From a bacterium BMS3Bbin03 (GTDB lineage: Bacteria; Zhuqueibacterota; JdFR-76; BMS3Abin05): a stretch of 64,000 bases of DNA. Shown piece after piece: positions 1 through 64,000 of this stretch. How positions within the stretch are numbered: the first letter of the stretch is position 1; each line of letters opens with the position of its first letter. A program made the translations under genes and the position numbers. Where the stretch lies: positions 38,535-102,534 of the forward strand of contig BDTM01000016.1 in assembly GCA_002898015.1 (NCBI GenBank). The letters are read 5' to 3'. Below the pieces are notes generated by a model, which was given only the letters and a program-made list of their open reading frames with translations, had not been told where the DNA came from and did not search any database.

Positions 1-1
1 T

Positions 2-343
2 ATCTACCTGCGAGCCCCCGGAATCGAAGGTTCGTTCGGCGTGTTGAAAAATCATATCCCATTTTTAACCGCATTGGATATTGGCGAGATTGAAGTTGAA
101 ACAAGCGATCAAAAGTATTTTTTTGCCGCAGGCGGCGGTTTTGCGGAAGTGCTGAACAATGTGGTTTCCATTTTGGCCGAAACCGCCGAAAGGGCAGATG
201 AAATTGATGTTGAACGGGCAAAAAAAGCGAGAGAACGCGCGGAGGCACGTCTGCGTGCACGAACGGAAGGCGTAAATGCTAACCGGGCAAGAGCCGCACT
301 GGTACGCGCCATGACCCGCCTGAAGATTGCTTCAAAAATTTAA
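2..343 (+). CDS. atpC: F0F1 ATP synthase epsilon subunit, 5'-truncated by window edge
   Basis: The frame is open from nt 2 (IYLRAPGIEGSFGVLKNHIPFLTAL...GGGFAEV...ILAETAERADEIDVERAKKARERAE). This fits an epsilon beta-sandwich end plus C-terminal helical hairpin. A terminator follows. Confidence 0.85.
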   Translation: MYLRAPGIEGSFGVLKNHIPFLTALDIGEIEVETSDQKYFFAAGGGFAEVLNNVVSILAETAERADEIDVERAKKARERAEARLRARTEGVNANRARAALVRAMTRLKIASKI

Positions 344-391
344 TGTAATTTCTTGTCGCAACAATCTATTTCATAAAGAAAAATCGAAAAT

Positions 392-427
392 AAGCCGATA
401 ATCGTAAATGAGTTTATCGGCTTTTTT
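392..427 (+). terminator. Rho-independent terminator after atpC
   Basis: 10-bp perfect stem AAGCCGATAA (392-401) / TTATCGGCTT (414-423), 12-nt loop, then a T6 run. Confidence 0.8.
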
Positions 428-501
428 GTCTTTATGCAGATCAAAAATACAGAGATCAATCCCAAAACAGTCGATTCGGCAATGGATTCAAACTCAAACA
501 A

Positions 502-3444
502 ATGGTGCATTCTATGATACGGAAAATCAATTTTAATTCAGCCATTCTTCTCTTCCTTTTGATTGTGTTTGGCGGAAGCTCTCTCTCCCCGGCTTCCGAA
601 AAGACGCGCCTTGAGAAGCAGTACGAAGCACACGTTTGGCAAATGATTAATGAAGAAACCAGCGATTTTTATTACGAGATGGTTTACAAAGAAAAATTCC
701 TGACGCTTCTGATGAATAATCTTATCGATGAGTTGAAAGATAGAAAAAAAAGCGGCGAACCGGTGACCCAAATTTTTGATGCGGTCCTGACCCATTCTTC
801 ACAGACAAAGTCGGACTCGCTCATTCAGGCCTATTCGGGCGAGATTCAACGGGTGTTAAACCTGATGGATCAATTAAGGCGGCTGGAAAAAGAACCCGGG
901 AGCGAGAACGGTATCTCGATCCGGGCGCGGGCCGATAAAATCAAAGAGGAATTAAAAAAGGCACTGGAAGAAAAAACAACGGTCTCGCTTGCGCATTCGA
1001 ATAAGATTTCTAAAAATTTGATTTCGGAATATCGGGAAGAGATCCGGCAGATTTTGGAAATTTCCAAAAAATTGGCGTATTACAAAACCCTGGCGCGGCA
1101 GGAGAACAATCAAGCGGCACTTGCCAAAATCGGTCAGACCAAAAAATATCTGGAGCAGGCGCTGAGCAGCCCGGTGTCGAAATCTGAGAGCAGCTTTGAG
1201 TCACAATACTACTTGGAAATGAGAAATGTGGCGAGCCTGTTGTATCAATTGGATCAATTTCATGCCCGGGTGAGTCCGGATCAGGAAGACATACGGCTTA
1301 AAATCGATGCGCTTAAAGAGGAGGTTTTGGCAAATGTCAATCCGAGACTGCTTCGGGTTCTTGGGTACACGAATTTTCCCCTGCTCTCGTCCGAATCCAA
1401 ATTTGATGAATACCTCGAAGAATGGAAAGCGACCCAAATTCTGAATTACAAGATCCGCCTCACGCGTGTCCGTTTGCTTCGCCGGCGGCTGATTCAGGAT
1501 TCAAACTTAAACCAGCTCAATCGCATGTTTCGGCGGGATCTTGCGGATGCCCTGGTCAGCGCCAACCGGGGAGAGTATCCTCTGGCGGAATTACAATATG
1601 AAGAATTGCTGAAAGAGTATCCTTTTCATGATATGGAAGATATTTATTTTCATCTTTCCGAAATCTACATGGCTCAGGGGAAGTACGAAAAAGCCAAACG
1701 GACCTTCCGGACCGTGATTCACCGGTTTCCGCGTTCGAAATATGTGAATGAATCGTACTTTAAAATATTGTTGATTACGGAAGTTCTGCACCAGGACACA
1801 CAATATTTCGACGCGTACCGGCAGTTGCAAAAGAGATACAACACTTTGCCGAAAGATGCCGTGTACGAGAAAGCCCACTATTTAACCGGCTACATCTATT
1901 TTAAGAAAGAAAAATATGACCGCGCCATTGCGACGCTGAAAGCCATCCCGGAGACGTCGGAATATGCGCTGGCTTCTCGATTTCTGCTGGCCAGCAGTTA
2001 TGCCGGGGAACAGCGGTACCGTTCGGCAGCCAAAATTTTCAAGAAGCTAATTCATCAATCCGAGACACAAACGTCAAATCCGACGGCTGTTCTGATTAAA
2101 AATAATGCGCTGGTGAAATTGGGGATGATTTACTACGAGAATAACGAACCCAAATTGGCATTGAAATATTTTAACCGGGTTTCGGCCGGTGCCGATGCCT
2201 ATCAAAGCGCCTTGCTCGGGAAGGCATGGACGGAATTTCGAGAGGGGCAGATTAAATATACTGTGGAAGATATGGACAAGCTGTTCTGGAATTTTATGAG
2301 TTCGGATTACGTTTACGAGGCCAAAACGCTTTCGGCTCACAGCTATAAAATGATGGGGAAACCGGCTCAGGCGGTTCGTGATTTGCGCTACGTCGAAAAT
2401 GCCAAAAAGGCTTTGTCCATTTTGACCGGAAAAAACAAAGAACGGAAATTGCTGGCCCAGCGCCTTCAGGAGCTGGATAACCTTCAGGAGGATGCCCTGA
2501 AACGGGGCGACCGGCTGCGATTTCAGGAAGTCTTGTACCTGAAGCGGAAGATCAAACGAATCATGGAAAAGACCTATCCCTCCGGAAAGCCCGGCCTGTA
2601 CCTGGTGGATGAATTTGCGCAGGAGCGTCAGCGTTTGGAATATCTGGTCAACGATCTGGAGACGTATGAAAAAATTGTTCAAAAACTGGGGTACCGGAAT
2701 TTAACGAAAAGCATCGGCAAAACAAAAGGCCGGCTTCTGGCTATTTTGGGGAGTTACACATCGAACAAATGGGTGGGCGAAACGGATTTTCTGGCAAATT
2801 ATCCCTTTCTTCAGAGACAAAGCATGGTGCGGTACAAACGGCAAATATTGTCTGAAATGTTAACCGAAATCAAGTCGGAATTAAAACAGATCCAGGCGGA
2901 TCAGAAAGAGGCTGAAACGCTGGCCAAAAAAGCCCGCCAAAAAAAGGACATCGGAACACTGGTTCGCCTGGACTTTCACAGTGAAAATCTTGACAACCTG
3001 TCCGACCGGCTCGAGGAATATGTGGTGTATTTGAATGAAGAATTAGATGACTCGCCTGAAGAGGATGTCAAGTACTACGCCGATTTCAGCGGATTCGGTG
3101 TCAGCGATATCGATTTTGTTCGTCTGCAAAATATCGACACGAAAATCAGCACTTACTATAACTACATCGGGCTGATTAACCGGGCATTGAATATTCAGCA
3201 ATTGGCGCTTAAAGACCGCATTTACAACATGAGTGACAGCCTCCGGCAGGTGCAGAGCCGGCTGAGGCAAAAACGATTGGAAGACTATCACAAAACGCTG
3301 AACACGTTTTTCAATTATCAGTATTTTGTAAGCCAAAAGGGTGAAAAAACGGCTCGGCAGGAACCCGTGCAAAAAACGCAGGATCGCGGGATACGGAAAC
3401 TATTGGACAAACGGTATCCATCGAAAAAAAAGAAATCCGAATAA
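502..3444 (+). CDS. Exported coiled-coil + TPR-repeat protein (980 aa)
   Basis: N-terminal hydrophobic signal-like segment (ILLFLLIVFGGSSLS). A long heptad-rich region is followed by TPR-like repeats (YFHLSEIYMAQGKYEKAKRTF; AHYLTGYIYFKKEKYDRAIATL). It is the first gene of the TPR/Tol-like cluster. Confidence 0.8.
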   Translation: MVHSMIRKINFNSAILLFLLIVFGGSSLSPASEKTRLEKQYEAHVWQMINEETSDFYYEMVYKEKFLTLLMNNLIDELKDRKKSGEPVTQIFDAVLTHSSQTKSDSLIQAYSGEIQRVLNLMDQLRRLEKEPGSENGISIRARADKIKEELKKALEEKTTVSLAHSNKISKNLISEYREEIRQILEISKKLAYYKTLARQENNQAALAKIGQTKKYLEQALSSPVSKSESSFESQYYLEMRNVASLLYQLDQFHARVSPDQEDIRLKIDALKEEVLANVNPRLLRVLGYTNFPLLSSESKFDEYLEEWKATQILNYKIRLTRVRLLRRRLIQDSNLNQLNRMFRRDLADALVSANRGEYPLAELQYEELLKEYPFHDMEDIYFHLSEIYMAQGKYEKAKRTFRTVIHRFPRSKYVNESYFKILLITEVLHQDTQYFDAYRQLQKRYNTLPKDAVYEKAHYLTGYIYFKKEKYDRAIATLKAIPETSEYALASRFLLASSYAGEQRYRSAAKIFKKLIHQSETQTSNPTAVLIKNNALVKLGMIYYENNEPKLALKYFNRVSAGADAYQSALLGKAWTEFREGQIKYTVEDMDKLFWNFMSSDYVYEAKTLSAHSYKMMGKPAQAVRDLRYVENAKKALSILTGKNKERKLLAQRLQELDNLQEDALKRGDRLRFQEVLYLKRKIKRIMEKTYPSGKPGLYLVDEFAQERQRLEYLVNDLETYEKIVQKLGYRNLTKSIGKTKGRLLAILGSYTSNKWVGETDFLANYPFLQRQSMVRYKRQILSEMLTEIKSELKQIQADQKEAETLAKKARQKKDIGTLVRLDFHSENLDNLSDRLEEYVVYLNEELDDSPEEDVKYYADFSGFGVSDIDFVRLQNIDTKISTYYNYIGLINRALNIQQLALKDRIYNMSDSLRQVQSRLRQKRLEDYHKTLNTFFNYQYFVSQKGEKTARQEPVQKTQDRGIRKLLDKRYPSKKKKSE

Positions 3445-3601
3445 AGGCAGGCGGGGCCGAATCAACCGGCAAAACGCCTCCCCTTCTCCTGCAGCGTCGG
3501 AAGCGACAGGATGATTTCGGAAGGGAAATTGTTTGGGTTTTGATGTGTTCTTTTTAGCGGGTTATTCATATTTGTTAATGATATAAAGCGAGAGTAATTG
3601 C

Positions 3602-6600
3602 ATGGAAAAGCGTAAATTCCAGGGATGGAAAAAAGTCATTGTGCTTTTTATTGTGAGCCTTGTATTTATGGGGAGCGGGAAAAGTTTTGCCCAGGAACCA
3701 TTGATTGAAAAAGGAGAGAAATCGTCCAACCAGGTCTTATTGGATTCGCTTATCAATACTTTTTCCGCCGAGGATCTGATTAAATTTCGAGAGTTCTACG
3801 GGAATGAAATCAATCGTCTTAAGCGTGAAAAAAAACTCCTTCGCGAAAAAAATATTCAAAATGTGAAGCAGTTACTGGTTGAAAATCCCAATAGCCATTT
3901 TATTGACAAAATTCTGCTCCGGCTGGGCGAGTTTTATTACCAGGAAGCCGAAGAGACATTCCTCAAAAAAATGGACGCCTATGAAAAAGCCTATTCCGAA
4001 TATGAGAAAGGCCTTCGCCCAAATCCGCCCGAGGAACCGAAAGTGGATTACTCAAAAGCGCTTGAAAAATACCGGCTCATCGTGGATAATTTTCCAAAGA
4101 GCAGCCTTTACGATGATGCACTTTACGACCTGGCGTATATTCTTGCCAAGCAGGGGAAAACAGTTGAAGCACTGGGTTATTATCGGGAGGTGGCCACAAA
4201 ATATCCGGAGAGTAAATATGCGCCCGACGCACTGATGCAAATCGGGGAGTACTATTTTGGCCTTTCTGTCAGAAACTACGACGAAGCCATCAAATATTAC
4301 AAATCGGTTTTAAAGTATAAGGATACGCCCCGTTACGACGAGGCGCTTTATAAAATCGGATGGGCGAATTATTTAAAAGGCGACTACCCGTCCGCCATTG
4401 CATCGTTTACCACACTGGTTCAGGATATCGAAAAGACGAAATCTGTCGATTACCGGAGCGCTTACTCGAATCCGGCTCTGGAGAATGAATCACTGGAATA
4501 CATCGGGATTGGTTTTCACGATTACGGCGGTCTGGATGAAGCAGTAAAGTATTTGAGCCATTTGGGCTATCCGGATTACGGCGTACCCATTCTGATAAAA
4601 TTAGGGGATGTTTACAAGACCAATGAGGAAAAATTCTTAAAGGCAATTGCCGTTTATGATACGATTCTGTATTATTACCCGGATTCACCGGAAGCTCCCA
4701 AGATTCAGAATAAAATTGTGGAATCGTTCAGACGCCTGGAGGATACAAATGGCGTGTACCGGGCACAGCGGGAAATGTTCGAGAAGTACCATCCGGGAAG
4801 TGCCTGGGCAAAAGCGATGAAGAAGAAGATTCCAAATTTGCTTCTTCGCCGAAAAACGATTCGGGACGCCACAGAGCTGGTTAAGAAGACGCTGCGGCAG
4901 AATATCAACACGCTTCTCACAGATGCCGGAAAAGACTCCTCTCTGAATTACTACAAACAGGCGGTGGCCAACAGCAGGATCTATTTGAACTATTTCCCGG
5001 ATGATTCTCTGGCATACACGATTCACTGGAATATGGCGGTAGTGCTCGACACAAAATTAAACCGGGACAAAGAAGCGTATCGGGAGTATGAAAAAATTGC
5101 GTTCGATTATTCAAAAGACAAATATCGAAAAGACGCCGCCCAAAATGCCATTGCAGTCGCCAATGAAATTCTGAAAAAGCACCATGGCAAACCGGTTAAG
5201 TCTGCCGTCAACGATACCAGTAAAATCAGCAGTTTTCAAAAAATGGCGGAGAGCGGAAAAGAGATAGCCGGATTAAAGCCAGTGAAGCCGGACACCTTAA
5301 ATGCGGATGAAATGAGGCTTGTTCAGGCGTATAACAATTTTATCAAGCTTTTCCCGGGGGATAAAGATGCGGCGGTGGCTCTGGCAAATGCGGGCATTTT
5401 ATATTACAACAAAAAACAGTTTGAGGATGCACTGAAATATTTTAATACCCTGATCGCCCGCTTCCCGGACAGCCCGGAATTGACGCAGGCCCAGTACACC
5501 GCCATGGAAAGTTACTTCGGAAAACAAGATTTTGTCGGCGCGGAAATGATGGCAAAAAAAATCCAATCGGCGGTCCATGCGCCCAAACAGGTTAAAGAAA
5601 AAGCCCGGCGCCGGATGTCTGAATCCATCTTTTTACACGCTCAGAGTCTGGCCGAAAAGGGGGATCATCTGGCGGCGGCCGGTGAGTACCGGCGTGTTGT
5701 GAAGGAGGTGCCGGATGCGAGTTTTGCCGATCTGGCGCTGTTTCAATCGGCGATCGAATACGATAAGGTGAAAGAATTTAATCAGGCGGTGGAGGCGTAC
5801 CAATATTTGATCGACCATTTCGCGTCGTCTAAATATTATCTGGATGCCATGAACAATCTTGCACTGGATTATGGTGAACTTAAGGCATACAAGTACGCCG
5901 CCAGCACATACGAACGGCTGTGGAAAGCCACTCCGGATTCCGCCAAAGCTCAGGATGCCCTGTACAATTCCAGTTTTTTCTTTGTGAAGGCAAAAGACTG
6001 GCGCAATGCCATTCGCATTAATCAGCGCTATGTGGGAAAGTATCCGAAATCGGCAGATGCGGAGGACATGTTCTACAACATGGCCGGGTACTATCTGAAA
6101 TTGGATGATCTGGAACAGGCCAATCAAATCTGGGATGAGTTTGGAAATAAATATCCGAATTCTCCCCGCGGTGTGGAAACCTTTTTTAAGCGCGGCGAAT
6201 ATTTCATGAATAAGGGACTGCACGATCAAGCCATTGCCGAGTTCGACCGGGCGCTTCAGCGGAATAATGAGTTGAAAACCAAAAAATTAAAAACAAATGA
6301 TTTTTACGCGGCGGAGGCTCTTTTCTCGAAATCGGGACTCATGTACAACGATTATAAAAACATCCGTTTCACACTGAACAATATGAACGCGCAGAAGGAA
6401 CGGAAGAAAGACCTGCTGAAACAATTGGTTTCGCAATATGAGCAGGTGGCGGGATACGGGACCATTCGCCTGTATGAGGCGACCTACGATATCGGAAAAG
6501 TGTACGAAGAATTTGCCAACACCTGGAATTCTCAGGGAATCCCGGAAATGAGCAAGACGCGAAGAATTGTTTATCTGAATAAAATTCATCAGACCTCCAC

Positions 6601-8275
6601 TCAATTGTATGAAAAAGCGCATAATTCATACCGTTCTGCGGTGGTTCTGTTGTCCAGGCTCGAGAAGGCTTACCGGCCGGCGGCACCGGATTCAACCGCG
6701 CCGGACAGCTCGGCAGAGGATTCAACCCGAAATCAATCCATTCGTGTTTCGGAAAAGGACAGCACGCTGCGGGTGATGCAGCGCTGGGTCAACCGCTCGG
6801 CGGAAAAGACCTCTGAAATGCTTTACCGAATCGCCGATTTGGATTATGCTTCGATTGAACAAATTCTGTCGGCGCCCATTCCCGATGGCCTCGATCCGGT
6901 GGCGACTCTGGAATATCAGAATCAGGTCTATTTGAAGGCGGTGAAGCCTATTGTCGATAAAATTGTTCTGGCGCATCTGCGGACAATCAACGAAGCCGAT
7001 ACGCTTCAGCTTGAAAATAAATGGGTGAATCAGTCCCGTAAGAAGCTGCTGGCAATATTTGAGATTCTGCCGGCGAAGTACTACCAATTGGCGAAACGCA
7101 CCGTCGGGACCTATATAAAAATGAGGCACAGATACTATTACATCATGACAAAGGGGTCGGATACAGAGAAAGAAGACGCCTTATCCTTGGCCGGTGACTT
7201 GCTCAACGTGATTGATCTCGGGAAGAAGTACACCCAGATTATGACCCGGTTTTATCAATGGGAGCTGGACAATTTTCAAAATCACAATTTCCCGGACCGG
7301 TACACGAATCAGGCTTTGAATGAATATCTGTCGAATACGTACCAAATTGCCAATTCATACAAAGTGGAAGCGGATTCGGCCCGAGCCATGAAGGATTACT
7401 TCTCGGTGCTGAATCAGAAGGATCCGATGCCGGAATATGAAGACGCCATTTACACCTATTCGGACAATTTAAGTTCACTTCACGATGCAGCACTTGAAAT
7501 TGCGGCCGATGCGTACGATTACAAAAAATCACACAAATTGCAGAGTCCCGTCATCGGCAGCATCTCCGGTCTTCTGGTGGAACTCGATCCGGTCACCTAC
7601 GCGAAAGAATTCGCGGTTTCCACGGATTCCATTTACATTCCGGCGGACGACAGCTGGCTGGTAAACACATCGGTGGATTCAAATTGGATTCAGATGGATG
7701 ATCCCGATTCTTCCTGGCGTCATGCCGTTAGAATGCCGTGGGATTCCGCAGGACGGGTGCTTTTTCCCGGGGAAACGGCTTACAGCATCAACGTGCCGAT
7801 GGCGATGGACACCGTTTACAATGACACAACAGGCACAGATTCCGCCTCGGCGCCCGCACAGCCCGGCTATCATCTGGTTCCGAAAGAAGCTTATCCGGCC
7901 AATCTGTATTTCCGAAAAACATTTACAATCGACGATATTCCGGTCTCGGCAAACCTGAAAATTCAGGCCGATGATAACATGGAAATTTTTATGAATGGCG
8001 TAAAGGTTTTTCAGGAAAAAGCCGATACATTAGGGTGGAAACAAGCCTTCCCTGTTAATATGAATGATTTTATTCGGCAGGGGGAAAACAGGGTGGCTGT
8101 GCACGTTATAGACACCGATAGTACAAGGAAGGGCATGCGGGCGATCTTTCAAATTCAATTGCTGCGAAAGAAAGCGATAGAGAAGGTCAGCCGGACAGTG
8201 AAACAGGAAGAAGTCAATTATGAGAAGAATCTTGAAAGGCAAGCCTTCTTGCTCAATTATGTGCTGGTACCTTAA
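3602..8275 (+). CDS. Giant exported TPR-repeat protein (1557 aa) with C-terminal beta-sandwich-like domain
   Basis: Signal peptide (VIVLFIVSLVFMGSGKSFAQE) and many TPR-like units (ALYDLAYILAKQGKTVEALGYY; ALYKIGWANYLKGDYPSAIASF). The C-terminus reads LYFRKTFTIDD...IQADDNMEIFMNGVKV...GENRVAVHV, which resembles a galactose-binding-like jelly roll. Confidence 0.85.
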   Translation: MEKRKFQGWKKVIVLFIVSLVFMGSGKSFAQEPLIEKGEKSSNQVLLDSLINTFSAEDLIKFREFYGNEINRLKREKKLLREKNIQNVKQLLVENPNSHFIDKILLRLGEFYYQEAEETFLKKMDAYEKAYSEYEKGLRPNPPEEPKVDYSKALEKYRLIVDNFPKSSLYDDALYDLAYILAKQGKTVEALGYYREVATKYPESKYAPDALMQIGEYYFGLSVRNYDEAIKYYKSVLKYKDTPRYDEALYKIGWANYLKGDYPSAIASFTTLVQDIEKTKSVDYRSAYSNPALENESLEYIGIGFHDYGGLDEAVKYLSHLGYPDYGVPILIKLGDVYKTNEEKFLKAIAVYDTILYYYPDSPEAPKIQNKIVESFRRLEDTNGVYRAQREMFEKYHPGSAWAKAMKKKIPNLLLRRKTIRDATELVKKTLRQNINTLLTDAGKDSSLNYYKQAVANSRIYLNYFPDDSLAYTIHWNMAVVLDTKLNRDKEAYREYEKIAFDYSKDKYRKDAAQNAIAVANEILKKHHGKPVKSAVNDTSKISSFQKMAESGKEIAGLKPVKPDTLNADEMRLVQAYNNFIKLFPGDKDAAVALANAGILYYNKKQFEDALKYFNTLIARFPDSPELTQAQYTAMESYFGKQDFVGAEMMAKKIQSAVHAPKQVKEKARRRMSESIFLHAQSLAEKGDHLAAAGEYRRVVKEVPDASFADLALFQSAIEYDKVKEFNQAVEAYQYLIDHFASSKYYLDAMNNLALDYGELKAYKYAASTYERLWKATPDSAKAQDALYNSSFFFVKAKDWRNAIRINQRYVGKYPKSADAEDMFYNMAGYYLKLDDLEQANQIWDEFGNKYPNSPRGVETFFKRGEYFMNKGLHDQAIAEFDRALQRNNELKTKKLKTNDFYAAEALFSKSGLMYNDYKNIRFTLNNMNAQKERKKDLLKQLVSQYEQVAGYGTIRLYEATYDIGKVYEEFANTWNSQGIPEMSKTRRIVYLNKIHQTSTQLYEKAHNSYRSAVVLLSRLEKAYRPAAPDSTAPDSSAEDSTRNQSIRVSEKDSTLRVMQRWVNRSAEKTSEMLYRIADLDYASIEQILSAPIPDGLDPVATLEYQNQVYLKAVKPIVDKIVLAHLRTINEADTLQLENKWVNQSRKKLLAIFEILPAKYYQLAKRTVGTYIKMRHRYYYIMTKGSDTEKEDALSLAGDLLNVIDLGKKYTQIMTRFYQWELDNFQNHNFPDRYTNQALNEYLSNTYQIANSYKVEADSARAMKDYFSVLNQKDPMPEYEDAIYTYSDNLSSLHDAALEIAADAYDYKKSHKLQSPVIGSISGLLVELDPVTYAKEFAVSTDSIYIPADDSWLVNTSVDSNWIQMDDPDSSWRHAVRMPWDSAGRVLFPGETAYSINVPMAMDTVYNDTTGTDSASAPAQPGYHLVPKEAYPANLYFRKTFTIDDIPVSANLKIQADDNMEIFMNGVKVFQEKADTLGWKQAFPVNMNDFIRQGENRVAVHVIDTDSTRKGMRAIFQIQLLRKKAIEKVSRTVKQEEVNYEKNLERQAFLLNYVLVP

Positions 8276-8290
8276 TGGAAGGATGCAAAG

Positions 8291-8638
8291 ATGAAATGCC
8301 GTACGCTGGCGGGTATTTTTTTGACAACCGGTTTGTTTCTCTTCAGTCAATCGGTGAACGCTCAGGAAAAGCCGAAAGAAGCGAAACCCGTCCGCAAAAC
8401 GGCGTCGAAAGAGACAGTGCTGAAGGCCATGCATGTGGAGGCGCATATTGAAAAACCGAGTGTTTCCATTGTCCCAAAGCGTATCAAGCCTGAATTGAAA
8501 GAAGTCGAATTTATCCGCCGGTCTTTCAGCAAAGAGATCAAAAACGTGCCCAGGCAGCTTCTTTACCTTGAGATGAAAAACTCGAAAAAGAGACAGGTTG
8601 CGGAAGCACGCCGGATGTTGAAGAAAAAACGTAAATAA
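8291..8638 (+). CDS. Small secreted Lys/Glu-rich protein (115 aa), function unknown
   Basis: Signal peptide MKCRTLAGIFLTTGLFLFSQSVNAQE. It is tightly packed between the giant TPR gene and the TolQ-like gene. Confidence 0.6.
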   Translation: MKCRTLAGIFLTTGLFLFSQSVNAQEKPKEAKPVRKTASKETVLKAMHVEAHIEKPSVSIVPKRIKPELKEVEFIRRSFSKEIKNVPRQLLYLEMKNSKKRQVAEARRMLKKKRK

Positions 8639-8672
8639 CTTTATCCCCAAAACTGAAATAGGAGGTATGAAC

Positions 8673-9332
8673 ATGGGAGAATTAGTCCAAATATTCCATG
8701 CATTCAAAATCGGATCACCCGGCTGGCTCTTTATGTGGCTGTTGTTGGTTGCGGCCGTGTTTGTGGTGGCTCTCGCAGTTGAGCGGACTTATTTTATCGG
8801 AATCCGTTCAAATATGAATGCCGACAAATTCATGAAAGACATCCGTCAAATGGTGTCCAAAGGGCAGTATAAAGAGGCCGTTCAGGTTTGTGAAAAACTG
8901 AAAGACAAAGCCCTGCCCTACGTGATTGGAACCGGCCTGCGGGTTCTGGACAGCGAAGGAGAAGTGGATTTCCGGACCGTTCAGAATGCCGTCGACGAAG
9001 GCACACTGGAGATTATTCCAAAATTGCAGCAGCGGACCGGATGGCTGGCAACGCTGGGAAATGTGGCGACCCTGCTGGGTTTAATGGGAACGATTTACGG
9101 TCTGATTCTGGCCTTTAGCTCTGTTTCGGCTCCGGGCGTGGATGCGGCCGAAAAATCCCGTCTGTTGGCGGCCGGTATTTCAACCGCCATGAACACCACG
9201 CTGGTGGGTCTGTCCATTGCCATTCCGGCGGTGTTGGTTTACACGTACATCCACAACAAAACCATGGGAATTATCGACGAAATTGACGAACACACCGTAA
9301 AACTGATTAATTTAATTACAGGGAACAAATAA
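8673..9332 (+). CDS. MotA/TolQ/ExbB-family proton channel
   Basis: Three TM segments and the family-typical C-terminal half (LATLGNVATLLGLMGTIYGLI...AAGISTAMNTTLVGLSIAIPAV). GGAGG at 8661-8665 favours the ATG at 8673 over the track start at 8667. Confidence 0.85.
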   Translation: MGELVQIFHAFKIGSPGWLFMWLLLVAAVFVVALAVERTYFIGIRSNMNADKFMKDIRQMVSKGQYKEAVQVCEKLKDKALPYVIGTGLRVLDSEGEVDFRTVQNAVDEGTLEIIPKLQQRTGWLATLGNVATLLGLMGTIYGLILAFSSVSAPGVDAAEKSRLLAAGISTAMNTTLVGLSIAIPAVLVYTYIHNKTMGIIDEIDEHTVKLINLITGNK

Positions 9333-9871
9333 TGGCTTTCAAACCGTCTAAACGAAAAAGACGTCCGGAAGCGATTGAACCGGAGTTAAATCTGACACCC
9401 ATTATGAATTTAATGGTCGTGCTGATTCCATTGTTGCTGACATCGGCAGAATTTGTCAGATTGGGGGTCATCGAACTGAACCTCCCCCCGGCCGCAGGAT
9501 CCGCCATAACAGCCGTAACGAGACTGCCGCAGGAAATGCAGAAAAAACTGGATCTTACTGTGACGGTGACGGATCAGGGATTTTATATTGCCAGCAGTGC
9601 GGCGGTGGCGATGGGGAAATCGGGTAAGGGGCCGACAATTCCCAAATTGGTCGATCAATATGATTACAAGAAATTGTCCGATTACCTGTACAAAATCAAG
9701 CAAAAAGCCAAAGGCGTCTTTAAAGATTCAGACCACATCATCATTCTGGCGGAGCCGTCCATAAAATACCAGACGGTTGTCAGCACGATGGATGCTTCGA
9801 GGAGTATCCAGATGGATGGAAAACGGAAACCGCTTTTTCCGGATGTTTCCTTAGGCGCTACAGTTTTATAA
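9332..9871 (+). CDS. ExbD/TolR-family biopolymer transport protein
   Basis: N-terminal basic segment plus the LNLTPIMNLMVVLIPLLL TM helix typical of ExbD/TolR. The start overlaps the upstream stop (ATAATG). Confidence 0.8.
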   Translation: MAFKPSKRKRRPEAIEPELNLTPIMNLMVVLIPLLLTSAEFVRLGVIELNLPPAAGSAITAVTRLPQEMQKKLDLTVTVTDQGFYIASSAAVAMGKSGKGPTIPKLVDQYDYKKLSDYLYKIKQKAKGVFKDSDHIIILAEPSIKYQTVVSTMDASRSIQMDGKRKPLFPDVSLGATVL

Positions 9872-9895
9872 TTAATTTAAAGAACGGAGTTACAA

Positions 9896-10390
9896 ATGGC
9901 CTTTGTTCCTTCCCGAATAAAAAGGCACATCACCGGAACCGGTGAAGTAAAACTCAATCTGACATCGATGATGGACATGTTCACCATTATTCTGGTCTTC
10001 TTGTTAAAAGTGTATTCCAGTAACGGGCAGATGATACAGCCGTCTCACGATTTAACCTTGCCGAACTCTTCCGTGCAGAAACATGCGGAACAGGCGCTCA
10101 ATTTAAAGGTGTCGAAAGAATGGGTTGTTCTCAATGACAAACCGGTTGCAAAAATTGCGGATGTTGTGGCAATGAGGAGTCTGATCATTCCGCAACTGGC
10201 CCGCGTATTGAAAAAATATGCCACTGAAGCCCAAAAAATGGAAGAACTGTACGGCACGCCCTTTACGGGAAAAGTTGTGATTCAGGGGGATAAAGATTTG
10301 CCGTACAAAGTTTTGGTAAAAATAATGGCCACCTGCGGACGATCGGAGTATCCCAATATGAGGCTGCTGGTGTACCAGAACCATGGGTAA
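9896..10390 (+). CDS. ExbD/TolR-family biopolymer transport protein (second copy)
   Basis: KLNLTSMMDMFTIILVFLL TM helix and a periplasmic domain (VVIQGDKDLPYKVLVKIMATC). Confidence 0.8.
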   Translation: MAFVPSRIKRHITGTGEVKLNLTSMMDMFTIILVFLLKVYSSNGQMIQPSHDLTLPNSSVQKHAEQALNLKVSKEWVVLNDKPVAKIADVVAMRSLIIPQLARVLKKYATEAQKMEELYGTPFTGKVVIQGDKDLPYKVLVKIMATCGRSEYPNMRLLVYQNHG

Positions 10391-10415
10391 ATAATCGGAT
10401 TAGTCAAACCAAAAG

Positions 10416-11567
10416 ATGAGTCTGAACATGAAGCATAAAAATAAAAAATTATCGCCTTTTGAAGATGGAAGTGATGTAGCCGTTATGGAGAAGGAAAAAA
10501 GCGTCGTACGAAAGAGAGAGCGCGTCCCCGGAGATAACATTTCCTTTGACCCGGAAGTGTACAAAAAGCATGCTTTCCAGAAGCTGGATCGGCGATTCTG
10601 GGGGATTTTCCTGGCGACCTTTATTTTCAATACCCTGTTCATGCTTTACCTGTCAAACCTGCCGTACCAGATTTCTGAAGATTCGGCACGCCGAATGCAG
10701 GAACACTACGCAAATTTTATTTTTAAGAGACAGCCTAAAGCTCCGAAAGCAGCGGAAACGGGCAAAAATACGGAAGAAGCGGCCAAGAAAAAGGAAGCGG
10801 CTAAGAAAGCGGCGGAGGCGGAAATTGCAAAGGCGGAATCTGCCGCTTCCGGCAAAAGCAAGAGTCCAAAGGGATACACAACGGCAAAAGAGCGCGTAGC
10901 CGCAAAATCAAGAAGTACGAGGCAGATTGCGCAGGAAGTGAGCAAAAAGGGATTGTTAGCCTTATTGACCGGCACGGGCGAAACCGCAAAGGGGCAGGCG
11001 ATTGAAGATGTTTTGGGGAACGATGCCAGTCAAACCAATGGAAAAAATCTGGATAAAATTCTATCAAATATTGGGGGGATCAAAACGGCCGGCACTTCCG
11101 AAGATGTTGGAAACGGCGGCGGGGCCCGCGGCAGCCGTGCCACAAGTTCCGGTGCGTCTATTGGTGATATCGTGACAGGATTAGGCCAGGCCAACGCAAA
11201 ATCTGTTCGGAAAAGAACAAAAATGAAGCTGTTTCGGTCATCGAATGTGAAGGCGGAAACCGGTAAATCCGGCGGACGCAGTGCCCAAAGCGTTCTGGCC
11301 GTCATTAATTCTCACAAAGCCGCCATCGAATATTGTTACCAGAGAGCGCTGCGGACAAATCCGAATTTAAAAGGGAAGATTTCTGTGCGGTTTGTCATCC
11401 ATCCCGACGGCAGTGTGGGCAAGGTGACCATTGTGGAATCGACCTTAAACAACGCCGGTGTGGAGCGCTGTATTGTCAGTAAAATCCGGCGCTGGCGGGA
11501 TTTCGGTCCGGTGGATCCGTCCAAGGGCGACGCCGTGTTCAGACAGGATTATATTTTCGGCTATTGA
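10416..11567 (+). CDS. TonB-like protein with AgmX/PglI-type C-terminal domain
   Basis: One TM segment (FWGIFLATFIFNTLFMLYL) and a Lys/Ala/Glu-rich linker. The C-terminus reads AIEYCYQRALRTNPNLKGKISVRFVIHPDGSVGKVTIVESTLNNAGVERCIVSKIRRWRDF, the pattern I associate with the AgmX/PglI (GltJ/GltG) C-terminal domain. Confidence 0.75.
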   Translation: MSLNMKHKNKKLSPFEDGSDVAVMEKEKSVVRKRERVPGDNISFDPEVYKKHAFQKLDRRFWGIFLATFIFNTLFMLYLSNLPYQISEDSARRMQEHYANFIFKRQPKAPKAAETGKNTEEAAKKKEAAKKAAEAEIAKAESAASGKSKSPKGYTTAKERVAAKSRSTRQIAQEVSKKGLLALLTGTGETAKGQAIEDVLGNDASQTNGKNLDKILSNIGGIKTAGTSEDVGNGGGARGSRATSSGASIGDIVTGLGQANAKSVRKRTKMKLFRSSNVKAETGKSGGRSAQSVLAVINSHKAAIEYCYQRALRTNPNLKGKISVRFVIHPDGSVGKVTIVESTLNNAGVERCIVSKIRRWRDFGPVDPSKGDAVFRQDYIFGY

Positions 11568-11594
11568 CCCCCTATTTCACCACCATTCAAAAAA

Positions 11595-11623
11595 AGCCCC
11601 GAACACGCTTCGGAGCTTTTTTA
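11595..11623 (+). terminator. Rho-independent terminator after the TonB-like gene
   Basis: AGCCCCGAA-cacgc-TTCGGAGCT stem with one mismatch, followed by a T6 run. Confidence 0.65.
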
Positions 11624-11645
11624 TTGGGTATTTTTAAAATAATAC

Positions 11646-11675
11646 TTGAATTGTATTTAGCAGATTGTGTATATT
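11646..11675 (+). promoter_or_regulatory. Possible sigma-70-type promoter for aspS
   Basis: TTGAAT (11646-11651), an 18-nt spacer, then TATATT (11670-11675) preceded by TG. Confidence 0.35.
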
Positions 11676-11751
11676 ATAAGCCATTTATTGAGTTTTATTT
11701 TAATCTCCACCGGCAATTCATATTAATACGCGTGTTTGTGACAAAGAGGAT

Positions 11752-13569
11752 GTGTTGAAATTGGAAAAATTGGGAGACTGGAGACGCACGCACACCTGCG
11801 GCGAGCTGCGAAAGGGTCATGTCGGCAAAATGGTGACCCTGATGGGTTGGGTGGATCGCAGACGGGACCACGGCGGACTGATTTTTGTCGATATTCGTGA
11901 CCGCTACGGGAGATCGCAGATTGTCTTCAATCCGAAAACCAATCAGTCGGTTTATGAAAAGGCCAAGGAACTCCGGCCGGAATTTGTGATTGCGGTGCGC
12001 GGAATCGTTTCGGAAAGGCCGCCGGAATCTTTGAATCCGAAATTGGCGACGGGCGAGGTTGAACTGCGCGCCGGTGCATTAAAAATTTTAAATGTGTCCA
12101 AAACACCCCCCTTTCAAATGATTGCGGATTTAGACGTTTCGGAGGAATTGCGCCTGAAATACCGCTATCTGGATCTCAGACGCCCGAAAGTTCAAAAGAA
12201 TATCTTATTGCGGCACAAAGTGGCTCAAATTGTGCGCCGTTATTTTGACGAACAGGATTTTATTGAAATTGAAACGCCTTATCTGATGAAAAGCACACCG
12301 GAGGGCGCCCGGGATTTTCTGGTGCCGAGCCGGCTTCATAAGGGCAAATTTTTCGCCCTGCCGCAGTCGCCGCAAACATACAAGCAGATCCTGATGGTGG
12401 CCGGGTACGACCGCTATTTTCAGATTGTCCGCTGTTTCCGGGATGAAGATTTGCGGGCCGATCGTCAGCCGGAATTTACCCAAATCGATGTGGAAATGTC
12501 TTTCGTGCAGGAGGAAGCCATTTTTTTGATTATAGAGGGTTTGATGGAAGCCGTTTTTAAGGCGATTTTGGGTGAATCCCTTCCGCGGCCCTTTTTAAGA
12601 CTCTCTTACGGGGATGCCCTTCGCCGCTTTGGCGTCGATAAACCGGACCTTCGTTTTGGAATGGAAATTCAAACGGTGACGCACCTGCTCGGGGAAACGG
12701 AATTTGAGGTTTTTAATTCTGTGAGGGCGGCGGGCGGAAATATCGCAGGCATTGCCGTGCCGGACGGTGGTAAATATTCCAGGTCTCAACTAACCGAGTT
12801 CAATAAATATGCATTATCCTTTGGAGCGAAAGGCACGCTGCCGTTAAAAGTCGAAAGGGGTGCATTGAAGGGGCAGGCTGCAAAATTCTTACGGCCGGAA
12901 ATTCAGTCACAGATTATTGAACTCTTTCAGGCGAAGGAGGGAGATTTAATTCTCCTGATCGCCGGTCTGGATGATGTTGTGTATCGCTCGCTTGGCGCAC
13001 TGCGGCTGTATTTCGGCGAAAAATTAAACCTGATTGACACGTCTGTTCATAAACTTGTGTGGGTGGTTGATTTTCCGCTGCTGGAATTTGACCCGGATCA
13101 GGGCCGGTACGTGGCCATGCATCATCCGTTTACATCGCCCAAAGAGGAAGACTTTGAGTTGATGGAGGCGGAGCCTTCAAAGATTCGCGCCAGAGCTTAT
13201 GATCTTGTGCTGGACGGGAATGAGATCGCCGGGGGCAGCATTCGTATTCACCGGAAGGATATCCAGATGAAAATGTTTAGGCTGCTCGGAATATCCCCGG
13301 AAGAGGCTGAGAAGAAGTTCGGATTTTTGCTTCACGCATTCGAGTACGGCGCTCCCCCGCACGGCGGAATTGCATTTGGTTTTGATCGGCTCGTCATGAT
13401 TCTGGCCGGCGAAAAATCCATTCGGGAGGTTATTCCGTTTCCGAAGACGACCAGCGCCATATCCTTAATGGATGGGGCTCCAGCGGAGGTCGACCAGGAG
13501 CAATTAAAAGAGTTGGGGATCCGGGTCGTGGAAACGGAAGATAGTCCGCCGGGGGAGAGAAAAAAATAG
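11752..13569 (+). CDS. aspS: Aspartate--tRNA ligase
   Basis: GWVDRRRDHGGLIFVDIRDRYG OB-fold N-terminus. Class II motifs are present (FFALPQSPQ, FRDEDLRADRQPEFTQID, GGSIRIH, GFDRLVM). The exact start is uncertain (GTG 11752, TTG 11755 or TTG 11761). Confidence 0.95.
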   Translation: MLKLEKLGDWRRTHTCGELRKGHVGKMVTLMGWVDRRRDHGGLIFVDIRDRYGRSQIVFNPKTNQSVYEKAKELRPEFVIAVRGIVSERPPESLNPKLATGEVELRAGALKILNVSKTPPFQMIADLDVSEELRLKYRYLDLRRPKVQKNILLRHKVAQIVRRYFDEQDFIEIETPYLMKSTPEGARDFLVPSRLHKGKFFALPQSPQTYKQILMVAGYDRYFQIVRCFRDEDLRADRQPEFTQIDVEMSFVQEEAIFLIIEGLMEAVFKAILGESLPRPFLRLSYGDALRRFGVDKPDLRFGMEIQTVTHLLGETEFEVFNSVRAAGGNIAGIAVPDGGKYSRSQLTEFNKYALSFGAKGTLPLKVERGALKGQAAKFLRPEIQSQIIELFQAKEGDLILLIAGLDDVVYRSLGALRLYFGEKLNLIDTSVHKLVWVVDFPLLEFDPDQGRYVAMHHPFTSPKEEDFELMEAEPSKIRARAYDLVLDGNEIAGGSIRIHRKDIQMKMFRLLGISPEEAEKKFGFLLHAFEYGAPPHGGIAFGFDRLVMILAGEKSIREVIPFPKTTSAISLMDGAPAEVDQEQLKELGIRVVETEDSPPGERKK

Positions 13570-13631
13570 ACGAACGCCCGTTTTTGATCGTTTAAAAATT
13601 GTGTTATTTTTAGTTTTATTTAATTTTTCCC

Positions 13632-13660
13632 TTGACAATTATTGTTTTTTTTGTTAATAT
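13632..13660 (+). promoter_or_regulatory. Near-consensus sigma-70-type promoter
   Basis: TTGACA (13632-13637), an exact 17-nt spacer, then TAATAT (13655-13660). It lies about 55 nt upstream of the ATG at 13716. Confidence 0.6.
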
Positions 13661-13715
13661 TGACTTAACATTAAACGATTTAATTTTAGTAAACAAAAAA
13701 GGAGGTGTTAGCCCT

Positions 13716-13991
13716 ATGTCGAAATGGTTTAGAAAATTTATACTGCTGGTTCTGGCGGGAATGTTTTTGGCGACAATCGCTTTTACGGGATGTACGCGAT
13801 ATGCGAATGACGAACAGCTAAAGACACTTCAGGAGACCAAGCAGGCCGCAAAAAGTGCCCAGCAAAAAGTGGCCGATTTGAAAAATGAAAAGGCTGATCT
13901 CCAGAAAAAACTGGATGCAAAAAAAGCCGATCTGGAAAAAGTGAAACACGAGAAAGAGGTTGTTAAAGCACGTTTGAGCAAGTCCGAATAG
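13716..13991 (+). CDS. Small coiled-coil lipoprotein (91 aa)
   Basis: GGAGG at 13701-13705 lies 10 nt before the ATG at 13716. The signal peptide ends at a Cys (LATIAFTGC). The rest is heptad-like (KVADLKNEKADLQKKLDAKKADLEKVKHEKE). The track start at 13632 sits on the promoter. Confidence 0.7.
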   Translation: MSKWFRKFILLVLAGMFLATIAFTGCTRYANDEQLKTLQETKQAAKSAQQKVADLKNEKADLQKKLDAKKADLEKVKHEKEVVKARLSKSE

Positions 13992-14029
13992 TGCAGTGAA
14001 TAAATTTGATCAGGAGGTGATGAGATTTT

Positions 14030-14875
14030 ATGAAACTTAAACGCATTTTTATAGCAGCCCTGGTGGCCGTTTTTATGGTGGGTACTTTGTCCAATTTCAC
14101 GTATGCACAATCAAAAGCAAAAATGAAATTAGACGATTATAAACTGGAATTGGCAAAATGGCAAAAGACCGAAGCCGATGCCAGGGTTCAGATCGCAGCC
14201 GAGCAAAAGGAAATTGACGCTTTGAAGGGCGAAATTCAAACCACTCAAAATGAAATCGACAAAACTTGGGGTGAGATTTACGCGCTTTTAGGGACAGACA
14301 AAAGTGGTGTTGAAGCCTACAGTCAGTCTTTAAAAGACCTGGAAAACCAGGTGGATGGTCTGAGTGCTCTTTCTTCTGAAGAACTTTTCCAGAAAAGAAA
14401 TGAGATTGAAGCTCTGGAAAAGAAATTGGAAGAGGAAAAGGCAAACAAAATTTCCAATCTCTCGACAATGCAAGATCTGCTTGCCACAGTCGAAGGTAAA
14501 TTGATGCAGGTAAAAAACAAATTGCCCAAATCAATTTATGACATGTACAAAGTCGTTCGTGGTGATTATCTGTGGAAGATTTCCAAAAAAGCCGATATTT
14601 ACGGTGATCCCTACCAATGGATGAAAATTTACACGTACAACCGTGAAATGATCAAGAATCCTAATTTGATCTATCCGGACTGGAATCTGAAAATTGTGCG
14701 TAAAACCGGCCCCAATGAGTATGTGGTGACAAAGGGTGATTATCTGAAAAAGATTGCCGGAACCACATTGGGTGATCCGACGTTGTGGACCAAAATCTAC
14801 GAAGCGAACAAATCACTCATTAAAAACAAAAACTTGATTTATCCTTACGAGGTTTTTGTGATTCCCAAGCAATAG
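14030..14875 (+). CDS. Secreted coiled-coil protein with two C-terminal LysM domains
   Basis: Signal peptide (FIAALVAVFMVGTLSNFTYAQ), a long coiled coil, and two LysM-like units (YKVVRGDYLWKISKK...IYPDWNLKI; YVVTKGDYLKKIAG...IYPYEVFVIP). Confidence 0.8.
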   Translation: MKLKRIFIAALVAVFMVGTLSNFTYAQSKAKMKLDDYKLELAKWQKTEADARVQIAAEQKEIDALKGEIQTTQNEIDKTWGEIYALLGTDKSGVEAYSQSLKDLENQVDGLSALSSEELFQKRNEIEALEKKLEEEKANKISNLSTMQDLLATVEGKLMQVKNKLPKSIYDMYKVVRGDYLWKISKKADIYGDPYQWMKIYTYNREMIKNPNLIYPDWNLKIVRKTGPNEYVVTKGDYLKKIAGTTLGDPTLWTKIYEANKSLIKNKNLIYPYEVFVIPKQ

Positions 14876-14907
14876 ATCATTTCAAAAATAGGTGACCTGC
14901 TTTACAA

Positions 14908-14937
14908 AACCCGTTTCAATTTTTGGAACGGGTTTTT
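14908..14937 (+). terminator. Rho-independent terminator after the LysM gene
   Basis: AACCCGTT (14908-14915) / AACGGGTT (14927-14934) stem, then a T5 run. Confidence 0.65.
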
Positions 14938-14961
14938 GTAATTTTAGGCGTTAAATAACTA

Positions 14962-14990
14962 TTGCAAAAGAAGTAAATTTATTGTATTAT
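14962..14990 (+). promoter_or_regulatory. Sigma-70-type promoter upstream of phoH
   Basis: TTGCAA (14962-14967), a 17-nt spacer, then TG-TATTAT (extended -10, 14983-14990). Confidence 0.5.
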
Positions 14991-15035
14991 TTTAGTAACA
15001 GGTTAACAATATAAAGGAGTTATTGTCCCCAGAGA

Positions 15036-15986
15036 ATGCAAAAGAGATTTTCAATAAAAGGCGTCGATCAATTACAATTGTTGGGGTTTCAAGATGTAAA
15101 TCTTCGATCAATCCAGCAGCGGTTTTCTACAAAAATAATTATTCGGGGTACGGATGTTCTGCTCGACGGGGCGGCTGCCGAAGTCATTCAGGTGGAGAAA
15201 CTCTTTTCGGAATTGATTTTATTGATCAATAGAAATGGAAAAGTCAGCGAAAGAGATCTGGAAACACTCATTTATCTGGTCAAATCAATTAGTCCTGCCA
15301 CAAAAGAAGAAGACCTGAGTTCCGTTATTTTGGGTACAAAGTCAGATTTTATCCGGCCCAAAACAAAAGGCCAATTGGCGTACTACCAGTCTACGCTGAA
15401 AAATGACATCGTTTTTGTGATTGGCCCGGCGGGAACCGGTAAGACCTATTTGGCGGTAGCCATTGCCGTGGCGCATTTAAAGGCTCACGAAGTAAGCCGG
15501 ATCGTATTGGCCCGGCCGGCCGTGGAAGCCGGCGAAAGCCTCGGGTTTTTACCCGGTGATTTTCGTGAAAAGATCGATCCCTATCTGCGTCCCCTTTACG
15601 ATGCGCTTTATGATATGCTTTCCGGCGATAAACTCCGCCAGATGATTGAAAGGGGTGAAATTGAAATTGTGCCGCTGGCCTACATGCGCGGACGAACATT
15701 GAACAACGCATTTGTCATTCTGGATGAAGCGCAAAATACAACCCCCAACCAGATGAAGATGTTTTTAACAAGATTGGGTGTGAGTTCAAAAGCAATCATT
15801 ACCGGTGATATTACGCAGGTGGATCTGCCCGTAAAGCAAAAGTCCGGACTCATCATCATTCAGGATATTCTGAAAGGGATTGAAGGGATTGATTTCGTTT
15901 ATTTGGATGAGAAAGATGTGGTACGGCATCGTCTGGTGCGCGAAATTATTAAAGCTTATGAAGTGTACAATCAAAATTCCGACTAA
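15036..15986 (+). CDS. phoH: PhoH-family ATPase (YbeZ-like)
   Basis: Walker A GPAGTGKTYLAV and DEAQN Walker B. It has the conserved position upstream of ybeY. Confidence 0.9.
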   Translation: MQKRFSIKGVDQLQLLGFQDVNLRSIQQRFSTKIIIRGTDVLLDGAAAEVIQVEKLFSELILLINRNGKVSERDLETLIYLVKSISPATKEEDLSSVILGTKSDFIRPKTKGQLAYYQSTLKNDIVFVIGPAGTGKTYLAVAIAVAHLKAHEVSRIVLARPAVEAGESLGFLPGDFREKIDPYLRPLYDALYDMLSGDKLRQMIERGEIEIVPLAYMRGRTLNNAFVILDEAQNTTPNQMKMFLTRLGVSSKAIITGDITQVDLPVKQKSGLIIIQDILKGIEGIDFVYLDEKDVVRHRLVREIIKAYEVYNQNSD

Positions 15987-15988
15987 AA

Positions 15989-18328
15989 ATGCGATTTTTT
16001 AAACGAAAGAAAATCTCTCAGCCGTCCGGGAAAAGCGGTTCGGTTAAAAATAAATCTTCGGATGAGGAGGGTTCGTGGTTTTCAAAAAACAGAGCCAGAT
16101 TAATCATTCTTCTGGTCTTTGTTATTCTGGTCACACTTTTTTTTCCGTCTCTTGAATTTAAACAATATCTGAATTTCCGTCCCGGAACGATCGCCTACCG
16201 CGATGTGATTGCGCCTTTCACCTTTTACATTTACAAGAGCAAACAGGAACTGAATCGAGATCGCGAAGAAGCCCGCCGGCGGGTTCTTCCGATTTTTCAG
16301 GTTGATCCCTCGGTTGCAGAAAAAGAGCTGGACCGTCTCAATCGCTTTTTTGATGAACTGCGCCTGCTGCGGAAATCCGGTGTATCGGACACCATCCGGA
16401 TTATAGAAATTTTGAGCTTTTGCCGTCGTGAAAATATTATCTTAACGGAAAAAGACGCCCACTTCTTCAATAAATTAGAATTGGCCGTTAACCAAAAATC
16501 ATTTTCCAGTTTTGAAAATGAAATGCAGCAAATCCTTCAGGATATTTACGCCATCGGTGTCATTAATCGATCAAAGTCGGAAATCCGGAAAATCAACCCC
16601 AGAATTTACATCAAGGATAAGGATCAGCATTTCGAAAAGGATTTGAATTATATTTACGACATGAAAGATGCCCGGGAGCGTATCCTTGAAAGGTTTAAGG
16701 CGCGATACCGGACGGCTTCGGATTCCATCCATGCGGCTTACGCATTGACCTCTTCATTATTAAAGCCGAACGTTATTTACGATGCAAAAGAGACGAACCG
16801 CCTGATTCACGAGGCAATTGCCGGTGTTCCGCTTGTGAAGGGGCAGGTCTTGAAGGGTGAAATAATCCTTCAAAAACATCAGCGAATCACGCCGGAACAG
16901 ATCGACGCCCTCCGTTCACTGGAAAAAGCACAAGCCGATAAAAATGCCGAAAGCATCTACTGGGAGTTATTCTCTTTTTACGTGGGCACACTCTTTTTCA
17001 TCTTAATTGCGCTTTTCCCGCTACTGAGTTTCATCTATGTCTATCGCCCCAAAATTTTCAATAATAACAACCATTTGATCATAATTCTGGGTTCGATGCT
17101 CCTGGTGGTGGCGCTTGCATTTTTTGTCCAGCATTATGGAATTACCCGGTACGTGGTGCCCGTGGCGGTCGTCCCGATGATGATTACCTATTATTTTGAC
17201 AATCGTGTGAGCCTGCTTTCCGGAGTCAGCTTGAGCATTCTGGTGGCCGGAATATTCGCAAATGACTTTACGCTGTTGGTGATCTCAATTTTTGTTTCTG
17301 CCGTGGGTGTGGTGGCGGTCGGTGTTTTGAGAGGCCGAAAACGGTTGACCAATTCTGTCTTTTTGATCGGCAGCGCTTATTTTTTTAGCCTTCTGTTTCT
17401 CGGAATCGCGCAGCAGATCCCCATACCGGAGATGGCACGCGATTGGATCGGCGGCCTCCTGAATGGCGTCATTTCGGCTGTTTTGGTGTACGGGCTGCTT
17501 TTGTTGTTTGATTACATCTTCAATGTGTGTTCGGAATATAAGCTTATCGAGTTAAGTGACCTTAGCCATCCGTTATTGAAGATGCTTGCCGTAAGAGCGC
17601 CAGGAACTTACAATCACAGTATTGTGATCAGCAATCTGGTGGAAGCCGCCGGCGAAGCCATTCGAGCCAACAGTCTTTTGGCAAAAGTGGGCGCCTACTA
17701 CCACGACATCGGCAAAATGTACATGCCCGAGTATTTTATTGAAAACCAGCGTTTCGGGAAAAATCCGCATGAAAGTCTGGCGCCGAGGCTCAGCAGTTTA
17801 ATCCTGCAAAATCATGTTAAAAAAGGCCTGGAATTTGCTAATCAGTATCACCTGCCGGCGGCCATTAAGGATTTTATTGCCCAGCACCACGGGACATCGT
17901 TAATGAAATTTTTTTACGAAAAGGCTCTCACGCTGAGCAAGGGGGTTCCGGTTAATGAGGCGGACTTCCGCTACCAGGGGGTCAAACCCCGGACGAGAGA
18001 GACGGGAATTCTGATGTTGGCGGATAATATAGAGGCGTTAACCCGCTCCGTTCACGACATAAATGTGAGTAAAATCAGAAATGCCATTCATTCCGTGGTG
18101 GAAGAAAAACTTCAAGAGGGGCAATTGGATGAGTGTCCCCTCACGATGCGGGAACTTCAGATTATTAGCAAAGCGTTTGAACAGAACTTAATAGGCGTCC
18201 ATCATGCCAGAATTGAATATCCCGGACAGGAGAAAATGATTTCGGGCAAAAAGGCGGCAAAATCCCCGCAGAAGGCGAAAAAATCGCCTGAAAAGAAAGT
18301 TCAAGAGCTTGAAGATAAAGGTATTTAA
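15989..18328 (+). CDS. 7TM-receptor HD-domain phosphohydrolase (PgpH/YqfF-like)
   Basis: Extracellular N-domain, about 7 TM helices, then an HD domain (NHSIVISNL...AYYHDIGKM). Confidence 0.85.
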   Translation: MRFFKRKKISQPSGKSGSVKNKSSDEEGSWFSKNRARLIILLVFVILVTLFFPSLEFKQYLNFRPGTIAYRDVIAPFTFYIYKSKQELNRDREEARRRVLPIFQVDPSVAEKELDRLNRFFDELRLLRKSGVSDTIRIIEILSFCRRENIILTEKDAHFFNKLELAVNQKSFSSFENEMQQILQDIYAIGVINRSKSEIRKINPRIYIKDKDQHFEKDLNYIYDMKDARERILERFKARYRTASDSIHAAYALTSSLLKPNVIYDAKETNRLIHEAIAGVPLVKGQVLKGEIILQKHQRITPEQIDALRSLEKAQADKNAESIYWELFSFYVGTLFFILIALFPLLSFIYVYRPKIFNNNNHLIIILGSMLLVVALAFFVQHYGITRYVVPVAVVPMMITYYFDNRVSLLSGVSLSILVAGIFANDFTLLVISIFVSAVGVVAVGVLRGRKRLTNSVFLIGSAYFFSLLFLGIAQQIPIPEMARDWIGGLLNGVISAVLVYGLLLLFDYIFNVCSEYKLIELSDLSHPLLKMLAVRAPGTYNHSIVISNLVEAAGEAIRANSLLAKVGAYYHDIGKMYMPEYFIENQRFGKNPHESLAPRLSSLILQNHVKKGLEFANQYHLPAAIKDFIAQHHGTSLMKFFYEKALTLSKGVPVNEADFRYQGVKPRTRETGILMLADNIEALTRSVHDINVSKIRNAIHSVVEEKLQEGQLDECPLTMRELQIISKAFEQNLIGVHHARIEYPGQEKMISGKKAAKSPQKAKKSPEKKVQELEDKGI

Positions 18329-18734
18329 AAATAGGTACCGGATTCCTGTAAAACGGATTGAAGTCGTGACAATTGTAAACCAGGTGGTTCGCGAAGAAGC
18401 CGGCGACAAAGAAGGCGAAATATCCGTCGTATTTCTTCCGGATGAAGCAATTCAGGGGATCAATCGCTCGTTTTTAAAGCATGATTATCCCACGGATGTC
18501 ATCGCTTTTAATCTGGAAGATAATCCGGGCGAAGTTTTGGATGGGGAAGTGTACATCGGGTTTGAACAGGCACGGATGCACGCAAAGGAGTATGGGGTCT
18601 CTTATCGGGAGGAGATACATCGCCTCATTATTCACGGTGTTTTACATTTGTGCGGGTGGGAGGATGATACCCCCCCGAAGAAGCGAAAAATGGCGGTGAG
18701 AGAAAATTATTTTCTCACAAAAATATTGAATTAA
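18309..18734 (+). CDS. ybeY: rRNA maturation endoribonuclease YbeY
   Basis: Zn-binding motif HGVLHLCGWEDD. It overlaps the upstream gene by 20 nt. Confidence 0.9.
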   Translation: MKIKVFKNRYRIPVKRIEVVTIVNQVVREEAGDKEGEISVVFLPDEAIQGINRSFLKHDYPTDVIAFNLEDNPGEVLDGEVYIGFEQARMHAKEYGVSYREEIHRLIIHGVLHLCGWEDDTPPKKRKMAVRENYFLTKILN

Positions 18735-18754
18735 ATCGAAGGGTAGTTTATTTA

Positions 18755-20035
18755 TTGGATTCATTTTATTTGATTTATGGCGGAATTTTTATCGTACTGC
18801 TCTTTTTATCGGCGTTTTTCTCCGGCACAGAGATAGCTTTTTTTTCGATTAGCAAAATTGATCTGTCCAATCTGAAAGAAGAACGCACCGGCAGTGCCAG
18901 AAAAATTGTAAAGCTGCTTAGCGATCAGCGGAAATTATTAATTACAATTCTAACCGGCAACACACTGGTGAATATTAGTGCGGCCATTATTGCCACTTTA
19001 TTGACGGTTCGATTGATCCGGCGTTATCAGTTCAGCGAAACTTGGGGAATGATCATCGAAGTGGTTAGTGTGACCTTTTTAATTTTAATTTTCGGTGAAA
19101 TCATTCCGAAGGTTTTCGCCGTTAAACGGCCGGTCGCTTTTGCCCGAAAAGTTGTGTTTTGGATCGATCTTGTCTGCCTGATTTTTTACCCTGTTTCATC
19201 TTTTTTGGAACGTCTGACCGAACTATTTTCAAAAGTGTTTCATCTCAAAAAAAGCGAGCGTCTTTTATCCGAAGACGAGCTGAGAACACTGATTGAATTG
19301 GGGGAAGAAAAAGGCATGATTCAGGAAGAAGAAAAGGATATGATCGATTCTATTTTTGAATTCGGGGAGACGACTGTGCGGGAGATTATGGTTCCCCGGA
19401 TCGATATGGTCTGTCTGGAAGTGAACACTCCCATTGAGAAACTCGCAGAGCTGATTCAGGAAGCCGGGCATTCCCGCATTCCAATTTATAAAGGGCGGAT
19501 CGACAATATTATCGGCATTATCCATGCTAAAGATCTCATTCCTTTTTCGGTTAATACGAAGAAAATTGTCGGTCTGGACAAATTGGCGCGTGCCGCTTAT
19601 TTCGTGCCGGAGAGCAAGAAAATCGATGAACTACTCCGCGAATTTCAGCGGGAGAAAACACACATGGCCATTGTTGTGGATGAATACGGCGGTACGGCAG
19701 GGCTGGTCACTCTGGAAGATGTGATTGAAGAAATCGTGGGCGAAATCCAGGATGAGTACGATCGGGAGCAGCCGCTGTTTCGGAAAATTGCCGAGAACAT
19801 CTGGCTGGTCGATGCGAAAATAGACATTCCGGAATTCAATGAAAACTTCCCGGAGCCTCTCCCTGAGAGAGAGGACTACGAATCCTTGGGAGGACTTATT
19901 TTCAGCATTACGGGGAGTGTCCCGGAAGAAAAAGAAATTATTTCGTATAATCATTACAAATTTCAAATTGAGAAATTGGAAGGCCAGCGAATTGCAAAGG
20001 TGAAAGTCATTTACACGCCGCGGGGGACTAAGTAG
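18755..20035 (+). CDS. CNNM/CorC-HlyC family membrane protein (DUF21 + CBS pair + CorC_HlyC)
   Basis: The N-terminal 4-TM DUF21 pattern is followed by VREIMVPRIDM, the CBS pair, MAIVVDEYGGTAGLVTLEDVIEEIVGEI and the C-terminal transporter-associated domain. TTG start. Confidence 0.85.
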   Translation: MDSFYLIYGGIFIVLLFLSAFFSGTEIAFFSISKIDLSNLKEERTGSARKIVKLLSDQRKLLITILTGNTLVNISAAIIATLLTVRLIRRYQFSETWGMIIEVVSVTFLILIFGEIIPKVFAVKRPVAFARKVVFWIDLVCLIFYPVSSFLERLTELFSKVFHLKKSERLLSEDELRTLIELGEEKGMIQEEEKDMIDSIFEFGETTVREIMVPRIDMVCLEVNTPIEKLAELIQEAGHSRIPIYKGRIDNIIGIIHAKDLIPFSVNTKKIVGLDKLARAAYFVPESKKIDELLREFQREKTHMAIVVDEYGGTAGLVTLEDVIEEIVGEIQDEYDREQPLFRKIAENIWLVDAKIDIPEFNENFPEPLPEREDYESLGGLIFSITGSVPEEKEIISYNHYKFQIEKLEGQRIAKVKVIYTPRGTK

Positions 20036-20090
20036 CAAAAGGCCGGCAAAACTCAGGTCCCTTCGGGATATTTAAACGATTCTCAAATTC

Positions 20091-20112
20091 GGGTGCACAC
20101 GGCACCCTTTTT
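20091..20112 (+). terminator. Rho-independent terminator
   Basis: GGGTGC / GCACCC stem, 5-nt loop, then TTTTT. Confidence 0.6.
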
Positions 20113-20209
20113 ATTATCGCCGGGTAATCCGGAATAAAGGCAAATTTTTATTGGAATTTCTTAAAAAATCTTTTAAATTATAGTCCATAAGAAATTGGAG
20201 GACTAATTC

Positions 20210-20680
20210 ATGAAATTGACAGACCTACTCTCACCGGAATTGATCAAAATCCCGATAGAATCGACGGAAAAAAAAGGTGTTATAAAAGAGCTTGTTGACC
20301 TTTTGGTGAAAAATAATAAGGTTTCAGGCAAGCAAGCCGTTTTAGATGCTGTTTTGGAACGAGAAAAAGTGATGAGCACCGGGGTTGGGCAGGGAATTGC
20401 TATTCCCCACGGCAAAACAGATGGGGTCGATACGGTCGTGGCGTCTCTCGGCATTTCCAAAAAGGATATTGATTTTCAAGCCATCGACGAAAAACCCGTA
20501 CATATTGTCTTTCTGCTGGTAGCGCCGCCTTACGAAACCGGTTTGCATTTAAAGGCGCTCAGCCGGGTTTCACGTTTATTGAGCAAGGAAGAATTTCGTA
20601 AAAAGCTCATGAACGCAAAGGATGCCCGCACGGCCATGAAGTTCATTCAGGAAGAAGAAAAAAAGTATTTCGAGATTTAA
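20210..20680 (+). CDS. PTS EIIA type-2 domain protein (PtsN / EIIA-Ntr-like)
   Basis: GVGQGIAIPHGK active-site His context, about 155 aa, stand-alone. Confidence 0.75.
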   Translation: MKLTDLLSPELIKIPIESTEKKGVIKELVDLLVKNNKVSGKQAVLDAVLEREKVMSTGVGQGIAIPHGKTDGVDTVVASLGISKKDIDFQAIDEKPVHIVFLLVAPPYETGLHLKALSRVSRLLSKEEFRKKLMNAKDARTAMKFIQEEEKKYFEI

Positions 20681-20694
20681 AACGGATCTATTGA

Positions 20695-21036
20695 ATGAGA
20701 CTATTTGTCATGGTTTTGAATAAAGAGGAGTACCTGGATGAAATTTTGGAGGCTTTTCTGGAATTGGATGTCCACGGTGCGACGGTGATTGACAGCGTGG
20801 GGATGGGACATCTTCTCTCCTTTGAGATTCCGATTTTTGCAGGATTAAGAAGTGTGCTGCCGGGCAATCGTCCTTACAATAAAACCATTTTTTCCGTTGT
20901 GGAAGACGAGCAAGTGCCCAAAATTGTCGATGCCATCGAGCAAATCATCGGGGGCCTGGAACAGCCGGGGGTGGGAATTGTGTTTACGATGCCGGTGGAT
21001 TTTGCAAAAGGATTGGCATCCGAACTGAATGTTTAA
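20695..21036 (+). CDS. Hypothetical protein, possibly PII-like (beta-alpha-beta) fold
   Basis: 113 aa (MRLFVMVLNKEEYLDEILEAFLELDVHGATVIDSVGMG...). The size and alternating pattern resemble PII-like signalling proteins. This is a weak call. Confidence 0.5.
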   Translation: MRLFVMVLNKEEYLDEILEAFLELDVHGATVIDSVGMGHLLSFEIPIFAGLRSVLPGNRPYNKTIFSVVEDEQVPKIVDAIEQIIGGLEQPGVGIVFTMPVDFAKGLASELNV

Positions 21037-21054
21037 AGGATTTTTGCTTTTACG

Positions 21055-21312
21055 ATGAGTTCTAAAAAAAATAAAATTCCGGAAGATCAATGGATTCCGC
21101 TAAAGTCATTTCCAAGCCGGCTGTATGCTGAAATGGTGAAAGAGGTGCTGGACGGCAAAGATATTCCTTCTATTATTAAAGGGGAAGATGTGGGAATTCT
21201 GGGCACCGGCAGCTACGGCACATCCTCTCCCGGTAGAATTGTCCTCTGGGTGCTGGAAAGAGATTTCGATCGTTGTCAGGAGATTTCAACGGACATGTTG
21301 GACCATATTTAA
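21055..21312 (+). CDS. DUF2007-like putative signal-transducing protein
   Basis: 85 aa. The LYAEMVKEVLDGKDIPSIIKGEDVG pattern is typical of DUF2007 family members. Confidence 0.55.
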   Translation: MSSKKNKIPEDQWIPLKSFPSRLYAEMVKEVLDGKDIPSIIKGEDVGILGTGSYGTSSPGRIVLWVLERDFDRCQEISTDMLDHI

Positions 21313-21327
21313 ATAAGTTGGCGGTGA

Positions 21328-22593
21328 ATGGCAAAAAAAATACAAACGCCCCGCGGAACCCAGGATATTCTTCCTGAAGAATCGTACCAGTGGCTGTATC
21401 TGGAAAATGAAATTCGAAAAATATTTAACCGGTTTGATTTTTTTGAAATCCGAACGCCTGTTTTTGAAGAAACCGAGTTGTTTGCCCGCGGGGTAGGGGA
21501 AACCACCGATATCGTTCAAAAAGAGATGTACACGTTTGAAGATCGCGGCGGGAAAAGCATGACGCTGAGGCCTGAAATGACGGCTTCCGTTGTGCGGGCT
21601 TACATCCAGCATGCGCTCTGGAATCAGGGTGCGGTGCAGAAATTGTCGTACATTTCGCCCATGTTTCGGCAGGAACGTCCGCAGGCCGGACGATTGCGGC
21701 AATTTTACCAATTTGGTGTTGAGATTTTGGGGACCCCCGGCCCTGTTGCCGATGTGGAGGCGATTGCCCTTGCCATGGAGATTTTTAATCACCTTGGGTT
21801 GAGGAATCTCACATTAAGAATGAATAGCGTGGGATGTCCCAAATGTCGTCCAAACTACAGGGCAGTTTTGCGCGAATCGTTGAAAAATGTCAAAGGCCGG
21901 CTTTGCCCGGACTGCCAGGTGCGTTACGACACCAATCCCCTGCGCATTTTGGATTGCAAAAAGGAAATCTGTCGAAAGCTCACGGAAGATGTGCCGGGAA
22001 TCGAAGACTATCTCTGTGAAGAATGCCGCGGCCATTTTAATGCCGTGAAAAATGGCTTGAAGGTTCTGGAAATTCCTTACACGAGCGATAAGCGCCTGGT
22101 TCGGGGATTGGATTACTACACGCGCACGGCTTTTGAAATTGTGAGTACGGAACTTGGCTCACAGGATGCCGTTTGCGGCGGCGGCCGGTATGATCGCCTT
22201 GTATTTGAATTAGGCGGGCCGGATGTCTCCGGTGTCGGCTTTGCCGCGGGCATGGAACGGCTTCTGGTCATCATGAGAAAGAATGGGCTCCCTTTGGGTG
22301 AGCCGCCGCGCCCGGAAGTCTATTTTGTGTCATTGGGGGAAAACGCCAAAACGGCTGTTTTAAAGTTGGCGCAGCAGCTCCGCCGGAGCGGATTCAGGTG
22401 CGAATTGGATCTGGCCGGCAGAAGTGTGAAAGCGCAGATGCGCGAAGCCAACCGCATCGGGGCACTGTTTGCCGTGATTGTGGGCGAAGATGAGCTTTCC
22501 AAAAATGAGGCACAGGTCAAAAATCTTGAAAATGGCACCCAAACGGGTGTGCCTTTTGGGAAACTTCCCGAATTTATTCGCCGGGACCAATGA
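21328..22593 (+). CDS. hisS: Histidine--tRNA ligase
   Basis: TPRGTQDILPEE, MYTFEDRGGKSMTLRPEMT, FRQERPQAGRLRQFYQFG, and the GGGRYD motif. Confidence 0.95.
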   Translation: MAKKIQTPRGTQDILPEESYQWLYLENEIRKIFNRFDFFEIRTPVFEETELFARGVGETTDIVQKEMYTFEDRGGKSMTLRPEMTASVVRAYIQHALWNQGAVQKLSYISPMFRQERPQAGRLRQFYQFGVEILGTPGPVADVEAIALAMEIFNHLGLRNLTLRMNSVGCPKCRPNYRAVLRESLKNVKGRLCPDCQVRYDTNPLRILDCKKEICRKLTEDVPGIEDYLCEECRGHFNAVKNGLKVLEIPYTSDKRLVRGLDYYTRTAFEIVSTELGSQDAVCGGGRYDRLVFELGGPDVSGVGFAAGMERLLVIMRKNGLPLGEPPRPEVYFVSLGENAKTAVLKLAQQLRRSGFRCELDLAGRSVKAQMREANRIGALFAVIVGEDELSKNEAQVKNLENGTQTGVPFGKLPEFIRRDQ

Positions 22594-22599
22594 TTCCCC

Positions 22600-23394
22600 A
22601 TGGCTTCCCGGGAGCTTTTAAAATGGGTGAGGAAGCTTCACCTAAAAAAATATCGTGAACAGGAAAGCTGTTTTGTAATCGAAGGGCCGAATCTGGTTCT
22701 GGAAGCCCTTCGGTCCGATTTTCAAATCGCAAATGTCTTTGTAATTCCCGAATTTAAGACTTCGGGCCGTTTTAAACAGATGGAACCGTTCTTTGAAAAG
22801 CGTTCGCTCCCCGTTCAGCAAATTTCGGTCCCGGAGATGAAAATGATTTCCGAAACATGTTTACCTCAGGGAATTTTGGGTGTCGTTCGAAAAAAGCCCC
22901 GGAGCTTCAGGAAACACGACGTGTCCCGCTGGACGAAGGTGATTCTTTTAGACCATCTTCAGGAGCCGGGCAATCTGGGTACGATTATCCGGGCAGCCGA
23001 TTGGTTTGGGTTTCAGGCGGTGCTGACCAGTGAAGGCAGTGTGGAAAGTACGAACGGAAAAGTTCTGCGTTCAACGGCGGGTTCGTATTTTCATTTACCT
23101 GTTTTTGAAGCCATTTCTCTTCGCGGGGCAATCAAAACGCTGCTGCAGGAGCGCTTCCGGGTATTTGCGGCCCAAAGCGACGGCGATGTCATCCATTTTA
23201 AAGCACAATTCGGGGAGAAAACAGCGCTTGTGATCGGCAATGAACGGCACGGCGTAAAATCAGATTTATCCGGCCTTCCTGTTCAAACCGTGCGGATTTC
23301 GCGGTCGGGGCGCGGAGAATCGTTGAATGCAGCGATGGCCGCTACTGTCTTGATGGATCGAATCACTTTTTCAGAAGCCGGAAACGGTGCCTGA
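22600..23394 (+). CDS. TrmH/SpoU-family RNA 2'-O-methyltransferase
   Basis: QEPGNLGTIIRAADWFG, VIGNERHGV and ESLNAAMAATVLM motifs. Confidence 0.85.
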   Translation: MASRELLKWVRKLHLKKYREQESCFVIEGPNLVLEALRSDFQIANVFVIPEFKTSGRFKQMEPFFEKRSLPVQQISVPEMKMISETCLPQGILGVVRKKPRSFRKHDVSRWTKVILLDHLQEPGNLGTIIRAADWFGFQAVLTSEGSVESTNGKVLRSTAGSYFHLPVFEAISLRGAIKTLLQERFRVFAAQSDGDVIHFKAQFGEKTALVIGNERHGVKSDLSGLPVQTVRISRSGRGESLNAAMAATVLMDRITFSEAGNGA

Positions 23395-24226
23395 TTCGGA
23401 ATTTGAAATTGAAACGCCGGCGGGGCGGGATCAAAACCCAACGCCCTTTGCCACTCTCGTTCTGGTCGTTTTATCGATTATTCTCATTTTTTCTGTCGGG
23501 CTTCTGCTGTCTTTTTGGGTTCAGCGGCGGTTTTCAAATCCCGATTTAAAAGCCGTTGTGCTTTCGGCAGAATTGCTGTTGTTAATTCCGGAGCTTCTTT
23601 ACATCGGGTGGAAGAAGCTGTCTTTTAGAAAAGTATTTCGATTGCGCCCGGTTTCCCTGCAGCTCCTGGCGGCCAGCGTTGTGGTCACAATCGGATTGGT
23701 GCCGCTCACAGACACGCTGGATCGAGTGCTTCAAAACTGGATCCGCATGCCTGCGGAGATGGAAAATCTCATAAAAGCATCTTTTCAATTTAACAACCCG
23801 CTTTTTTTCTGGATCGCATTTCTCTCGGTGACCCTTTTTGCGGGAATTTTTGAGGAGATGCTGTTCCGTGGGTTTTTTCAACAGGTGTGGGAGAGAGCCT
23901 TTTCACCCCTGTCGGCAATCGGGATCTCGGCAATTTTATTTGCCGTGGTTCATTTCAATCCATGGTGGCTTATTCAGATTCTGCTGCTCGGAATTTTGCT
24001 GGGGTATATTGCTTATCGAAGTGATTCCGTGGTGCCGGGAATTTTTATTCACGTGCTGAACAATGCCATCGCGTTCTATTTTTTAAGGATTCCCGATCAG
24101 AAAATGGGATGGTATTTAAACAATCAGGCGGTGCGCTGGTATTGGCTCGTCTTCGGTCTCATCTTATTTGTGACGGGTTTCCGTTGGATGCTGAATCTAT
24201 TTGGAGAAGTTAGGGAATGGAAGTAA
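23387..24226 (+). CDS. CPBP-family intramembrane glutamic endopeptidase (CAAX protease family)
   Basis: Multi-TM protein with EEMLFRGF and FAVVHF...HVLNN motifs. Confidence 0.8.
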   Translation: MPDSEFEIETPAGRDQNPTPFATLVLVVLSIILIFSVGLLLSFWVQRRFSNPDLKAVVLSAELLLLIPELLYIGWKKLSFRKVFRLRPVSLQLLAASVVVTIGLVPLTDTLDRVLQNWIRMPAEMENLIKASFQFNNPLFFWIAFLSVTLFAGIFEEMLFRGFFQQVWERAFSPLSAIGISAILFAVVHFNPWWLIQILLLGILLGYIAYRSDSVVPGIFIHVLNNAIAFYFLRIPDQKMGWYLNNQAVRWYWLVFGLILFVTGFRWMLNLFGEVREWK

Positions 24227-24242
24227 AGAGTCGGATCGTTTG

Positions 24243-25835
24243 ATGGAATTCAATCAGGTGACAGATTCTCCGCGTGTTCGGATCGGAGTTCTCCAGCACG
24301 AAGACGAAATGACTTTCAGAGCCACAGGCGGGTTTGTGGGATTCGATCTGAACGGCAAGAAAGTATTTGAAGGCAAGAAAGAATACGCTTATAAAATTAC
24401 ACACGACACATCGGATGCAGGAGAAATCCGCTATGCGGTCCGGATGCACATCAGGGGATCGGAGCGCGAAGCGAATGAACGCATCGGGGAATGGAAATCA
24501 TCCGGTGTTGAAACGACAAAATTGCAGGTCGGGCAGAAAATTCCATTAGGGGGCGGGAAAGTTTACGACAATCGCGAATTCTGGATTTTGTCCGGGACAT
24601 TTTTTTCTGAAGATGAAGCGGAGGCGCACAGAAGAAGCCTGCCGGATTTCGGAGGCATGAAAGTGGTTCCGGTGATTACACGTCCTGCCCGGGGCGACCT
24701 GCATCTGGAGGGTCTTGTGGTTAAAGGGGGGATTCGCCTGGTTCCGGCGAACAAGAGCGGACGGTTTATTCTTGACAACATCCGTGTGGGCATTGGATTT
24801 CACTGGGATCATCGCGAGAGTCAGGAATATGAAGAAGATCTGGCGTTTTATATAGACCGGTACGGCAAAATTACGGCCGTCAATATTATTGATCTGGAAA
24901 CCTACCTTTCGGCCGTCAATTCTTCAGAGATGGTACCCGATTGTTCGGCGGAGTTCTTGAAGAGCCAGACCATTGTGGCGCGCAGCACCGTTTTTGCGAC
25001 GGCCGGAAAACACCATTTTGGCGATCCGTTTGATCTGTGTGCCGACGACCACTGCCAATGTTTTCACGGCTCTGCGGCCATCGAGGCACGCTCTGCCAAG
25101 GCCGGGAAACTCACCCGGGGAGAGGTTCTTATTTATGAAGACCGGGTTTGCGATGCCCGTTACGCCAAGGTTTGCGGCGGGGTGGGGGAATCTTATCGAA
25201 ACGTCTGGGATGATCAAGACATTCCCTATCTCACAAAGTTTTATGACGGCCCCGAAACACCGGAAAGCCTGCCGGATTTAACGGAGGAAACAAATGTCCG
25301 GGCGTTTCTTGAAGCCCCCCCGGGCGTGTTTTGTAATCCTAAAGAGTACCCGCTGCCGGATTATTTGCGCGAGGCACACCGGCATTTTGACTGGCAGGTG
25401 GGGTACATGCCTGAGGAATCCGGTTTTCGATGGGAGGTTCGCTACACATCTGAAGAATTGGAAGCCGTTGTCGAAGAAAAGGCGCATTTAGGATTGGGGG
25501 TTATCAAGGATATTGTTCCGCTGGAGCGAGGCGAATCCGGCCGCCTGATTTATGCAAAATTAATCGGTGAAAACGGTGAGAAAATTATCGGGAAAGAGCT
25601 GGAAATTCGGCGTGTTCTATCAAAATCGCATCTCTACAGCTCCCTCTTTGTGGTGGATAAAGAAATGAATGCGCAGGGCGAACTTCAGGCGTTTGTATTA
25701 AAAGGCGGAGGTTGGGGCCATGGTGTCGGTCTCTGCCAGGTCGGTGCCGAAATTATGGGAGAGCAGGGTTACCCGTATGATCAGATTTTGTATCATTACT
25801 ACCCCGGTTCCAGATTGAAACATCTCTATAAATGA
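24243..25835 (+). CDS. SpoIID/LytB-domain protein
   Basis: C-terminal GGGWGHGVGLCQVGA motif and CADDHCQCFHG segment. The ATG at 24243 avoids overlap with the upstream gene (track start 24201). Confidence 0.75.
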   Translation: MEFNQVTDSPRVRIGVLQHEDEMTFRATGGFVGFDLNGKKVFEGKKEYAYKITHDTSDAGEIRYAVRMHIRGSEREANERIGEWKSSGVETTKLQVGQKIPLGGGKVYDNREFWILSGTFFSEDEAEAHRRSLPDFGGMKVVPVITRPARGDLHLEGLVVKGGIRLVPANKSGRFILDNIRVGIGFHWDHRESQEYEEDLAFYIDRYGKITAVNIIDLETYLSAVNSSEMVPDCSAEFLKSQTIVARSTVFATAGKHHFGDPFDLCADDHCQCFHGSAAIEARSAKAGKLTRGEVLIYEDRVCDARYAKVCGGVGESYRNVWDDQDIPYLTKFYDGPETPESLPDLTEETNVRAFLEAPPGVFCNPKEYPLPDYLREAHRHFDWQVGYMPEESGFRWEVRYTSEELEAVVEEKAHLGLGVIKDIVPLERGESGRLIYAKLIGENGEKIIGKELEIRRVLSKSHLYSSLFVVDKEMNAQGELQAFVLKGGGWGHGVGLCQVGAEIMGEQGYPYDQILYHYYPGSRLKHLYK

Positions 25836-25884
25836 GTCAGTTAATAGTTTGTGCTGAATTGAAGGATAAAACAGTTTTTGTTTT

Positions 25885-25900
25885 TGGCTTTATTTTTGCA
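25885..25900 (+). promoter_or_regulatory. Candidate sigma-54 (-24/-12) promoter
   Basis: TGGCTTTATTTTTGCA. GG (25886-7) and GC (25898-9) are 12 nt apart, as in TGGCAC-N5-TTGCA. It lies 61 nt upstream of the receiver-PATAN gene. Confidence 0.5.
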
Positions 25901-25960
25901 GTATTAATAGGCTTATGCGAATTCAGGGGAAAATTCTAATCAAACAAGTAAGGTAGAAAA

Positions 25961-27550
25961 ATGGCAAATACGAAAACAATTTTAATTGTGGACGACGATG
26001 CACAAAATATTGAAATTCTTGTCCATGAACTGGTGCGTAAGCGGTTTCAGGTGAGCACGGCCGAGAACGGATATGACACCCTGGAAAAGGCTAAAAAGTA
26101 TCAGCCGGATTTAATCATTACCGATGCGGATTTGCCCGATTTAAGCGGCGTCGCTTTATTGCAGCGGCTCAGGCAGGATGAAAAAACCGTTTCCATTCCG
26201 GTTATTTTTCTCACCGCCCAGGATGGATTGCAGGACCGGCTGCGTGCTTTTGAATTAGGCGTGCGCGACTATATGATCAAACCCCTGCACGTGTCGGAAA
26301 TCGGAGCCCGTGTGAAAATGATTTTCAACCGTCTTCAACGATTGGAAACGGCGGCGTCCGGCATGGATTCCAGATATCAGGGGAAATTGGACGAGAAGTG
26401 TCTGGCAGAACTGATTACTCAGCTCGGTGCCAAACGCTGGACGGGAATTTTGAATCTTACCAACGAATTTAAAAAAAGCGGCCAGGTTTTTTTCAAAAAG
26501 GGAATGATCGTCAACGCAATCCTCGGGGGGTTTCGGGCCGAACGCGCCATTTACCAAATGATGCCCTGGGCAAAAGGACTTTTTTCGATTGTGCCTCAAC
26601 AGGTTGAAGTGGAAGACGAAGTCTCGATCAGCAATCTCGGAATCCTTCTGCATGGGTATGAATGTTTGAAACAACGGCAGGAGCTTTTAAACAAATTGCC
26701 GTCGCCTTACGCCATTTTTTCCGTCAAATCTCATTTTTTAAAACTGCTGGAAGAACGGCCGGTAACGCCCGATGTGACAAAATTTGTCGATTTATTTGAC
26801 GGTCAGCATTCGGTTCTGAAAATTCTGGATGACAGCCATTATGACGACCTGACGACACTTACCCGCATCGTAAAAATGTACAGGCAGGGGTTTCTGGAAG
26901 AATTAATCGTTTCTGAACCGGAGGAGGAACCTGCCGGCGAAGAAGATTTGGAAGCCGTGTTGAGTGAAGAGGAATTTGATACCTTCCAAAAACGCGTGTT
27001 CAGACCGGTTGCCGCAATGGAACCGTTTCTTCTGATTCTTGGAACGGCGAACAGCGGCAAGGGTGAATTTGTGCAAACGCTTGTTGGAAAGCACTATCGG
27101 ACACGGTCCGTGAAAAAAGTCTTTCCGCACGCCCTGGATATTGGGAAATTAAGGCTTTACGAAGAAAATGACATCCTGATTGTTGGAATTCCTGTTGAGA
27201 AACAGGTTCGGACGATCGTTCAATCCGTTTCGGATAACTTGCTGGGGTACATTTTTATTGTAAATGCAACAGAACCTGAAAGCCTCGACTATCTGAATTA
27301 TTTAATCAAATCTTTTAGAGGCCGTTTTCAGCTTCCCTACGTGGTGGCGGTAACCCATCTTCGTCATCCCAAGGCGCTTGGGATTGAAGAGATCTCACAA
27401 AAGTTGGGACTGGAAAGCTATGAAGAATTGATTCCCTGCGATCCGAAAGACAAAGAAAATGTGAAGGTGATTTTACTCAATATGTATTCTCCTTATCCCG
27501 AAAAGAAAAAACTGACTTTTAGCTTAAGCGAAAAACTGGTAACAAACTAA
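25961..27550 (+). CDS. Response-regulator receiver + PATAN (DUF4388) + C-terminal degenerate MglA-like GTPase domain
   Basis: Intact REC (IVDDD, IITDADLPD, FLTAQ, IKPL). The PATAN-like core is LAELITQLGAKRWTGILNL...GQVFFKKGMIVNA. The C-terminal P-loop is GTANSGKG (27041-27064), with GIPVE in place of DxxGQ and THLR in place of NKxD. Confidence 0.7.
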   Translation: MANTKTILIVDDDAQNIEILVHELVRKRFQVSTAENGYDTLEKAKKYQPDLIITDADLPDLSGVALLQRLRQDEKTVSIPVIFLTAQDGLQDRLRAFELGVRDYMIKPLHVSEIGARVKMIFNRLQRLETAASGMDSRYQGKLDEKCLAELITQLGAKRWTGILNLTNEFKKSGQVFFKKGMIVNAILGGFRAERAIYQMMPWAKGLFSIVPQQVEVEDEVSISNLGILLHGYECLKQRQELLNKLPSPYAIFSVKSHFLKLLEERPVTPDVTKFVDLFDGQHSVLKILDDSHYDDLTTLTRIVKMYRQGFLEELIVSEPEEEPAGEEDLEAVLSEEEFDTFQKRVFRPVAAMEPFLLILGTANSGKGEFVQTLVGKHYRTRSVKKVFPHALDIGKLRLYEENDILIVGIPVEKQVRTIVQSVSDNLLGYIFIVNATEPESLDYLNYLIKSFRGRFQLPYVVAVTHLRHPKALGIEEISQKLGLESYEELIPCDPKDKENVKVILLNMYSPYPEKKKLTFSLSEKLVTN

Positions 27551-27566
27551 TTCAGGAGACCCGTCG

Positions 27567-28748
27567 TTGAACAAAATTCTGTTCATTGAGCCAGATGAAA
27601 AACTTGCTGCCGAATTTCAAAATATAATGGAGCCGGAAGAATTCGAAGTTAATTCGGCCGATTCTATGGAAGAGGCTCAGAACCTTTTGGAATCCTATTC
27701 GCCGCAAGGCGTCATTTTTGAGGCGCGTTTGCCTGAAAGCGGCTCAATCTCCCGGCTGAAGCAGCTTCGTGAAAGTTCTCCTGCCCAGGATATATTTTTT
27801 ATCGCTTTAAGTGAAGAGAGCGACGTGAATAAACGCGTTAACTTGATTGAAAGCGGCGTGGATGACTATATTCAGAAACCTTTTGAAGTGGAAGAGCTGC
27901 TGTTCCGTATTCGGATGCTTTTGCGTGAAAGAAAAAATTTTATTGAAAACGGCCCCGTTAAATTTTACGGCTTCAATGGGCTGCTTTCCGAAATGAATGT
28001 GATCGACCTGATTCAAACGCTTGAGTTGGGGAAAAAATCCGGTGTCATTGTACTCAATCGCGGCGCGATAGAAGGCAAAATATTCATCAAAGACGGCGTT
28101 GTCTGGGATGCGGCAGTAGGCCCGTTTAAGGGCGAACCGGCGCTGTATCAATTGGTCCTCTGGATGGATGGGAATTTCTCCGTGACATTTCAAAAGATTC
28201 ATCAAGAGCAGGGTATTTTTAGCCCGGTACAGGAAGTCATTCAGCGGAGTATCCAATTAATTGATGAAAAGGAACGGCTGCTCGCACATTTGCCGTCGAT
28301 ATATACGATTTTTGAACAGGTGCGGGATCTATTTCCGGATGAATTATATGAAGTTACGAATGAAATTTTATCTCATGTGGATGATGTACACACCCTCCAG
28401 GATATTCTGGATGAAACCACACTCGATGAGTTAGATGCCCTGCGGGAAATCATTCGCCTTTATCAATTGGGGGTTCTCCGGGAATCTGTGTCCTATCGTC
28501 TTTCCGTGCAGCAGGAACCGTCTTCGGCGGAGCAGAACCCGGAAGTCGAGCAGGATTTGGAAAGTACCCTTATTTCGAGGACATTCGACGCCATTCAGAA
28601 CTTTTTTAATCAAATGGCCGCCTCAGAGATAAGACAGTCTGATAAAGATGAATATGAGACTGTTTCGAAAGAGAACGGAATTGTTTTTAGCAGGAAGCTT
28701 GCTTTGAGCCGCAGCGAACTGCAATTTATTAAGCACAAACTTTTGTAA
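27567..28748 (+). CDS. Pseudo-receiver (Glu at phospho-acceptor position) + PATAN (DUF4388) protein
   Basis: REC-like N-terminus with VIFEARLPE (E52, nt 27720-27722) where the upstream paralogue has IITDADLPD. PATAN core VIDLIQTLELGKKSGVIVLN...GKIFIKDGVVWDA. TTG start 8 nt after AGGAG. Confidence 0.7.
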   Translation: MNKILFIEPDEKLAAEFQNIMEPEEFEVNSADSMEEAQNLLESYSPQGVIFEARLPESGSISRLKQLRESSPAQDIFFIALSEESDVNKRVNLIESGVDDYIQKPFEVEELLFRIRMLLRERKNFIENGPVKFYGFNGLLSEMNVIDLIQTLELGKKSGVIVLNRGAIEGKIFIKDGVVWDAAVGPFKGEPALYQLVLWMDGNFSVTFQKIHQEQGIFSPVQEVIQRSIQLIDEKERLLAHLPSIYTIFEQVRDLFPDELYEVTNEILSHVDDVHTLQDILDETTLDELDALREIIRLYQLGVLRESVSYRLSVQQEPSSAEQNPEVEQDLESTLISRTFDAIQNFFNQMAASEIRQSDKDEYETVSKENGIVFSRKLALSRSELQFIKHKLL

Positions 28749-28777
28749 CACCCAGGCGTTTTGGAAAGGAATACTGT

Positions 28778-29266
28778 ATGCGGATTGGTGAGATTTTAAT
28801 TATTGGGCCAAAAAGTGTCGGCAAAGAGGCACTTTTACAAAAGCTCTGCACACAGATTGAGACTCATGAGAAGGGATTTGAACTTGGGCTGCTGCCGCTC
28901 GACAATGAAATACTTTTACATTTTTATGGGATTCCCTGGTCCCACTACGCCAGAAGCACCGCCTGGGATTTAATTGCATCAAAAGCACTTGGGGCCATTA
29001 TTTTGTTTGATTGGGCCCGCCCCGAAACGGTTAAAACGGCCGAAGAAATTGTTGAATTTTTCCAGATGAACGCTACGCTGCCGATTCTTGTGGCTTCGAA
29101 GATCGAGGGCGATGAAGCATCCAAAATTGCGATTCATGCCTACAGCGGCGGTTTGCAGCTTTCCAGATCCTGTAAATTCACTTTTTACCATCCGGAACAA
29201 ACAGATTCTTTGCGCCAACTCATTGTAGATCTTGTGAATATTAATCTGGAACAATTAGCCGTTTAA
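28778..29266 (+). CDS. Small MglA/Ras-like protein with degenerate nucleotide-binding motifs (162 aa)
   Basis: G1 is GPKSVGKE (28805-28828; Glu where Ser/Thr is expected). Switch II is FYGIPWS (no Gln). G4 is ASKIE instead of NKxD. Confidence 0.6.
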   Translation: MRIGEILIIGPKSVGKEALLQKLCTQIETHEKGFELGLLPLDNEILLHFYGIPWSHYARSTAWDLIASKALGAIILFDWARPETVKTAEEIVEFFQMNATLPILVASKIEGDEASKIAIHAYSGGLQLSRSCKFTFYHPEQTDSLRQLIVDLVNINLEQLAV

Positions 29267-29280
29267 ACGATGAGGTTATC

Positions 29281-29682
29281 ATGACATACACAGAAGTGGC
29301 TCGAAAAGAACTCTCGCTGGCTCAAAAAGTAGAAGCAATTTATCGTTTATTAAAAGGTATTTCATTCGATGACCTCATCGATTCCTATAAAAATGAAGAT
29401 GCCGTCGCGCTGCAGAAATTTGTGTGGGATAAAACCGTCGAAATCGGATTGCGGATGAGAGGGAAAGATTTTAGTCGAAAAGAGATTACCGGACGAATGA
29501 TTCCCACACCGGTTTACCAGCGGCAGCAGGGCTGTTCGGAACGGATTTATTACTGCAAGGCCACCCTGTGCATTCTTTCCAACCCCAAATGTGCCCGGAA
29601 AAAATTAAAAGGGCAATTTCGGATCTTGCAGGATTCGGTTCAGGAATGGATTTATGCCTCCGGCCGGGAATTGAATGTTTGA
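29281..29682 (+). CDS. Hypothetical Cys-rich protein (133 aa)
   Basis: Last ORF of the cluster, with a C-x7-C-x4-C-x6-C cluster (CSERIYYCKATLCILSNPKC). I recognise no family. Confidence 0.5.
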   Translation: MTYTEVARKELSLAQKVEAIYRLLKGISFDDLIDSYKNEDAVALQKFVWDKTVEIGLRMRGKDFSRKEITGRMIPTPVYQRQQGCSERIYYCKATLCILSNPKCARKKLKGQFRILQDSVQEWIYASGRELNV

Positions 29683-29800
29683 AAAATGACCGCCTGAGAT
29701 CCCTCGAATTTTACCGGAATTAAAAGCAAATGCACTTAATTTTTTGGGGAATTATTCTTTTTGCCGCCGCGGCGATGAATTATTTGGGATTGAAAAAATA

Positions 29801-29829
29801 TTGACATTACTTTAAAAAGTTTTTATATT
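29801..29829 (+). promoter_or_regulatory. Near-consensus sigma-70-type promoter for tRNA-Leu / tig operon
   Basis: TTGACA (29801-29806), an exact 17-nt spacer, then TATATT (29824-29829). It lies about 68 nt upstream of the tRNA. Confidence 0.6.
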
Positions 29830-29897
29830 TAAACGTTTGAAAAACGGGTAATTTTAAAAGACTCTCCGGCTTTTCGGAGAGCTTTTTGCATATACCT

Positions 29898-29980
<83 letters not shown>

Positions 29981-30030
29981 TTGCGCCAATACCGTTAAAA
30001 ATTTTAGTGAAAATAAAAGAAGAGGAAACA

Positions 30031-31299
30031 TTGGATTATTCGGTTAACGAAGTTCAGGCGTGGTTAAGAGAAATCAAACTGCATGTGCCTGCGGAAGAAA
30101 TTCAGCAGAAAACAGACGAAAAAATAAAAGAGCTTCGGCAGAAAATCAGCATCCCCGGTTTTCGAAAAGGGAAAGCACCGGTTGATATGATTCGTTTGCG
30201 CTTTGGGAAAGCTATTTTAGAAGAAATGCTTGAAGATGTCATTCAGGATTCTTTTCGGGAAATCGTCGAAAAAGAGAATCTGGAGATTATTCGTTCTCCG
30301 GAAGTAAGAGAACAGAATTGGGATGACCATAAAGGTCTGGATGTCACGTTCGAAGTGGAGATTGAACCGGATATTGAATTGAAGAAGTACACCGGTTTGT
30401 ATTTAACAAAGGAAATTCACCAAATTGCCGATGATGAAATAGATAAGGCCATCGAACGCCTGCGTGAAAAAAATGCAGTCGTTCAGCCGGTTGAAGAGGG
30501 CGCTGAATTAGGCGACTATGTCCATGCTGATTTACAAGAGGTAGATGCCGGGGGGCTTCCGATCTTAGGACATAAAGCCGAAGATATTGAATTCCCGCTT
30601 GGCGAGGGCGCTTTTGACAAAGAATTCGGAGAGCAGTTACTCGGCGTTAAAAAAGACGAAGAGCGCAGAATTGTCGATCCCGAAGAAGGCAAAGAGGACA
30701 GATATTACGCTGTAAAAGTTAAAGACGTGACGCGGCACATTTTGCCGGAAATCAATGACGATTTCGCAAAAGATTTGGGCGACTATGAATCGATTGAAGA
30801 TTTGCGGCAGAAAATTCTGGGCTATTTGGAGGAGGAAAACAAACGCCGTTCGCAAGAGAATCTTATCGACAGTTTGATCAGTGCATTAATTTCCGAAAAT
30901 CCTTTTGAAGTGCCGCCTCAAATGATTGATAATCTCCTCGATGTCTATGTTGAGGATATCAAGAAGCAGGCAAAATCAGATTTTGATGTGGATGGTTTTA
31001 AAGAATCTGAGAAACCGACTGCAATTCGTTCCATAAAGTGGTATCTTATTCAAAAGAAACTGGCGGAATTGGAAAACCTCCAGGTGACCGATGCAGATGT
31101 AGAGGCTTACATAGAAAAATTGGCAGAAGAGAAAAATCAAAGCCTTAAAAAATTGAAAGCAAAATACAGTTTGAAAAACAGACGTGAAAAACTTAAGGAC
31201 AGGCTCCAGGAAGAAAAAATCATTGATTTTCTGTTGAAAAATTCAGAGATTGAAGAAGTGGAGATTAAATCGACAGAACAAAAAATTTTGACGGATTAG
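30031..31299 (+). CDS. tig: Trigger factor
   Basis: IPGFRKGKAP motif and conserved position before clpP-clpX. The track start (29941) lies inside the tRNA. TTG 30031 (after AGAGGA) or GTG 30007 is more plausible. Confidence 0.9.
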   Translation: MDYSVNEVQAWLREIKLHVPAEEIQQKTDEKIKELRQKISIPGFRKGKAPVDMIRLRFGKAILEEMLEDVIQDSFREIVEKENLEIIRSPEVREQNWDDHKGLDVTFEVEIEPDIELKKYTGLYLTKEIHQIADDEIDKAIERLREKNAVVQPVEEGAELGDYVHADLQEVDAGGLPILGHKAEDIEFPLGEGAFDKEFGEQLLGVKKDEERRIVDPEEGKEDRYYAVKVKDVTRHILPEINDDFAKDLGDYESIEDLRQKILGYLEEENKRRSQENLIDSLISALISENPFEVPPQMIDNLLDVYVEDIKKQAKSDFDVDGFKESEKPTAIRSIKWYLIQKKLAELENLQVTDADVEAYIEKLAEEKNQSLKKLKAKYSLKNRREKLKDRLQEEKIIDFLLKNSEIEEVEIKSTEQKILTD

Positions 31300-31318
31300 T
31301 TAAAAAAAAGGATAGTTT

Positions 31319-31924
31319 ATGGGATTGGTTCCAATCGTTATTGAGCAAACGGGACGGGGTGAACGTGCCTTTGACATATTTTCGAGACTTTTAAAAGAGC
31401 GCATTATTTTTATCGGCTCACCCATTGATGATGTGGTGGCCAGTTTAACCATCGCTCAATTGCTCTTTCTGGAGGCGGAAGATCCGGAAAAGGACATTTT
31501 CCTGTACTTAAATACGCCGGGCGGGTACATCTCGGCCGGACTGGCAATTTACGACACGATTCAGTACATCAAGCCGGATGTGGCCACGATTTGCATGGGA
31601 CAGGCGGCCAGTATGGGTGCTGTTCTTCTGGCATCCGGTGCTCCGGGAAAACGTTCTGCGCTGCCTCATTCCAGAATCATGATTCACCAGCCGATGGGGG
31701 GCGCCCAGGGTCAGGCATCGGATATTGAAATCCATGCGAGGGAAATCTTGACGCTGCGCCAAAAATTGAATGAAATCCTTTCATTGCATACCGGTCAGTC
31801 CATGGAAAAAATCGAGAAGGATACGGACCGGAATTACTTTATGTCTTCTCAAGAAGCAAAGGACTACGGGCTTATTGATGAAATTCTCATGAAGAAAGAA
31901 AAGAGCAAGAAGAAGAAAAAATAG
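31319..31924 (+). CDS. clpP: ATP-dependent Clp protease proteolytic subunit
   Basis: [27 protein letters not shown] (Ser) and IMIHQP (His). Confidence 0.95.
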
Positions 31925-31938
31925 TGGAGCGAATTATT

Positions 31939-33183
31939 ATGGCCAATACCAGGCGGGAAAAGATTTATATTTGTTCTTTTTGTGGAAAAAATTCCAATCA
32001 GGTAGATGCGATTATCACCGGGCCTGGGGTGTACATCTGCAATGAATGCGTGTATAATGCCATGGAGATTCTGAAGAACGATCTCATGCGCCGTACGGTA
32101 ACCGATCACAAAAATATGCCGACGCCCGCCGAAATTAAAGCGGAATTGGACAATTATGTGATCGGCCAGGATCAGGCGAAGAAAACCCTTTCCGTGGCTA
32201 TTTATAACCATTACAAACGGGTTGCATCGCAGGAGTTTTATGATGACGATGAACTGGAAAAGAGCAATATTTTATTAATCGGCCCCACAGGCACGGGGAA
32301 AACACTGCTGGCTCAAACTTTGGCTCGATTTCTTCAGGTTCCCTTTACGATTGCAGATGCCACCACGCTCACCGAAGCGGGCTACGTGGGCGAAGATGTG
32401 GAGAATATTTTGGTTCGGCTGCTTCAGGCGGCGGACTACGACATTGAGCGGGCGGAGCAGGGCATTATTTATATCGATGAAATCGATAAAATTGCGCGTA
32501 AGGGCGGAAACCCTTCAATTACACGAGACGTCTCCGGGGAAGGTGTTCAGCAGGCTTTATTAAAGATTTTAGAGGGCACGATTGCTTCGGTCCCGCCCAA
32601 AGGAGGGCGGAAACATCCGGAACAGAGTTTAATCAATATCAATACGAAAAATATTCTTTTTATTGTGGGCGGGGCTTTCGAAGGCATCGATAAAATTATC
32701 GAGTCCCGTCTCAACAAGATGTCCATCGGCTTCGGCGTCGATATTAAAAGGAAATCCGAGCGTAAAATAGGCGAAATATTGCGGCGTGTGGAACCGGAGG
32801 ATTTGCTTTGCTTCGGACTAATTCCTGAACTGATCGGCCGGCTGCCGATCATCAGTGCGCTGGACGAACTGAATGCAGATGCATTGCTGACCATTCTCAG
32901 GAAGCCGAAAAATGCAATTACCAAGCAGTATAAACGCCTGTTTGAGATGGAGGGAGTTGTGCTGCACTTTGATGAAGATGCCCTGAAAGCGGTGGTTGAT
33001 ATTGCCCAGAAACGCGGGACAGGAGCCCGCGCACTCCGTACCGTTATGGAAGATGCCATGCTGGACATCATGTTCGAATTGCCGACGATCCAGAGTGTAA
33101 AAGAATGTCTTGTCACAAAAGAAGTGATTACGAAAAAGAAAGAACCCATTTTAAAAATTAAAGAAGTCAAGAAACGCGCTTAG
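31939..33183 (+). CDS. clpX: ATP-dependent Clp protease ATP-binding subunit ClpX
   Basis: Zn finger CSFCGK...CNEC, Walker A GPTGTGKT, and IIYIDEIDK. The ATG at 31939 follows GGAG (track start 31924). Confidence 0.95.
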
Positions 33184-33216
33184 GGGGAGAGGCTAAAAGA
33201 ACCGAGAAAACTATTT

Positions 33217-35574
33217 ATGCAAAAAATCGAAAGAGACGATGTAACCATCGAAATCAATAACAAGCTACCGGTGCTTCCGCTCAAGGAAACGGTAGTTTTT
33301 CCATATATGATCTATCCGCTTCTGGTTGGTCGCGAATCTTCGACCCATGCCCTTCAAGAGGCCTTGATGAGCGATAAACTCATTTTTCTGGTCGCCCAAA
33401 AGGATGTTCAGGAAGAAAGTCCGTTGGCCAGAGATCTGTACCGCGTGGGTGTTGTGGCCAGAGTTTTGCAGATTTTAAAATTGCCCAACGGCCTTGTGAA
33501 GGTTCTGGTTGAAGGAATTGTGCGGGCACGGGTAAGGCGTTACTGGAAAATTGAGGATTTTTATCGCAGTACAATTGAGATCGTCCCGGAAACGCTGAAG
33601 GCCAACACAAAAATTGAAGCCGGACTTCGGCATGTGCTGACGTTATTCAAAGAATACATTCTTCTGAACCGGGATGTACCTGACGAACTGATTCTAACGG
33701 TCGGAAGTCTCGAGAATCCCCATCGGATCACGGATTTTATCGCGGCTCATGTCACCCAAAAAATGTCTGATAAACAGCGGCTGCTTGAGGTGAAATCGCT
33801 TCTGCAGGAATTACTTGAACTTTCCCGTATTTTAGAATCTGAAAAAGAGATTTTGCAAATTGAGCGAAATATCGATGACCAGGTTCGCGACCGGATGCAG
33901 AAATCCCAGAGGAATTACTATTTGCAGGAACAGCTTCGTGTGATTAAGCAGGAATTGGGCGAAGAAGATGAAGTTGTCGGCGATGTTCAGCTTTTAATGC
34001 AGAAGATTAAAAAAGCCGGCATGCCGGAGAACGTGAAGGAGAAAGCTTACGAAGAAATTGACAAACTGAAATTCACGCCGACGATGTCACCCGAATACAC
34101 GGTCACCCGGAATTATCTCGATTGGCTGCTGGCCATGCCCTGGAAAAAACGGACCAAGGATAATTTGGATCTAAAAAATGTCCAGAAAGCGCTTGATTCT
34201 GACCATTACGGCCTGCAGAAAGCCAAGGAAAGAATTCTGGAGCATCTGGCTGTTATGAAGCTGGTAAAACGGGTGAAGGGTCCCATCCTTTGCCTGGTCG
34301 GCCCGCCCGGTGTCGGGAAAACCTCGCTGGGCCGTTCCATCGCGCGGGCAATGAAGCGGAATTTTATCCGTGTGTCTCTGGGGGGTGTTCGCGATGAAGC
34401 CGAAATTCGGGGTCACCGGAAGACGTATATTGGTTCCATGCCGGGGCGTATTATTCAATCCATTAAAAAAGCGGGCACACGAAATCCCGTGTTTCTATTG
34501 GATGAAATTGACAAAATGAGTGTCGATTTCCGGGGTGATCCTTCAGCCGCCCTGTTGGAAGTACTCGATCCCGAACAAAACAGAAATTTCAGCGATCACT
34601 ATCTGGAAGTTGAGTTCGATCTTTCGGAAGTCATGTTCATCACAACGGCCAATGTCCGGTATAATATTCCGCTGCCTTTAATCGATCGTATGGAGATCAT
34701 CGAACTTCCCGGGTACATGGAATTCGACAAGTTGGAAATTGCCAAAAAGTTTTTGCTGCCGAAACAAATGAAGGAGACCGGTCTCACCCCCGAGAATATT
34801 CGCATTTCCGATCAGGCGATCATGATGATTATTCGGGAATACACCCGTGAAGCCGGCGTTCGAAATATAGAGCGAAGTCTTTCAACGATTTGCCGAAAAG
34901 TGGCGCGAAAAATCGTTTCAAACCCCAATAAGATGTTTTATTCCATTACAGCCAAAAGTCTGGAAGATTATTTGGGTGTGCCCAAAGTACCCGAAAAGAC
35001 CATCGAGGAAGAAGAACTCATCGGTGCCGCCATTGGATTGGCCTGGACGGAGTTCGGGGGAGACATTTTGACGATCGAAGCCACGCCGATGGAGGGGAAG
35101 GCGGGATTGATACTGACGGGGAAACTGGGCGATGTGATGAAAGAGTCCGGACAGGCGGCGTTGAGCTTTGTGCGTTCAAATGCGAAGCGTTTTGGGATCG
35201 ATCCGAAATATTTTCAAAACCATGAAATTCACATTCATGTGCCGGAGGGGGCCATTCCAAAAGACGGCCCGTCGGCCGGGATTACAATGGCTCTCGCAAT
35301 GGTTTCGGCCATTATGAAGAAGGCCGTTTACCGGAATATTGCCATGACCGGTGAGATTACACTGCGCGGGCACGTGCTGCCGATCGGCGGTTTGAACGAA
35401 AAATTACTGGCTGCCCGCCGGGCAGGCATAAAAACGGTTCTTATCCCGGCAAAAAATGAGAAGGATCTGACGGAAGTTCCGCAAAAAATTAAAAAGGGCC
35501 TGGACATAAAATTGATTAATCACATGGATGATGTGCTGCGGCTGGCGATGAGGGACGGTTTTTCCATCTCTTAA
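33217..35574 (+). CDS. lon: Lon protease (LonA)
   Basis: LON N-domain, GPPGVGKTS Walker A, and protease Ser in [10 protein letters not shown]. Confidence 0.95.
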
Positions 35575-35684
35575 ACGGCAGGTACATCTTGAGAATGGAA
35601 GGAAATCAGGCTCCTGTTCGAATTGTAAAAATGCTCCCTCCGATTTTTATCCTGTCCATTTTATCAAAAAATTAATAAAAGACG

Positions 35685-36275
35685 ATGAAAAATCACCGGA
35701 CAAAATTTATTAAAAGTGTGCTTAATCTACATGATTTACCGAAAGACCGGTTTCCGCAGATTGCTTTTTCCGGACGGTCGAACGTGGGGAAATCGTCGCT
35801 GATCAATGTCATTTTAAATCAAAAAAGCCTGGTCAAAATAAGTTCAACGCCCGGTAAAACGAGGAGTCTCAATTTCTTTTTAATCGACGATCAATTTTAT
35901 CTGGTGGATTTACCGGGGTACGGATTTGCAAAAGTGTCAAAAAATGAGAAACTTCGGTGGCGGCGGCTCATTGAAGGTTATCTATCCGCCTCCGAGAATC
36001 TTAAAGGCACAATTCTTATTATTGACGCGAGGATCGGCTTTACAGAACTGGATCGAATGATGGTTTCCTGGCTGAGAGAAATTGAACGGCCATTCCGGGT
36101 CGTTGCCACTAAAATTGACAAACTCTCCCGGAATGAACAGACAAAACAGTTGAAAAAAATAAACCGATGGCTTGATGAAATTAAAACGGAGTCCGCCATT
36201 CCGTTTTCAGCAAAAACAAAAGAGGGAAAAACGGCCGTCTGGAAAGTGTTGAATGCGTTTATGCAGCATCCGTAA
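35685..36275 (+). CDS. engB: Ribosome biogenesis GTP-binding protein YihA/YsxC
   Basis: GRSNVGKSSLIN, DLPGYGFA and ATKIDK motifs. Confidence 0.9.
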   Translation: MKNHRTKFIKSVLNLHDLPKDRFPQIAFSGRSNVGKSSLINVILNQKSLVKISSTPGKTRSLNFFLIDDQFYLVDLPGYGFAKVSKNEKLRWRRLIEGYLSASENLKGTILIIDARIGFTELDRMMVSWLREIERPFRVVATKIDKLSRNEQTKQLKKINRWLDEIKTESAIPFSAKTKEGKTAVWKVLNAFMQHP

Positions 36276-36305
36276 ACAGGTTTTTAAAGCGAAAGGGCAA
36301 ATGTA

Positions 36306-37448
36306 ATGAAAATACGATTGTTTACACCCGGTCCGACACCGGTTCCGGAGAAGGTCATGACTCGCATGGCCGACCCTATTCTTCATCATCGCACGAAAGA
36401 ATTTTCAAATATTTTTACGGAAGTTTCCGAAATATTAAAAGAACTTTTTCAGACGAAGGAAGACGTGATTATTTTAACCTCTTCCGGGACGGGAGCCATG
36501 GAGGCGGCTGTGGCAAACCATCTGAATCCGGGTGACGAGGTGTTGACGATTGAAGGGGGAAAATTCGGTGAACGTTGGGGAGAATTGTGCGAAGCTTATG
36601 GCGTGAAAGCGGTCCGAAAAGCCGTTCCCTGGGGCAGGGCTTTTACGCCGGATGAGATGAGAGAAACGTTGGAGAAAAAATCCGATTACAAGGCGGTTTT
36701 TCTCACACACAGCGAAACGTCCACCGGTGCGGCTATTGATCTCAGAAAAATATCGGAAGTGATCCACGCTAAAAGTGATGCCTTAATTATTGTGGATGGG
36801 ATCACATCGATTGGGGCGATGCCTTTAAAAATGGATGCCTGGGGGCTGGATGTCGTTATTACCGGCTCACAAAAGGGGCTGATGATTCCGCCGGGTCTGG
36901 CCTTTATCGCCCTGAGCAGACGGGCGTTGAAAGCGATGGAAGCCTGCCGGCAGCCGCGTTACTATTTTGATTTGCGCAAAGCCGTAAAATCCCTGCAAAG
37001 CCGGACAACCCCTTTCACACCCGCCGTCACATTGATTACAGGCCTGTTGGAAGCCCTGCGCATGATTCAGACGGAGGGTTTGGAAAATGTCTGGAAACGC
37101 CACGCTATTCTGGCGGATTCTACACGAAAGGCGGTTCGTGCCCTGGGTTTGGAATTGCTGGCGGATTCTCCGTCCAATGCGTTGACCGCTGTAAAAATTC
37201 CTGAACTGCTTTTATCCGCCGGAATTGACGGGCGTATGAAAGCGAAAGGTGTGATTGTGGCCGGCGGACAGAGTAAGTTGAAAGGCAAAATATTCCGCAT
37301 TTCTCATCTCGGTTATTATGATATTCAAGACATGTTTGCCGCGATCGGCACGCTGGAAGAAGTTTTGCAGGAAGAAAATTGGAATTTCGAGCCGGGAACC
37401 GGTGTTAAAATCTTGCAAACAAATTATTTACGTCTTATTCGAAAATGA
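36306..37448 (+). CDS. Class V aminotransferase (serine-glyoxylate / phosphoserine aminotransferase-like)
   Basis: FTPGPTPVPEKV N-terminus and the PLP-Lys context GSQKGL. It sits directly upstream of serA. Confidence 0.8.
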   Translation: MKIRLFTPGPTPVPEKVMTRMADPILHHRTKEFSNIFTEVSEILKELFQTKEDVIILTSSGTGAMEAAVANHLNPGDEVLTIEGGKFGERWGELCEAYGVKAVRKAVPWGRAFTPDEMRETLEKKSDYKAVFLTHSETSTGAAIDLRKISEVIHAKSDALIIVDGITSIGAMPLKMDAWGLDVVITGSQKGLMIPPGLAFIALSRRALKAMEACRQPRYYFDLRKAVKSLQSRTTPFTPAVTLITGLLEALRMIQTEGLENVWKRHAILADSTRKAVRALGLELLADSPSNALTAVKIPELLLSAGIDGRMKAKGVIVAGGQSKLKGKIFRISHLGYYDIQDMFAAIGTLEEVLQEENWNFEPGTGVKILQTNYLRLIRK

Positions 37449-37465
37449 GTCTGGAAGGAGATAAG

Positions 37466-38431
37466 ATGGAAGAAACAATTAAAATTTTAATCCCGGATGA
37501 TCTGCCCAAAGCCTGTATGGATACCTTTGAATCGGCAGGATTTGCGGTTACTTTTGAACCCGACCTTTCTCCGGAGGCGCTTTTGGCGAAGGTGAAAGAC
37601 TACGATGGAATGGTGGTTCGGAGTCGAGTCAAAGTGACCCGCGAAATAATTGAAAGCTCGGATCGCTTAAAATTAATCGGCAGGGCCGGCGTTGGCTACG
37701 ATAATATCGATGTGGAGGCGGCCACAGAAAGAGGCGTGGCGGTTATGAATGTTCCGGGCGCAAATGCAGTCTCTGTGGCGGAGCTTACGATGGTTATGAT
37801 GCTCAGTTTGGCCCGAAATCTGATCGAGGCCAACGAATCTACAAAGGCCGGGAAGTGGGAGAAAAAGCGCTTTAAAGGAAATGAAATCATGGGAAAGACC
37901 CTGGGGTTGATTGGTCTTGGCAAAGTCGGTGTCGAGGTGGCCAAACGCGGCATCGGGTTCGGCATGAAAGTGATCGCGAACGATCCCCGCTTCACATCTG
38001 ATTCGGCTGTTCCTTTCGGTGCAAAAATTATTGATCTGGACCAATTGCTGGGACAATCGGATTACATCTCGCTGCATTTACCTTTAACCGAAAATACGTA
38101 TCACATGCTGAATGAACAGACACTCAACCGCTGTAAGCGAGGTGTGCGGATTGTCAATTGTGCAAGGGGCGAAATTATCGATGAGCAGGCACTTTACGAA
38201 GCCATTCAATCGGGACAGGTGGCCGGAGCGGCGCTGGATGTTTATGAAAAAGAACCTCCTAAAGACAGCCCGCTGCGGGAATTGACGAATGTAATCATGA
38301 CGCCGCATATTGGGGCTTCTACTGTGGAAGCGCAAATTCGGGTGGCGATAAATGTGGCCCGCCAGATGGTCAATTTCTTTAAAGAAGAAAAAATTGAAAA
38401 TGTGGTGAATCCGGAGGCCATTTTAAAATAG
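37466..38431 (+). CDS. serA: D-3-phosphoglycerate dehydrogenase (short form, no ACT domain)
   Basis: GLIGLGKVGVEVA NAD fold, NCARGEIID, and TPHIGAST. The ATG at 37466 follows GGAAGGAGA (track start 37445). Confidence 0.85.
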   Translation: MEETIKILIPDDLPKACMDTFESAGFAVTFEPDLSPEALLAKVKDYDGMVVRSRVKVTREIIESSDRLKLIGRAGVGYDNIDVEAATERGVAVMNVPGANAVSVAELTMVMMLSLARNLIEANESTKAGKWEKKRFKGNEIMGKTLGLIGLGKVGVEVAKRGIGFGMKVIANDPRFTSDSAVPFGAKIIDLDQLLGQSDYISLHLPLTENTYHMLNEQTLNRCKRGVRIVNCARGEIIDEQALYEAIQSGQVAGAALDVYEKEPPKDSPLRELTNVIMTPHIGASTVEAQIRVAINVARQMVNFFKEEKIENVVNPEAILK

Positions 38432-38440
38432 AGAAAGACC

Positions 38441-38851
38441 ATGAAAATTCTCATGCTTTATGTGAATCGATTTTCATATAAAACCGCTTCGAAAGGTCTT
38501 GAAGGCGTTCCTGATCTTGATGAAGAAAATGAATTTAAAAATGCGGTTGTCGGGTTTGTACATCTGGAAGAAAAGGACGAAGAATCTGTCGCCGGCGCCA
38601 TCACAAAGTTAATCAAAAACCTGAAATGGCTGGCCGGAAAATGGAACACAAAAACGGTTGTACTGCACTCTTTTGCACATCTGGCGGAGAGCAAGGCATC
38701 TGCGGAGACTGTGGGGGAAGTGTTTGCCCGGGCGCGGGCGCGTCTGGAGGCCTCCGGCTACACGGTTGGCGAAACCCCTATCGGCTATTTCCTGGATCTT
38801 CATGTGGATGCGCCCGGTAAATCTCTGGCCCGCGTGTGGAAATCGTTTTGA
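38441..38851 (+). CDS. Free-standing archaeal-type threonyl-tRNA synthetase editing domain homologue (tRNA-Thr-ED-like)
   Basis: 136 aa, colinear with my memory of the Pyrococcus ThrRS N-terminal editing domain. MKILMLYVNRFSYKT matches MRVLLIHSDYIEYEV. VVLHSFAHLAES matches VFVYPFAHLSSE. GETPIGYFLDLHVDAPGKSLA matches [21 protein letters not shown]. Confidence 0.65.
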   Translation: MKILMLYVNRFSYKTASKGLEGVPDLDEENEFKNAVVGFVHLEEKDEESVAGAITKLIKNLKWLAGKWNTKTVVLHSFAHLAESKASAETVGEVFARARARLEASGYTVGETPIGYFLDLHVDAPGKSLARVWKSF

Positions 38852-38944
38852 AAAGAAAAATTAGTGAAATGGAATGCGGATGGCACTGGGATTACGGATT
38901 TTCGCTGATGTGACAATTTGAAGAAAAAGAGATAATCCAAACAC

Positions 38945-39772
38945 ATGCCGCTTGTTTCCGTTATTATTCCGACTTATAACCGGAGTCGATGGATCGGAAA
39001 GGCTGTTGAATCTGTCCTGAATCAGACGTTTCAGGATTTTGAGCTCATTGTGGTGGATGATGGCTCTACAGACGACACCGGTGAGAAATTAAGCCCCTAT
39101 TTAAATCGGATTGTGCTTTTATCGCAGCCGAACCGGGGGGTGAGCGCCGCCCGAAATCTGGGAGTTCGGCGCGCGTCGGGGAAGTACTTCTGTTTTCTGG
39201 ATTCGGATGACTTGTGGCGATCGCGGAAGCTTGAGATTCAGTTGGCCAAAATGCACGAGAAACCGGAATACAAGGTGAGTTACACAGATGAAATCTGGAT
39301 CCGAAACGGCAAATGGGCCAATCCTAAAAAACGCCACCAAAAATATTCCGGTTGGATTTTCCGGAAATTGCTGCCCCTGTGTATCATCAGCCCCTCTTCA
39401 ATTATGATTAAACAAACGGTTTTTGAGGCAGCCGGTCTTTTTGACGAATCGCTTCCGGCGGGTGAAGATTATGATCTCTGGCTTCGAATCGGCAGCCGGT
39501 ATCCGATTTTATTCATTCCGCAGAAATTAATTATCAAGCACGGGGGGCACTCCGATCAACTCTCACAAAAATACTGGGGCCTGGATCGATTTCGGGTGCG
39601 ATCTATTGTGAAGGTGCTGGGGAAAGGCAATCTTTCGGCAGAAGACGAACGGGCAGCCTGTGAAATGCTTGTGCAAAAATGCGGTATTTTGGCGGCGGGG
39701 TGCGCCAAACGCGGCAAATTGAAAGAGGCAGCTTACTATCAAAAGATTGCAGAGAAATATTCTGTCGATTAA
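38945..39772 (+). CDS. Family 2 glycosyltransferase
   Basis: VSVIIPTYNR, VVDDGSTDDT and FLDSDD motifs. Confidence 0.85.
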   Translation: MPLVSVIIPTYNRSRWIGKAVESVLNQTFQDFELIVVDDGSTDDTGEKLSPYLNRIVLLSQPNRGVSAARNLGVRRASGKYFCFLDSDDLWRSRKLEIQLAKMHEKPEYKVSYTDEIWIRNGKWANPKKRHQKYSGWIFRKLLPLCIISPSSIMIKQTVFEAAGLFDESLPAGEDYDLWLRIGSRYPILFIPQKLIIKHGGHSDQLSQKYWGLDRFRVRSIVKVLGKGNLSAEDERAACEMLVQKCGILAAGCAKRGKLKEAAYYQKIAEKYSVD

Positions 39773-39847
39773 ATCAATGGCTGTTGGATCGATGGGACAG
39801 CTCGTTGGTTTTAAGTTATTTAATGCAATAGTGATGGGAAAAATGAA

Positions 39848-40816
39848 ATGCTGACCATTCCTTTGAATCAGATAATCGATCAGGATGATTTTTACCGGAT
39901 CACTTTTTTGCCGGATTTGCGGCCCCTTGTGGAATCGATGAAGCGAATCGGACAGAGTCAGCCGATTTTGGTGCAGCCTGTTTCAGGGGTTTTTTACAGA
40001 ATCGTATCCGGGTTTAAGCGTTTTTGGGCGGCAAAGGAATTAAATTGGTCCGATATCCGGGCTGAAACGGCAGAGGTTGATTCGGAACAGCCCTTTTCTC
40101 TTTTTCAAAAATCTCTTTTTGAAAATCTGGCAATTCGCCAATTGAATTGGGTTGAAAAGGCTTTTGTGCTGCAGAAATTAGTGCAACAATTTCAAATACC
40201 CCGGGAAAAAATAATATCGGAATGGCTGCCGATTTTAAACATCGGGAAAAATCAAAAATGGCTGGTATGGCTGTCAAAAATCCCGGACTACGAACTTATT
40301 GTGAAGGAAGCGATTGCGAAAGACGAAATCACCTTTGACTTATTTGAGTTTTTTCCTGCGCTTTCTGCAGATGATCGCGTGGCTCTTGTTCAATTTTACC
40401 GCGAGTTGAAATTGGGAAAAAATCGCCAGAAGGAATTCTTCTACTTGTTACGCGATGTGATGCAGCGCGATAATACTTCAATGACTCATCTTTTGGAAAA
40501 TCAGGATGTTCAACAGATTGTAAAAGCCGAAGACCTTGCACTTGGAAATAAAGTTCAAAAGATCAGGGGGATTTTACGCCGGTGGCGCTACTCGTCTATG
40601 AATGAGATGGAAAAGAGATTTCGCGAAATTGTTCACAGCCTGCGCCTGCCGCCGGGCATTCAACTCCTGCCGCCGCAGAATTTTGAAGGAGATAAATTCC
40701 GAATGACGTTTACATTTCGGACGCCGGAGGATTTTTCCGGAGTAGTCGCAAAACTTCAGGAGATCACGGCTTCCGGTGACCTCACGGCGCTCACCTCATT
40801 GTGGGAAGCTGACTGA
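39848..40816 (+). CDS. ParB N-terminal (ParB/Srx-fold) domain protein
   Basis: The N-terminal ~80 aa (LRPLVESMKRIGQSQPILVQP...YRIVSGFKRFWAAKEL) fit the ParB-like nuclease/CTPase domain. The remainder is unrecognised. The stop overlaps the next start (TGATG). Confidence 0.65.
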   Translation: MLTIPLNQIIDQDDFYRITFLPDLRPLVESMKRIGQSQPILVQPVSGVFYRIVSGFKRFWAAKELNWSDIRAETAEVDSEQPFSLFQKSLFENLAIRQLNWVEKAFVLQKLVQQFQIPREKIISEWLPILNIGKNQKWLVWLSKIPDYELIVKEAIAKDEITFDLFEFFPALSADDRVALVQFYRELKLGKNRQKEFFYLLRDVMQRDNTSMTHLLENQDVQQIVKAEDLALGNKVQKIRGILRRWRYSSMNEMEKRFREIVHSLRLPPGIQLLPPQNFEGDKFRMTFTFRTPEDFSGVVAKLQEITASGDLTALTSLWEAD

Positions 40817-41928
40817 TGCCTTACCGGAAATATATCCCGGAAAAAATCATTGTGGAAAAGCGGGTCTGGGAGCTTCCCTGGACACAGGAAATACTGTCGC
40901 GTATGAAGGGCCTGCCGGTCCGGAAAATTTCCACAATTGAGGAAGAAGCTCTGGCCTGTCAAAAAGCCGTAATTTCCCCGGAGGAATCGCTTAAAACGCT
41001 GGCATTGGCGCAGCAGTCCGGTAAGTTTTTAAAACCCTGTCCCGGCACGTCCAACTACGTGTGCTGCGGATATTATTTTCTAAACATTGCCACCAATTGC
41101 GATGTGAATTGCACCTACTGCATTTTGCAAAGTTACCTGAATATTCCATTCATGGTCGTGTACACAAATATCGAAGATGCATTTCGTGAAACGGATGGTG
41201 TGCTGGGTGCGCATAAATTTCCGCTCTACCGAATCGGGACCGGTGAGTTGACGGACAGTTTAACCCTTGAACACATAACACACATGAGTGAAAAGCTCAT
41301 TCCCTATTTTGCGCAAAAAAAGAATGCCATTCTGGAACTCAAGACCAAAACCACACAAATTGAAAACCTGCTTCATCTGGAGCACAACCGGAAAATTGTT
41401 GTTTCCTGGTCCTTGAATCCGGATGAAATCATTCGAACGGAAGAAAAAAATGCCCCGTCACTGAAGGAACGTCTGGACGCAGCCCGGAAAGTGGATGCGG
41501 CCGGGTATCGGCTGGGCTTTCACTTCGATCCGATGATCGATTACCCCAATTGGGAAAGCGGCTATAAGGATGTGATTGGCAGATTGTTTGCCGCCGTTCA
41601 TTCCGGAAACATTGCCTGGATCAGCCTGGGAGCACTTCGTTATCCGGCACAAATGGATCGGCTGATTCGTGAACGGCATCCGGAAAGCAAGATTGTGTTG
41701 GGTGAATTGCTGCCCGGAAAGGACGGAAAATTGCGTTATTTCAGGATGCTGCGCCAGAGAATGTTTCGGAAGATGGTCGACTGGATTCATTCTCATGATC
41801 CGAATGTAACGGTCTACTTCTGCATGGAAAGCCCGGAGGTATGGAAATATGCTTTCCGGGAGCAGGTGCTTCAAAAATGCCCTTTACCCGGAATGCTCGA
41901 CAGATCTGTGTTTGAGTGGGCCAAATAA
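40816..41928 (+). CDS. Spore-photoproduct-lyase-family radical SAM enzyme
   Basis: CDVNCTYC (CX3CX2C) cluster. It is colinear with B. subtilis SplB as I recall it (N-terminal YIPEKIIVEKRVWELP; AARKVDAAGYRLGFHFDPM). Confidence 0.7.
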   Translation: MPYRKYIPEKIIVEKRVWELPWTQEILSRMKGLPVRKISTIEEEALACQKAVISPEESLKTLALAQQSGKFLKPCPGTSNYVCCGYYFLNIATNCDVNCTYCILQSYLNIPFMVVYTNIEDAFRETDGVLGAHKFPLYRIGTGELTDSLTLEHITHMSEKLIPYFAQKKNAILELKTKTTQIENLLHLEHNRKIVVSWSLNPDEIIRTEEKNAPSLKERLDAARKVDAAGYRLGFHFDPMIDYPNWESGYKDVIGRLFAAVHSGNIAWISLGALRYPAQMDRLIRERHPESKIVLGELLPGKDGKLRYFRMLRQRMFRKMVDWIHSHDPNVTVYFCMESPEVWKYAFREQVLQKCPLPGMLDRSVFEWAK

Positions 41929-41945
41929 CTTGGCGGAACAGCCGC

Positions 41946-42338
41946 TTACTTAAAAAATGCGAATAAAATCCCGATCATAACTCCGACCTGTCCCACCCAG
42001 AAAATGAACATCCATTTTATGAGATTGGCATTATTTTCAGCCACACGCTTATCTAATAGTGCGATTTCTTCCCGTAAGGCAGCGGTATTTTGGGTAATTT
42101 TTCCCTCTAAAGAAGCATTATTTTGGGAGATTTCTTCCCGTAGTTTTGATAGATCCGTTTTGAATTCTATTCGTAATTTGCCAATTTCTCTGGAGAGTAG
42201 GTGTTCGAATCTTAGTTCAACGTGTTCAATCGAAAGCCTCTGCTTGGTGATAATCTGGTTGATAAGCCAAATTAAATCATTTGCTCCCTTGCTGCCCAAT
42301 TTCTCTTGAATAGTTTCCGGAACGGCCACAACATCCAT
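41946..42338 (-). CDS. Tail-anchored coiled-coil membrane protein (130 aa), function unknown
   Basis: Heptad-rich body and a single C-terminal TM helix (WMFIFWVGQVGVMIGILFAFF). It is one of only two minus-strand genes in the window. Confidence 0.6.
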   Translation of the reverse strand: MDVVAVPETIQEKLGSKGANDLIWLINQIITKQRLSIEHVELRFEHLLSREIGKLRIEFKTDLSKLREEISQNNASLEGKITQNTAALREEIALLDKRVAENNANLIKWMFIFWVGQVGVMIGILFAFFK

Positions 42339-42391
42339 AGTCTGTTTCTCTTATTTTTTTCTTTTCTTAAAAATATATTTTTTGAGCGATA

Positions 42392-42412
42392 AAATCAAAT
42401 AATATTTGATTT
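42392..42412. promoter_or_regulatory. Perfect 21-bp palindrome (operator-like)
   Basis: AAATCAAATA-A-TATTTGATTT in the divergent intergenic region between 41946-42338(-) and 42565(+). Confidence 0.4.
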
Positions 42413-42564
42413 AAAAACGGATTTTCCCGGAAGCACAGAGCTTCCGAGGAGGCCGGAATTAGGGCGGCATCTTTAATTTCATTTGAAAATTCCATTCAAA
42501 AATGATATTTTAAAAAAGAGAATTCATTTTTAAAAGAATTTTCTATTCATTACAGGAGGGTATC

Positions 42565-43506
42565 GTGGATTATCGCCAATTGGGAACATCGAATTTAAAA
42601 CTATCGGTTATTGGATTTGGTTGTTGGGCAGCCGGTGCTTACGGTTGGGGAGATGTCCGGGACAACGAATCCATTGCGGCTATCCGGCAGGCAATGGATC
42701 TGGGAATCAATTTTTTTGATACGGCCGATGTGTACGGACGGGGCCATTCGGAAGAGGTGCTGGCACGGGCACTTGGCAATCGACGCAAGGAAGTCATTAT
42801 AGCCACAAAAGTCGGAAACCGCTGGTCAGCCGATGGGACTCGAATATGGGCAGATTTAAGTCCGAAATACATTCGCCGGGCGGTTGAGGACAGCCTCCGG
42901 CGTTTAAAAACCGATGTGATTGACCTGTATCAGATCCATCGGCCGGATCCCCAGACGCCTGTTGTAGAAACGATGGCTACCCTGCTGGATCTGGTTAAAG
43001 AAGGGAAAATCCGATACATCGGTACTTCCAACCTCAGTCCGGATCAGCTTCGTGAGTATATATCGTACGGACAGGTGGTTTCGCTCCAACCGGTTCTGAA
43101 TTTGTTTACCCGGTATTCGGAAGTGCAGCTCCTTCCCCTGTGTCGGGAAAAGACTGTGGGTGTGGTCGTGTACAGTCCGATGGCAATGGGACTTTTGACC
43201 GGAAAATACAACAAACCCGTTTCATTTAAGCCCGGTGATTTTCGGACGATGAATGTTCTTTTTCAGGGGAAAAATTTTGAACGAAATATTACCGTTGTAA
43301 AAGCTCTGAAAAAATTTGCCAATGAGCGGGGATATTCGGTTGCACAATTGGCCGTGGCCTGGGTGATTGCGCATCCGGCGGTGACTTCGGCCATTTGCGG
43401 TGCTAAACGCCCCGGGCAAATTAAAGAAACGGCCGGTTCATTTGCCTGGAAATTGACACACGACGAACTGATTGAAATTGACCGAATAGTGGCCAGTGCC
43501 GCCTGA
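42565..43506 (+). CDS. Aldo/keto reductase
   Basis: GTSNLKLSVIGFGCW, FFDTADVYG and the AKR-typical C-terminus. GTG start after GGAGGG. Confidence 0.85.
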   Translation: MDYRQLGTSNLKLSVIGFGCWAAGAYGWGDVRDNESIAAIRQAMDLGINFFDTADVYGRGHSEEVLARALGNRRKEVIIATKVGNRWSADGTRIWADLSPKYIRRAVEDSLRRLKTDVIDLYQIHRPDPQTPVVETMATLLDLVKEGKIRYIGTSNLSPDQLREYISYGQVVSLQPVLNLFTRYSEVQLLPLCREKTVGVVVYSPMAMGLLTGKYNKPVSFKPGDFRTMNVLFQGKNFERNITVVKALKKFANERGYSVAQLAVAWVIAHPAVTSAICGAKRPGQIKETAGSFAWKLTHDELIEIDRIVASAA

Positions 43507-43605
43507 TGTTTGAGACTAATTTACCGCCGGAAACGAAGGAATTACAAGCTGACACGCCCGGCTGACGTGCGGGCTGTAAAAAAGTCCGGAAAACAATCGT
43601 ATTTT

Positions 43606-44808
43606 ATGTCCAGAGAAAAAACTACCATTTATCGAAAAGGCCTGGGTGTTCAGGATAAAATCAAGAATCGGCTCGAGCAGGATTACTTCAGCGGGATTGT
43701 CTCGTATCTGAAAGCCCATGATTTTACGCTTTCATCCGGCGGATTAACCATCTACCTTGCGCGGGAATTTGGCTTTTGTTATGGTGTGGAACGTGCCGTG
43801 AACTATGCCTACCAGACCCGTGAAAAATTCCCCGATCGCCGAATTTTTTTGATCGGCGATATGATTCACAATCCATTTGTGAACCGGCAGCTCCGGGAAA
43901 TGCAGATTGAGATTTTACCCGTTCCGGAAACAGGAAAAGAGGATTATTCGTTTCTAAAAAAAGAAGACGTGGTCGTGCTGCCCGCTTTCGGAATCCCTGT
44001 TAGTACATTGGAATTGCTGAAACAACCGGGGTGCATATTGGTCGATACGACATGCGGGTCGGTGATGTCCGTCTGGAAGCGGGTGGAGAGTTACGCAAAG
44101 GAGGGTTACACGGTTCTTGTGCATGGGAAATATTGGCACGAAGAAACCCGTGCGACCGTTTCTCATGCCTTAAAAGCTCCGGGCGGAAAGTATCTGGTGG
44201 TACTTAATAAGCAGGAAGCACAATTCGTCTGCGACTTCATCCGGCGCGGCGGCCCCCGGGAAGGTTTCATGGAGAAATTCCGGCAAGCATTGTCTTCGGA
44301 TTTTGATCCGGATCGAGATCTCCAAAAAATCGGACTTGCAAACCAGACCACCATGCTGCGCGGCGAATCTATGGAAATTGCGGAAATGATTAAAACAGCA
44401 TTAGCGGCCCGTTTCGGCGCTAAAAATCTTACGAAACATTTTCGCAATTTTGATACCGTCTGCAGCGCCACGCAGGATCGCCAGGACGCTGTTGTTGAAC
44501 TGTTGACGCAGAAGAAGGTCGATTTGATGCTTGTAGTCGGAGGATTTAACAGCAGCAACACGGGACATCTCGCGGAAATCTCTTCCAAATATGTGCCCAC
44601 ATTTCACATCGAGAATGCCGGTTGTATTTTAAACGATAAAGCCATTCGCTGCCGCGACGCGGCGGATGGCCGGGAGAAAATTAAAAGAGACTGGCTGCCA
44701 ATCGGCCCCGTTAAAATCGCGCTGACGGCCGGCGCATCCACCCCGAGCAGCATTATTGGAGAGGTGGTGACTCAGCTCCTTGCCTTTCACCGTAAGCAGA
44801 TTGAATAA
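43606..44808 (+). CDS. ispH: 4-hydroxy-3-methylbut-2-enyl diphosphate reductase (long form)
   Basis: GFCYGVERAV, VDTTCGSV, ANQTT and VVGGFNSSNT motifs. ATG 43606 is preferred over the basic 32-aa extension from 43510. Confidence 0.85.
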   Translation: MSREKTTIYRKGLGVQDKIKNRLEQDYFSGIVSYLKAHDFTLSSGGLTIYLAREFGFCYGVERAVNYAYQTREKFPDRRIFLIGDMIHNPFVNRQLREMQIEILPVPETGKEDYSFLKKEDVVVLPAFGIPVSTLELLKQPGCILVDTTCGSVMSVWKRVESYAKEGYTVLVHGKYWHEETRATVSHALKAPGGKYLVVLNKQEAQFVCDFIRRGGPREGFMEKFRQALSSDFDPDRDLQKIGLANQTTMLRGESMEIAEMIKTALAARFGAKNLTKHFRNFDTVCSATQDRQDAVVELLTQKKVDLMLVVGGFNSSNTGHLAEISSKYVPTFHIENAGCILNDKAIRCRDAADGREKIKRDWLPIGPVKIALTAGASTPSSIIGEVVTQLLAFHRKQIE

Positions 44809-44837
44809 AATAAACGCTGTTTTAAGACAGGCCCCTC

Positions 44838-44858
44838 TTGCGAAAATAATTATCGCAA
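44838..44858. promoter_or_regulatory. Dyad TTGCGA-N9-TCGCAA (candidate enhancer-binding-protein site 1)
   Basis: Perfect 6-bp arms, about 165 bp upstream of the -24 element at 45011. Confidence 0.4.
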
Positions 44859-44907
44859 TTTAAATTCTTGATTTTTAACTGAATTTGACCCATTTCTCAA
44901 TTATTGC

Positions 44908-44926
44908 TGCGACAAATTCATTCGCA
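44908..44926. promoter_or_regulatory. Dyad TGCGA-N9-TCGCA (candidate enhancer-binding-protein site 2)
   Basis: Same half-sites and spacing as site 1. The centres are 69 bp apart, and this site lies about 95 bp upstream of the -24 GG. Confidence 0.4.
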
Positions 44927-45010
44927 TATCTATTCCGTCTTCACCTTGGACCTATCCGCTATCTTCTTGAATATATAGATTTTATAAAATAATGAAATGG
45001 GATAAAACTA

Positions 45011-45026
45011 TGGCACACAGATTGCT
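45011..45026 (+). promoter_or_regulatory. Sigma-54 (-24/-12) promoter
   Basis: TGGCACACAGATTGCT is an exact match to TGGCAC-N5-TTGCW. It lies 120 nt upstream of the ATG at 45146. Confidence 0.7.
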
Positions 45027-45145
45027 TTAGGTAGGGGTGATATGCGTATTTTAAAAATCTTTATAAATTTCGGAGAGATGTTTAAATGCGGGTCAGGTTT
45101 TCTGAACAATTTTTAATGAAGTTTTGCGGAGGGAGGTGAAAAAAC

Positions 45146-45436
45146 ATGGGTGCTCAATTGGTATATTTGCCGTTTTTATCCTGGCTATGGTTAACCATCA
45201 TTGCTGTTGTAATCTCTTTGATATGGTGGTTTGCGCTGAACGTTAAAACCGCGGGAGGATATTGGTTTGAATTAGTAATAGCCTGGATCGGTGCCTGGCT
45301 GGGTACGCCTGTTTTTGGGAATTGGGTATGGACACCTAACCATATTTCAATTATTCCGGCCGTTTTAGGTGCAATTGCAGCCATATTTCTTATTGATGGA
45401 TACACCAAAATTATGGCAGCTTGTCACAAAGAATAA
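45146..45436 (+). CDS. GlsB/YeaQ/YmgE-family small membrane protein
   Basis: 96 aa, 3-4 TM segments, Gly-rich helices (VIAWIGAWLGTPVFG; AVLGAIAAIFLIDGY). Strong SD GGGAGGTGA. Confidence 0.65.
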   Translation: MGAQLVYLPFLSWLWLTIIAVVISLIWWFALNVKTAGGYWFELVIAWIGAWLGTPVFGNWVWTPNHISIIPAVLGAIAAIFLIDGYTKIMAACHKE

Positions 45437-45714
45437 AATTTTGATAGGGGAACGATCACGTTATCGCAGTAAGTAAACTTATGTGAAGGAAAACCTGGCC
45501 TTCTCCGAAATTTGTGAATGAATAAAACGGCTCATTCCAGCAGTAAAACCTCAGTGAAAGGTAATTAAGACTAGAATACCAACCTCACGAAAAAAGAATC
45601 CTGCCAAATAGTAATGCAATCGCCATTTTCAATTTGCTTTTTTCTTTTAAAATCACTAAATTTTCCTCAATTAAATTGGTTGGATAATATTGGAATCAAT
45701 TTCTGGAGGAAAAT

Positions 45715-47802
45715 ATGAAACGTGCTGCATTCTTGGTAGTTTTGCTTCTGATGTTCGTCCCTTCTATTTTTTCCGCACAAAAACGTGCTATGACAGTGGA
45801 GGATATGTGGAGCATGGGCCGGGTGAGCCAGCCGGTGCTTTCACCCGATGGGAAACGGATTGTCTACGCCGTCACGACCTATTCCATGAAAGAGAACAAG
45901 GGGAATTCGGACCTGTACATGATACCGTCCGGCGGTGGTAAAGCCATTCAATTGACCGCTTACTCCGGTTATGATGGCATGCCCCGCTGGCGGCCGGACG
46001 GCAAAGCAATCGATTTTATTTCAGCACGGGACGGAAGCCTGCAAATTTACGAGCTTTCCCTTTCGGGCGGAGATGCCCGCATGCTTGCCAGTGTTCCGAC
46101 AGGTGTGACTCAATTTGTGTGGTCGCCGGACGGGAAATTTCTGGCTTTCAGCACGCGCCTGTATGTGAACGCCAAAAATCTCAGCGCATCGGTGAAACGG
46201 GACCGGGAGAAGCAAACCTCAAAAGTAAAGGCTCGATTGATTGATCACCTCTTTTACCGCTACTGGAACCACTGGCTCAATGGAAAACGCAGCCATGTAT
46301 TTGTGATGCCGGCTTCGATGGATACTTCCTGGGATGTCACGCCGGGAGATTACGACACGCCTCCTCTGGATCTGGGAAGCGGCCGCGATTTTGTGTTTTC
46401 TCCGGACGGACGGAAAATTGCCTTTGTCCGAAATACAGACTCTGTGGTGGCTCTTTCCACAAATAACGACGTCTTTACAGCACCGGTTTCGGGAAGAAGT
46501 GTCACACGGCTTACCCAAAACAAAGCCTGCGACAACGAGCCTGTTTATTCGCCAAATGGCACCTATCTGGCCTATCGTGCGATGAAACGCCCCGGGTTTG
46601 AAGCGGACCAGTATGATTTAATTCTGTACAATCGAAAAACCGGCGAGCGGCAAAATCTTACGGAAGCCTTTGATCTGGATGTGGGTGAGATGGTTTGGGC
46701 GCCTAAAAGTGATCGGATTTATTTCACAACCGAGCACCAGGGACGCGTAAAAATTGTGGCGATCGATATTCATTCGGGCAAAATGGCGCCCGTGGTCACA
46801 CAGCATTACAATCGCAGTTTGCAGATTTCTCCGGACGGCAAGTGGCTGTATTTTATCCAGCAGGCCGCTTATCAACCTTTCGAAATCTTCCGGGTCTCGT
46901 TAAAAAAACTGAAATTCGTGGATCAATCAAAAATTAAGGCCGTTTTGACCGAAAAAACCAATTCCGTCAATGTGAAGCAGCTCACATTTACCAACCGTGC
47001 TCGATTGACGAAGCTTAAATTGAATCCTCTCGAAGATTTTTGGTTTTCTTCCTTCGATGGTACAAAAGTCCATGGTCTCTTGCTCAAACCGCCTTTTTTT
47101 GATCCTGCCAAAAAGTACCCTCTTGTGTTTTTGATTCATGGCGGGCCGCAGGGAATGTGGTCCGATGATTTTCACTACCGCTGGAATTCCGAATTATTTT
47201 CTTCGCCCGGGTATGTGGTGGCGATGATTAATTTCCGGGGCTCAAAGGGGTACGGACAGAAATTCTGCGATGCCGTCTCAAAGGACTGGGGCGGTGGCCC
47301 GTATAAAGATTTAATGACCGGTCTGGACTATATTTTAAAGAAGTACGATTTTATCGATACCACAAAAGTGGCTGCTGCCGGAGCCTCGTACGGTGGATTT
47401 ATGATTGATTGGATTGCCGGACACACCAATCGTTTTAAAGGTTTGGTCACGCACGATGGTGTGTTTGATCAGGTATCCATGTACGGCGCCACGGAGGAAC
47501 TCTGGTTTCCAGAATGGGAATTCGGCGGCGATCCCTACCGGCATCCTGAGCTGTACCACAAATGGTCCCCCTCCGCGTTTGCCAAATATTTCAAAACCCC
47601 TACGCTGGTCATTCACAGTCAGAAAGATTTTCGTGTGCCGGTGACTCAGGGATTCCAGATGTTTACGGCGCTTCAGCGAATGGGTGTACCGTCCAAACTG
47701 CTCTATTTCCCGGATGAAGGTCATTTTATCACCAAACCTCAGAATGCACGTCTCTGGTGGAACACGGTTTTGGGCTGGATCGCGGAGTGGATTAATAAAT
47801 AA
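45715..47802 (+). CDS. Secreted S9-family serine peptidase (prolyl oligopeptidase / acylaminoacyl peptidase type)
   Basis: Signal peptide, beta-propeller repeats (SPDGK x several), catalytic GASYGGF, then D and H in SQKDFRVP and DEGHF. Confidence 0.9.
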   Translation: MKRAAFLVVLLLMFVPSIFSAQKRAMTVEDMWSMGRVSQPVLSPDGKRIVYAVTTYSMKENKGNSDLYMIPSGGGKAIQLTAYSGYDGMPRWRPDGKAIDFISARDGSLQIYELSLSGGDARMLASVPTGVTQFVWSPDGKFLAFSTRLYVNAKNLSASVKRDREKQTSKVKARLIDHLFYRYWNHWLNGKRSHVFVMPASMDTSWDVTPGDYDTPPLDLGSGRDFVFSPDGRKIAFVRNTDSVVALSTNNDVFTAPVSGRSVTRLTQNKACDNEPVYSPNGTYLAYRAMKRPGFEADQYDLILYNRKTGERQNLTEAFDLDVGEMVWAPKSDRIYFTTEHQGRVKIVAIDIHSGKMAPVVTQHYNRSLQISPDGKWLYFIQQAAYQPFEIFRVSLKKLKFVDQSKIKAVLTEKTNSVNVKQLTFTNRARLTKLKLNPLEDFWFSSFDGTKVHGLLLKPPFFDPAKKYPLVFLIHGGPQGMWSDDFHYRWNSELFSSPGYVVAMINFRGSKGYGQKFCDAVSKDWGGGPYKDLMTGLDYILKKYDFIDTTKVAAAGASYGGFMIDWIAGHTNRFKGLVTHDGVFDQVSMYGATEELWFPEWEFGGDPYRHPELYHKWSPSAFAKYFKTPTLVIHSQKDFRVPVTQGFQMFTALQRMGVPSKLLYFPDEGHFITKPQNARLWWNTVLGWIAEWINK

Positions 47803-48047
47803 GGAAATTTCCCGGATGGGCGTCACAAACCGGAAGTGTACAGAATTTATATCTAAAAGAATAACCGATATTTTAAATCCGGCCATGGCTTAAATACATT
47901 TTTGTTAATGTCGAAAAAAACTTGATAAATGTGTTGTGAAATTTTAAATTTTAGGCAATTTTCAAGAAACTTCATCTTTGGTTTAAGTTGAAGTCAGGTT
48001 TCTTGCACACAATCCGATTTACAAATCCAAATAAATGAAAGAATGCA

Positions 48048-49568
48048 ATGCTTTTTACGCATTCAAAATCAGGGCGTAAACCATTCAAACGACTGATTTC
48101 CGGCATACAATTTAAAATTGTGATTAGTACCACTTTGGTTGTGGCCGTAGCCGTAGGCGTATCCACCTGGTTTGCAATCAAACTATTAGAACGTCAATTA
48201 ATAGAAAGTACCAAACACAAAGTAAAAACAGCCTGTGAAAGAATTTCCGGTAATATTTCAATGGCGATGGGAAACGGCCATGTCCCAAGTATCCGACATA
48301 CTTTTGCACTGATTCGCTCTTATCCGCATTATAGAGTCCAGATGTATATTACCGACTCGCTGGGCACTGTTCTGATTGCCACTGATAGTCTTCTGGTCGG
48401 CAAAAAGGTCAACATCGGTAAAATAACCCCCAATAGCTCCGGGGTCACGGTTTCCACAGAACGTGTTCAAAGATCAGATGTTGTGGTGGCCCGCCAGCTA
48501 ATTTTAAATAAGCCGGCATGTTATCACTGCCACGATCGCAGGAAAAAGATTAACGGAATCCTGCAAGTAAGGGTTGCACTTTCGGAATTCATGCAGGAAT
48601 TTTCACTATTTCGAAAACTCATGATCGGAAACGGGATTGTTATTTTTTTAGTGATGACTGTGACGCTGAGTTTGCTTCTTGGATTAATCGTCGGCCGGCC
48701 CTTAAAGAAAATGTCGCAGGCGATGGGAAAAGTCGAAGCGGGTGATTTGAGCGTACGGGTAAAGTTTAATCGCCGGGATGAAATTGGTCTCCTCGGAAAG
48801 AGTTTTAATGCAATGGTACAACGACTCGCCAATTCAATACATCAGATCACAAGCAGCCATCAGAATGAGCTGCAGCACGCGGACCGGCTGGCGGCATTGG
48901 GTGAACTGGCAGCCGGCATTGCCCATGAAATTCGTAATCCTCTCGCCGGAATTTCAGGTGCCGTTCAGGTGCTGGCAAGCGAGTTGGACAAGGACGACCC
49001 GCACCGCGAAGTGATGGACGAGATTCAGAAGGAGATTAAACGCCTCGATAATTCCCTGAAGAATTTTCTTGCTTATGCCCGGCCCAGCGAACCGAAGTTT
49101 CAGCCGTTTGATATTCACGATGTCATTGAACGTGCCTTGACGCTTTGTCTTCGCAGCGGGCAGTTTTCGGGCATTAAATTAATCCGGGATTTCCGGATTC
49201 ATCAGAAAAAACTCATCTTTGACCCTGCCCTGATGCAGCAGGTATTCATGAACATTATTTTAAACTCACTGCAGGCCATGAACCACTCCGGCCAATTAAG
49301 CATAATCACCCGGCTTCGAACGGATGTTCCCAATATGAATAAAGCCATTGAAATCGTTATTGCCGATACCGGCCCCGGGATTCCGTCGGAAGATTTAAAT
49401 AAAATATTTCGGCCTTTTTTCACGTCGAAGCATCAGGGTACCGGTTTGGGGTTAACCATCGCCTGGCGGATTGTGGCGCAGCACGGGGGTTCCGTATCGG
49501 TTGAAAGTGAGTTGGGAAAAGGGACCCGGTTTATCATTATTTTCCCATATGCGGAATCTTCAAATTAG
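48048..49568 (+). CDS. Sensor histidine kinase (periplasmic loop with CXXCH, HAMP, HisKA, HATPase_c)
   Basis: Two TM segments flank a ~150-aa loop containing CYHCH (48519-48533). HAMP follows, then H-box AHEIRNPL, N-box NIILNSLQAM, G1 DTGPGI and G2 GTGLGL. Confidence 0.9.
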   Translation: MLFTHSKSGRKPFKRLISGIQFKIVISTTLVVAVAVGVSTWFAIKLLERQLIESTKHKVKTACERISGNISMAMGNGHVPSIRHTFALIRSYPHYRVQMYITDSLGTVLIATDSLLVGKKVNIGKITPNSSGVTVSTERVQRSDVVVARQLILNKPACYHCHDRRKKINGILQVRVALSEFMQEFSLFRKLMIGNGIVIFLVMTVTLSLLLGLIVGRPLKKMSQAMGKVEAGDLSVRVKFNRRDEIGLLGKSFNAMVQRLANSIHQITSSHQNELQHADRLAALGELAAGIAHEIRNPLAGISGAVQVLASELDKDDPHREVMDEIQKEIKRLDNSLKNFLAYARPSEPKFQPFDIHDVIERALTLCLRSGQFSGIKLIRDFRIHQKKLIFDPALMQQVFMNIILNSLQAMNHSGQLSIITRLRTDVPNMNKAIEIVIADTGPGIPSEDLNKIFRPFFTSKHQGTGLGLTIAWRIVAQHGGSVSVESELGKGTRFIIIFPYAESSN

Positions 49569-49578
49569 AGTAAATCGT

Positions 49579-50949
49579 ATGACGAAGGGCAAAGTACTTA
49601 TTGTCGATGACGACAAGCTGATCTGTTGGTCTTTGGAGCAGGTTTTAAACAAAGAGGGCTATGATGTCACATTTGTTCACCTTGCCAATGATGCCTTATC
49701 GGAGATTTTTAAGGAGCCTCCGGATATTCTCCTGCTGGATCTTTTGCTTCCGGATTTGTCCGGGGTAGAGGTTTTAAAACGCCTCAAAAAAAAGGACTAT
49801 CACATCCCCGTGCTGGTAATTTCCGCGATGGCCACCGTTGATTCTGCCGTTCAGGCCATGAAACTGGGAGCCTATGATTACATTAGCAAGCCTTTTAATA
49901 TGGATGCGGTAAAGCTTGCCATTCAAAAGGCATTGGAAGTTGACCATCTGCGCAGTGAAGTGGATTATCATCGGACCAGGGAAAGCCGAATTTATGGTTT
50001 TAATAATTTTGTGAGCGGTCATTCTTCTATCCGTGAACTTCTTCGGATGGCAAGAAGGGTGGCCTCCAGCGAAGCTCCAACCATACTGATTCAGGGCGAA
50101 AGCGGAACGGGCAAAGATCTTCTGGCCCGGGTGATACACTATCAGAGCAAGCGGGCAAATTCACCGTTGGTAGAGCTGAATTGTACGGCTGTACCTGAAA
50201 CGCTGTTGGAAAGCGAACTGTTCGGACATGAGCAGGGTGCCTTTACAGATGCCAAGAAGATGAAACGCGGTTTATTTGAAATTGCAAACAAGGGGACAAT
50301 CCTGCTCGAAGAAATTGGTGAAATACCCCAACCCATTCAGGTAAAACTGCTCAAGGTTTTGGAAGACCGGCGTCTGCGCCGGGTCGGAGGCCTGAAAAAC
50401 ATTGCGATCGATGTTAGAGTTATTGCCACCACGAACCGGGACCTGATTGCAGAAACAAAAGCCGGAAATTTCAGGACAGATCTTTTTTATCGTTTGAATG
50501 TCATTACGCTTTTAATTCCGCCGTTACGAGAGCGCAAAGGAGATATCTTACTGCTTACCAAATATTTTCTCAACCGGTATAATCATCAATTTCACCGGAA
50601 TATTAAAAGTCTCTCAAAGGAGGCTGAAAAGCTTTTAATCAACTACAATTGGCCTGGAAATATTCGCCAATTAAAAAATGTTTTGGAACGGATTATGATT
50701 TTGGAGGATACGGAAGAATTACTGCCGGATCATCTTCCTTATGAAATTCAATCCTACACGGGAGATGAAGCCCATGCTCAGGCATTCATAAAACTCCCGC
50801 ACATTGGCTTAAAACTTGGCGAGGTAGAAAAAAATCTAATCAACCAGGCGCTGGATTATACTGAAGGGAATCAGGTGCAGGCGGCCAAATTACTGGGAAT
50901 CAGCCGGGATGCCCTGCGTCGAAAAATGATAAAATTCAAGTTGATGTAA
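49579..50949 (+). CDS. Sigma-54-dependent response regulator (NtrC family: REC + AAA+ + Fis-type HTH)
   Basis: REC (IVDDD, LLLDLLLPD), GESGTGKDLLA Walker A, GAFTDA (GAFTGA variant), and the C-terminal HTH QVQAAKLLGISRDALRRKM. The track start 49471 overlaps the kinase. Confidence 0.9.
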   Translation: MTKGKVLIVDDDKLICWSLEQVLNKEGYDVTFVHLANDALSEIFKEPPDILLLDLLLPDLSGVEVLKRLKKKDYHIPVLVISAMATVDSAVQAMKLGAYDYISKPFNMDAVKLAIQKALEVDHLRSEVDYHRTRESRIYGFNNFVSGHSSIRELLRMARRVASSEAPTILIQGESGTGKDLLARVIHYQSKRANSPLVELNCTAVPETLLESELFGHEQGAFTDAKKMKRGLFEIANKGTILLEEIGEIPQPIQVKLLKVLEDRRLRRVGGLKNIAIDVRVIATTNRDLIAETKAGNFRTDLFYRLNVITLLIPPLRERKGDILLLTKYFLNRYNHQFHRNIKSLSKEAEKLLINYNWPGNIRQLKNVLERIMILEDTEELLPDHLPYEIQSYTGDEAHAQAFIKLPHIGLKLGEVEKNLINQALDYTEGNQVQAAKLLGISRDALRRKMIKFKLM

Positions 50950-50998
50950 AAATGGCATATTTGTTGCACTTTTCGCTGTAAAAAAAGCCGTTTTTAAA

Positions 50999-51418
50999 AT
51001 GAAAATTTTACTCATTGAAGACGAAAAATTACTGCTTTGGTCTTTAAAGAGATCCTTAGCCAGGGAGGGCTTCGAGGTCATTGCTGAGGATAGCGGGGAA
51101 AAAGCATTCGGATGGCTTCCTAAATGTACGTTTGACTGGGTTATCACGGATTACCGGCTGCCGGGGATCAACGGCCTGGAAGTATTGCGTGAGGTGAAGC
51201 AGTGCCAGCCTAATGTGAAGACAATGATGCTTTCGGCTTTCGGCTCTCCTGAACTTCTAAAAGATTTAGAACAGGACGGAATCCTTTGTTTTTTGCCAAA
51301 GCCATTTAGTATTGATGAGCTCATTAAGACTCTTCGGGAAACATCATTGAACACGGTCAAAAAGAATCGTTTTTCGCTGCCGCTTTTATTGGTTCTCGGC
51401 TTCGCTTTTATTGGATGA
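50999..51418 (+). CDS. Single-domain response regulator (receiver only)
   Basis: LIEDE, VITDYRLPGINGLE, MLSAFG and LPKPF. The last ~25 aa are hydrophobic. Confidence 0.8.
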   Translation: MKILLIEDEKLLLWSLKRSLAREGFEVIAEDSGEKAFGWLPKCTFDWVITDYRLPGINGLEVLREVKQCQPNVKTMMLSAFGSPELLKDLEQDGILCFLPKPFSIDELIKTLRETSLNTVKKNRFSLPLLLVLGFAFIG

Positions 51419-51424
51419 CAATTG

Positions 51425-51462
51425 TGTGCGAATTGACACAGTGTCCTGTGCGGATACACACA
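51425..51462. promoter_or_regulatory. Tandem 16-mers TGTGCGAATTGACACA / TGTGCGGATACACACA (candidate upstream activator sites)
   Basis: 13/16 identical, offset 22 nt, and each is a TGTG-N8-CACA dyad. They lie about 130-165 bp upstream of the -24/-12 element at 51589. Confidence 0.45.
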
Positions 51463-51588
51463 TTTGGCGGACATTTGTTTTTATAATTACCGGTTCGGGC
51501 CGGCCGGAAATGAAAATTAAATCGTAAACTAATAAAATAACAATTGTTTTATTATTGATAATTGTGTATCTTAAAATAAGCTATTTCA

Positions 51589-51604
51589 TGGCATTACTTT
51601 TGCG
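51589..51604 (+). promoter_or_regulatory. Sigma-54 (-24/-12) promoter of the NHL/cytochrome cluster
   Basis: TGGCATTACTTTTGCG. GG (51590-1) and GC (51602-3) have canonical 12-nt spacing. Confidence 0.6.
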
Positions 51605-51720
51605 ATATTGAGATGAAAATGGGAAGTATCGGCGTTACATTTGGAATTCAGGAATGATCAGGAATAAAACAAAAGGTCACTGTTTTGGTGAAAAATCCAT
51701 TCGATATTTCGGTTAATAAA

Positions 51721-52821
51721 ATGATACGGGGGTCTGTATTTTTCATCTTAATGGCTACACTGATTACGATGACTCTGGGCTGCGCCGGGACACGTCCTTC
51801 GGGGACTAAAAATCCGGCGGATTTTGTATGGCCGCTCCCTCCGGACCAACCCAGAATACGTTTTGTCCGAAGCATTCATTCCGAAATGGCTTTGGGACAA
51901 CGAAAACGGTCCCTTGCGAGGAAGATATTTGAAAGCTTATTTGGCCGGCCCCGTTTGATCGCTCTGAGAAAACCATTGTCCGTGCATGTCGACAAACGCG
52001 GCCGCCTTTTGGTGGTGGATACCGGCTGGCATAAAGTTCTGATTTTTGACTTTGCCAACAAAAAAATGAGTTTTTTGGGAAATAGCGGAAGGGGCATGCT
52101 GCTGAATCCGTTGGGGGTGACTTCCGATGAAGAAGGTAATATCTATGTGACCGATGCCGACGGCAAGCGGGTCATTGTTTACAATTCCGAAGGCGCCTAT
52201 TTGAGTGCATTTGGGGGGCAAAATATCCTGGTTCGTCCTTCCGGAATTGCGGTCAATTCAAAACTTGGCTATATTTACGTGGTCGATACGTGGGCCCATC
52301 AAGTAAAAGTGTTTGATCGGAAACGGGACAATCTGCTGTTCACCATCGGCAAACAGGGTAAAAAGTTTAAAGAAGTAATCAAAGGCAGTCTCGATGAAAT
52401 CTGGAACCGGGGCAGTGAGCCGGGGGAATTTCGTTTTCCCACAAATATTGCGATTGGACCCCAGGGTCATATCTATGTAGTCGACACCATGAATTTTCGC
52501 GTTCAAGTTTTTGATTCGCAGGGGAAATTTATCAGGAGTTTTGGTCAAATTGGAAATACTCCCGGGACGTTTTCCCGGCCCAAAGGAATTGGACTGGACA
52601 GCGAAGGCCATATTTATGTAGCCGACGCTGCTTTTAATAATGTGCAGATCTTTAACCAGGATGGAAAGATTCTGCTTGCTTTCGGTAACTTCGGCTCCGG
52701 TCTGGCTGATCTGCGACTTCCTGCAGGCCTTTGTGTCGACATTCGCCAACGGATTTATGTAGTTGATCAGCTTAATCATAGGGTACAGGTCTATCAATAT
52801 CTGGCTAAGAAGGGATCTTAA
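51721..52821 (+). CDS. NHL-repeat six-bladed beta-propeller protein, probable lipoprotein
   Basis: Signal peptide ending LITMTLGC. Six repeats of the form P.G[IV]A.D..G.IYV.D..N.R[VI]QVF. An alternative GTG start lies at 51685. Confidence 0.85.
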   Translation: MIRGSVFFILMATLITMTLGCAGTRPSGTKNPADFVWPLPPDQPRIRFVRSIHSEMALGQRKRSLARKIFESLFGRPRLIALRKPLSVHVDKRGRLLVVDTGWHKVLIFDFANKKMSFLGNSGRGMLLNPLGVTSDEEGNIYVTDADGKRVIVYNSEGAYLSAFGGQNILVRPSGIAVNSKLGYIYVVDTWAHQVKVFDRKRDNLLFTIGKQGKKFKEVIKGSLDEIWNRGSEPGEFRFPTNIAIGPQGHIYVVDTMNFRVQVFDSQGKFIRSFGQIGNTPGTFSRPKGIGLDSEGHIYVADAAFNNVQIFNQDGKILLAFGNFGSGLADLRLPAGLCVDIRQRIYVVDQLNHRVQVYQYLAKKGS

Positions 52822-52875
52822 AGATGATGTTGATGGACACTTATAATAATAATTCTACCAAAGGGAGGTGAAAAA

Positions 52876-53580
52876 ATGAAGAAAATTTTTGTTCTATTTG
52901 GCGCCCTTGTTCTTACGTTCAGTCTTGTATGGCAAGGGAATAGTTATGCCCAATTTGGAAACAAAGTTATGGACACGCCGCATAATTTACGTAAAGCTTC
53001 ATCAATGGGCATGCCTCTTACGGATTGGGGCGGAATTTGTGTATACTGTCACACCCCCCATAATAACAATACGGCAATTGAGGCGCCTTTATGGAACCGC
53101 AGCACACCGACGGGTCCATATACCATGTACAGCAGTCCATCGATTGATATGACAATCGCCAGCTCGCCGCAGGGTGTTTCCCTGGCGTGTTTATCATGTC
53201 ATGACAATACCATTGGACTTGATCAGATCATTAATGTGCCTGTTTCTAGTTCGAGCAGTGCTTCAGGGACAACCATTAATGCCTGTTCTCAGAGTTGTCA
53301 TACCAGTTCAAATCACGTGGCTGGTTTGAATTTTGAGGGCACAAACATTGGTACGGATTTAAGGAACGATCATCCGATTTCGGTTACTTATGATCCAAGC
53401 GTTGATCCGAAATTTCATCCCGCCTCAAACGGTAAAGTTGGGAATTTGCCCCTGTATGGATCGAATCATGACCAGGTGGAATGTGCAACCTGTCATAATC
53501 CGCATGACGAAACGAATCGTCCGTTTTTGAGGATAAGTAATGCCAATAGTGCCCTATGTTTAACCTGCCACGATATTTAA
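52876..53580 (+). CDS. Secreted multihaem c-type cytochrome (234 aa; 4 CXXCH + 1 CX3CH)
   Basis: Signal peptide ...GNSYA/QF. Haem motifs are CVYCH, CLSCH, CSQSCH, CATCH and CLTCH, with seven additional His. Strong SD AGGGAGGTGA. Confidence 0.9.
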   Translation: MKKIFVLFGALVLTFSLVWQGNSYAQFGNKVMDTPHNLRKASSMGMPLTDWGGICVYCHTPHNNNTAIEAPLWNRSTPTGPYTMYSSPSIDMTIASSPQGVSLACLSCHDNTIGLDQIINVPVSSSSSASGTTINACSQSCHTSSNHVAGLNFEGTNIGTDLRNDHPISVTYDPSVDPKFHPASNGKVGNLPLYGSNHDQVECATCHNPHDETNRPFLRISNANSALCLTCHDI

Positions 53581-53663
53581 TTTTCTTGGCAGATTTACGT
53601 TTGAATAAATTCTACGTCGGAACATTAACCCGTAAATGGGTATTGAACCGGAGCAAAAGTACT

Positions 53664-53700
53664 AAAGGGGTGAGGTTTCGCCTCACCCCTTTTAATTTTT
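53664..53700 (+). terminator. Strong rho-independent terminator inside the cluster
   Basis: GGGGTGAGG (53667-75) / CCTCACCCC (53681-89), loop TTTCG, flanked by AAA...TTTTAATTTTTT. Confidence 0.8.
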
Positions 53701-53716
53701 TAAAAAGGTTTTACGG

Positions 53717-54694
53717 ATGGGAAAACAAAAGTTAAGATTCACTTTGGTGCTGCCCTGGATCGGCTTATTTCTATTGATTCTGTCAACCGGCGCGCAGGCC
53801 GCAAAAAAGGTCGTGGCGACGGTTAATGGTGCAGACATCACGAATGATGCGCTTCTGGCCGGGATTAATCAAAAACTCCCGCTGATTTCCATTCACAAAA
53901 GTGTGTCCGAGCAGAAATATAAAGAAATCCGCCGCCAGGTGCTGAATCAATTAATTGATGAAGAGCTTTTGTATCAGGAGGCGAAGAGACAAAAATTCAA
54001 GGCGGACAAGACTGAATTAAATCGACATATTGCGTATATGAAAAAGGCTTATCCGACTAAAAAGACTTTTCGGGAGCAATTGGCCAAAACCGGCCTCAGT
54101 TACAGGCAATGGATCGCCAAATTGAAAAGGCGCTTATTGATCAACCAGGTTCGGCAGCGGGAAATTGTGGACAAGGTTACGATCACCGACCGGGATGTGC
54201 GCCGGTATTACCGGAAAAATAAAAAGAAATTTATTGTACCGCAGCGTTTGAAAATTTTGCATATTCTTATTTCGGTGGAACCGGGTGCAATGGAAGTCGG
54301 CTGGAAAGCAGGATTGAAAAAGGCCCAAATGGTTTATAAAAATATTATGGCGGGGGAAGACTTTTCCAAAGCTGCCAAAGAGTATTCGGCTGACTCTACC
54401 AGCCGCGCACGCGGGGGAGATATTGGGTGGGTTCATCTTGGACAACTGCTTCCTGAATTGGATCAAGTTGCCCGCCGGATGAAAATTGGGGAAGTAAGCC
54501 ATCCCATTCGTACCATATACGGCTATCATATTATTAAATTGGTGGATCACAAACCACGCAAACAATTGTCGTTTAGTGAAATTGATATAAAAGAATTAAA
54601 AGAGAAGTTGCGCAGGAAACGGATTGAAGAGCGCAGGAATGAATTACTCACAAAGCTTCGGGCACAGGCCAAGATCCGTATTATGAATCCCTGA
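53717..54694 (+). CDS. Periplasmic parvulin-type peptidyl-prolyl isomerase (SurA/PrsA-like)
   Basis: Signal peptide (...STGAQAAKK), an N-terminal chaperone-like region, and a parvulin core (ILHILI...FSKAAKEYSADSTSRARGGDIGWV...GYHIIKL). Confidence 0.85.
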   Translation: MGKQKLRFTLVLPWIGLFLLILSTGAQAAKKVVATVNGADITNDALLAGINQKLPLISIHKSVSEQKYKEIRRQVLNQLIDEELLYQEAKRQKFKADKTELNRHIAYMKKAYPTKKTFREQLAKTGLSYRQWIAKLKRRLLINQVRQREIVDKVTITDRDVRRYYRKNKKKFIVPQRLKILHILISVEPGAMEVGWKAGLKKAQMVYKNIMAGEDFSKAAKEYSADSTSRARGGDIGWVHLGQLLPELDQVARRMKIGEVSHPIRTIYGYHIIKLVDHKPRKQLSFSEIDIKELKEKLRRKRIEERRNELLTKLRAQAKIRIMNP

Positions 54695-54735
54695 ATTTGT
54701 GATTTGCGAGATTCGCCGCGCGCAGGTAATTGAAA

Positions 54736-55323
54736 ATGAAATTTTTTTTTTCGAAATTCCGGTTCTCGAACGGCTTATTTTTTGTCTTATTTTTCAGCGG
54801 CCTGTTTTTAGTGCAGTGCAGTCCCGCTGCCCGGCACCGGGTGTTAAGCTTTTTTTTTGACGGCGTTCCGCCATTAAAACAATCGCCCGCACTGGCCCGT
54901 AAAAATAATGCGGGACAGTCGGCATTATCGCTTAATACGGCAAATGCCGGAAGCCTTTCTACAGCGCAGCCTGTTATGTATTATCACCCGCAAACGGGTG
55001 AAAACCGGTGTGATGCTTGCCATAATGTAAGCCAGTCTTATCATCTTCTGGCGCCTCCGGACAGCCTTTGTCTGATATGTCATGACGACAAAACGGATGC
55101 GAAATATGTTCATCCTCCGGTAGAAGAGGGGGAGTGCCTGGATTGTCATAATCCCCATGGAACTAAAAATAAATATCTATTATTAAAAACCGGACAGGCA
55201 CTCTGTTTTCAGTGTCATGATGAATCGGAAATCAAGAATACGGAACACAGAGTGATCGGAAAAGAGGCCTGTACGGTATGCCATAATCCTCATAATTCAG
55301 ATAATCAGTATTTTTTGAGGTAA
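54736..55323 (+). CDS. Membrane-anchored or lipoprotein pentahaem c-type cytochrome
   Basis: Hydrophobic N-terminus ending LFLVQC. Haem motifs are CDACH, CLICH, CLDCH, CFQCH and CTVCH, with repeated H-x(n)-CxxCHNPH pattern. An alternative TTG start lies at 54730. Confidence 0.85.
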   Translation: MKFFFSKFRFSNGLFFVLFFSGLFLVQCSPAARHRVLSFFFDGVPPLKQSPALARKNNAGQSALSLNTANAGSLSTAQPVMYYHPQTGENRCDACHNVSQSYHLLAPPDSLCLICHDDKTDAKYVHPPVEEGECLDCHNPHGTKNKYLLLKTGQALCFQCHDESEIKNTEHRVIGKEACTVCHNPHNSDNQYFLR

Positions 55324-55327
55324 CGTG

Positions 55328-57292
55328 ATGCGGGGTCTGACCTTAAAAAAAATAATCGGTTGTACACTGCTCTTTGTTCTGATCGCCGGCACGTCCGCCC
55401 CGTTGTCTGCCCAGCAGGTGGCGATGTTTCGCATGACCAAATTAACAGGCTCATTGAAGCTGAGATTTATGGACGAGCGCCGAATAAAACCCCAATATTC
55501 AAAAAGACCCTTCTTTAAAGAAACCCTGGAGTTACGCAATAAAGGATTTATTATTAGTCCGAACGTTTTCCTTTTTCAATGGGTCGGCAATCTGAGTCTC
55601 TCCCAGGAACACTATGTTTACACGAATTTTGAGCAGTATTCGAAAGCACGATTTCTAAATCATTATCTCTCAGGTTCATTTTTTAACAGAAGTGCTTATC
55701 CAACCTCATTTGTGTGGAGTAAACTTAACAATGTATTAAATACGGATTATGGCGTGCGTACTTCGTATGATATTAACCGGTATCAAGCGAGCACTATCTT
55801 CAATAAAAAGTTTTTGCCTTCAACCCTCAGGATAGGCATAGAAGAAATGCGCGAGGAATGGTCGAGGGAAGGCTGGGCAACCCGGCTGAATCAATTGCGA
55901 AGAACGATTCAATATGACGCCCATCGAGGGAATAAATCGAATATTAGTCTCAGTTATGACTTGCTGGATATCCGGGACCGCATTTACGCAGATCGAAGCT
56001 ACGTATCCCATAACGCCCATTTAAATTTTATTCGTTACTTTGGCCGTGATTCAAGTCAGACCTGGAATGGTGTCTTTCGCTTTTATCGCCGAAAAGGACT
56101 TCGAAATTATCAGAATATCAGGACAATTCAGACCATGCAACTGAAACACAACTATGGATTTTCCAGTCGATATCGATACAGTGTTTCCAGCATACATTTA
56201 AAAAATTATTCGTCTTTATTGCAAACGGCGTTTTTTACCCTAAATCATCAACTCTTTTCCAGTCTAAACACTACGGTTGGGGCCGGGGGGACCTACGGCA
56301 AATTAACGGACGGCAAGGAATCCTCATACGCATTTAACGGGGGTGTGAATTACATTAAACATGTGCCGCTTTCCGGGAATCTGCGTATTGTGTACAACCG
56401 CGCCTATTCCATAGAAGATCGCCACCTGAAGGGCACGTTACAAACAGTTGTACGAGAACGCCATCTGTTAGGAACCGACCTTCCCATATTTTTGGATGAA
56501 CGAAACATCCTTATTTCCACAATTGTGGTCTATGATGAACGGGGAGAGATCATTTATGAAGAAGGCGAAAACAAAGATTACATTGTTCGTGTTATCGATG
56601 ATTTAGTTGAGATTTATCGCAATCCTTTGGGACGAATACAGGGGAATCAAAGCATATTGGTTGATTATCAGTTTCGAACGCTGCCTTCTATGAGGTATTC
56701 AACAAACACGACTATTTTTAATATAGGCCTCAGTTTTAAATGGATATCGTTTTACTATCGAGTCAATCATCATTATCAGAATTTATTGAGGGGTTCATTG
56801 GAGAAGGAATCTCTTCTTCAAAACATGCTTATTAAAACAATCGGTTTGAAAATGTCCCGGCGCGGGAATACCTGGGGCACTTCGCTTTTTGTTGAACAGA
56901 AGATTCGGGAATCAAATTTAGTGGCTTACCGTTTATTGGAAGTGCGCAATATTTCTTTTCTGCAACTGAACCGGGTGATGACGCTCTCCTCCAAATTTAC
57001 GCTGTCTCTGTTTGATTACACTCATGTAAATCGAAATATCAATATTTACAGTTATCGTCCGGAGCTCCAATGGTATCCAACAAACCTGTTTTCAATAAAA
57101 GTTTATGGGGAACTGCGCATTCGGCGGGATTCTGCAAGTTATGAACAATTTATTCTCGATTTGGCCGGATTTGCTCAGTGGTATTGGAGAGTGATGAAAT
57201 TGCGATTATCGTATCATCGCCAGACGTGGAGAATAGGCCCTCGCCAGCTAAAAGTCAATCGTTTCACTGTGGACTTTGAACGGTACTTTTAA
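55328..57292 (+). CDS. Large outer-membrane beta-barrel protein (about 654 aa)
   Basis: Signal peptide (LLFVLIAGTSAPLSAQQ). Alternating hydrophobic/aromatic beta-strand pattern is rich in Y/R/N/S, and the C-terminus ...VDFERYF ends in Phe, as typical of OMPs. Confidence 0.75.
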   Translation: MRGLTLKKIIGCTLLFVLIAGTSAPLSAQQVAMFRMTKLTGSLKLRFMDERRIKPQYSKRPFFKETLELRNKGFIISPNVFLFQWVGNLSLSQEHYVYTNFEQYSKARFLNHYLSGSFFNRSAYPTSFVWSKLNNVLNTDYGVRTSYDINRYQASTIFNKKFLPSTLRIGIEEMREEWSREGWATRLNQLRRTIQYDAHRGNKSNISLSYDLLDIRDRIYADRSYVSHNAHLNFIRYFGRDSSQTWNGVFRFYRRKGLRNYQNIRTIQTMQLKHNYGFSSRYRYSVSSIHLKNYSSLLQTAFFTLNHQLFSSLNTTVGAGGTYGKLTDGKESSYAFNGGVNYIKHVPLSGNLRIVYNRAYSIEDRHLKGTLQTVVRERHLLGTDLPIFLDERNILISTIVVYDERGEIIYEEGENKDYIVRVIDDLVEIYRNPLGRIQGNQSILVDYQFRTLPSMRYSTNTTIFNIGLSFKWISFYYRVNHHYQNLLRGSLEKESLLQNMLIKTIGLKMSRRGNTWGTSLFVEQKIRESNLVAYRLLEVRNISFLQLNRVMTLSSKFTLSLFDYTHVNRNINIYSYRPELQWYPTNLFSIKVYGELRIRRDSASYEQFILDLAGFAQWYWRVMKLRLSYHRQTWRIGPRQLKVNRFTVDFERYF

Positions 57293-57351
57293 AGAATTAT
57301 CCGCCTTAAGATTCTCTTGCTTTTCCCAAAAATTAATCGTATTTTTTCATA

Positions 57352-57582
57352 ATGTTAAAGAATATTTGGAGACTGTGGAAGAAATTCGCACACGCATGGG
57401 GTGTGGTGAATACCTTCGTGCTTTTGTCGGTTACCTACATCGTCCTCATCGGACCTGTGGGTCTTGTCTTAAAGCTTTTCGGACGAGACATTCTCAATAA
57501 AAAAGGGTCTTTAGAGAAGAGTCCCTGGGTTATCCGAAAACCGGAAGACGATTCGTACAATACCTACAAGCATCCTTTTTAG
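57352..57582 (+). CDS. SxtJ-like small membrane protein
   Basis: 76 aa (WKKFAHAWGVVNTFVLLSVTYIVLIGPVGLVLKLFGRDIL). This pattern and position before a carbamoyltransferase match my recollection of the SxtJ family. Confidence 0.5.
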   Translation: MLKNIWRLWKKFAHAWGVVNTFVLLSVTYIVLIGPVGLVLKLFGRDILNKKGSLEKSPWVIRKPEDDSYNTYKHPF

Positions 57583-57589
57583 GAGTTTT

Positions 57590-59329
57590 ATGACGATACT
57601 TGGAATTTCTGCTTTTTACCACGATTCTACTGCGGCGCTTGTGCAGGACGGGATGTTAATTGCCGCTGCCCAGGAAGAACGGTTTACACGTAAAAAGCAC
57701 GATTCTTCCTTTCCGGTCAACGCCATTCGTTTTTGCCTGAATGAAGCCGGTGTCTCTCCGAATGAATTGGATGCCGTGACGTATTATGAAAAACCATTTA
57801 TCAAATTTGAGCGGATTTTGCTCACCTATTTGGGCACGTTCCCGAAGAGTATGCATTCTTATTTAAAGGCTCTTCCTCTCTGGCTCAAGCAAAAACTCTG
57901 GATTTCACATCTCATTCGGAAGGAATTAGATTACGACGGGGAGATTTTGTTTACGGAACATCACCAGTCACATGCCGGAGCAGCCTTTCTGTCGTCTCCT
58001 TTTGAAGAGGCGGCAATTCTTACGCTGGACGGTGTCGGCGAATGGGCCACGGCCACGATGGGAATCGGGAAGGGGAACCGGATTGAGATTTTAAAAGAGA
58101 TTCATTTCCCGCATTCACTTGGGCTGTTTTACAGCGCGCTGACTTACTATTTGGGATTTCGGGTAAACAGTGCCGAGTATAAGGTGATGGGATTGGCTCC
58201 GTATGGAAAACCCCGTCTTATGGACAAAATGCGGGAATTGATTCACTATTTTCCGGATGGCGCTTTCTCCCTTAATATGAAGTATTTTGCCTTCGATTAC
58301 GGCCTCACCATGACCAACCGGCGGTTCGAAAAGCTGTTTGGTCAGCCCAGACGCCGACCGGATCTCGAATTAACCGGTTTTCACAGGGATGTGGCGGCCT
58401 CGGGACAGAAAATGCTGGAAGAGATTGTTTTAAATGCCGCAAGGATTTTGCGGGAAGAAACGGGACAAAAAAATCTCTGTTTGTCCGGCGGTGTGGCGCT
58501 GAACAGCGTGGCCAATGGGCGCCTGCTGCGGGAAAAGATTTTCGATAATATTTTTATCCAGCCGGCAGCGAGTGACGCAGGAAGCGCTCTCGGAGCAGCA
58601 CTTTTGGCCGCAAATCAATTAAAAAAAGAGAAGCGCCGTTTTGTGATGACACACGCTTACTGGGGAAGTCTTGCAAAGAATGCGGAGATTGAACGCTTTT
58701 TGAATCACTATAAAATTCCTTTTCAAAAATATTCCGAAGAAAAATTGACCCGCAAAACCGCCGCACTGCTGGCAGAGGGGATGATCGTGGGTTGGTTTCA
58801 GGGGCGATCCGAATTTGGGCCGAGAGCCCTGGGCAATCGCTCTATTCTGGCCGATCCCAGGCGGCCCGACATGAAAGACAGGATCAACGCCCGGGTAAAA
58901 TTCCGGGAGGCATTTCGACCCTTTGCCCCGTCCGTGATTCTTGAGAAAATGCCAGACTATTTTGATCTGGATTGCCCCAGTCCGTTCATGCTTTTTGTGG
59001 CGCCGGTGAAACAGCCGGATAAAATCCCCGCCGTCACACACATTGACGGCACCGCCCGCGTGCAGACCGTGACGCAGGAGACGAATCCACGCTTCTACCG
59101 GTTACTGGAAGCATTCGAAGAAAAAACGGGGATACCGGCACTTTTGAATACATCCTTTAATGTGCGCGGCGAACCGATAGTGGAGACACCCGAAGAGGCC
59201 TTCACCTGTTTCATGCGAACCGGAATGGATGCTCTATCCATGGGAGATTATTTATTGGATAAATTGGAAATGCCGCCCATTGACTTTTTCGATTTTTTAG
59301 ATAAACCGTTTAAATTCGAGGAGGACTAA
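57590..59329 (+). CDS. NodU/CmcH-family carbamoyltransferase
   Basis: ILGISAFYHDSTAALV, EERFTRKKHD, HHQSHAGAAF, and the C-terminal NTSFNVRGEPIV. Confidence 0.9.
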   Translation: MTILGISAFYHDSTAALVQDGMLIAAAQEERFTRKKHDSSFPVNAIRFCLNEAGVSPNELDAVTYYEKPFIKFERILLTYLGTFPKSMHSYLKALPLWLKQKLWISHLIRKELDYDGEILFTEHHQSHAGAAFLSSPFEEAAILTLDGVGEWATATMGIGKGNRIEILKEIHFPHSLGLFYSALTYYLGFRVNSAEYKVMGLAPYGKPRLMDKMRELIHYFPDGAFSLNMKYFAFDYGLTMTNRRFEKLFGQPRRRPDLELTGFHRDVAASGQKMLEEIVLNAARILREETGQKNLCLSGGVALNSVANGRLLREKIFDNIFIQPAASDAGSALGAALLAANQLKKEKRRFVMTHAYWGSLAKNAEIERFLNHYKIPFQKYSEEKLTRKTAALLAEGMIVGWFQGRSEFGPRALGNRSILADPRRPDMKDRINARVKFREAFRPFAPSVILEKMPDYFDLDCPSPFMLFVAPVKQPDKIPAVTHIDGTARVQTVTQETNPRFYRLLEAFEEKTGIPALLNTSFNVRGEPIVETPEEAFTCFMRTGMDALSMGDYLLDKLEMPPIDFFDFLDKPFKFEED

Positions 59330-59511
59330 TGAGAAAACGAATCAAGTATGCCAAACAGCGCCTCTCGATTTTCAGCGAATTCTGGCAATTTATGAAAGTG
59401 CGTAAAAAATGGTGGCTGGGGCCAATCATTTTGGTTTTGGTCATTTTGGGTTTTTTCATTGTTTTTGTGGAAGGCTCCGCTCTGGCACCGTTTATTTATG
59501 CCCTGTTTTAA
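59329..59511 (+). CDS. DUF5989-like small membrane protein
   Basis: 60 aa (FMKVRKKWWLGPIILVLVILGFFIVFVEGSALAPFIYALF). The start overlaps the carbamoyltransferase stop. Confidence 0.6.
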   Translation: MRKRIKYAKQRLSIFSEFWQFMKVRKKWWLGPIILVLVILGFFIVFVEGSALAPFIYALF

Positions 59512-59515
59512 ACAA

Positions 59516-59547
59516 AATCTCCCCGGGCGTCCGGTCCCGGAGAGATT
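59516..59547 (+). terminator. Hairpin (terminator-like, no U-tract)
   Basis: AATCTCCCCGGG / CCCGGAGAGATT gives a 12-bp stem with one mismatch and an 8-nt loop. It lies between the DUF5989 gene and pfkA. Confidence 0.35.
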
Positions 59548-59584
59548 CGGGCCTCTGTTAAAAGTGATTAAAGGATAATTTCCA

Positions 59585-60682
59585 ATGAACACCATTTCCA
59601 AAATTGGCATTCTGACCGGCGGCGGAGATGCACCCGGATTGAATGCGGTGATTCGTGCAGTCACCAAAACAGCCATTCTGGACTACGGCTGGAAAGTGAT
59701 CGGCATCCGGGACGGCTTCCAGGGACTCATCGAGCCGGAACGAACCATTCTGCTGACACTCAAATCGGTGCGCGGCCTCCTGCCCAGCGGAGGCACTATT
59801 TTGGGTACCACAAATCGCGGGAATCCTTTTCATTATCCGGAAGAAAACGGAGATGAAATACGCTATGTCGACAGATCCGGCACGGTGTTGGATCGTCTAA
59901 ACGAATTGGGAATCGATGTTCTTGTTGTGATTGGCGGGGACGGTTCGCTTGCGATTGCCAGAGATTTTATCCGGAAAGGCGTTAAAATTGTCGGCGTTCC
60001 CAAAACGATTGATAATGACATCCTTGCCACAGATTTAACGTTCGGTTACTCCACGGCAATTACAACCGCCACGGAAGCCATCGATAAATTGCACACCACG
60101 GCAGAGAGCCACCACCGCGTGATGGTGCTGGAGGTGATGGGGCGGGAAGCCGGCTGGATTGCGCTGGAATCCGGGATTTCCGGCGGAGCCGATGTGATTT
60201 TAATTCCCGAAATCCCATTTGACTATGACGCGATTTGCGGCAAAATTTGCGGACGGCGGGAAAAGGAAATTATGTTCAGCATTGTGGTGGTGTCCGAAGG
60301 GGCGTTTCCCCGGGGCGGCAAGCCAAGCTACCAGCAGATTCCTGCCGGAAAAAAAGAGGTTGTTAAACGATTAGGCGGCGTGGGAGAACGGGTGGGGGCG
60401 GAGATCTCCCGGCGCTTGAATGTGGAAACCCGTGTTACCGTGCTGGGACATCTGCAGCGGGGCGGAGGGCCCATCCCGTTCGACCGGTTTCTGGCAACCC
60501 GTTTCGGTAAAGCGGCGGTTCAACTCATCGCAGAGAATAAGATGGGCCAAATGGTCTGTCTGCACGGCCGAAGGGTTGAATCGATTCCCATCGAAAAAGC
60601 CGCGGGCGCCAACAAGTTGGTCGATCCGGACGGCCAGGTAGTTAAAATGGCCGAATCGCTGGGCATCTGCCTGGGAAGATAG
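59585..60682 (+). CDS. pfkA: ATP-dependent 6-phosphofructokinase
   Basis: GGGDAPGLNA, IGGDGSL (Gly, ATP-type) and PKTIDND. Confidence 0.85.
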   Translation: MNTISKIGILTGGGDAPGLNAVIRAVTKTAILDYGWKVIGIRDGFQGLIEPERTILLTLKSVRGLLPSGGTILGTTNRGNPFHYPEENGDEIRYVDRSGTVLDRLNELGIDVLVVIGGDGSLAIARDFIRKGVKIVGVPKTIDNDILATDLTFGYSTAITTATEAIDKLHTTAESHHRVMVLEVMGREAGWIALESGISGGADVILIPEIPFDYDAICGKICGRREKEIMFSIVVVSEGAFPRGGKPSYQQIPAGKKEVVKRLGGVGERVGAEISRRLNVETRVTVLGHLQRGGGPIPFDRFLATRFGKAAVQLIAENKMGQMVCLHGRRVESIPIEKAAGANKLVDPDGQVVKMAESLGICLGR

Positions 60683-60698
60683 GAGGAATATCAGGTTC

Positions 60699-61481
60699 GT
60701 GATCACGTATGCGATCGAGGCGGCAAAGATCGGCGGAAAAATTTTACGGGACTCTTTCAGGAAAATTGATCCGGCGCTGGCTGAAGAAAAGTCACCCAGA
60801 GATTTTGTGACGGAAGTGGACAAACGCTCGGAAGACGCCATTCTGAATTATTTAAGCAGGCACTTTCCGGAGGATGCCGTGGTGGCCGAAGAGTCCGGCA
60901 CCCATTTCGGGAAAAGCGATTACCGCTGGTATATCGATCCGTTGGACGGAACGAAAAATTACATGCACGGATTTTCCATGTTTTGTGTGTCGATTGGTCT
61001 TGCCCGAAGAGGAGAGCTGGTGGCAGGCGTGGTGTACGATCCCATGCTGGATGAGTTGTTCACCGCCGAGAAGGGAAAGGGTGCCTTTCTGAATGGATCC
61101 CCGATTCGCGTCTCACCGATCTCGGATTGGAATCGCACATTGCTGGCAACCGGATTTCCCCACCGTTCGAAGGAGGTGCTGGATCTGTATTTAGAGTCGT
61201 TCCGTAAATTGTTCGTACAGGTTTCTGCCGTTCGGCGGTCCGGCTCGGCCGCATTGGATCTGGCGTATGTGGCCGCCGGCCGATTCGAGGGTTTCTGGGA
61301 ATTGAAGCTGAATCCTTATGACATTGCCGCCGGAATTTTGCTGGTGCAGGAAGCCGGCGGAGTCGTTTCGGACCTGGCGGGCGGCAATTCATTTCTGGAG
61401 ACGGGAAATATTCTGACGGCCAATCCGCACATCTACCCCGGAATGCTGTCGGTTACAAAACAGGTGTTTGGGAATCGATAA
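60699..61481 (+). CDS. Inositol monophosphatase family protein (SuhB-like)
   Basis: VAEESG, WYIDPLDGTKNY and the C-terminal WDIAAG-like YDIAAG. GTG start. Confidence 0.85.
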   Translation: MITYAIEAAKIGGKILRDSFRKIDPALAEEKSPRDFVTEVDKRSEDAILNYLSRHFPEDAVVAEESGTHFGKSDYRWYIDPLDGTKNYMHGFSMFCVSIGLARRGELVAGVVYDPMLDELFTAEKGKGAFLNGSPIRVSPISDWNRTLLATGFPHRSKEVLDLYLESFRKLFVQVSAVRRSGSAALDLAYVAAGRFEGFWELKLNPYDIAAGILLVQEAGGVVSDLAGGNSFLETGNILTANPHIYPGMLSVTKQVFGNR

Positions 61482-61580
61482 TAGCCATCGATTGTCTTTA
61501 TTCGGCTGTAATGAGGTATGAAAAATAATTCAAAATTGGGGTTGGTCAATTAGTTTAATTTTTAACCACAGGAGATTAAA

Positions 61581-61886
61581 ATGAATATTTACGTGGGTAA
61601 CCTTCCGAAAACCACAACAGAAGAAGCCGTTCGTCAGATTTTTGAAGAATACGGTGAAGTGGCTGAAGTAAAGCTGATTAAAGATCAGTATTCCGGAGAA
61701 CTTCGTGGGTTTGGATTTGTACAAATGCCTTCGAAAGCAGGCGCACAGATGGCCCTTCAGAAAGTGGATGGGATGGAGTTTGAAGGACGCAAATTAATTG
61801 TGAACGAGGCTCGTCCGCAAAGAGACCGCTCAGGTGGTCGTCAAGGCGGCGGCGGACATCGAGGTTCACGACCGCGTTCCTGGTAA
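61581..61886 (+). CDS. RRM-type RNA-binding protein with C-terminal Arg/Gly tail
   Basis: RNP-2 NIYVGNL, RNP-1 RGFGFVQM, and tail RSGGRQGGGGHRGSRPRSW. Confidence 0.9.
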   Translation: MNIYVGNLPKTTTEEAVRQIFEEYGEVAEVKLIKDQYSGELRGFGFVQMPSKAGAQMALQKVDGMEFEGRKLIVNEARPQRDRSGGRQGGGGHRGSRPRSW

Positions 61887-61928
61887 GACGAATCTTAAAT
61901 CATCCTCTAAATCTGGATTAGTGAATGT

Positions 61929-62089
61929 CTCTGTTGATTAAGGCGATTAAAGAAAATAAGGTTCAATAAATTGAAAAAGTACGCAAAAAGAGAAAGAGCC
62001 AAAAATAAAATCTACACGTAGTGTTGTTTACTGCAGCAATCGGCATGAGATAACAGCGCTTCCGTAAAGACAGGACTTAATCAACAGAG
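61929..62089. repeat. 14-bp perfect inverted repeat enclosing 133 nt
   Basis: CTCTGTTGATTAAG (61929-61942) and its exact complement CTTAATCAACAGAG (62076-62089). The interior is A-rich. Confidence 0.6.
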
Positions 62090-62124
62090 TCATTAATAAC
62101 CGGGGAGATTTTTTGCTATTAAGG

Positions 62125-62147
62125 TTCTTCTCCTGATTTCAGAAGAA
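62125..62147. other. Hairpin TTCTTCT-N9-AGAAGAA
   Basis: 7-bp perfect stem in the convergent intergenic region. Confidence 0.4.
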
Positions 62148-62173
62148 AATACTATCCATGGATTTGAAAATTT

Positions 62174-62300
62174 TGACAAGGTACTTCTGAGCGTAAACGC
62201 TCAGGCTAAAAAGAGCAAGAACGCTAAAGCGTTCTTCAAAGAGGTTACTTCTTTTAGCCTGTTGCTTTCACGCTAGGTGATGCTTGTCATACTGTTTTTT
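62174..62300 (+). ncRNA. Candidate structured small RNA or compound terminator (nested stems + U-tract)
   Basis: Outer stem TGACAAG (62174-80) / CTTGTCA (62283-89). Hairpin CTGAGCG-TAAA-CGCTCAG (62187-62204). Stem GGCTAAAA (62204-11) / TTTTAGCC (62252-59) encloses hairpin AAGAACGC-TAAA-GCGTTCTT (62217-62236). T6 at 62295-62300. I recognise no known family. Confidence 0.3.
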
Positions 62301-62353
62301 AAAGATATGGCAGTGCAGCCTATGGCACCCTTTGTCAGCTTCTGGAGAAGAAT

Positions 62354-63283
62354 CTAATATAATAACGTTTCTTTTTCCCGTTTTACCACCCGTACCATGG
62401 CTTCCAGATTTAGCATAAAGGCTTCCTTGGGCTGGCGGATGTCGCGGGCTTCGTATTCTTCATGGGTCATTTCCTGCACCACTTGTTGAATATCTCCCTC
62501 GAATTTCCGCAACCCTTGCTCGATGCGGTCGTGATAGCGTTGGTTTTCCTCGAGCGTTTTCCGGATGTGAGTCTGAACGGATTTTTTTCCAATGACGACG
62601 CCGCTGTGCGGAAGGGCGAGCACTTCAATTTCCATGTTTTGAATTCGCCTCAAAGAGGTCATCAAACTGTGAAAATTCGATGTAAATTCGGCCATTAAGC
62701 TTCCGTTGTGCGTATAAACGCCGAGCCCGTCGCAGCCAAATAAAACTTGATCCGGCTTCAGGTAGTACCAGATGCCGTCTCTGGTGTGTCCCGGGGAGTA
62801 AATGGCTTGCAGGCTGATGTGATTATCAAGGTCGAAGCTCTCTCCGTCTTCGACCGGATGGTCAATTTTTAACTGATCGATTCTGACTTTTTCCCTGTAG
62901 GCATCCGGCAAGGGGAAAAAGCGTTCGGACTGTGCATTCAGCGTTCGGATTAAGTCAAGCGCTTTGGGATTGGAGAAAATTTTTTGAATTCTCGGGTGGC
63001 CCGCGACCTGCAGCCGGGGATGGACTCTCTTTAAATAAGCCATGCCTCCCACGTGATCATAGTGAGAATGCGTCAGAAACAGGTAGAATAGATTTGTAAC
63101 GGATCCGAGAATAGACGAAATGTCCCGTTCAAGCAGGGGTACCGAAACGGTGTAGCCCGCATCGATGAGCGCCGGTTTGGGTGCCGTAATGAGGTAATTG
63201 CAGACCCTGGGATCATTGATAAAGTGCACATGATCGCTAATTTTTCCTTTTTTTTGCAAGAACATAAAAAGCCTTTCTCTCAA
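62354..63283 (-). CDS. MBL-fold metallo-hydrolase
   Basis: THSHYDHVGG (HxHxDH) plus downstream His/Asp ligands (SPGHT, CDGLG, LPHSG). Confidence 0.85.
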   Translation of the reverse strand: MRERLFMFLQKKGKISDHVHFINDPRVCNYLITAPKPALIDAGYTVSVPLLERDISSILGSVTNLFYLFLTHSHYDHVGGMAYLKRVHPRLQVAGHPRIQKIFSNPKALDLIRTLNAQSERFFPLPDAYREKVRIDQLKIDHPVEDGESFDLDNHISLQAIYSPGHTRDGIWYYLKPDQVLFGCDGLGVYTHNGSLMAEFTSNFHSLMTSLRRIQNMEIEVLALPHSGVVIGKKSVQTHIRKTLEENQRYHDRIEQGLRKFEGDIQQVVQEMTHEEYEARDIRQPKEAFMLNLEAMVRVVKREKETLLY

Positions 63284-63547
63284 TTCATTATTGATATGTT
63301 CTTGAATTATCGCTATATTTTAATAACTATTTTGGGAAAAAACAAGTCTATTTTTGGTTATTTATCCGGGGTTGTCCGGCGCTGCGAAATCGCAAATTTG
63401 TATTTTAAATCTATTCCCTGAATTAAAGGGGATAAATCCGAAAAGGTGTGTTTGTCGTTTTTTACCCCTGCCGTCCTGAATAATTCACCGCAGAGGTCGC
63501 CGGGAACACAGCGGTTATATAAACCTAAATTAAAAGGCCGGTCATTG

Positions 63548-64000
63548 ATGTATTCAAAAGTTGTACGGTTGATTATCCGGAGGATTCTTCCTGTAGTCTT
63601 CGTTTTCATGCTCCTTCAAATTGGCGATTTTGCGCATGCGCAGGAGCCGGGGCCGCTGATTCACAAACTTGAATTGGCCTCTCACGAAGGCGAACCCCCC
63701 ACATACAGAGCATTAAAAAAGCCGGCGGTGATTCTCCCGCTGCTCCAGCGGGCATGGTCTCCTGTAAAACAAATTTATGGTTATTTCCCCTATTGGTCAA
63801 ATGCGGCGTATTTGAATTACAACCTGCTGACAACCATTGCCTATTTCGGCGCCGAATTTGACGGCAGCGGCAATGTGGTTAACCGTCACGGCTGGCCGGT
63901 GTGGTCATTAATTAATACCGCCCACAGCCATGGCGTGCGGGTGGATTTGGTCGCAATTTGTTTTAACAAAGATAAAATCCACAGCATTCTCACAAATCCT
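63548..64000 (+). CDS. Glycoside hydrolase family 18-like protein, 3'-truncated by window edge (absent from ORF track)
   Basis: I translated this by hand. The frame is open from 63422 to the window end. The ATG at 63548 gives MYSKVVRLIIRRILPVVFVFMLLQIGDFAHAQEP (a signal peptide), then IYGYFPYWSNAAYLNYNLLTTIAYFGAEFDGSGN...HGVRVDL, a typical GH18 N-terminus. Confidence 0.65.
   Translation, partial: MYSKVVRLIIRRILPVVFVFMLLQIGDFAHAQEPGPLIHKLELASHEGEPPTYRALKKPAVILPLLQRAWSPVKQIYGYFPYWSNAAYLNYNLLTTIAYFGAEFDGSGNVVNRHGWPVWSLINTAHSHGVRVDLVAICFNKDKIHSILTNP

Follow-up and report, generated by a model that had tools for sequence, protein, structure and literature searches.

The cytochrome gene studied here (52876–53580, plus strand, ATG to TAA, 234 aa) encodes a protein of the OmcE family with five haem-binding motifs, which we have named OmcE5. 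Positions are those of the window, i.e., the whole 64-kb stretch of DNA that was analysed. We propose, with a probability of about 0.6, that OmcE5 is a secreted five-haem subunit that is expressed from a sigma54 promoter, is overproduced relative to its helper proteins, and polymerises to a conductive filament. Few cytochrome nanowire structures exist, and the bacterial ones all come from Desulfuromonadia; the locus extends the OmcE system, together with its barrel, propeller, and accessory cytochrome, to a Calditrichota/KSB1-like lineage.

OmcE5 as a Homologue of OmcE

The signal peptide of OmcE5 comprises aa 1–25, with predicted cleavage after SYA25, so that about 209 aa remain in the mature form. 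The haem-binding motifs are C55VYCH, C105LSCH, C137SQSCH, C203ATCH, and C228LTCH, and seven of the 12 histidines of the protein lie outside them. The mature length, the four CXXCH motifs, and the single CSQSCH had been listed in the earlier note on this DNA and are all present in the translation of the ORF. The same note had counted seven spare histidines; the number is right, although the family keeps only four of them, the conserved distal ligands of OmcE, and shows no conservation of the remaining three.

A phmmer search of the PDB retrieved two OmcE structures, 7TFS_A (E = 4.1e-26, OmcE5 residues 30–232) and 9YUQ_N (E = 6.2e-25, residues 2–233), and the following match had an E-value of 0.77. 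When the AF2 model of OmcE5 (pLDDT 88.5, pTM 0.80) was compared with the PDB by Foldseek, the single match at E ≤ 0.001 was again 7TFS (3e-10, TMq 0.59, TMt 0.67). Judged by its sequence and modelled fold, OmcE5 is a homologue of OmcE. Eight histidines (H36, H59, H62, H109, H166, H207, H210, and H232) are invariant among the 116–122 homologues aligned, including both solved OmcEs, and so are the core cysteines C55/58, C105/108, C203/206, and C228/231. By homology, the four bis-His haems of OmcE5 would reproduce the haem chain of OmcE. The conserved fifth C-X3-CH site at aa 137–142 makes OmcE5 a pentahaem variant and not a canonical OmcE with exactly four haem sites.

A filament-forming cytochrome of the OmcE class had been guessed earlier from size and haem count; the phmmer and Foldseek matches provide the OmcE homology, from which we infer filament formation by analogy. 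The kinship with archaeal ECN subunits that was suggested at the same time lacks sequence support, as the PcECN and AvECN subunits (8E5F/8E5G) did not match OmcE5 at E ≤ 10 in phmmer or in Foldseek. The family as a whole is large: it comprises 4615 protein clusters at 50% identity, and in our scans the phyla with OmcE-like relatives numbered well over a dozen, compared with the five reported.

The Fifth Haem Site

The CSQSCH motif (CX3CH; aa 137–142, 53284–53301, plus strand) occupies an alignment column that is shared by relatives, 77 of 260 of which carry C-X2-4-CH at this place. Most of these motifs are spelled CX3CH with variable inner residues, around 25 are CXXCH, and one is CX4CH; the CX3CH spelling is common to OmcE5 and about 50 close relatives. 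The motif lies within an insertion of around 20 aa, which appears as a gap in the tetrahaem OmcEs. The site flagged as atypical in the earlier note thus belongs to a conserved column, and on the evidence of the alignment CSQSCH is not a chance occurrence. OmcE5 combines the length and core of an OmcE with a fifth haem motif gained as an insertion, spelled CX3CH and not CxxCH, so surveys based on counting CXXCH motifs would class such proteins as tetrahaem. The maturation of CX3CH sites may be inefficient.

The likely distal axial ligand of the fifth haem is Met46 (codon at 53011–53013, plus strand). A comparison of five-motif and four-motif proteins revealed M46 as the sole clade-specific residue able to act as an axial ligand, with Met in this column in 60 of 64 five-motif proteins and in none of the 58 four-motif ones. 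In a larger MAFFT alignment of 268 sequences the column was blurred, and the count was made instead by the loop between H36 and C55. A Met is present in this loop in 70 of the 77 proteins with the fifth motif and in 10 of the 183 without it (Fisher p ~1e-43, a value inflated by shared ancestry), and five of the seven five-motif proteins without a loop Met have a His there. Nine histidines are invariant in the five-motif clade, and there is no tenth conserved one. Since four of the seven spare histidines are OmcE ligands and three are unconserved, the fifth haem is left with no conserved His partner; together with the way in which Met46 tracks the motif, this predicts a His/Met fifth haem. The candidates H147, H181, and H198 were rejected as its sixth ligand, none being conserved in the five-motif clade.

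The Ser-rich stretch VSSSSSASGTT (aa 123–133, 53242–53274, plus strand), which had been considered a possible glycosylation or linker region, is indeed present and turns out to be a variable surface loop that precedes the haem-5 insertion. Relatives are rich in S, T, and G at this position, and the sequence itself is not conserved.

Genes Surrounding OmcE5

The gene neighbourhood was compared across 85 fetched loci; a scan of genome contigs gave the best 80 loci, and no Geobacter locus was among them. Upstream of OmcE5 lies a gene for an NHL-repeat six-bladed beta-propeller (51721–52821, plus strand; Pfam NHL 7e-37), a probable lipoprotein (...LITMTLGC). Its ORF opens with TTG at 51685, and ATG at 51721 is the probable start. 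An NHL homologue adjoins the OmcE-like gene in around 75 of the 85 loci. On the other side, a periplasmic peptidyl-prolyl isomerase of the SurA-N and PpiC type (53717–54694, plus strand; Pfam Rotamase 2e-24, SurA_N_3 7e-16) is encoded; it is found directly 3' of the OmcE-like gene in loci L001–L003, L005, and L006, and in about 20 more. The next gene (54730–55323, plus strand) encodes a second multihaem cytochrome with five CXXCH motifs in paired-CXXCH repeats (Pfam Paired_CXXCH_1 4e-27), a probable lipoprotein because Cys30 follows a hydrophobic leader, and its homologues occupy the equivalent position in relatives.

The last member of the cluster is a large protein of 654 aa (55328–57292, plus strand), identified as an outer-membrane beta-barrel by its AF2 model and conserved position. 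A signal peptide is followed by about 28 long strands, with a small domain inserted at aa 366–450, and the C-terminus reads ...ERYF; the model is nearly all beta (pLDDT 80). It has no match in Pfam, and Foldseek retrieved only generic large outer-membrane barrels (TonB-dependent transporters, LptD, MtrB). Barrels were detected by phmmer in around 22 of the 85 loci and a word-index search gave 11 homologues; the protein evolves quickly, so its absence elsewhere is uninformative. The synteny of the cluster is maintained across L001–L006. It contains the components that mark omcE clusters, i.e., a large outer-membrane barrel, a beta-propeller lipoprotein, and an additional multihaem cytochrome, with one of each here. 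In a Pfam scan, the rest of the window proved to consist of housekeeping genes, and the module was not flanked by a cluster for cytochrome maturation or for glycosylation.

Signals for the Expression of OmcE5

Genes for two regulators open the cluster. The sensor histidine kinase (48048–49568, plus strand; HAMP-HisKA-HATPase by Pfam), a putative sensor of the module, has homologues in the equivalent position in L002, L003, L005, L006, and L008. The second is an NtrC-type sigma54-dependent response regulator (49579–50949, plus strand; REC-AAA-HTH_8, Pfam Sigma54_activat 2e-63), whose ORF opens with TTG at 49471; the probable start at ATG 49579 gives a protein of 456 aa, as in relatives, in which its position upstream of the NHL gene is also conserved. 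A stand-alone receiver-domain response regulator (50999–51418, plus strand; Pfam Response_reg 1e-22), present in L001 as well, is preceded by the sigma54-type promoter-like site TGGCATATTTGTTGCA (50953–50968, plus strand), which has one mismatch to TGGCAC-N5-TTGCW and is conserved in L001.

Another sigma54-type promoter-like site, TGGCATTACTTTTGCG (51589–51604, plus strand), precedes the NHL gene and probably serves as the promoter of an NHL-OmcE5 operon. TGGCAY-N5-TTGCN occurs at the equivalent place in L001, L002, L003, L005, L006, and L008, and thus, with the window, in seven loci. The distance from the NHL stop codon to the start of the OmcE-like gene is only 2–4 nt in L003 and L005. Scans for promoter-like sites of the sigma70 and sigma54 types gave none in the gap that separates the NHL gene from OmcE5 or in the one ahead of the PPIase gene (plus strand 53581–53716).

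The Shine-Dalgarno (SD) sequence of OmcE5, AGGGAGGTGA (52862–52871, plus strand), has a GGAGG core 7 nt upstream of the ATG. Its duplex with the anti-SD has an energy of −17.2 kcal/mol, compared with −0.1 to −7.0 kcal/mol for the other genes of the cluster, which confirms the earlier view that it is the strongest in the cluster; among the 43 long ORFs in the window (median −6.4 kcal/mol) it ranks second. The strong SD is kept in L001–L005 (−13 to −17.5 kcal/mol), and across the fetched loci the SD sequences of OmcE-like genes are stronger than those of NHL genes (p = 2.5e-6).

Between the OmcE5 and PPIase genes there is an intrinsic-terminator-like hairpin with a T-tract (53664–53700, plus strand). 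The hairpin proper (53664–53692) has a stem of 13 pairs, which includes the 9-bp GC core GGGGTGAGG/CCTCACCCC already pointed out in the earlier note, and a 3-nt loop, followed by TAATTTTTT to position 53700. With −22.0 kcal/mol, it exceeds in strength every other terminator-like structure of the window, whichever the strand. A terminator consensus scan of the window found 13 sites against 10.9 expected, i.e., no overall enrichment, so the evidence lies in the strength and conservation of the hairpin and not in the number of sites. Hairpins recur at the equivalent position in L001, L002, L003, L005, and L006, with different stems and compensatory changes, and structures of this type follow OmcE-like genes in 36 of 67 loci, as against 5–27% for neighbouring gene classes. 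A search of Rfam with 51300–54000 (E ≤ 1) assigned no known RNA family to the hairpin or the leader. We propose that the hairpin acts as a partial terminator or a 3' stabiliser.

Strong SD sequences and post-gene hairpins are both enriched at OmcE-like genes across the 85 loci, which belong to several phyla. The idea that a strong ribosome binding site is combined here with an internal attenuator gains support from the anatomy of the locus and from its conservation, namely the position of the promoter, the short distance between the T-tract and the PPIase gene, and the enrichment over the 85 loci. This arrangement bears on how cells make far more wire subunit than assembly machinery, and the pair of signals could serve as a filter for likely polymer subunits among thousands of multihaem cytochromes.

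Comparison with Known Cytochrome Nanowires

OmcE5 shares 35% identity over 221 aligned columns with OmcE of Geobacter sulfurreducens (GSU0618; 7TFS), along with four CXXCH motifs and eight axial histidines in the same order; the two proteins are also of similar length, carry Sec signal peptides, and are mostly coil. Its neighbourhood also resembles that reported for G. sulfurreducens omcE, in that genes nearby encode a lipoprotein with a beta-propeller, a further multihaem cytochrome, and a large barrel. In contrast to the tetrahaem G. sulfurreducens protein, OmcE5 has a CX3CH fifth motif in the insertion of ~20 aa and a clade-specific Met; its gene is not adjacent to a glycosylation cluster in the window, and its own cluster includes a SurA-like PPIase and a sigma54 two-component system. 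The host, too, is not a member of Desulfuromonadia but an uncultured Calditrichota/KSB1-like bacterium.

OmcE of Desulfuromonas soudanensis WTL (DSOUD_2954; 9YUQ), a full-length homologue of OmcE5, forms bundled antiparallel nanowires. It likewise has no glycosylation cluster and is reported to have a minimal set of cytochromes, propellers, and a barrel; unlike OmcE5, it is tetrahaem, and its reported cluster has two propellers and two cytochromes, with no mention of a PPIase. The preprint by Petersen et al. (2025, bioRxiv 10.1101/2025.10.22.684050) gives two cytochromes, two propellers, and a barrel as the content of omcE clusters in Desulfuromonadia, and the authors of the OmcE structures treat only a subset of the family as likely filament formers. 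Secondary sources report that in OmcE one haem receives a His ligand from an adjacent subunit.

OmcE-like proteins with five haems have been pointed out before, in preprints and on bioinformatic grounds only (Petersen et al. 2025; Soares et al., PMC11492766, bioRxiv 10.1101/2025.05.29.656830). OmcE5 resembles these five-CxxCH proteins in its OmcE-like length, its one extra motif, and its uncultured host, whose phylum is not among the classic electroactive ones. They are predicted to retain the haem chain and to gain a solvent-exposed haem (bioRxiv 10.1101/2025.10.22.684050). The extra motif of OmcE5, a gap in the alignment of tetrahaem relatives, agrees with the ‘step gain by insertion’ put forward there (Petersen/Soares); the sixth ligand of its extra haem, however, is predicted from the sequence to be Met rather than His. 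Within the accessible literature on pentahaem OmcE we found no description of the CX3CH and Met variant or of the expression architecture.

Two other wires of G. sulfurreducens offer looser parallels. The OmcS/osc cluster likewise joins a filament subunit to companions proposed for folding (OscH) and secretion (OscE, OscF, OscG), a likeness by proposed role. For OmcS, a porin-mounted assembly model has been proposed, and, as in OmcE, one of its haems takes a His ligand from an adjacent subunit; OmcS differs from OmcE5 in being hexahaem and has no similarity to it that phmmer can detect. The ‘leaky’ nanowire of OmcZ has a solvent-exposed branching haem in each subunit and one non-canonical haem motif, a functional analogy to the side haem of OmcE5, whereas its fold is unrelated, and it has eight haems, no inter-subunit His, and proteolytic maturation.

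Proposed Mechanism and Alternative Readings

According to the anatomy of the locus and its conservation, the adjacent histidine kinase and NtrC-type regulator would activate the sigma54 promoter at 51589–51604, which would drive the NHL-propeller lipoprotein gene and then OmcE5. The near-consensus SD should cause OmcE5 to be translated far more than its neighbours, and most transcripts would end or be stabilised at the hairpin after its stop codon, so that the PPIase, the second cytochrome, and the barrel would be reached by read-through transcripts only. The OmcE5 subunit would in this way be made in large excess over the helper proteins. By analogy with the OmcE proteins of Geobacter and Desulfuromonas, the SurA-like PPIase may act on the Sec-exported and haem-loaded protein, which would then cross the ~28-strand barrel or be anchored to it, together with the propeller lipoprotein, and polymerise by giving one of its conserved histidines to a haem in the subunit that follows. 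The fifth haem, attached to the CX3CH in the clade-specific insertion and ligated by His142 and most probably Met46, would be a surface-exposed side haem of higher potential, and polymerisation would yield an extracellular conductive filament in which each OmcE5 subunit bears one such haem.

The reading that competes with a filament most directly, which we consider unlikely but take seriously, is that OmcE5 has the OmcE fold and does not polymerise. It would then be an abundant partner of a porin-cytochrome conduit, extracellular or at the outer face, acting at the cell surface as a terminal reductase or electron-uptake module, with the barrel as a sheath for the second cytochrome and the propeller as a stabiliser of the complex. 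Clusters of NHL propellers and multihaem cytochromes in sulfate reducers have been read as outer-membrane cytochrome complexes and not as wires (Deng et al. 2018), and the highest TM-score among the Foldseek matches of the barrel, though low (TMq 0.37), belongs to the MtrB chain of the Mtr complex. The OmcE family is not only huge but mostly uncharacterised, a surface-exposed His/Met haem would suit a site of interaction with donors or acceptors, and the single propeller and single accessory cytochrome, where two of each are reported for Desulfuromonadia, count against a nanowire. Yet all eight OmcE histidines are invariant in OmcE5, including the N-terminal H36, and OmcE requires a His donated by its neighbour; expression designed for an excess of subunit is more in keeping with a polymer than with a 1:1 complex, and both solved members of the family (7TFS, 9YUQ) are filaments. 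Far less probable is a soluble periplasmic electron carrier of the c3/c7 type, as implied by the public name ‘cytochrome c3 family protein’. This name has a counterpart in weak Pfam matches to Cytochrome_C7 (33 bits) and Cytochrom_c3_2 (23 bits, below the cut-off), but both are limited to aa ~196–233, the terminal paired-CXXCH segment of about 35 residues, while over its full length OmcE5 matches OmcE in sequence and fold; no c3/c7 structure was retrieved by either kind of PDB search, and the synteny with an outer-membrane barrel and a propeller lipoprotein also speaks against such a carrier.

The hairpin could in turn be the plain end of a two-gene operon, with the PPIase, cytochrome, and barrel genes transcribed independently and no attenuation. 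Its energy and good T-tract suggest efficient termination, no intergenic gap in the cluster is longer than the 136 nt from the OmcE5 gene to the PPIase gene, and the scans do not cover the promoter types of this lineage, one of which could lie upstream of the hairpin. Such a promoter would, however, run into the hairpin, the scanned gap is free of sigma70- and sigma54-like sites, the ATG of the PPIase gene follows the T-tract after only 16 nt, and six loci share the order OmcE-hairpin-PPIase-cytochrome-barrel. We therefore regard a simple operon end as rather improbable.

The locus yields a concrete prediction of five haems, CX3CH attachment, and His142/Met46 ligation. Such chemistry would turn the ‘insulated’ wire into a ‘tapped’ one. 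It is tempting to go further, and we do so only tentatively and against the odds: the clade might build a third functional type of wire, in which an insulated four-haem OmcE backbone carries, on every subunit, a surface-exposed His/Met CX3CH side haem of higher potential as a tap for the exit of electrons to, or their uptake from, external partners, and the excess of subunit is achieved by a strong SD and a leaky terminator under sigma54 control. The public annotation names of OmcE5, ‘hypothetical protein’ and ‘cytochrome c3 family protein’, miss its kinship with OmcE, the predicted fifth haem, and the expression design.

Identity of the OmcE5 Cytochrome

The OmcE5 gene (52876-53580, +) encodes a 234-aa protein with a Sec-type signal peptide ending in SYA25 and 12 His residues in total. 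The four CXXCH motifs and one CSQSCH motif that the earlier note claimed for this cytochrome were found at C55, C105, C203 and C228, and at C137-H142. A phmmer search of all PDB chains returned only two significant matches, 7TFS (E = 4e-26), the OmcE nanowire of Geobacter sulfurreducens, and 9YUQ (E = 6e-25), the 16-chain entry of the bundled OmcE nanowire of Desulfuromonas soudanensis (Petersen et al., bioRxiv 10.1101/2025.10.22.684050). The AlphaFold2 model of OmcE5, with 116 homologues as input, is confident (pLDDT 88.5, pTM 0.80), and 7TFS was its sole significant Foldseek match in the PDB (E = 3e-10, TM 0.59/0.67). The guess that the protein belongs to the OmcE class is thus upheld by sequence homology to both entries and by the fold of 7TFS, and OmcE5 is a homologue of OmcE. 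The proposed likeness to archaeal ECN subunits was not borne out, as neither phmmer against PDB chains nor Foldseek against the PDB detected similarity to them. The public names ('cytochrome c3 family protein', 'hypothetical protein') are uninformative, because the Pfam c7 and c3 matches are confined to the last ~35 residues.

Alignments including both solved OmcEs showed that the four CXXCH motifs and H36, H62, H166 and H210 are invariant; together with the His of the four motifs, these four residues make up the eight axial ligands in the haem chain of OmcE. In OmcE filaments, one His must be supplied by the adjacent subunit.

The Fifth Haem Motif

A C-X2-4-CH motif occupies the column of C137SQSCH142 in 64 of the 120 closest database proteins, with both Cys and the His invariant and the inner residues different (CATQCH, CGTQCH, CSNTCH and others). 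After the addition of 150 representatives of 50% clusters, the fifth site was counted in 77 of 260 complete proteins, as CX3CH in ~51, CXXCH in ~25 and CX4CH in one. Such interchange of CX3CH with CXXCH favours haem attachment over a disulfide or a metal site. The motif is therefore a conserved haem-type one, and we infer that its CX3CH form, a rare but documented haem-binding motif, is occupied in OmcE5. It sits in an insertion of ~20 aa (alignment consensus TI..C...CH.G..P.GG.NFEG) missing from the tetrahaem relatives, both solved OmcEs included, in agreement with the step gain of a haem motif reported for the family. Pentahaem OmcE-like proteins had already been noted bioinformatically; the '5-CxxCH OmcE-like proteins' that Petersen et al. 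(bioRxiv 10.1101/2025.10.22.684050) mention agree with the fifth site described here.

Five bis-His haems need ten His residues and the five-motif clade has only nine invariant ones, hence the tenth ligand is not a conserved His. H147, H181 and H198 were ruled out as the sixth ligand of the fifth haem, as none of them is conserved in this clade. A scan for residues conserved in at least 80% of the five-motif group and at most 20% of the four-motif group yielded G28, P35, M46, I134, C137, C141, H142, F153, G155 and R215, of which Met46 is the only one outside the motif able to act as an axial ligand. A Met in the H36..C55 loop occurs in 70 of 77 five-motif proteins versus 10 of 183 four-motif proteins (Fisher p ~1e-43, a value inflated by shared ancestry), and in five of the seven exceptions the loop carries a His instead. 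The nine invariant His and the clade specificity of Met46 therefore lead us to predict, from sequence, His142/Met46 ligation of the fifth haem.

Genomic Neighbourhood

OmcE5 is surrounded by an omcE-type gene cluster. Upstream are genes for a histidine kinase (48048-49568), an NtrC-type sigma54 activator (49579-50949), a receiver-only regulator (50999-51418) and a six-bladed NHL propeller, a probable lipoprotein (51721-52821); downstream are those for a SurA-N/PpiC peptidyl-prolyl isomerase (PPIase, 53717-54694), a five-CXXCH cytochrome (54730-55323) and a 654-aa protein (55328-57292). The latter has no Pfam match and only 11 word-index homologues. Its AlphaFold2 model (pLDDT 80) comprises a signal peptide, ~28 long antiparallel strands and a small inserted domain, its C-terminus reads ...ERYF, and Foldseek matched it only to large outer-membrane barrels (TonB-dependent transporters, LptD, MtrB). 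The order kinase-sigma54 activator-NHL-OmcE5-PPIase-cytochrome-barrel is kept in five related loci (L001-L003, L005, L006) from Calditrichota and KSB1 MAGs at 63-88% identity; the Krumholzibacteria relative L004 is devoid of the PPIase gene. Among the 85 loci compared, an NHL homologue is adjacent in ~75, a PPIase in ~25 and a detectable barrel in ~22.

The main rival explanation is that OmcE5 does not polymerise and serves as a surface cytochrome in a porin-cytochrome complex, for which the comparison is Deng et al. 2018. Minimal omcE clusters are reported to encode OmcE, two multihaem cytochromes, two beta-propeller lipoproteins and a large beta-barrel, and the barrel and propeller were used there as criteria for likely wire-forming OmcE homologues (Petersen et al., bioRxiv 10.1101/2025.10.22.684050). 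Polymerisation of OmcE5 is our preferred reading, and its export presumably proceeds via the barrel.

Directly after the barrel gene lie a NodU/CmcH-type carbamoyltransferase gene (57590-59329, +) and a 60-aa DUF5989 ORF. Both are probably unrelated to the module, because they are missing at the equivalent place in L001, where an inositol-phosphatase gene follows the barrel.

Expression Signals

The Shine-Dalgarno (SD) sequence of OmcE5, AGGGAGGTGA (52862-52871), has its GGAGG core 7 nt 5' of the ATG. As the earlier note stated, it is the strongest in the cluster (-17.2 kcal/mol for the duplex with the 16S 3' tail, versus -0.1 to -7.0 for the other genes), and it ranks second among the 43 long ORFs of the window (median -6.4 kcal/mol). 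In relatives, the OmcE5 SD is likewise strong (-13 to -17.5 kcal/mol), while the neighbour genes have weak ones. Across the compared loci, median energies were -8.7 kcal/mol for OmcE-like, -6.55 for NHL, -5.5 for PPIase, -5.4 for second cytochrome, -4.3 for barrel and -6.1 for NtrC genes (OmcE-like versus NHL, paired Wilcoxon p = 2.5e-6). A LysM-domain protein gene (14030-14875, +) has the SD that ranks first in the window, GATCAGGAGGTGAT (-17.7 kcal/mol), and a terminator-like hairpin lies downstream of this gene at 14906-14936.

The GC-rich hairpin with a T-tract noticed directly 3' of OmcE5 is present at 53664-53692; its stem of 13 bp encloses a loop of 3 nt, and TAATTTTTT forms the tail. 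With -22.0 kcal/mol, the hairpin is stronger than all other terminator-like elements of the 64 kb, both strands included. Its position, 15-25 nt 5' of the PPIase start, is kept in L001, L002, L003, L005 and L006, in which the stem sequences differ with compensatory changes. In loci from many phyla, a terminator-like hairpin was found within 160 nt downstream of 36/67 OmcE-like genes, 10/76 NHL, 4/24 PPIase, 8/30 second cytochrome, 1/21 barrel and 4/21 NtrC genes. The motif AACCGGAG (53645-53663), 10-15 nt upstream of the hairpin, is common to the window, L001 and L003 and absent from L002, L005 and L006; it could reflect relatedness, or be a processing or binding site.

A sigma54-type promoter (TGGCAY-N5-TTGCN) precedes the NHL gene at 51589-51604 and in six of six close relatives checked, and no such site was found in the NHL-OmcE5 or OmcE5-PPIase intergenic regions of the window and relatives. 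Given this placement and the 2-4 nt separating the NHL stop from the OmcE5 start in L003 and L005, OmcE5 is probably second in a sigma54 operon. The PPIase ATG comes only 16 nt after the T-tract, and scans detected no promoter-like site between them, so the genes downstream presumably rely on read-through, with partial termination at the hairpin. The SD and hairpin pattern matches the differential expression to be expected where a subunit has to outnumber its machinery; a hairpin acting as a 3' stabiliser would have an equal effect on subunit excess. A 96-aa membrane-protein ORF (45146-45436) is preceded at ~120 nt by a perfect sigma54 promoter consensus, TGGCACACAGATTGCT (45011-45026, +), which may belong to the NtrC-type regulon of the module or to another one.

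Distribution and Related Genes

The OmcE family is very large: a word-index search gave 6251 matches, a 50% identity threshold yields 4615 clusters, and GTDB species genomes contain at least 570 stretches, the best 80 of which were listed. Relatives occur in phyla that include KSB1, Calditrichota, Gemmatimonadota, Acidobacteriota, Nitrospirota, Nitrospinota, Planctomycetota, Verrucomicrobiota, Bacteroidota/Ignavibacteria, Chlorobiota, Campylobacterota and Gammaproteobacteria; Petersen et al. (bioRxiv 10.1101/2025.10.22.684050) report five phyla. Pentahaem members of the CXXCH type are widespread, and in the compared loci CX3CH at the fifth column is limited to L001-L003, L005 and L006, from Calditrichota, KSB1 and similar uncultured lineages, and an Eisenbacteria paralogue (L012). 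What this analysis adds is the CX3CH and Met spelling, an expression signature that generalises to many phyla, and a family range that takes in further phyla.

Many OmcE-type clusters of Planctomycetota, Acidobacteriota, Verrucomicrobiota, Ignavibacteria and others (L040, L041, L045, L049, L050, L052, L055, L056, L062, L063, L065, L066, L068, L074, L075, L078, L079, L084) also encode, beside an NHL propeller, a 560-900-aa cytochrome with 11 CXXCH and one CX3CH ('C-x-L-x-CH') and an OmcE-like region inside. These cytochromes seem to form a 12-haem family that recurs and has a conserved CX3CH site of its own. A paralogue subfamily (L005 14818-15531; P0044-P0048, P0051, P0059, P0068) has CSNTCH, 'NHHP' in place of 'NDHP' and 11-14 His. 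It shares contigs with the major OmcE5 gene (P0009/P0046, P0032/P0059), and the L005 copy lies downstream of the barrel gene with a weak SD (-5.0 kcal/mol). Such a paralogue, of which the window holds no copy, may serve as a minor tip, anchor or terminator subunit. The Calditrichota relative L002 carries tandem five-motif OmcE-like genes at 6919-7656 (CASFCH) and 8001-8708 (CVGTCH), whose SDs are both fairly strong (-12 and -13 kcal/mol). L060, from a MAG labelled Thermoplasmata archaeon, encodes a histidine kinase, a sigma54 NtrC-type activator, NHL propellers and OmcE-like genes; as this module is of bacterial type, the contig is probably mis-binned.

The window matches NODE_15 (175 kb), a contig of ENA assembly ERZ1742238. 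The very high assembly coverage of this contig (457x) suggests a sample, perhaps an enrichment, in which the source organism is dominant; transcript or filament experiments would then be feasible.
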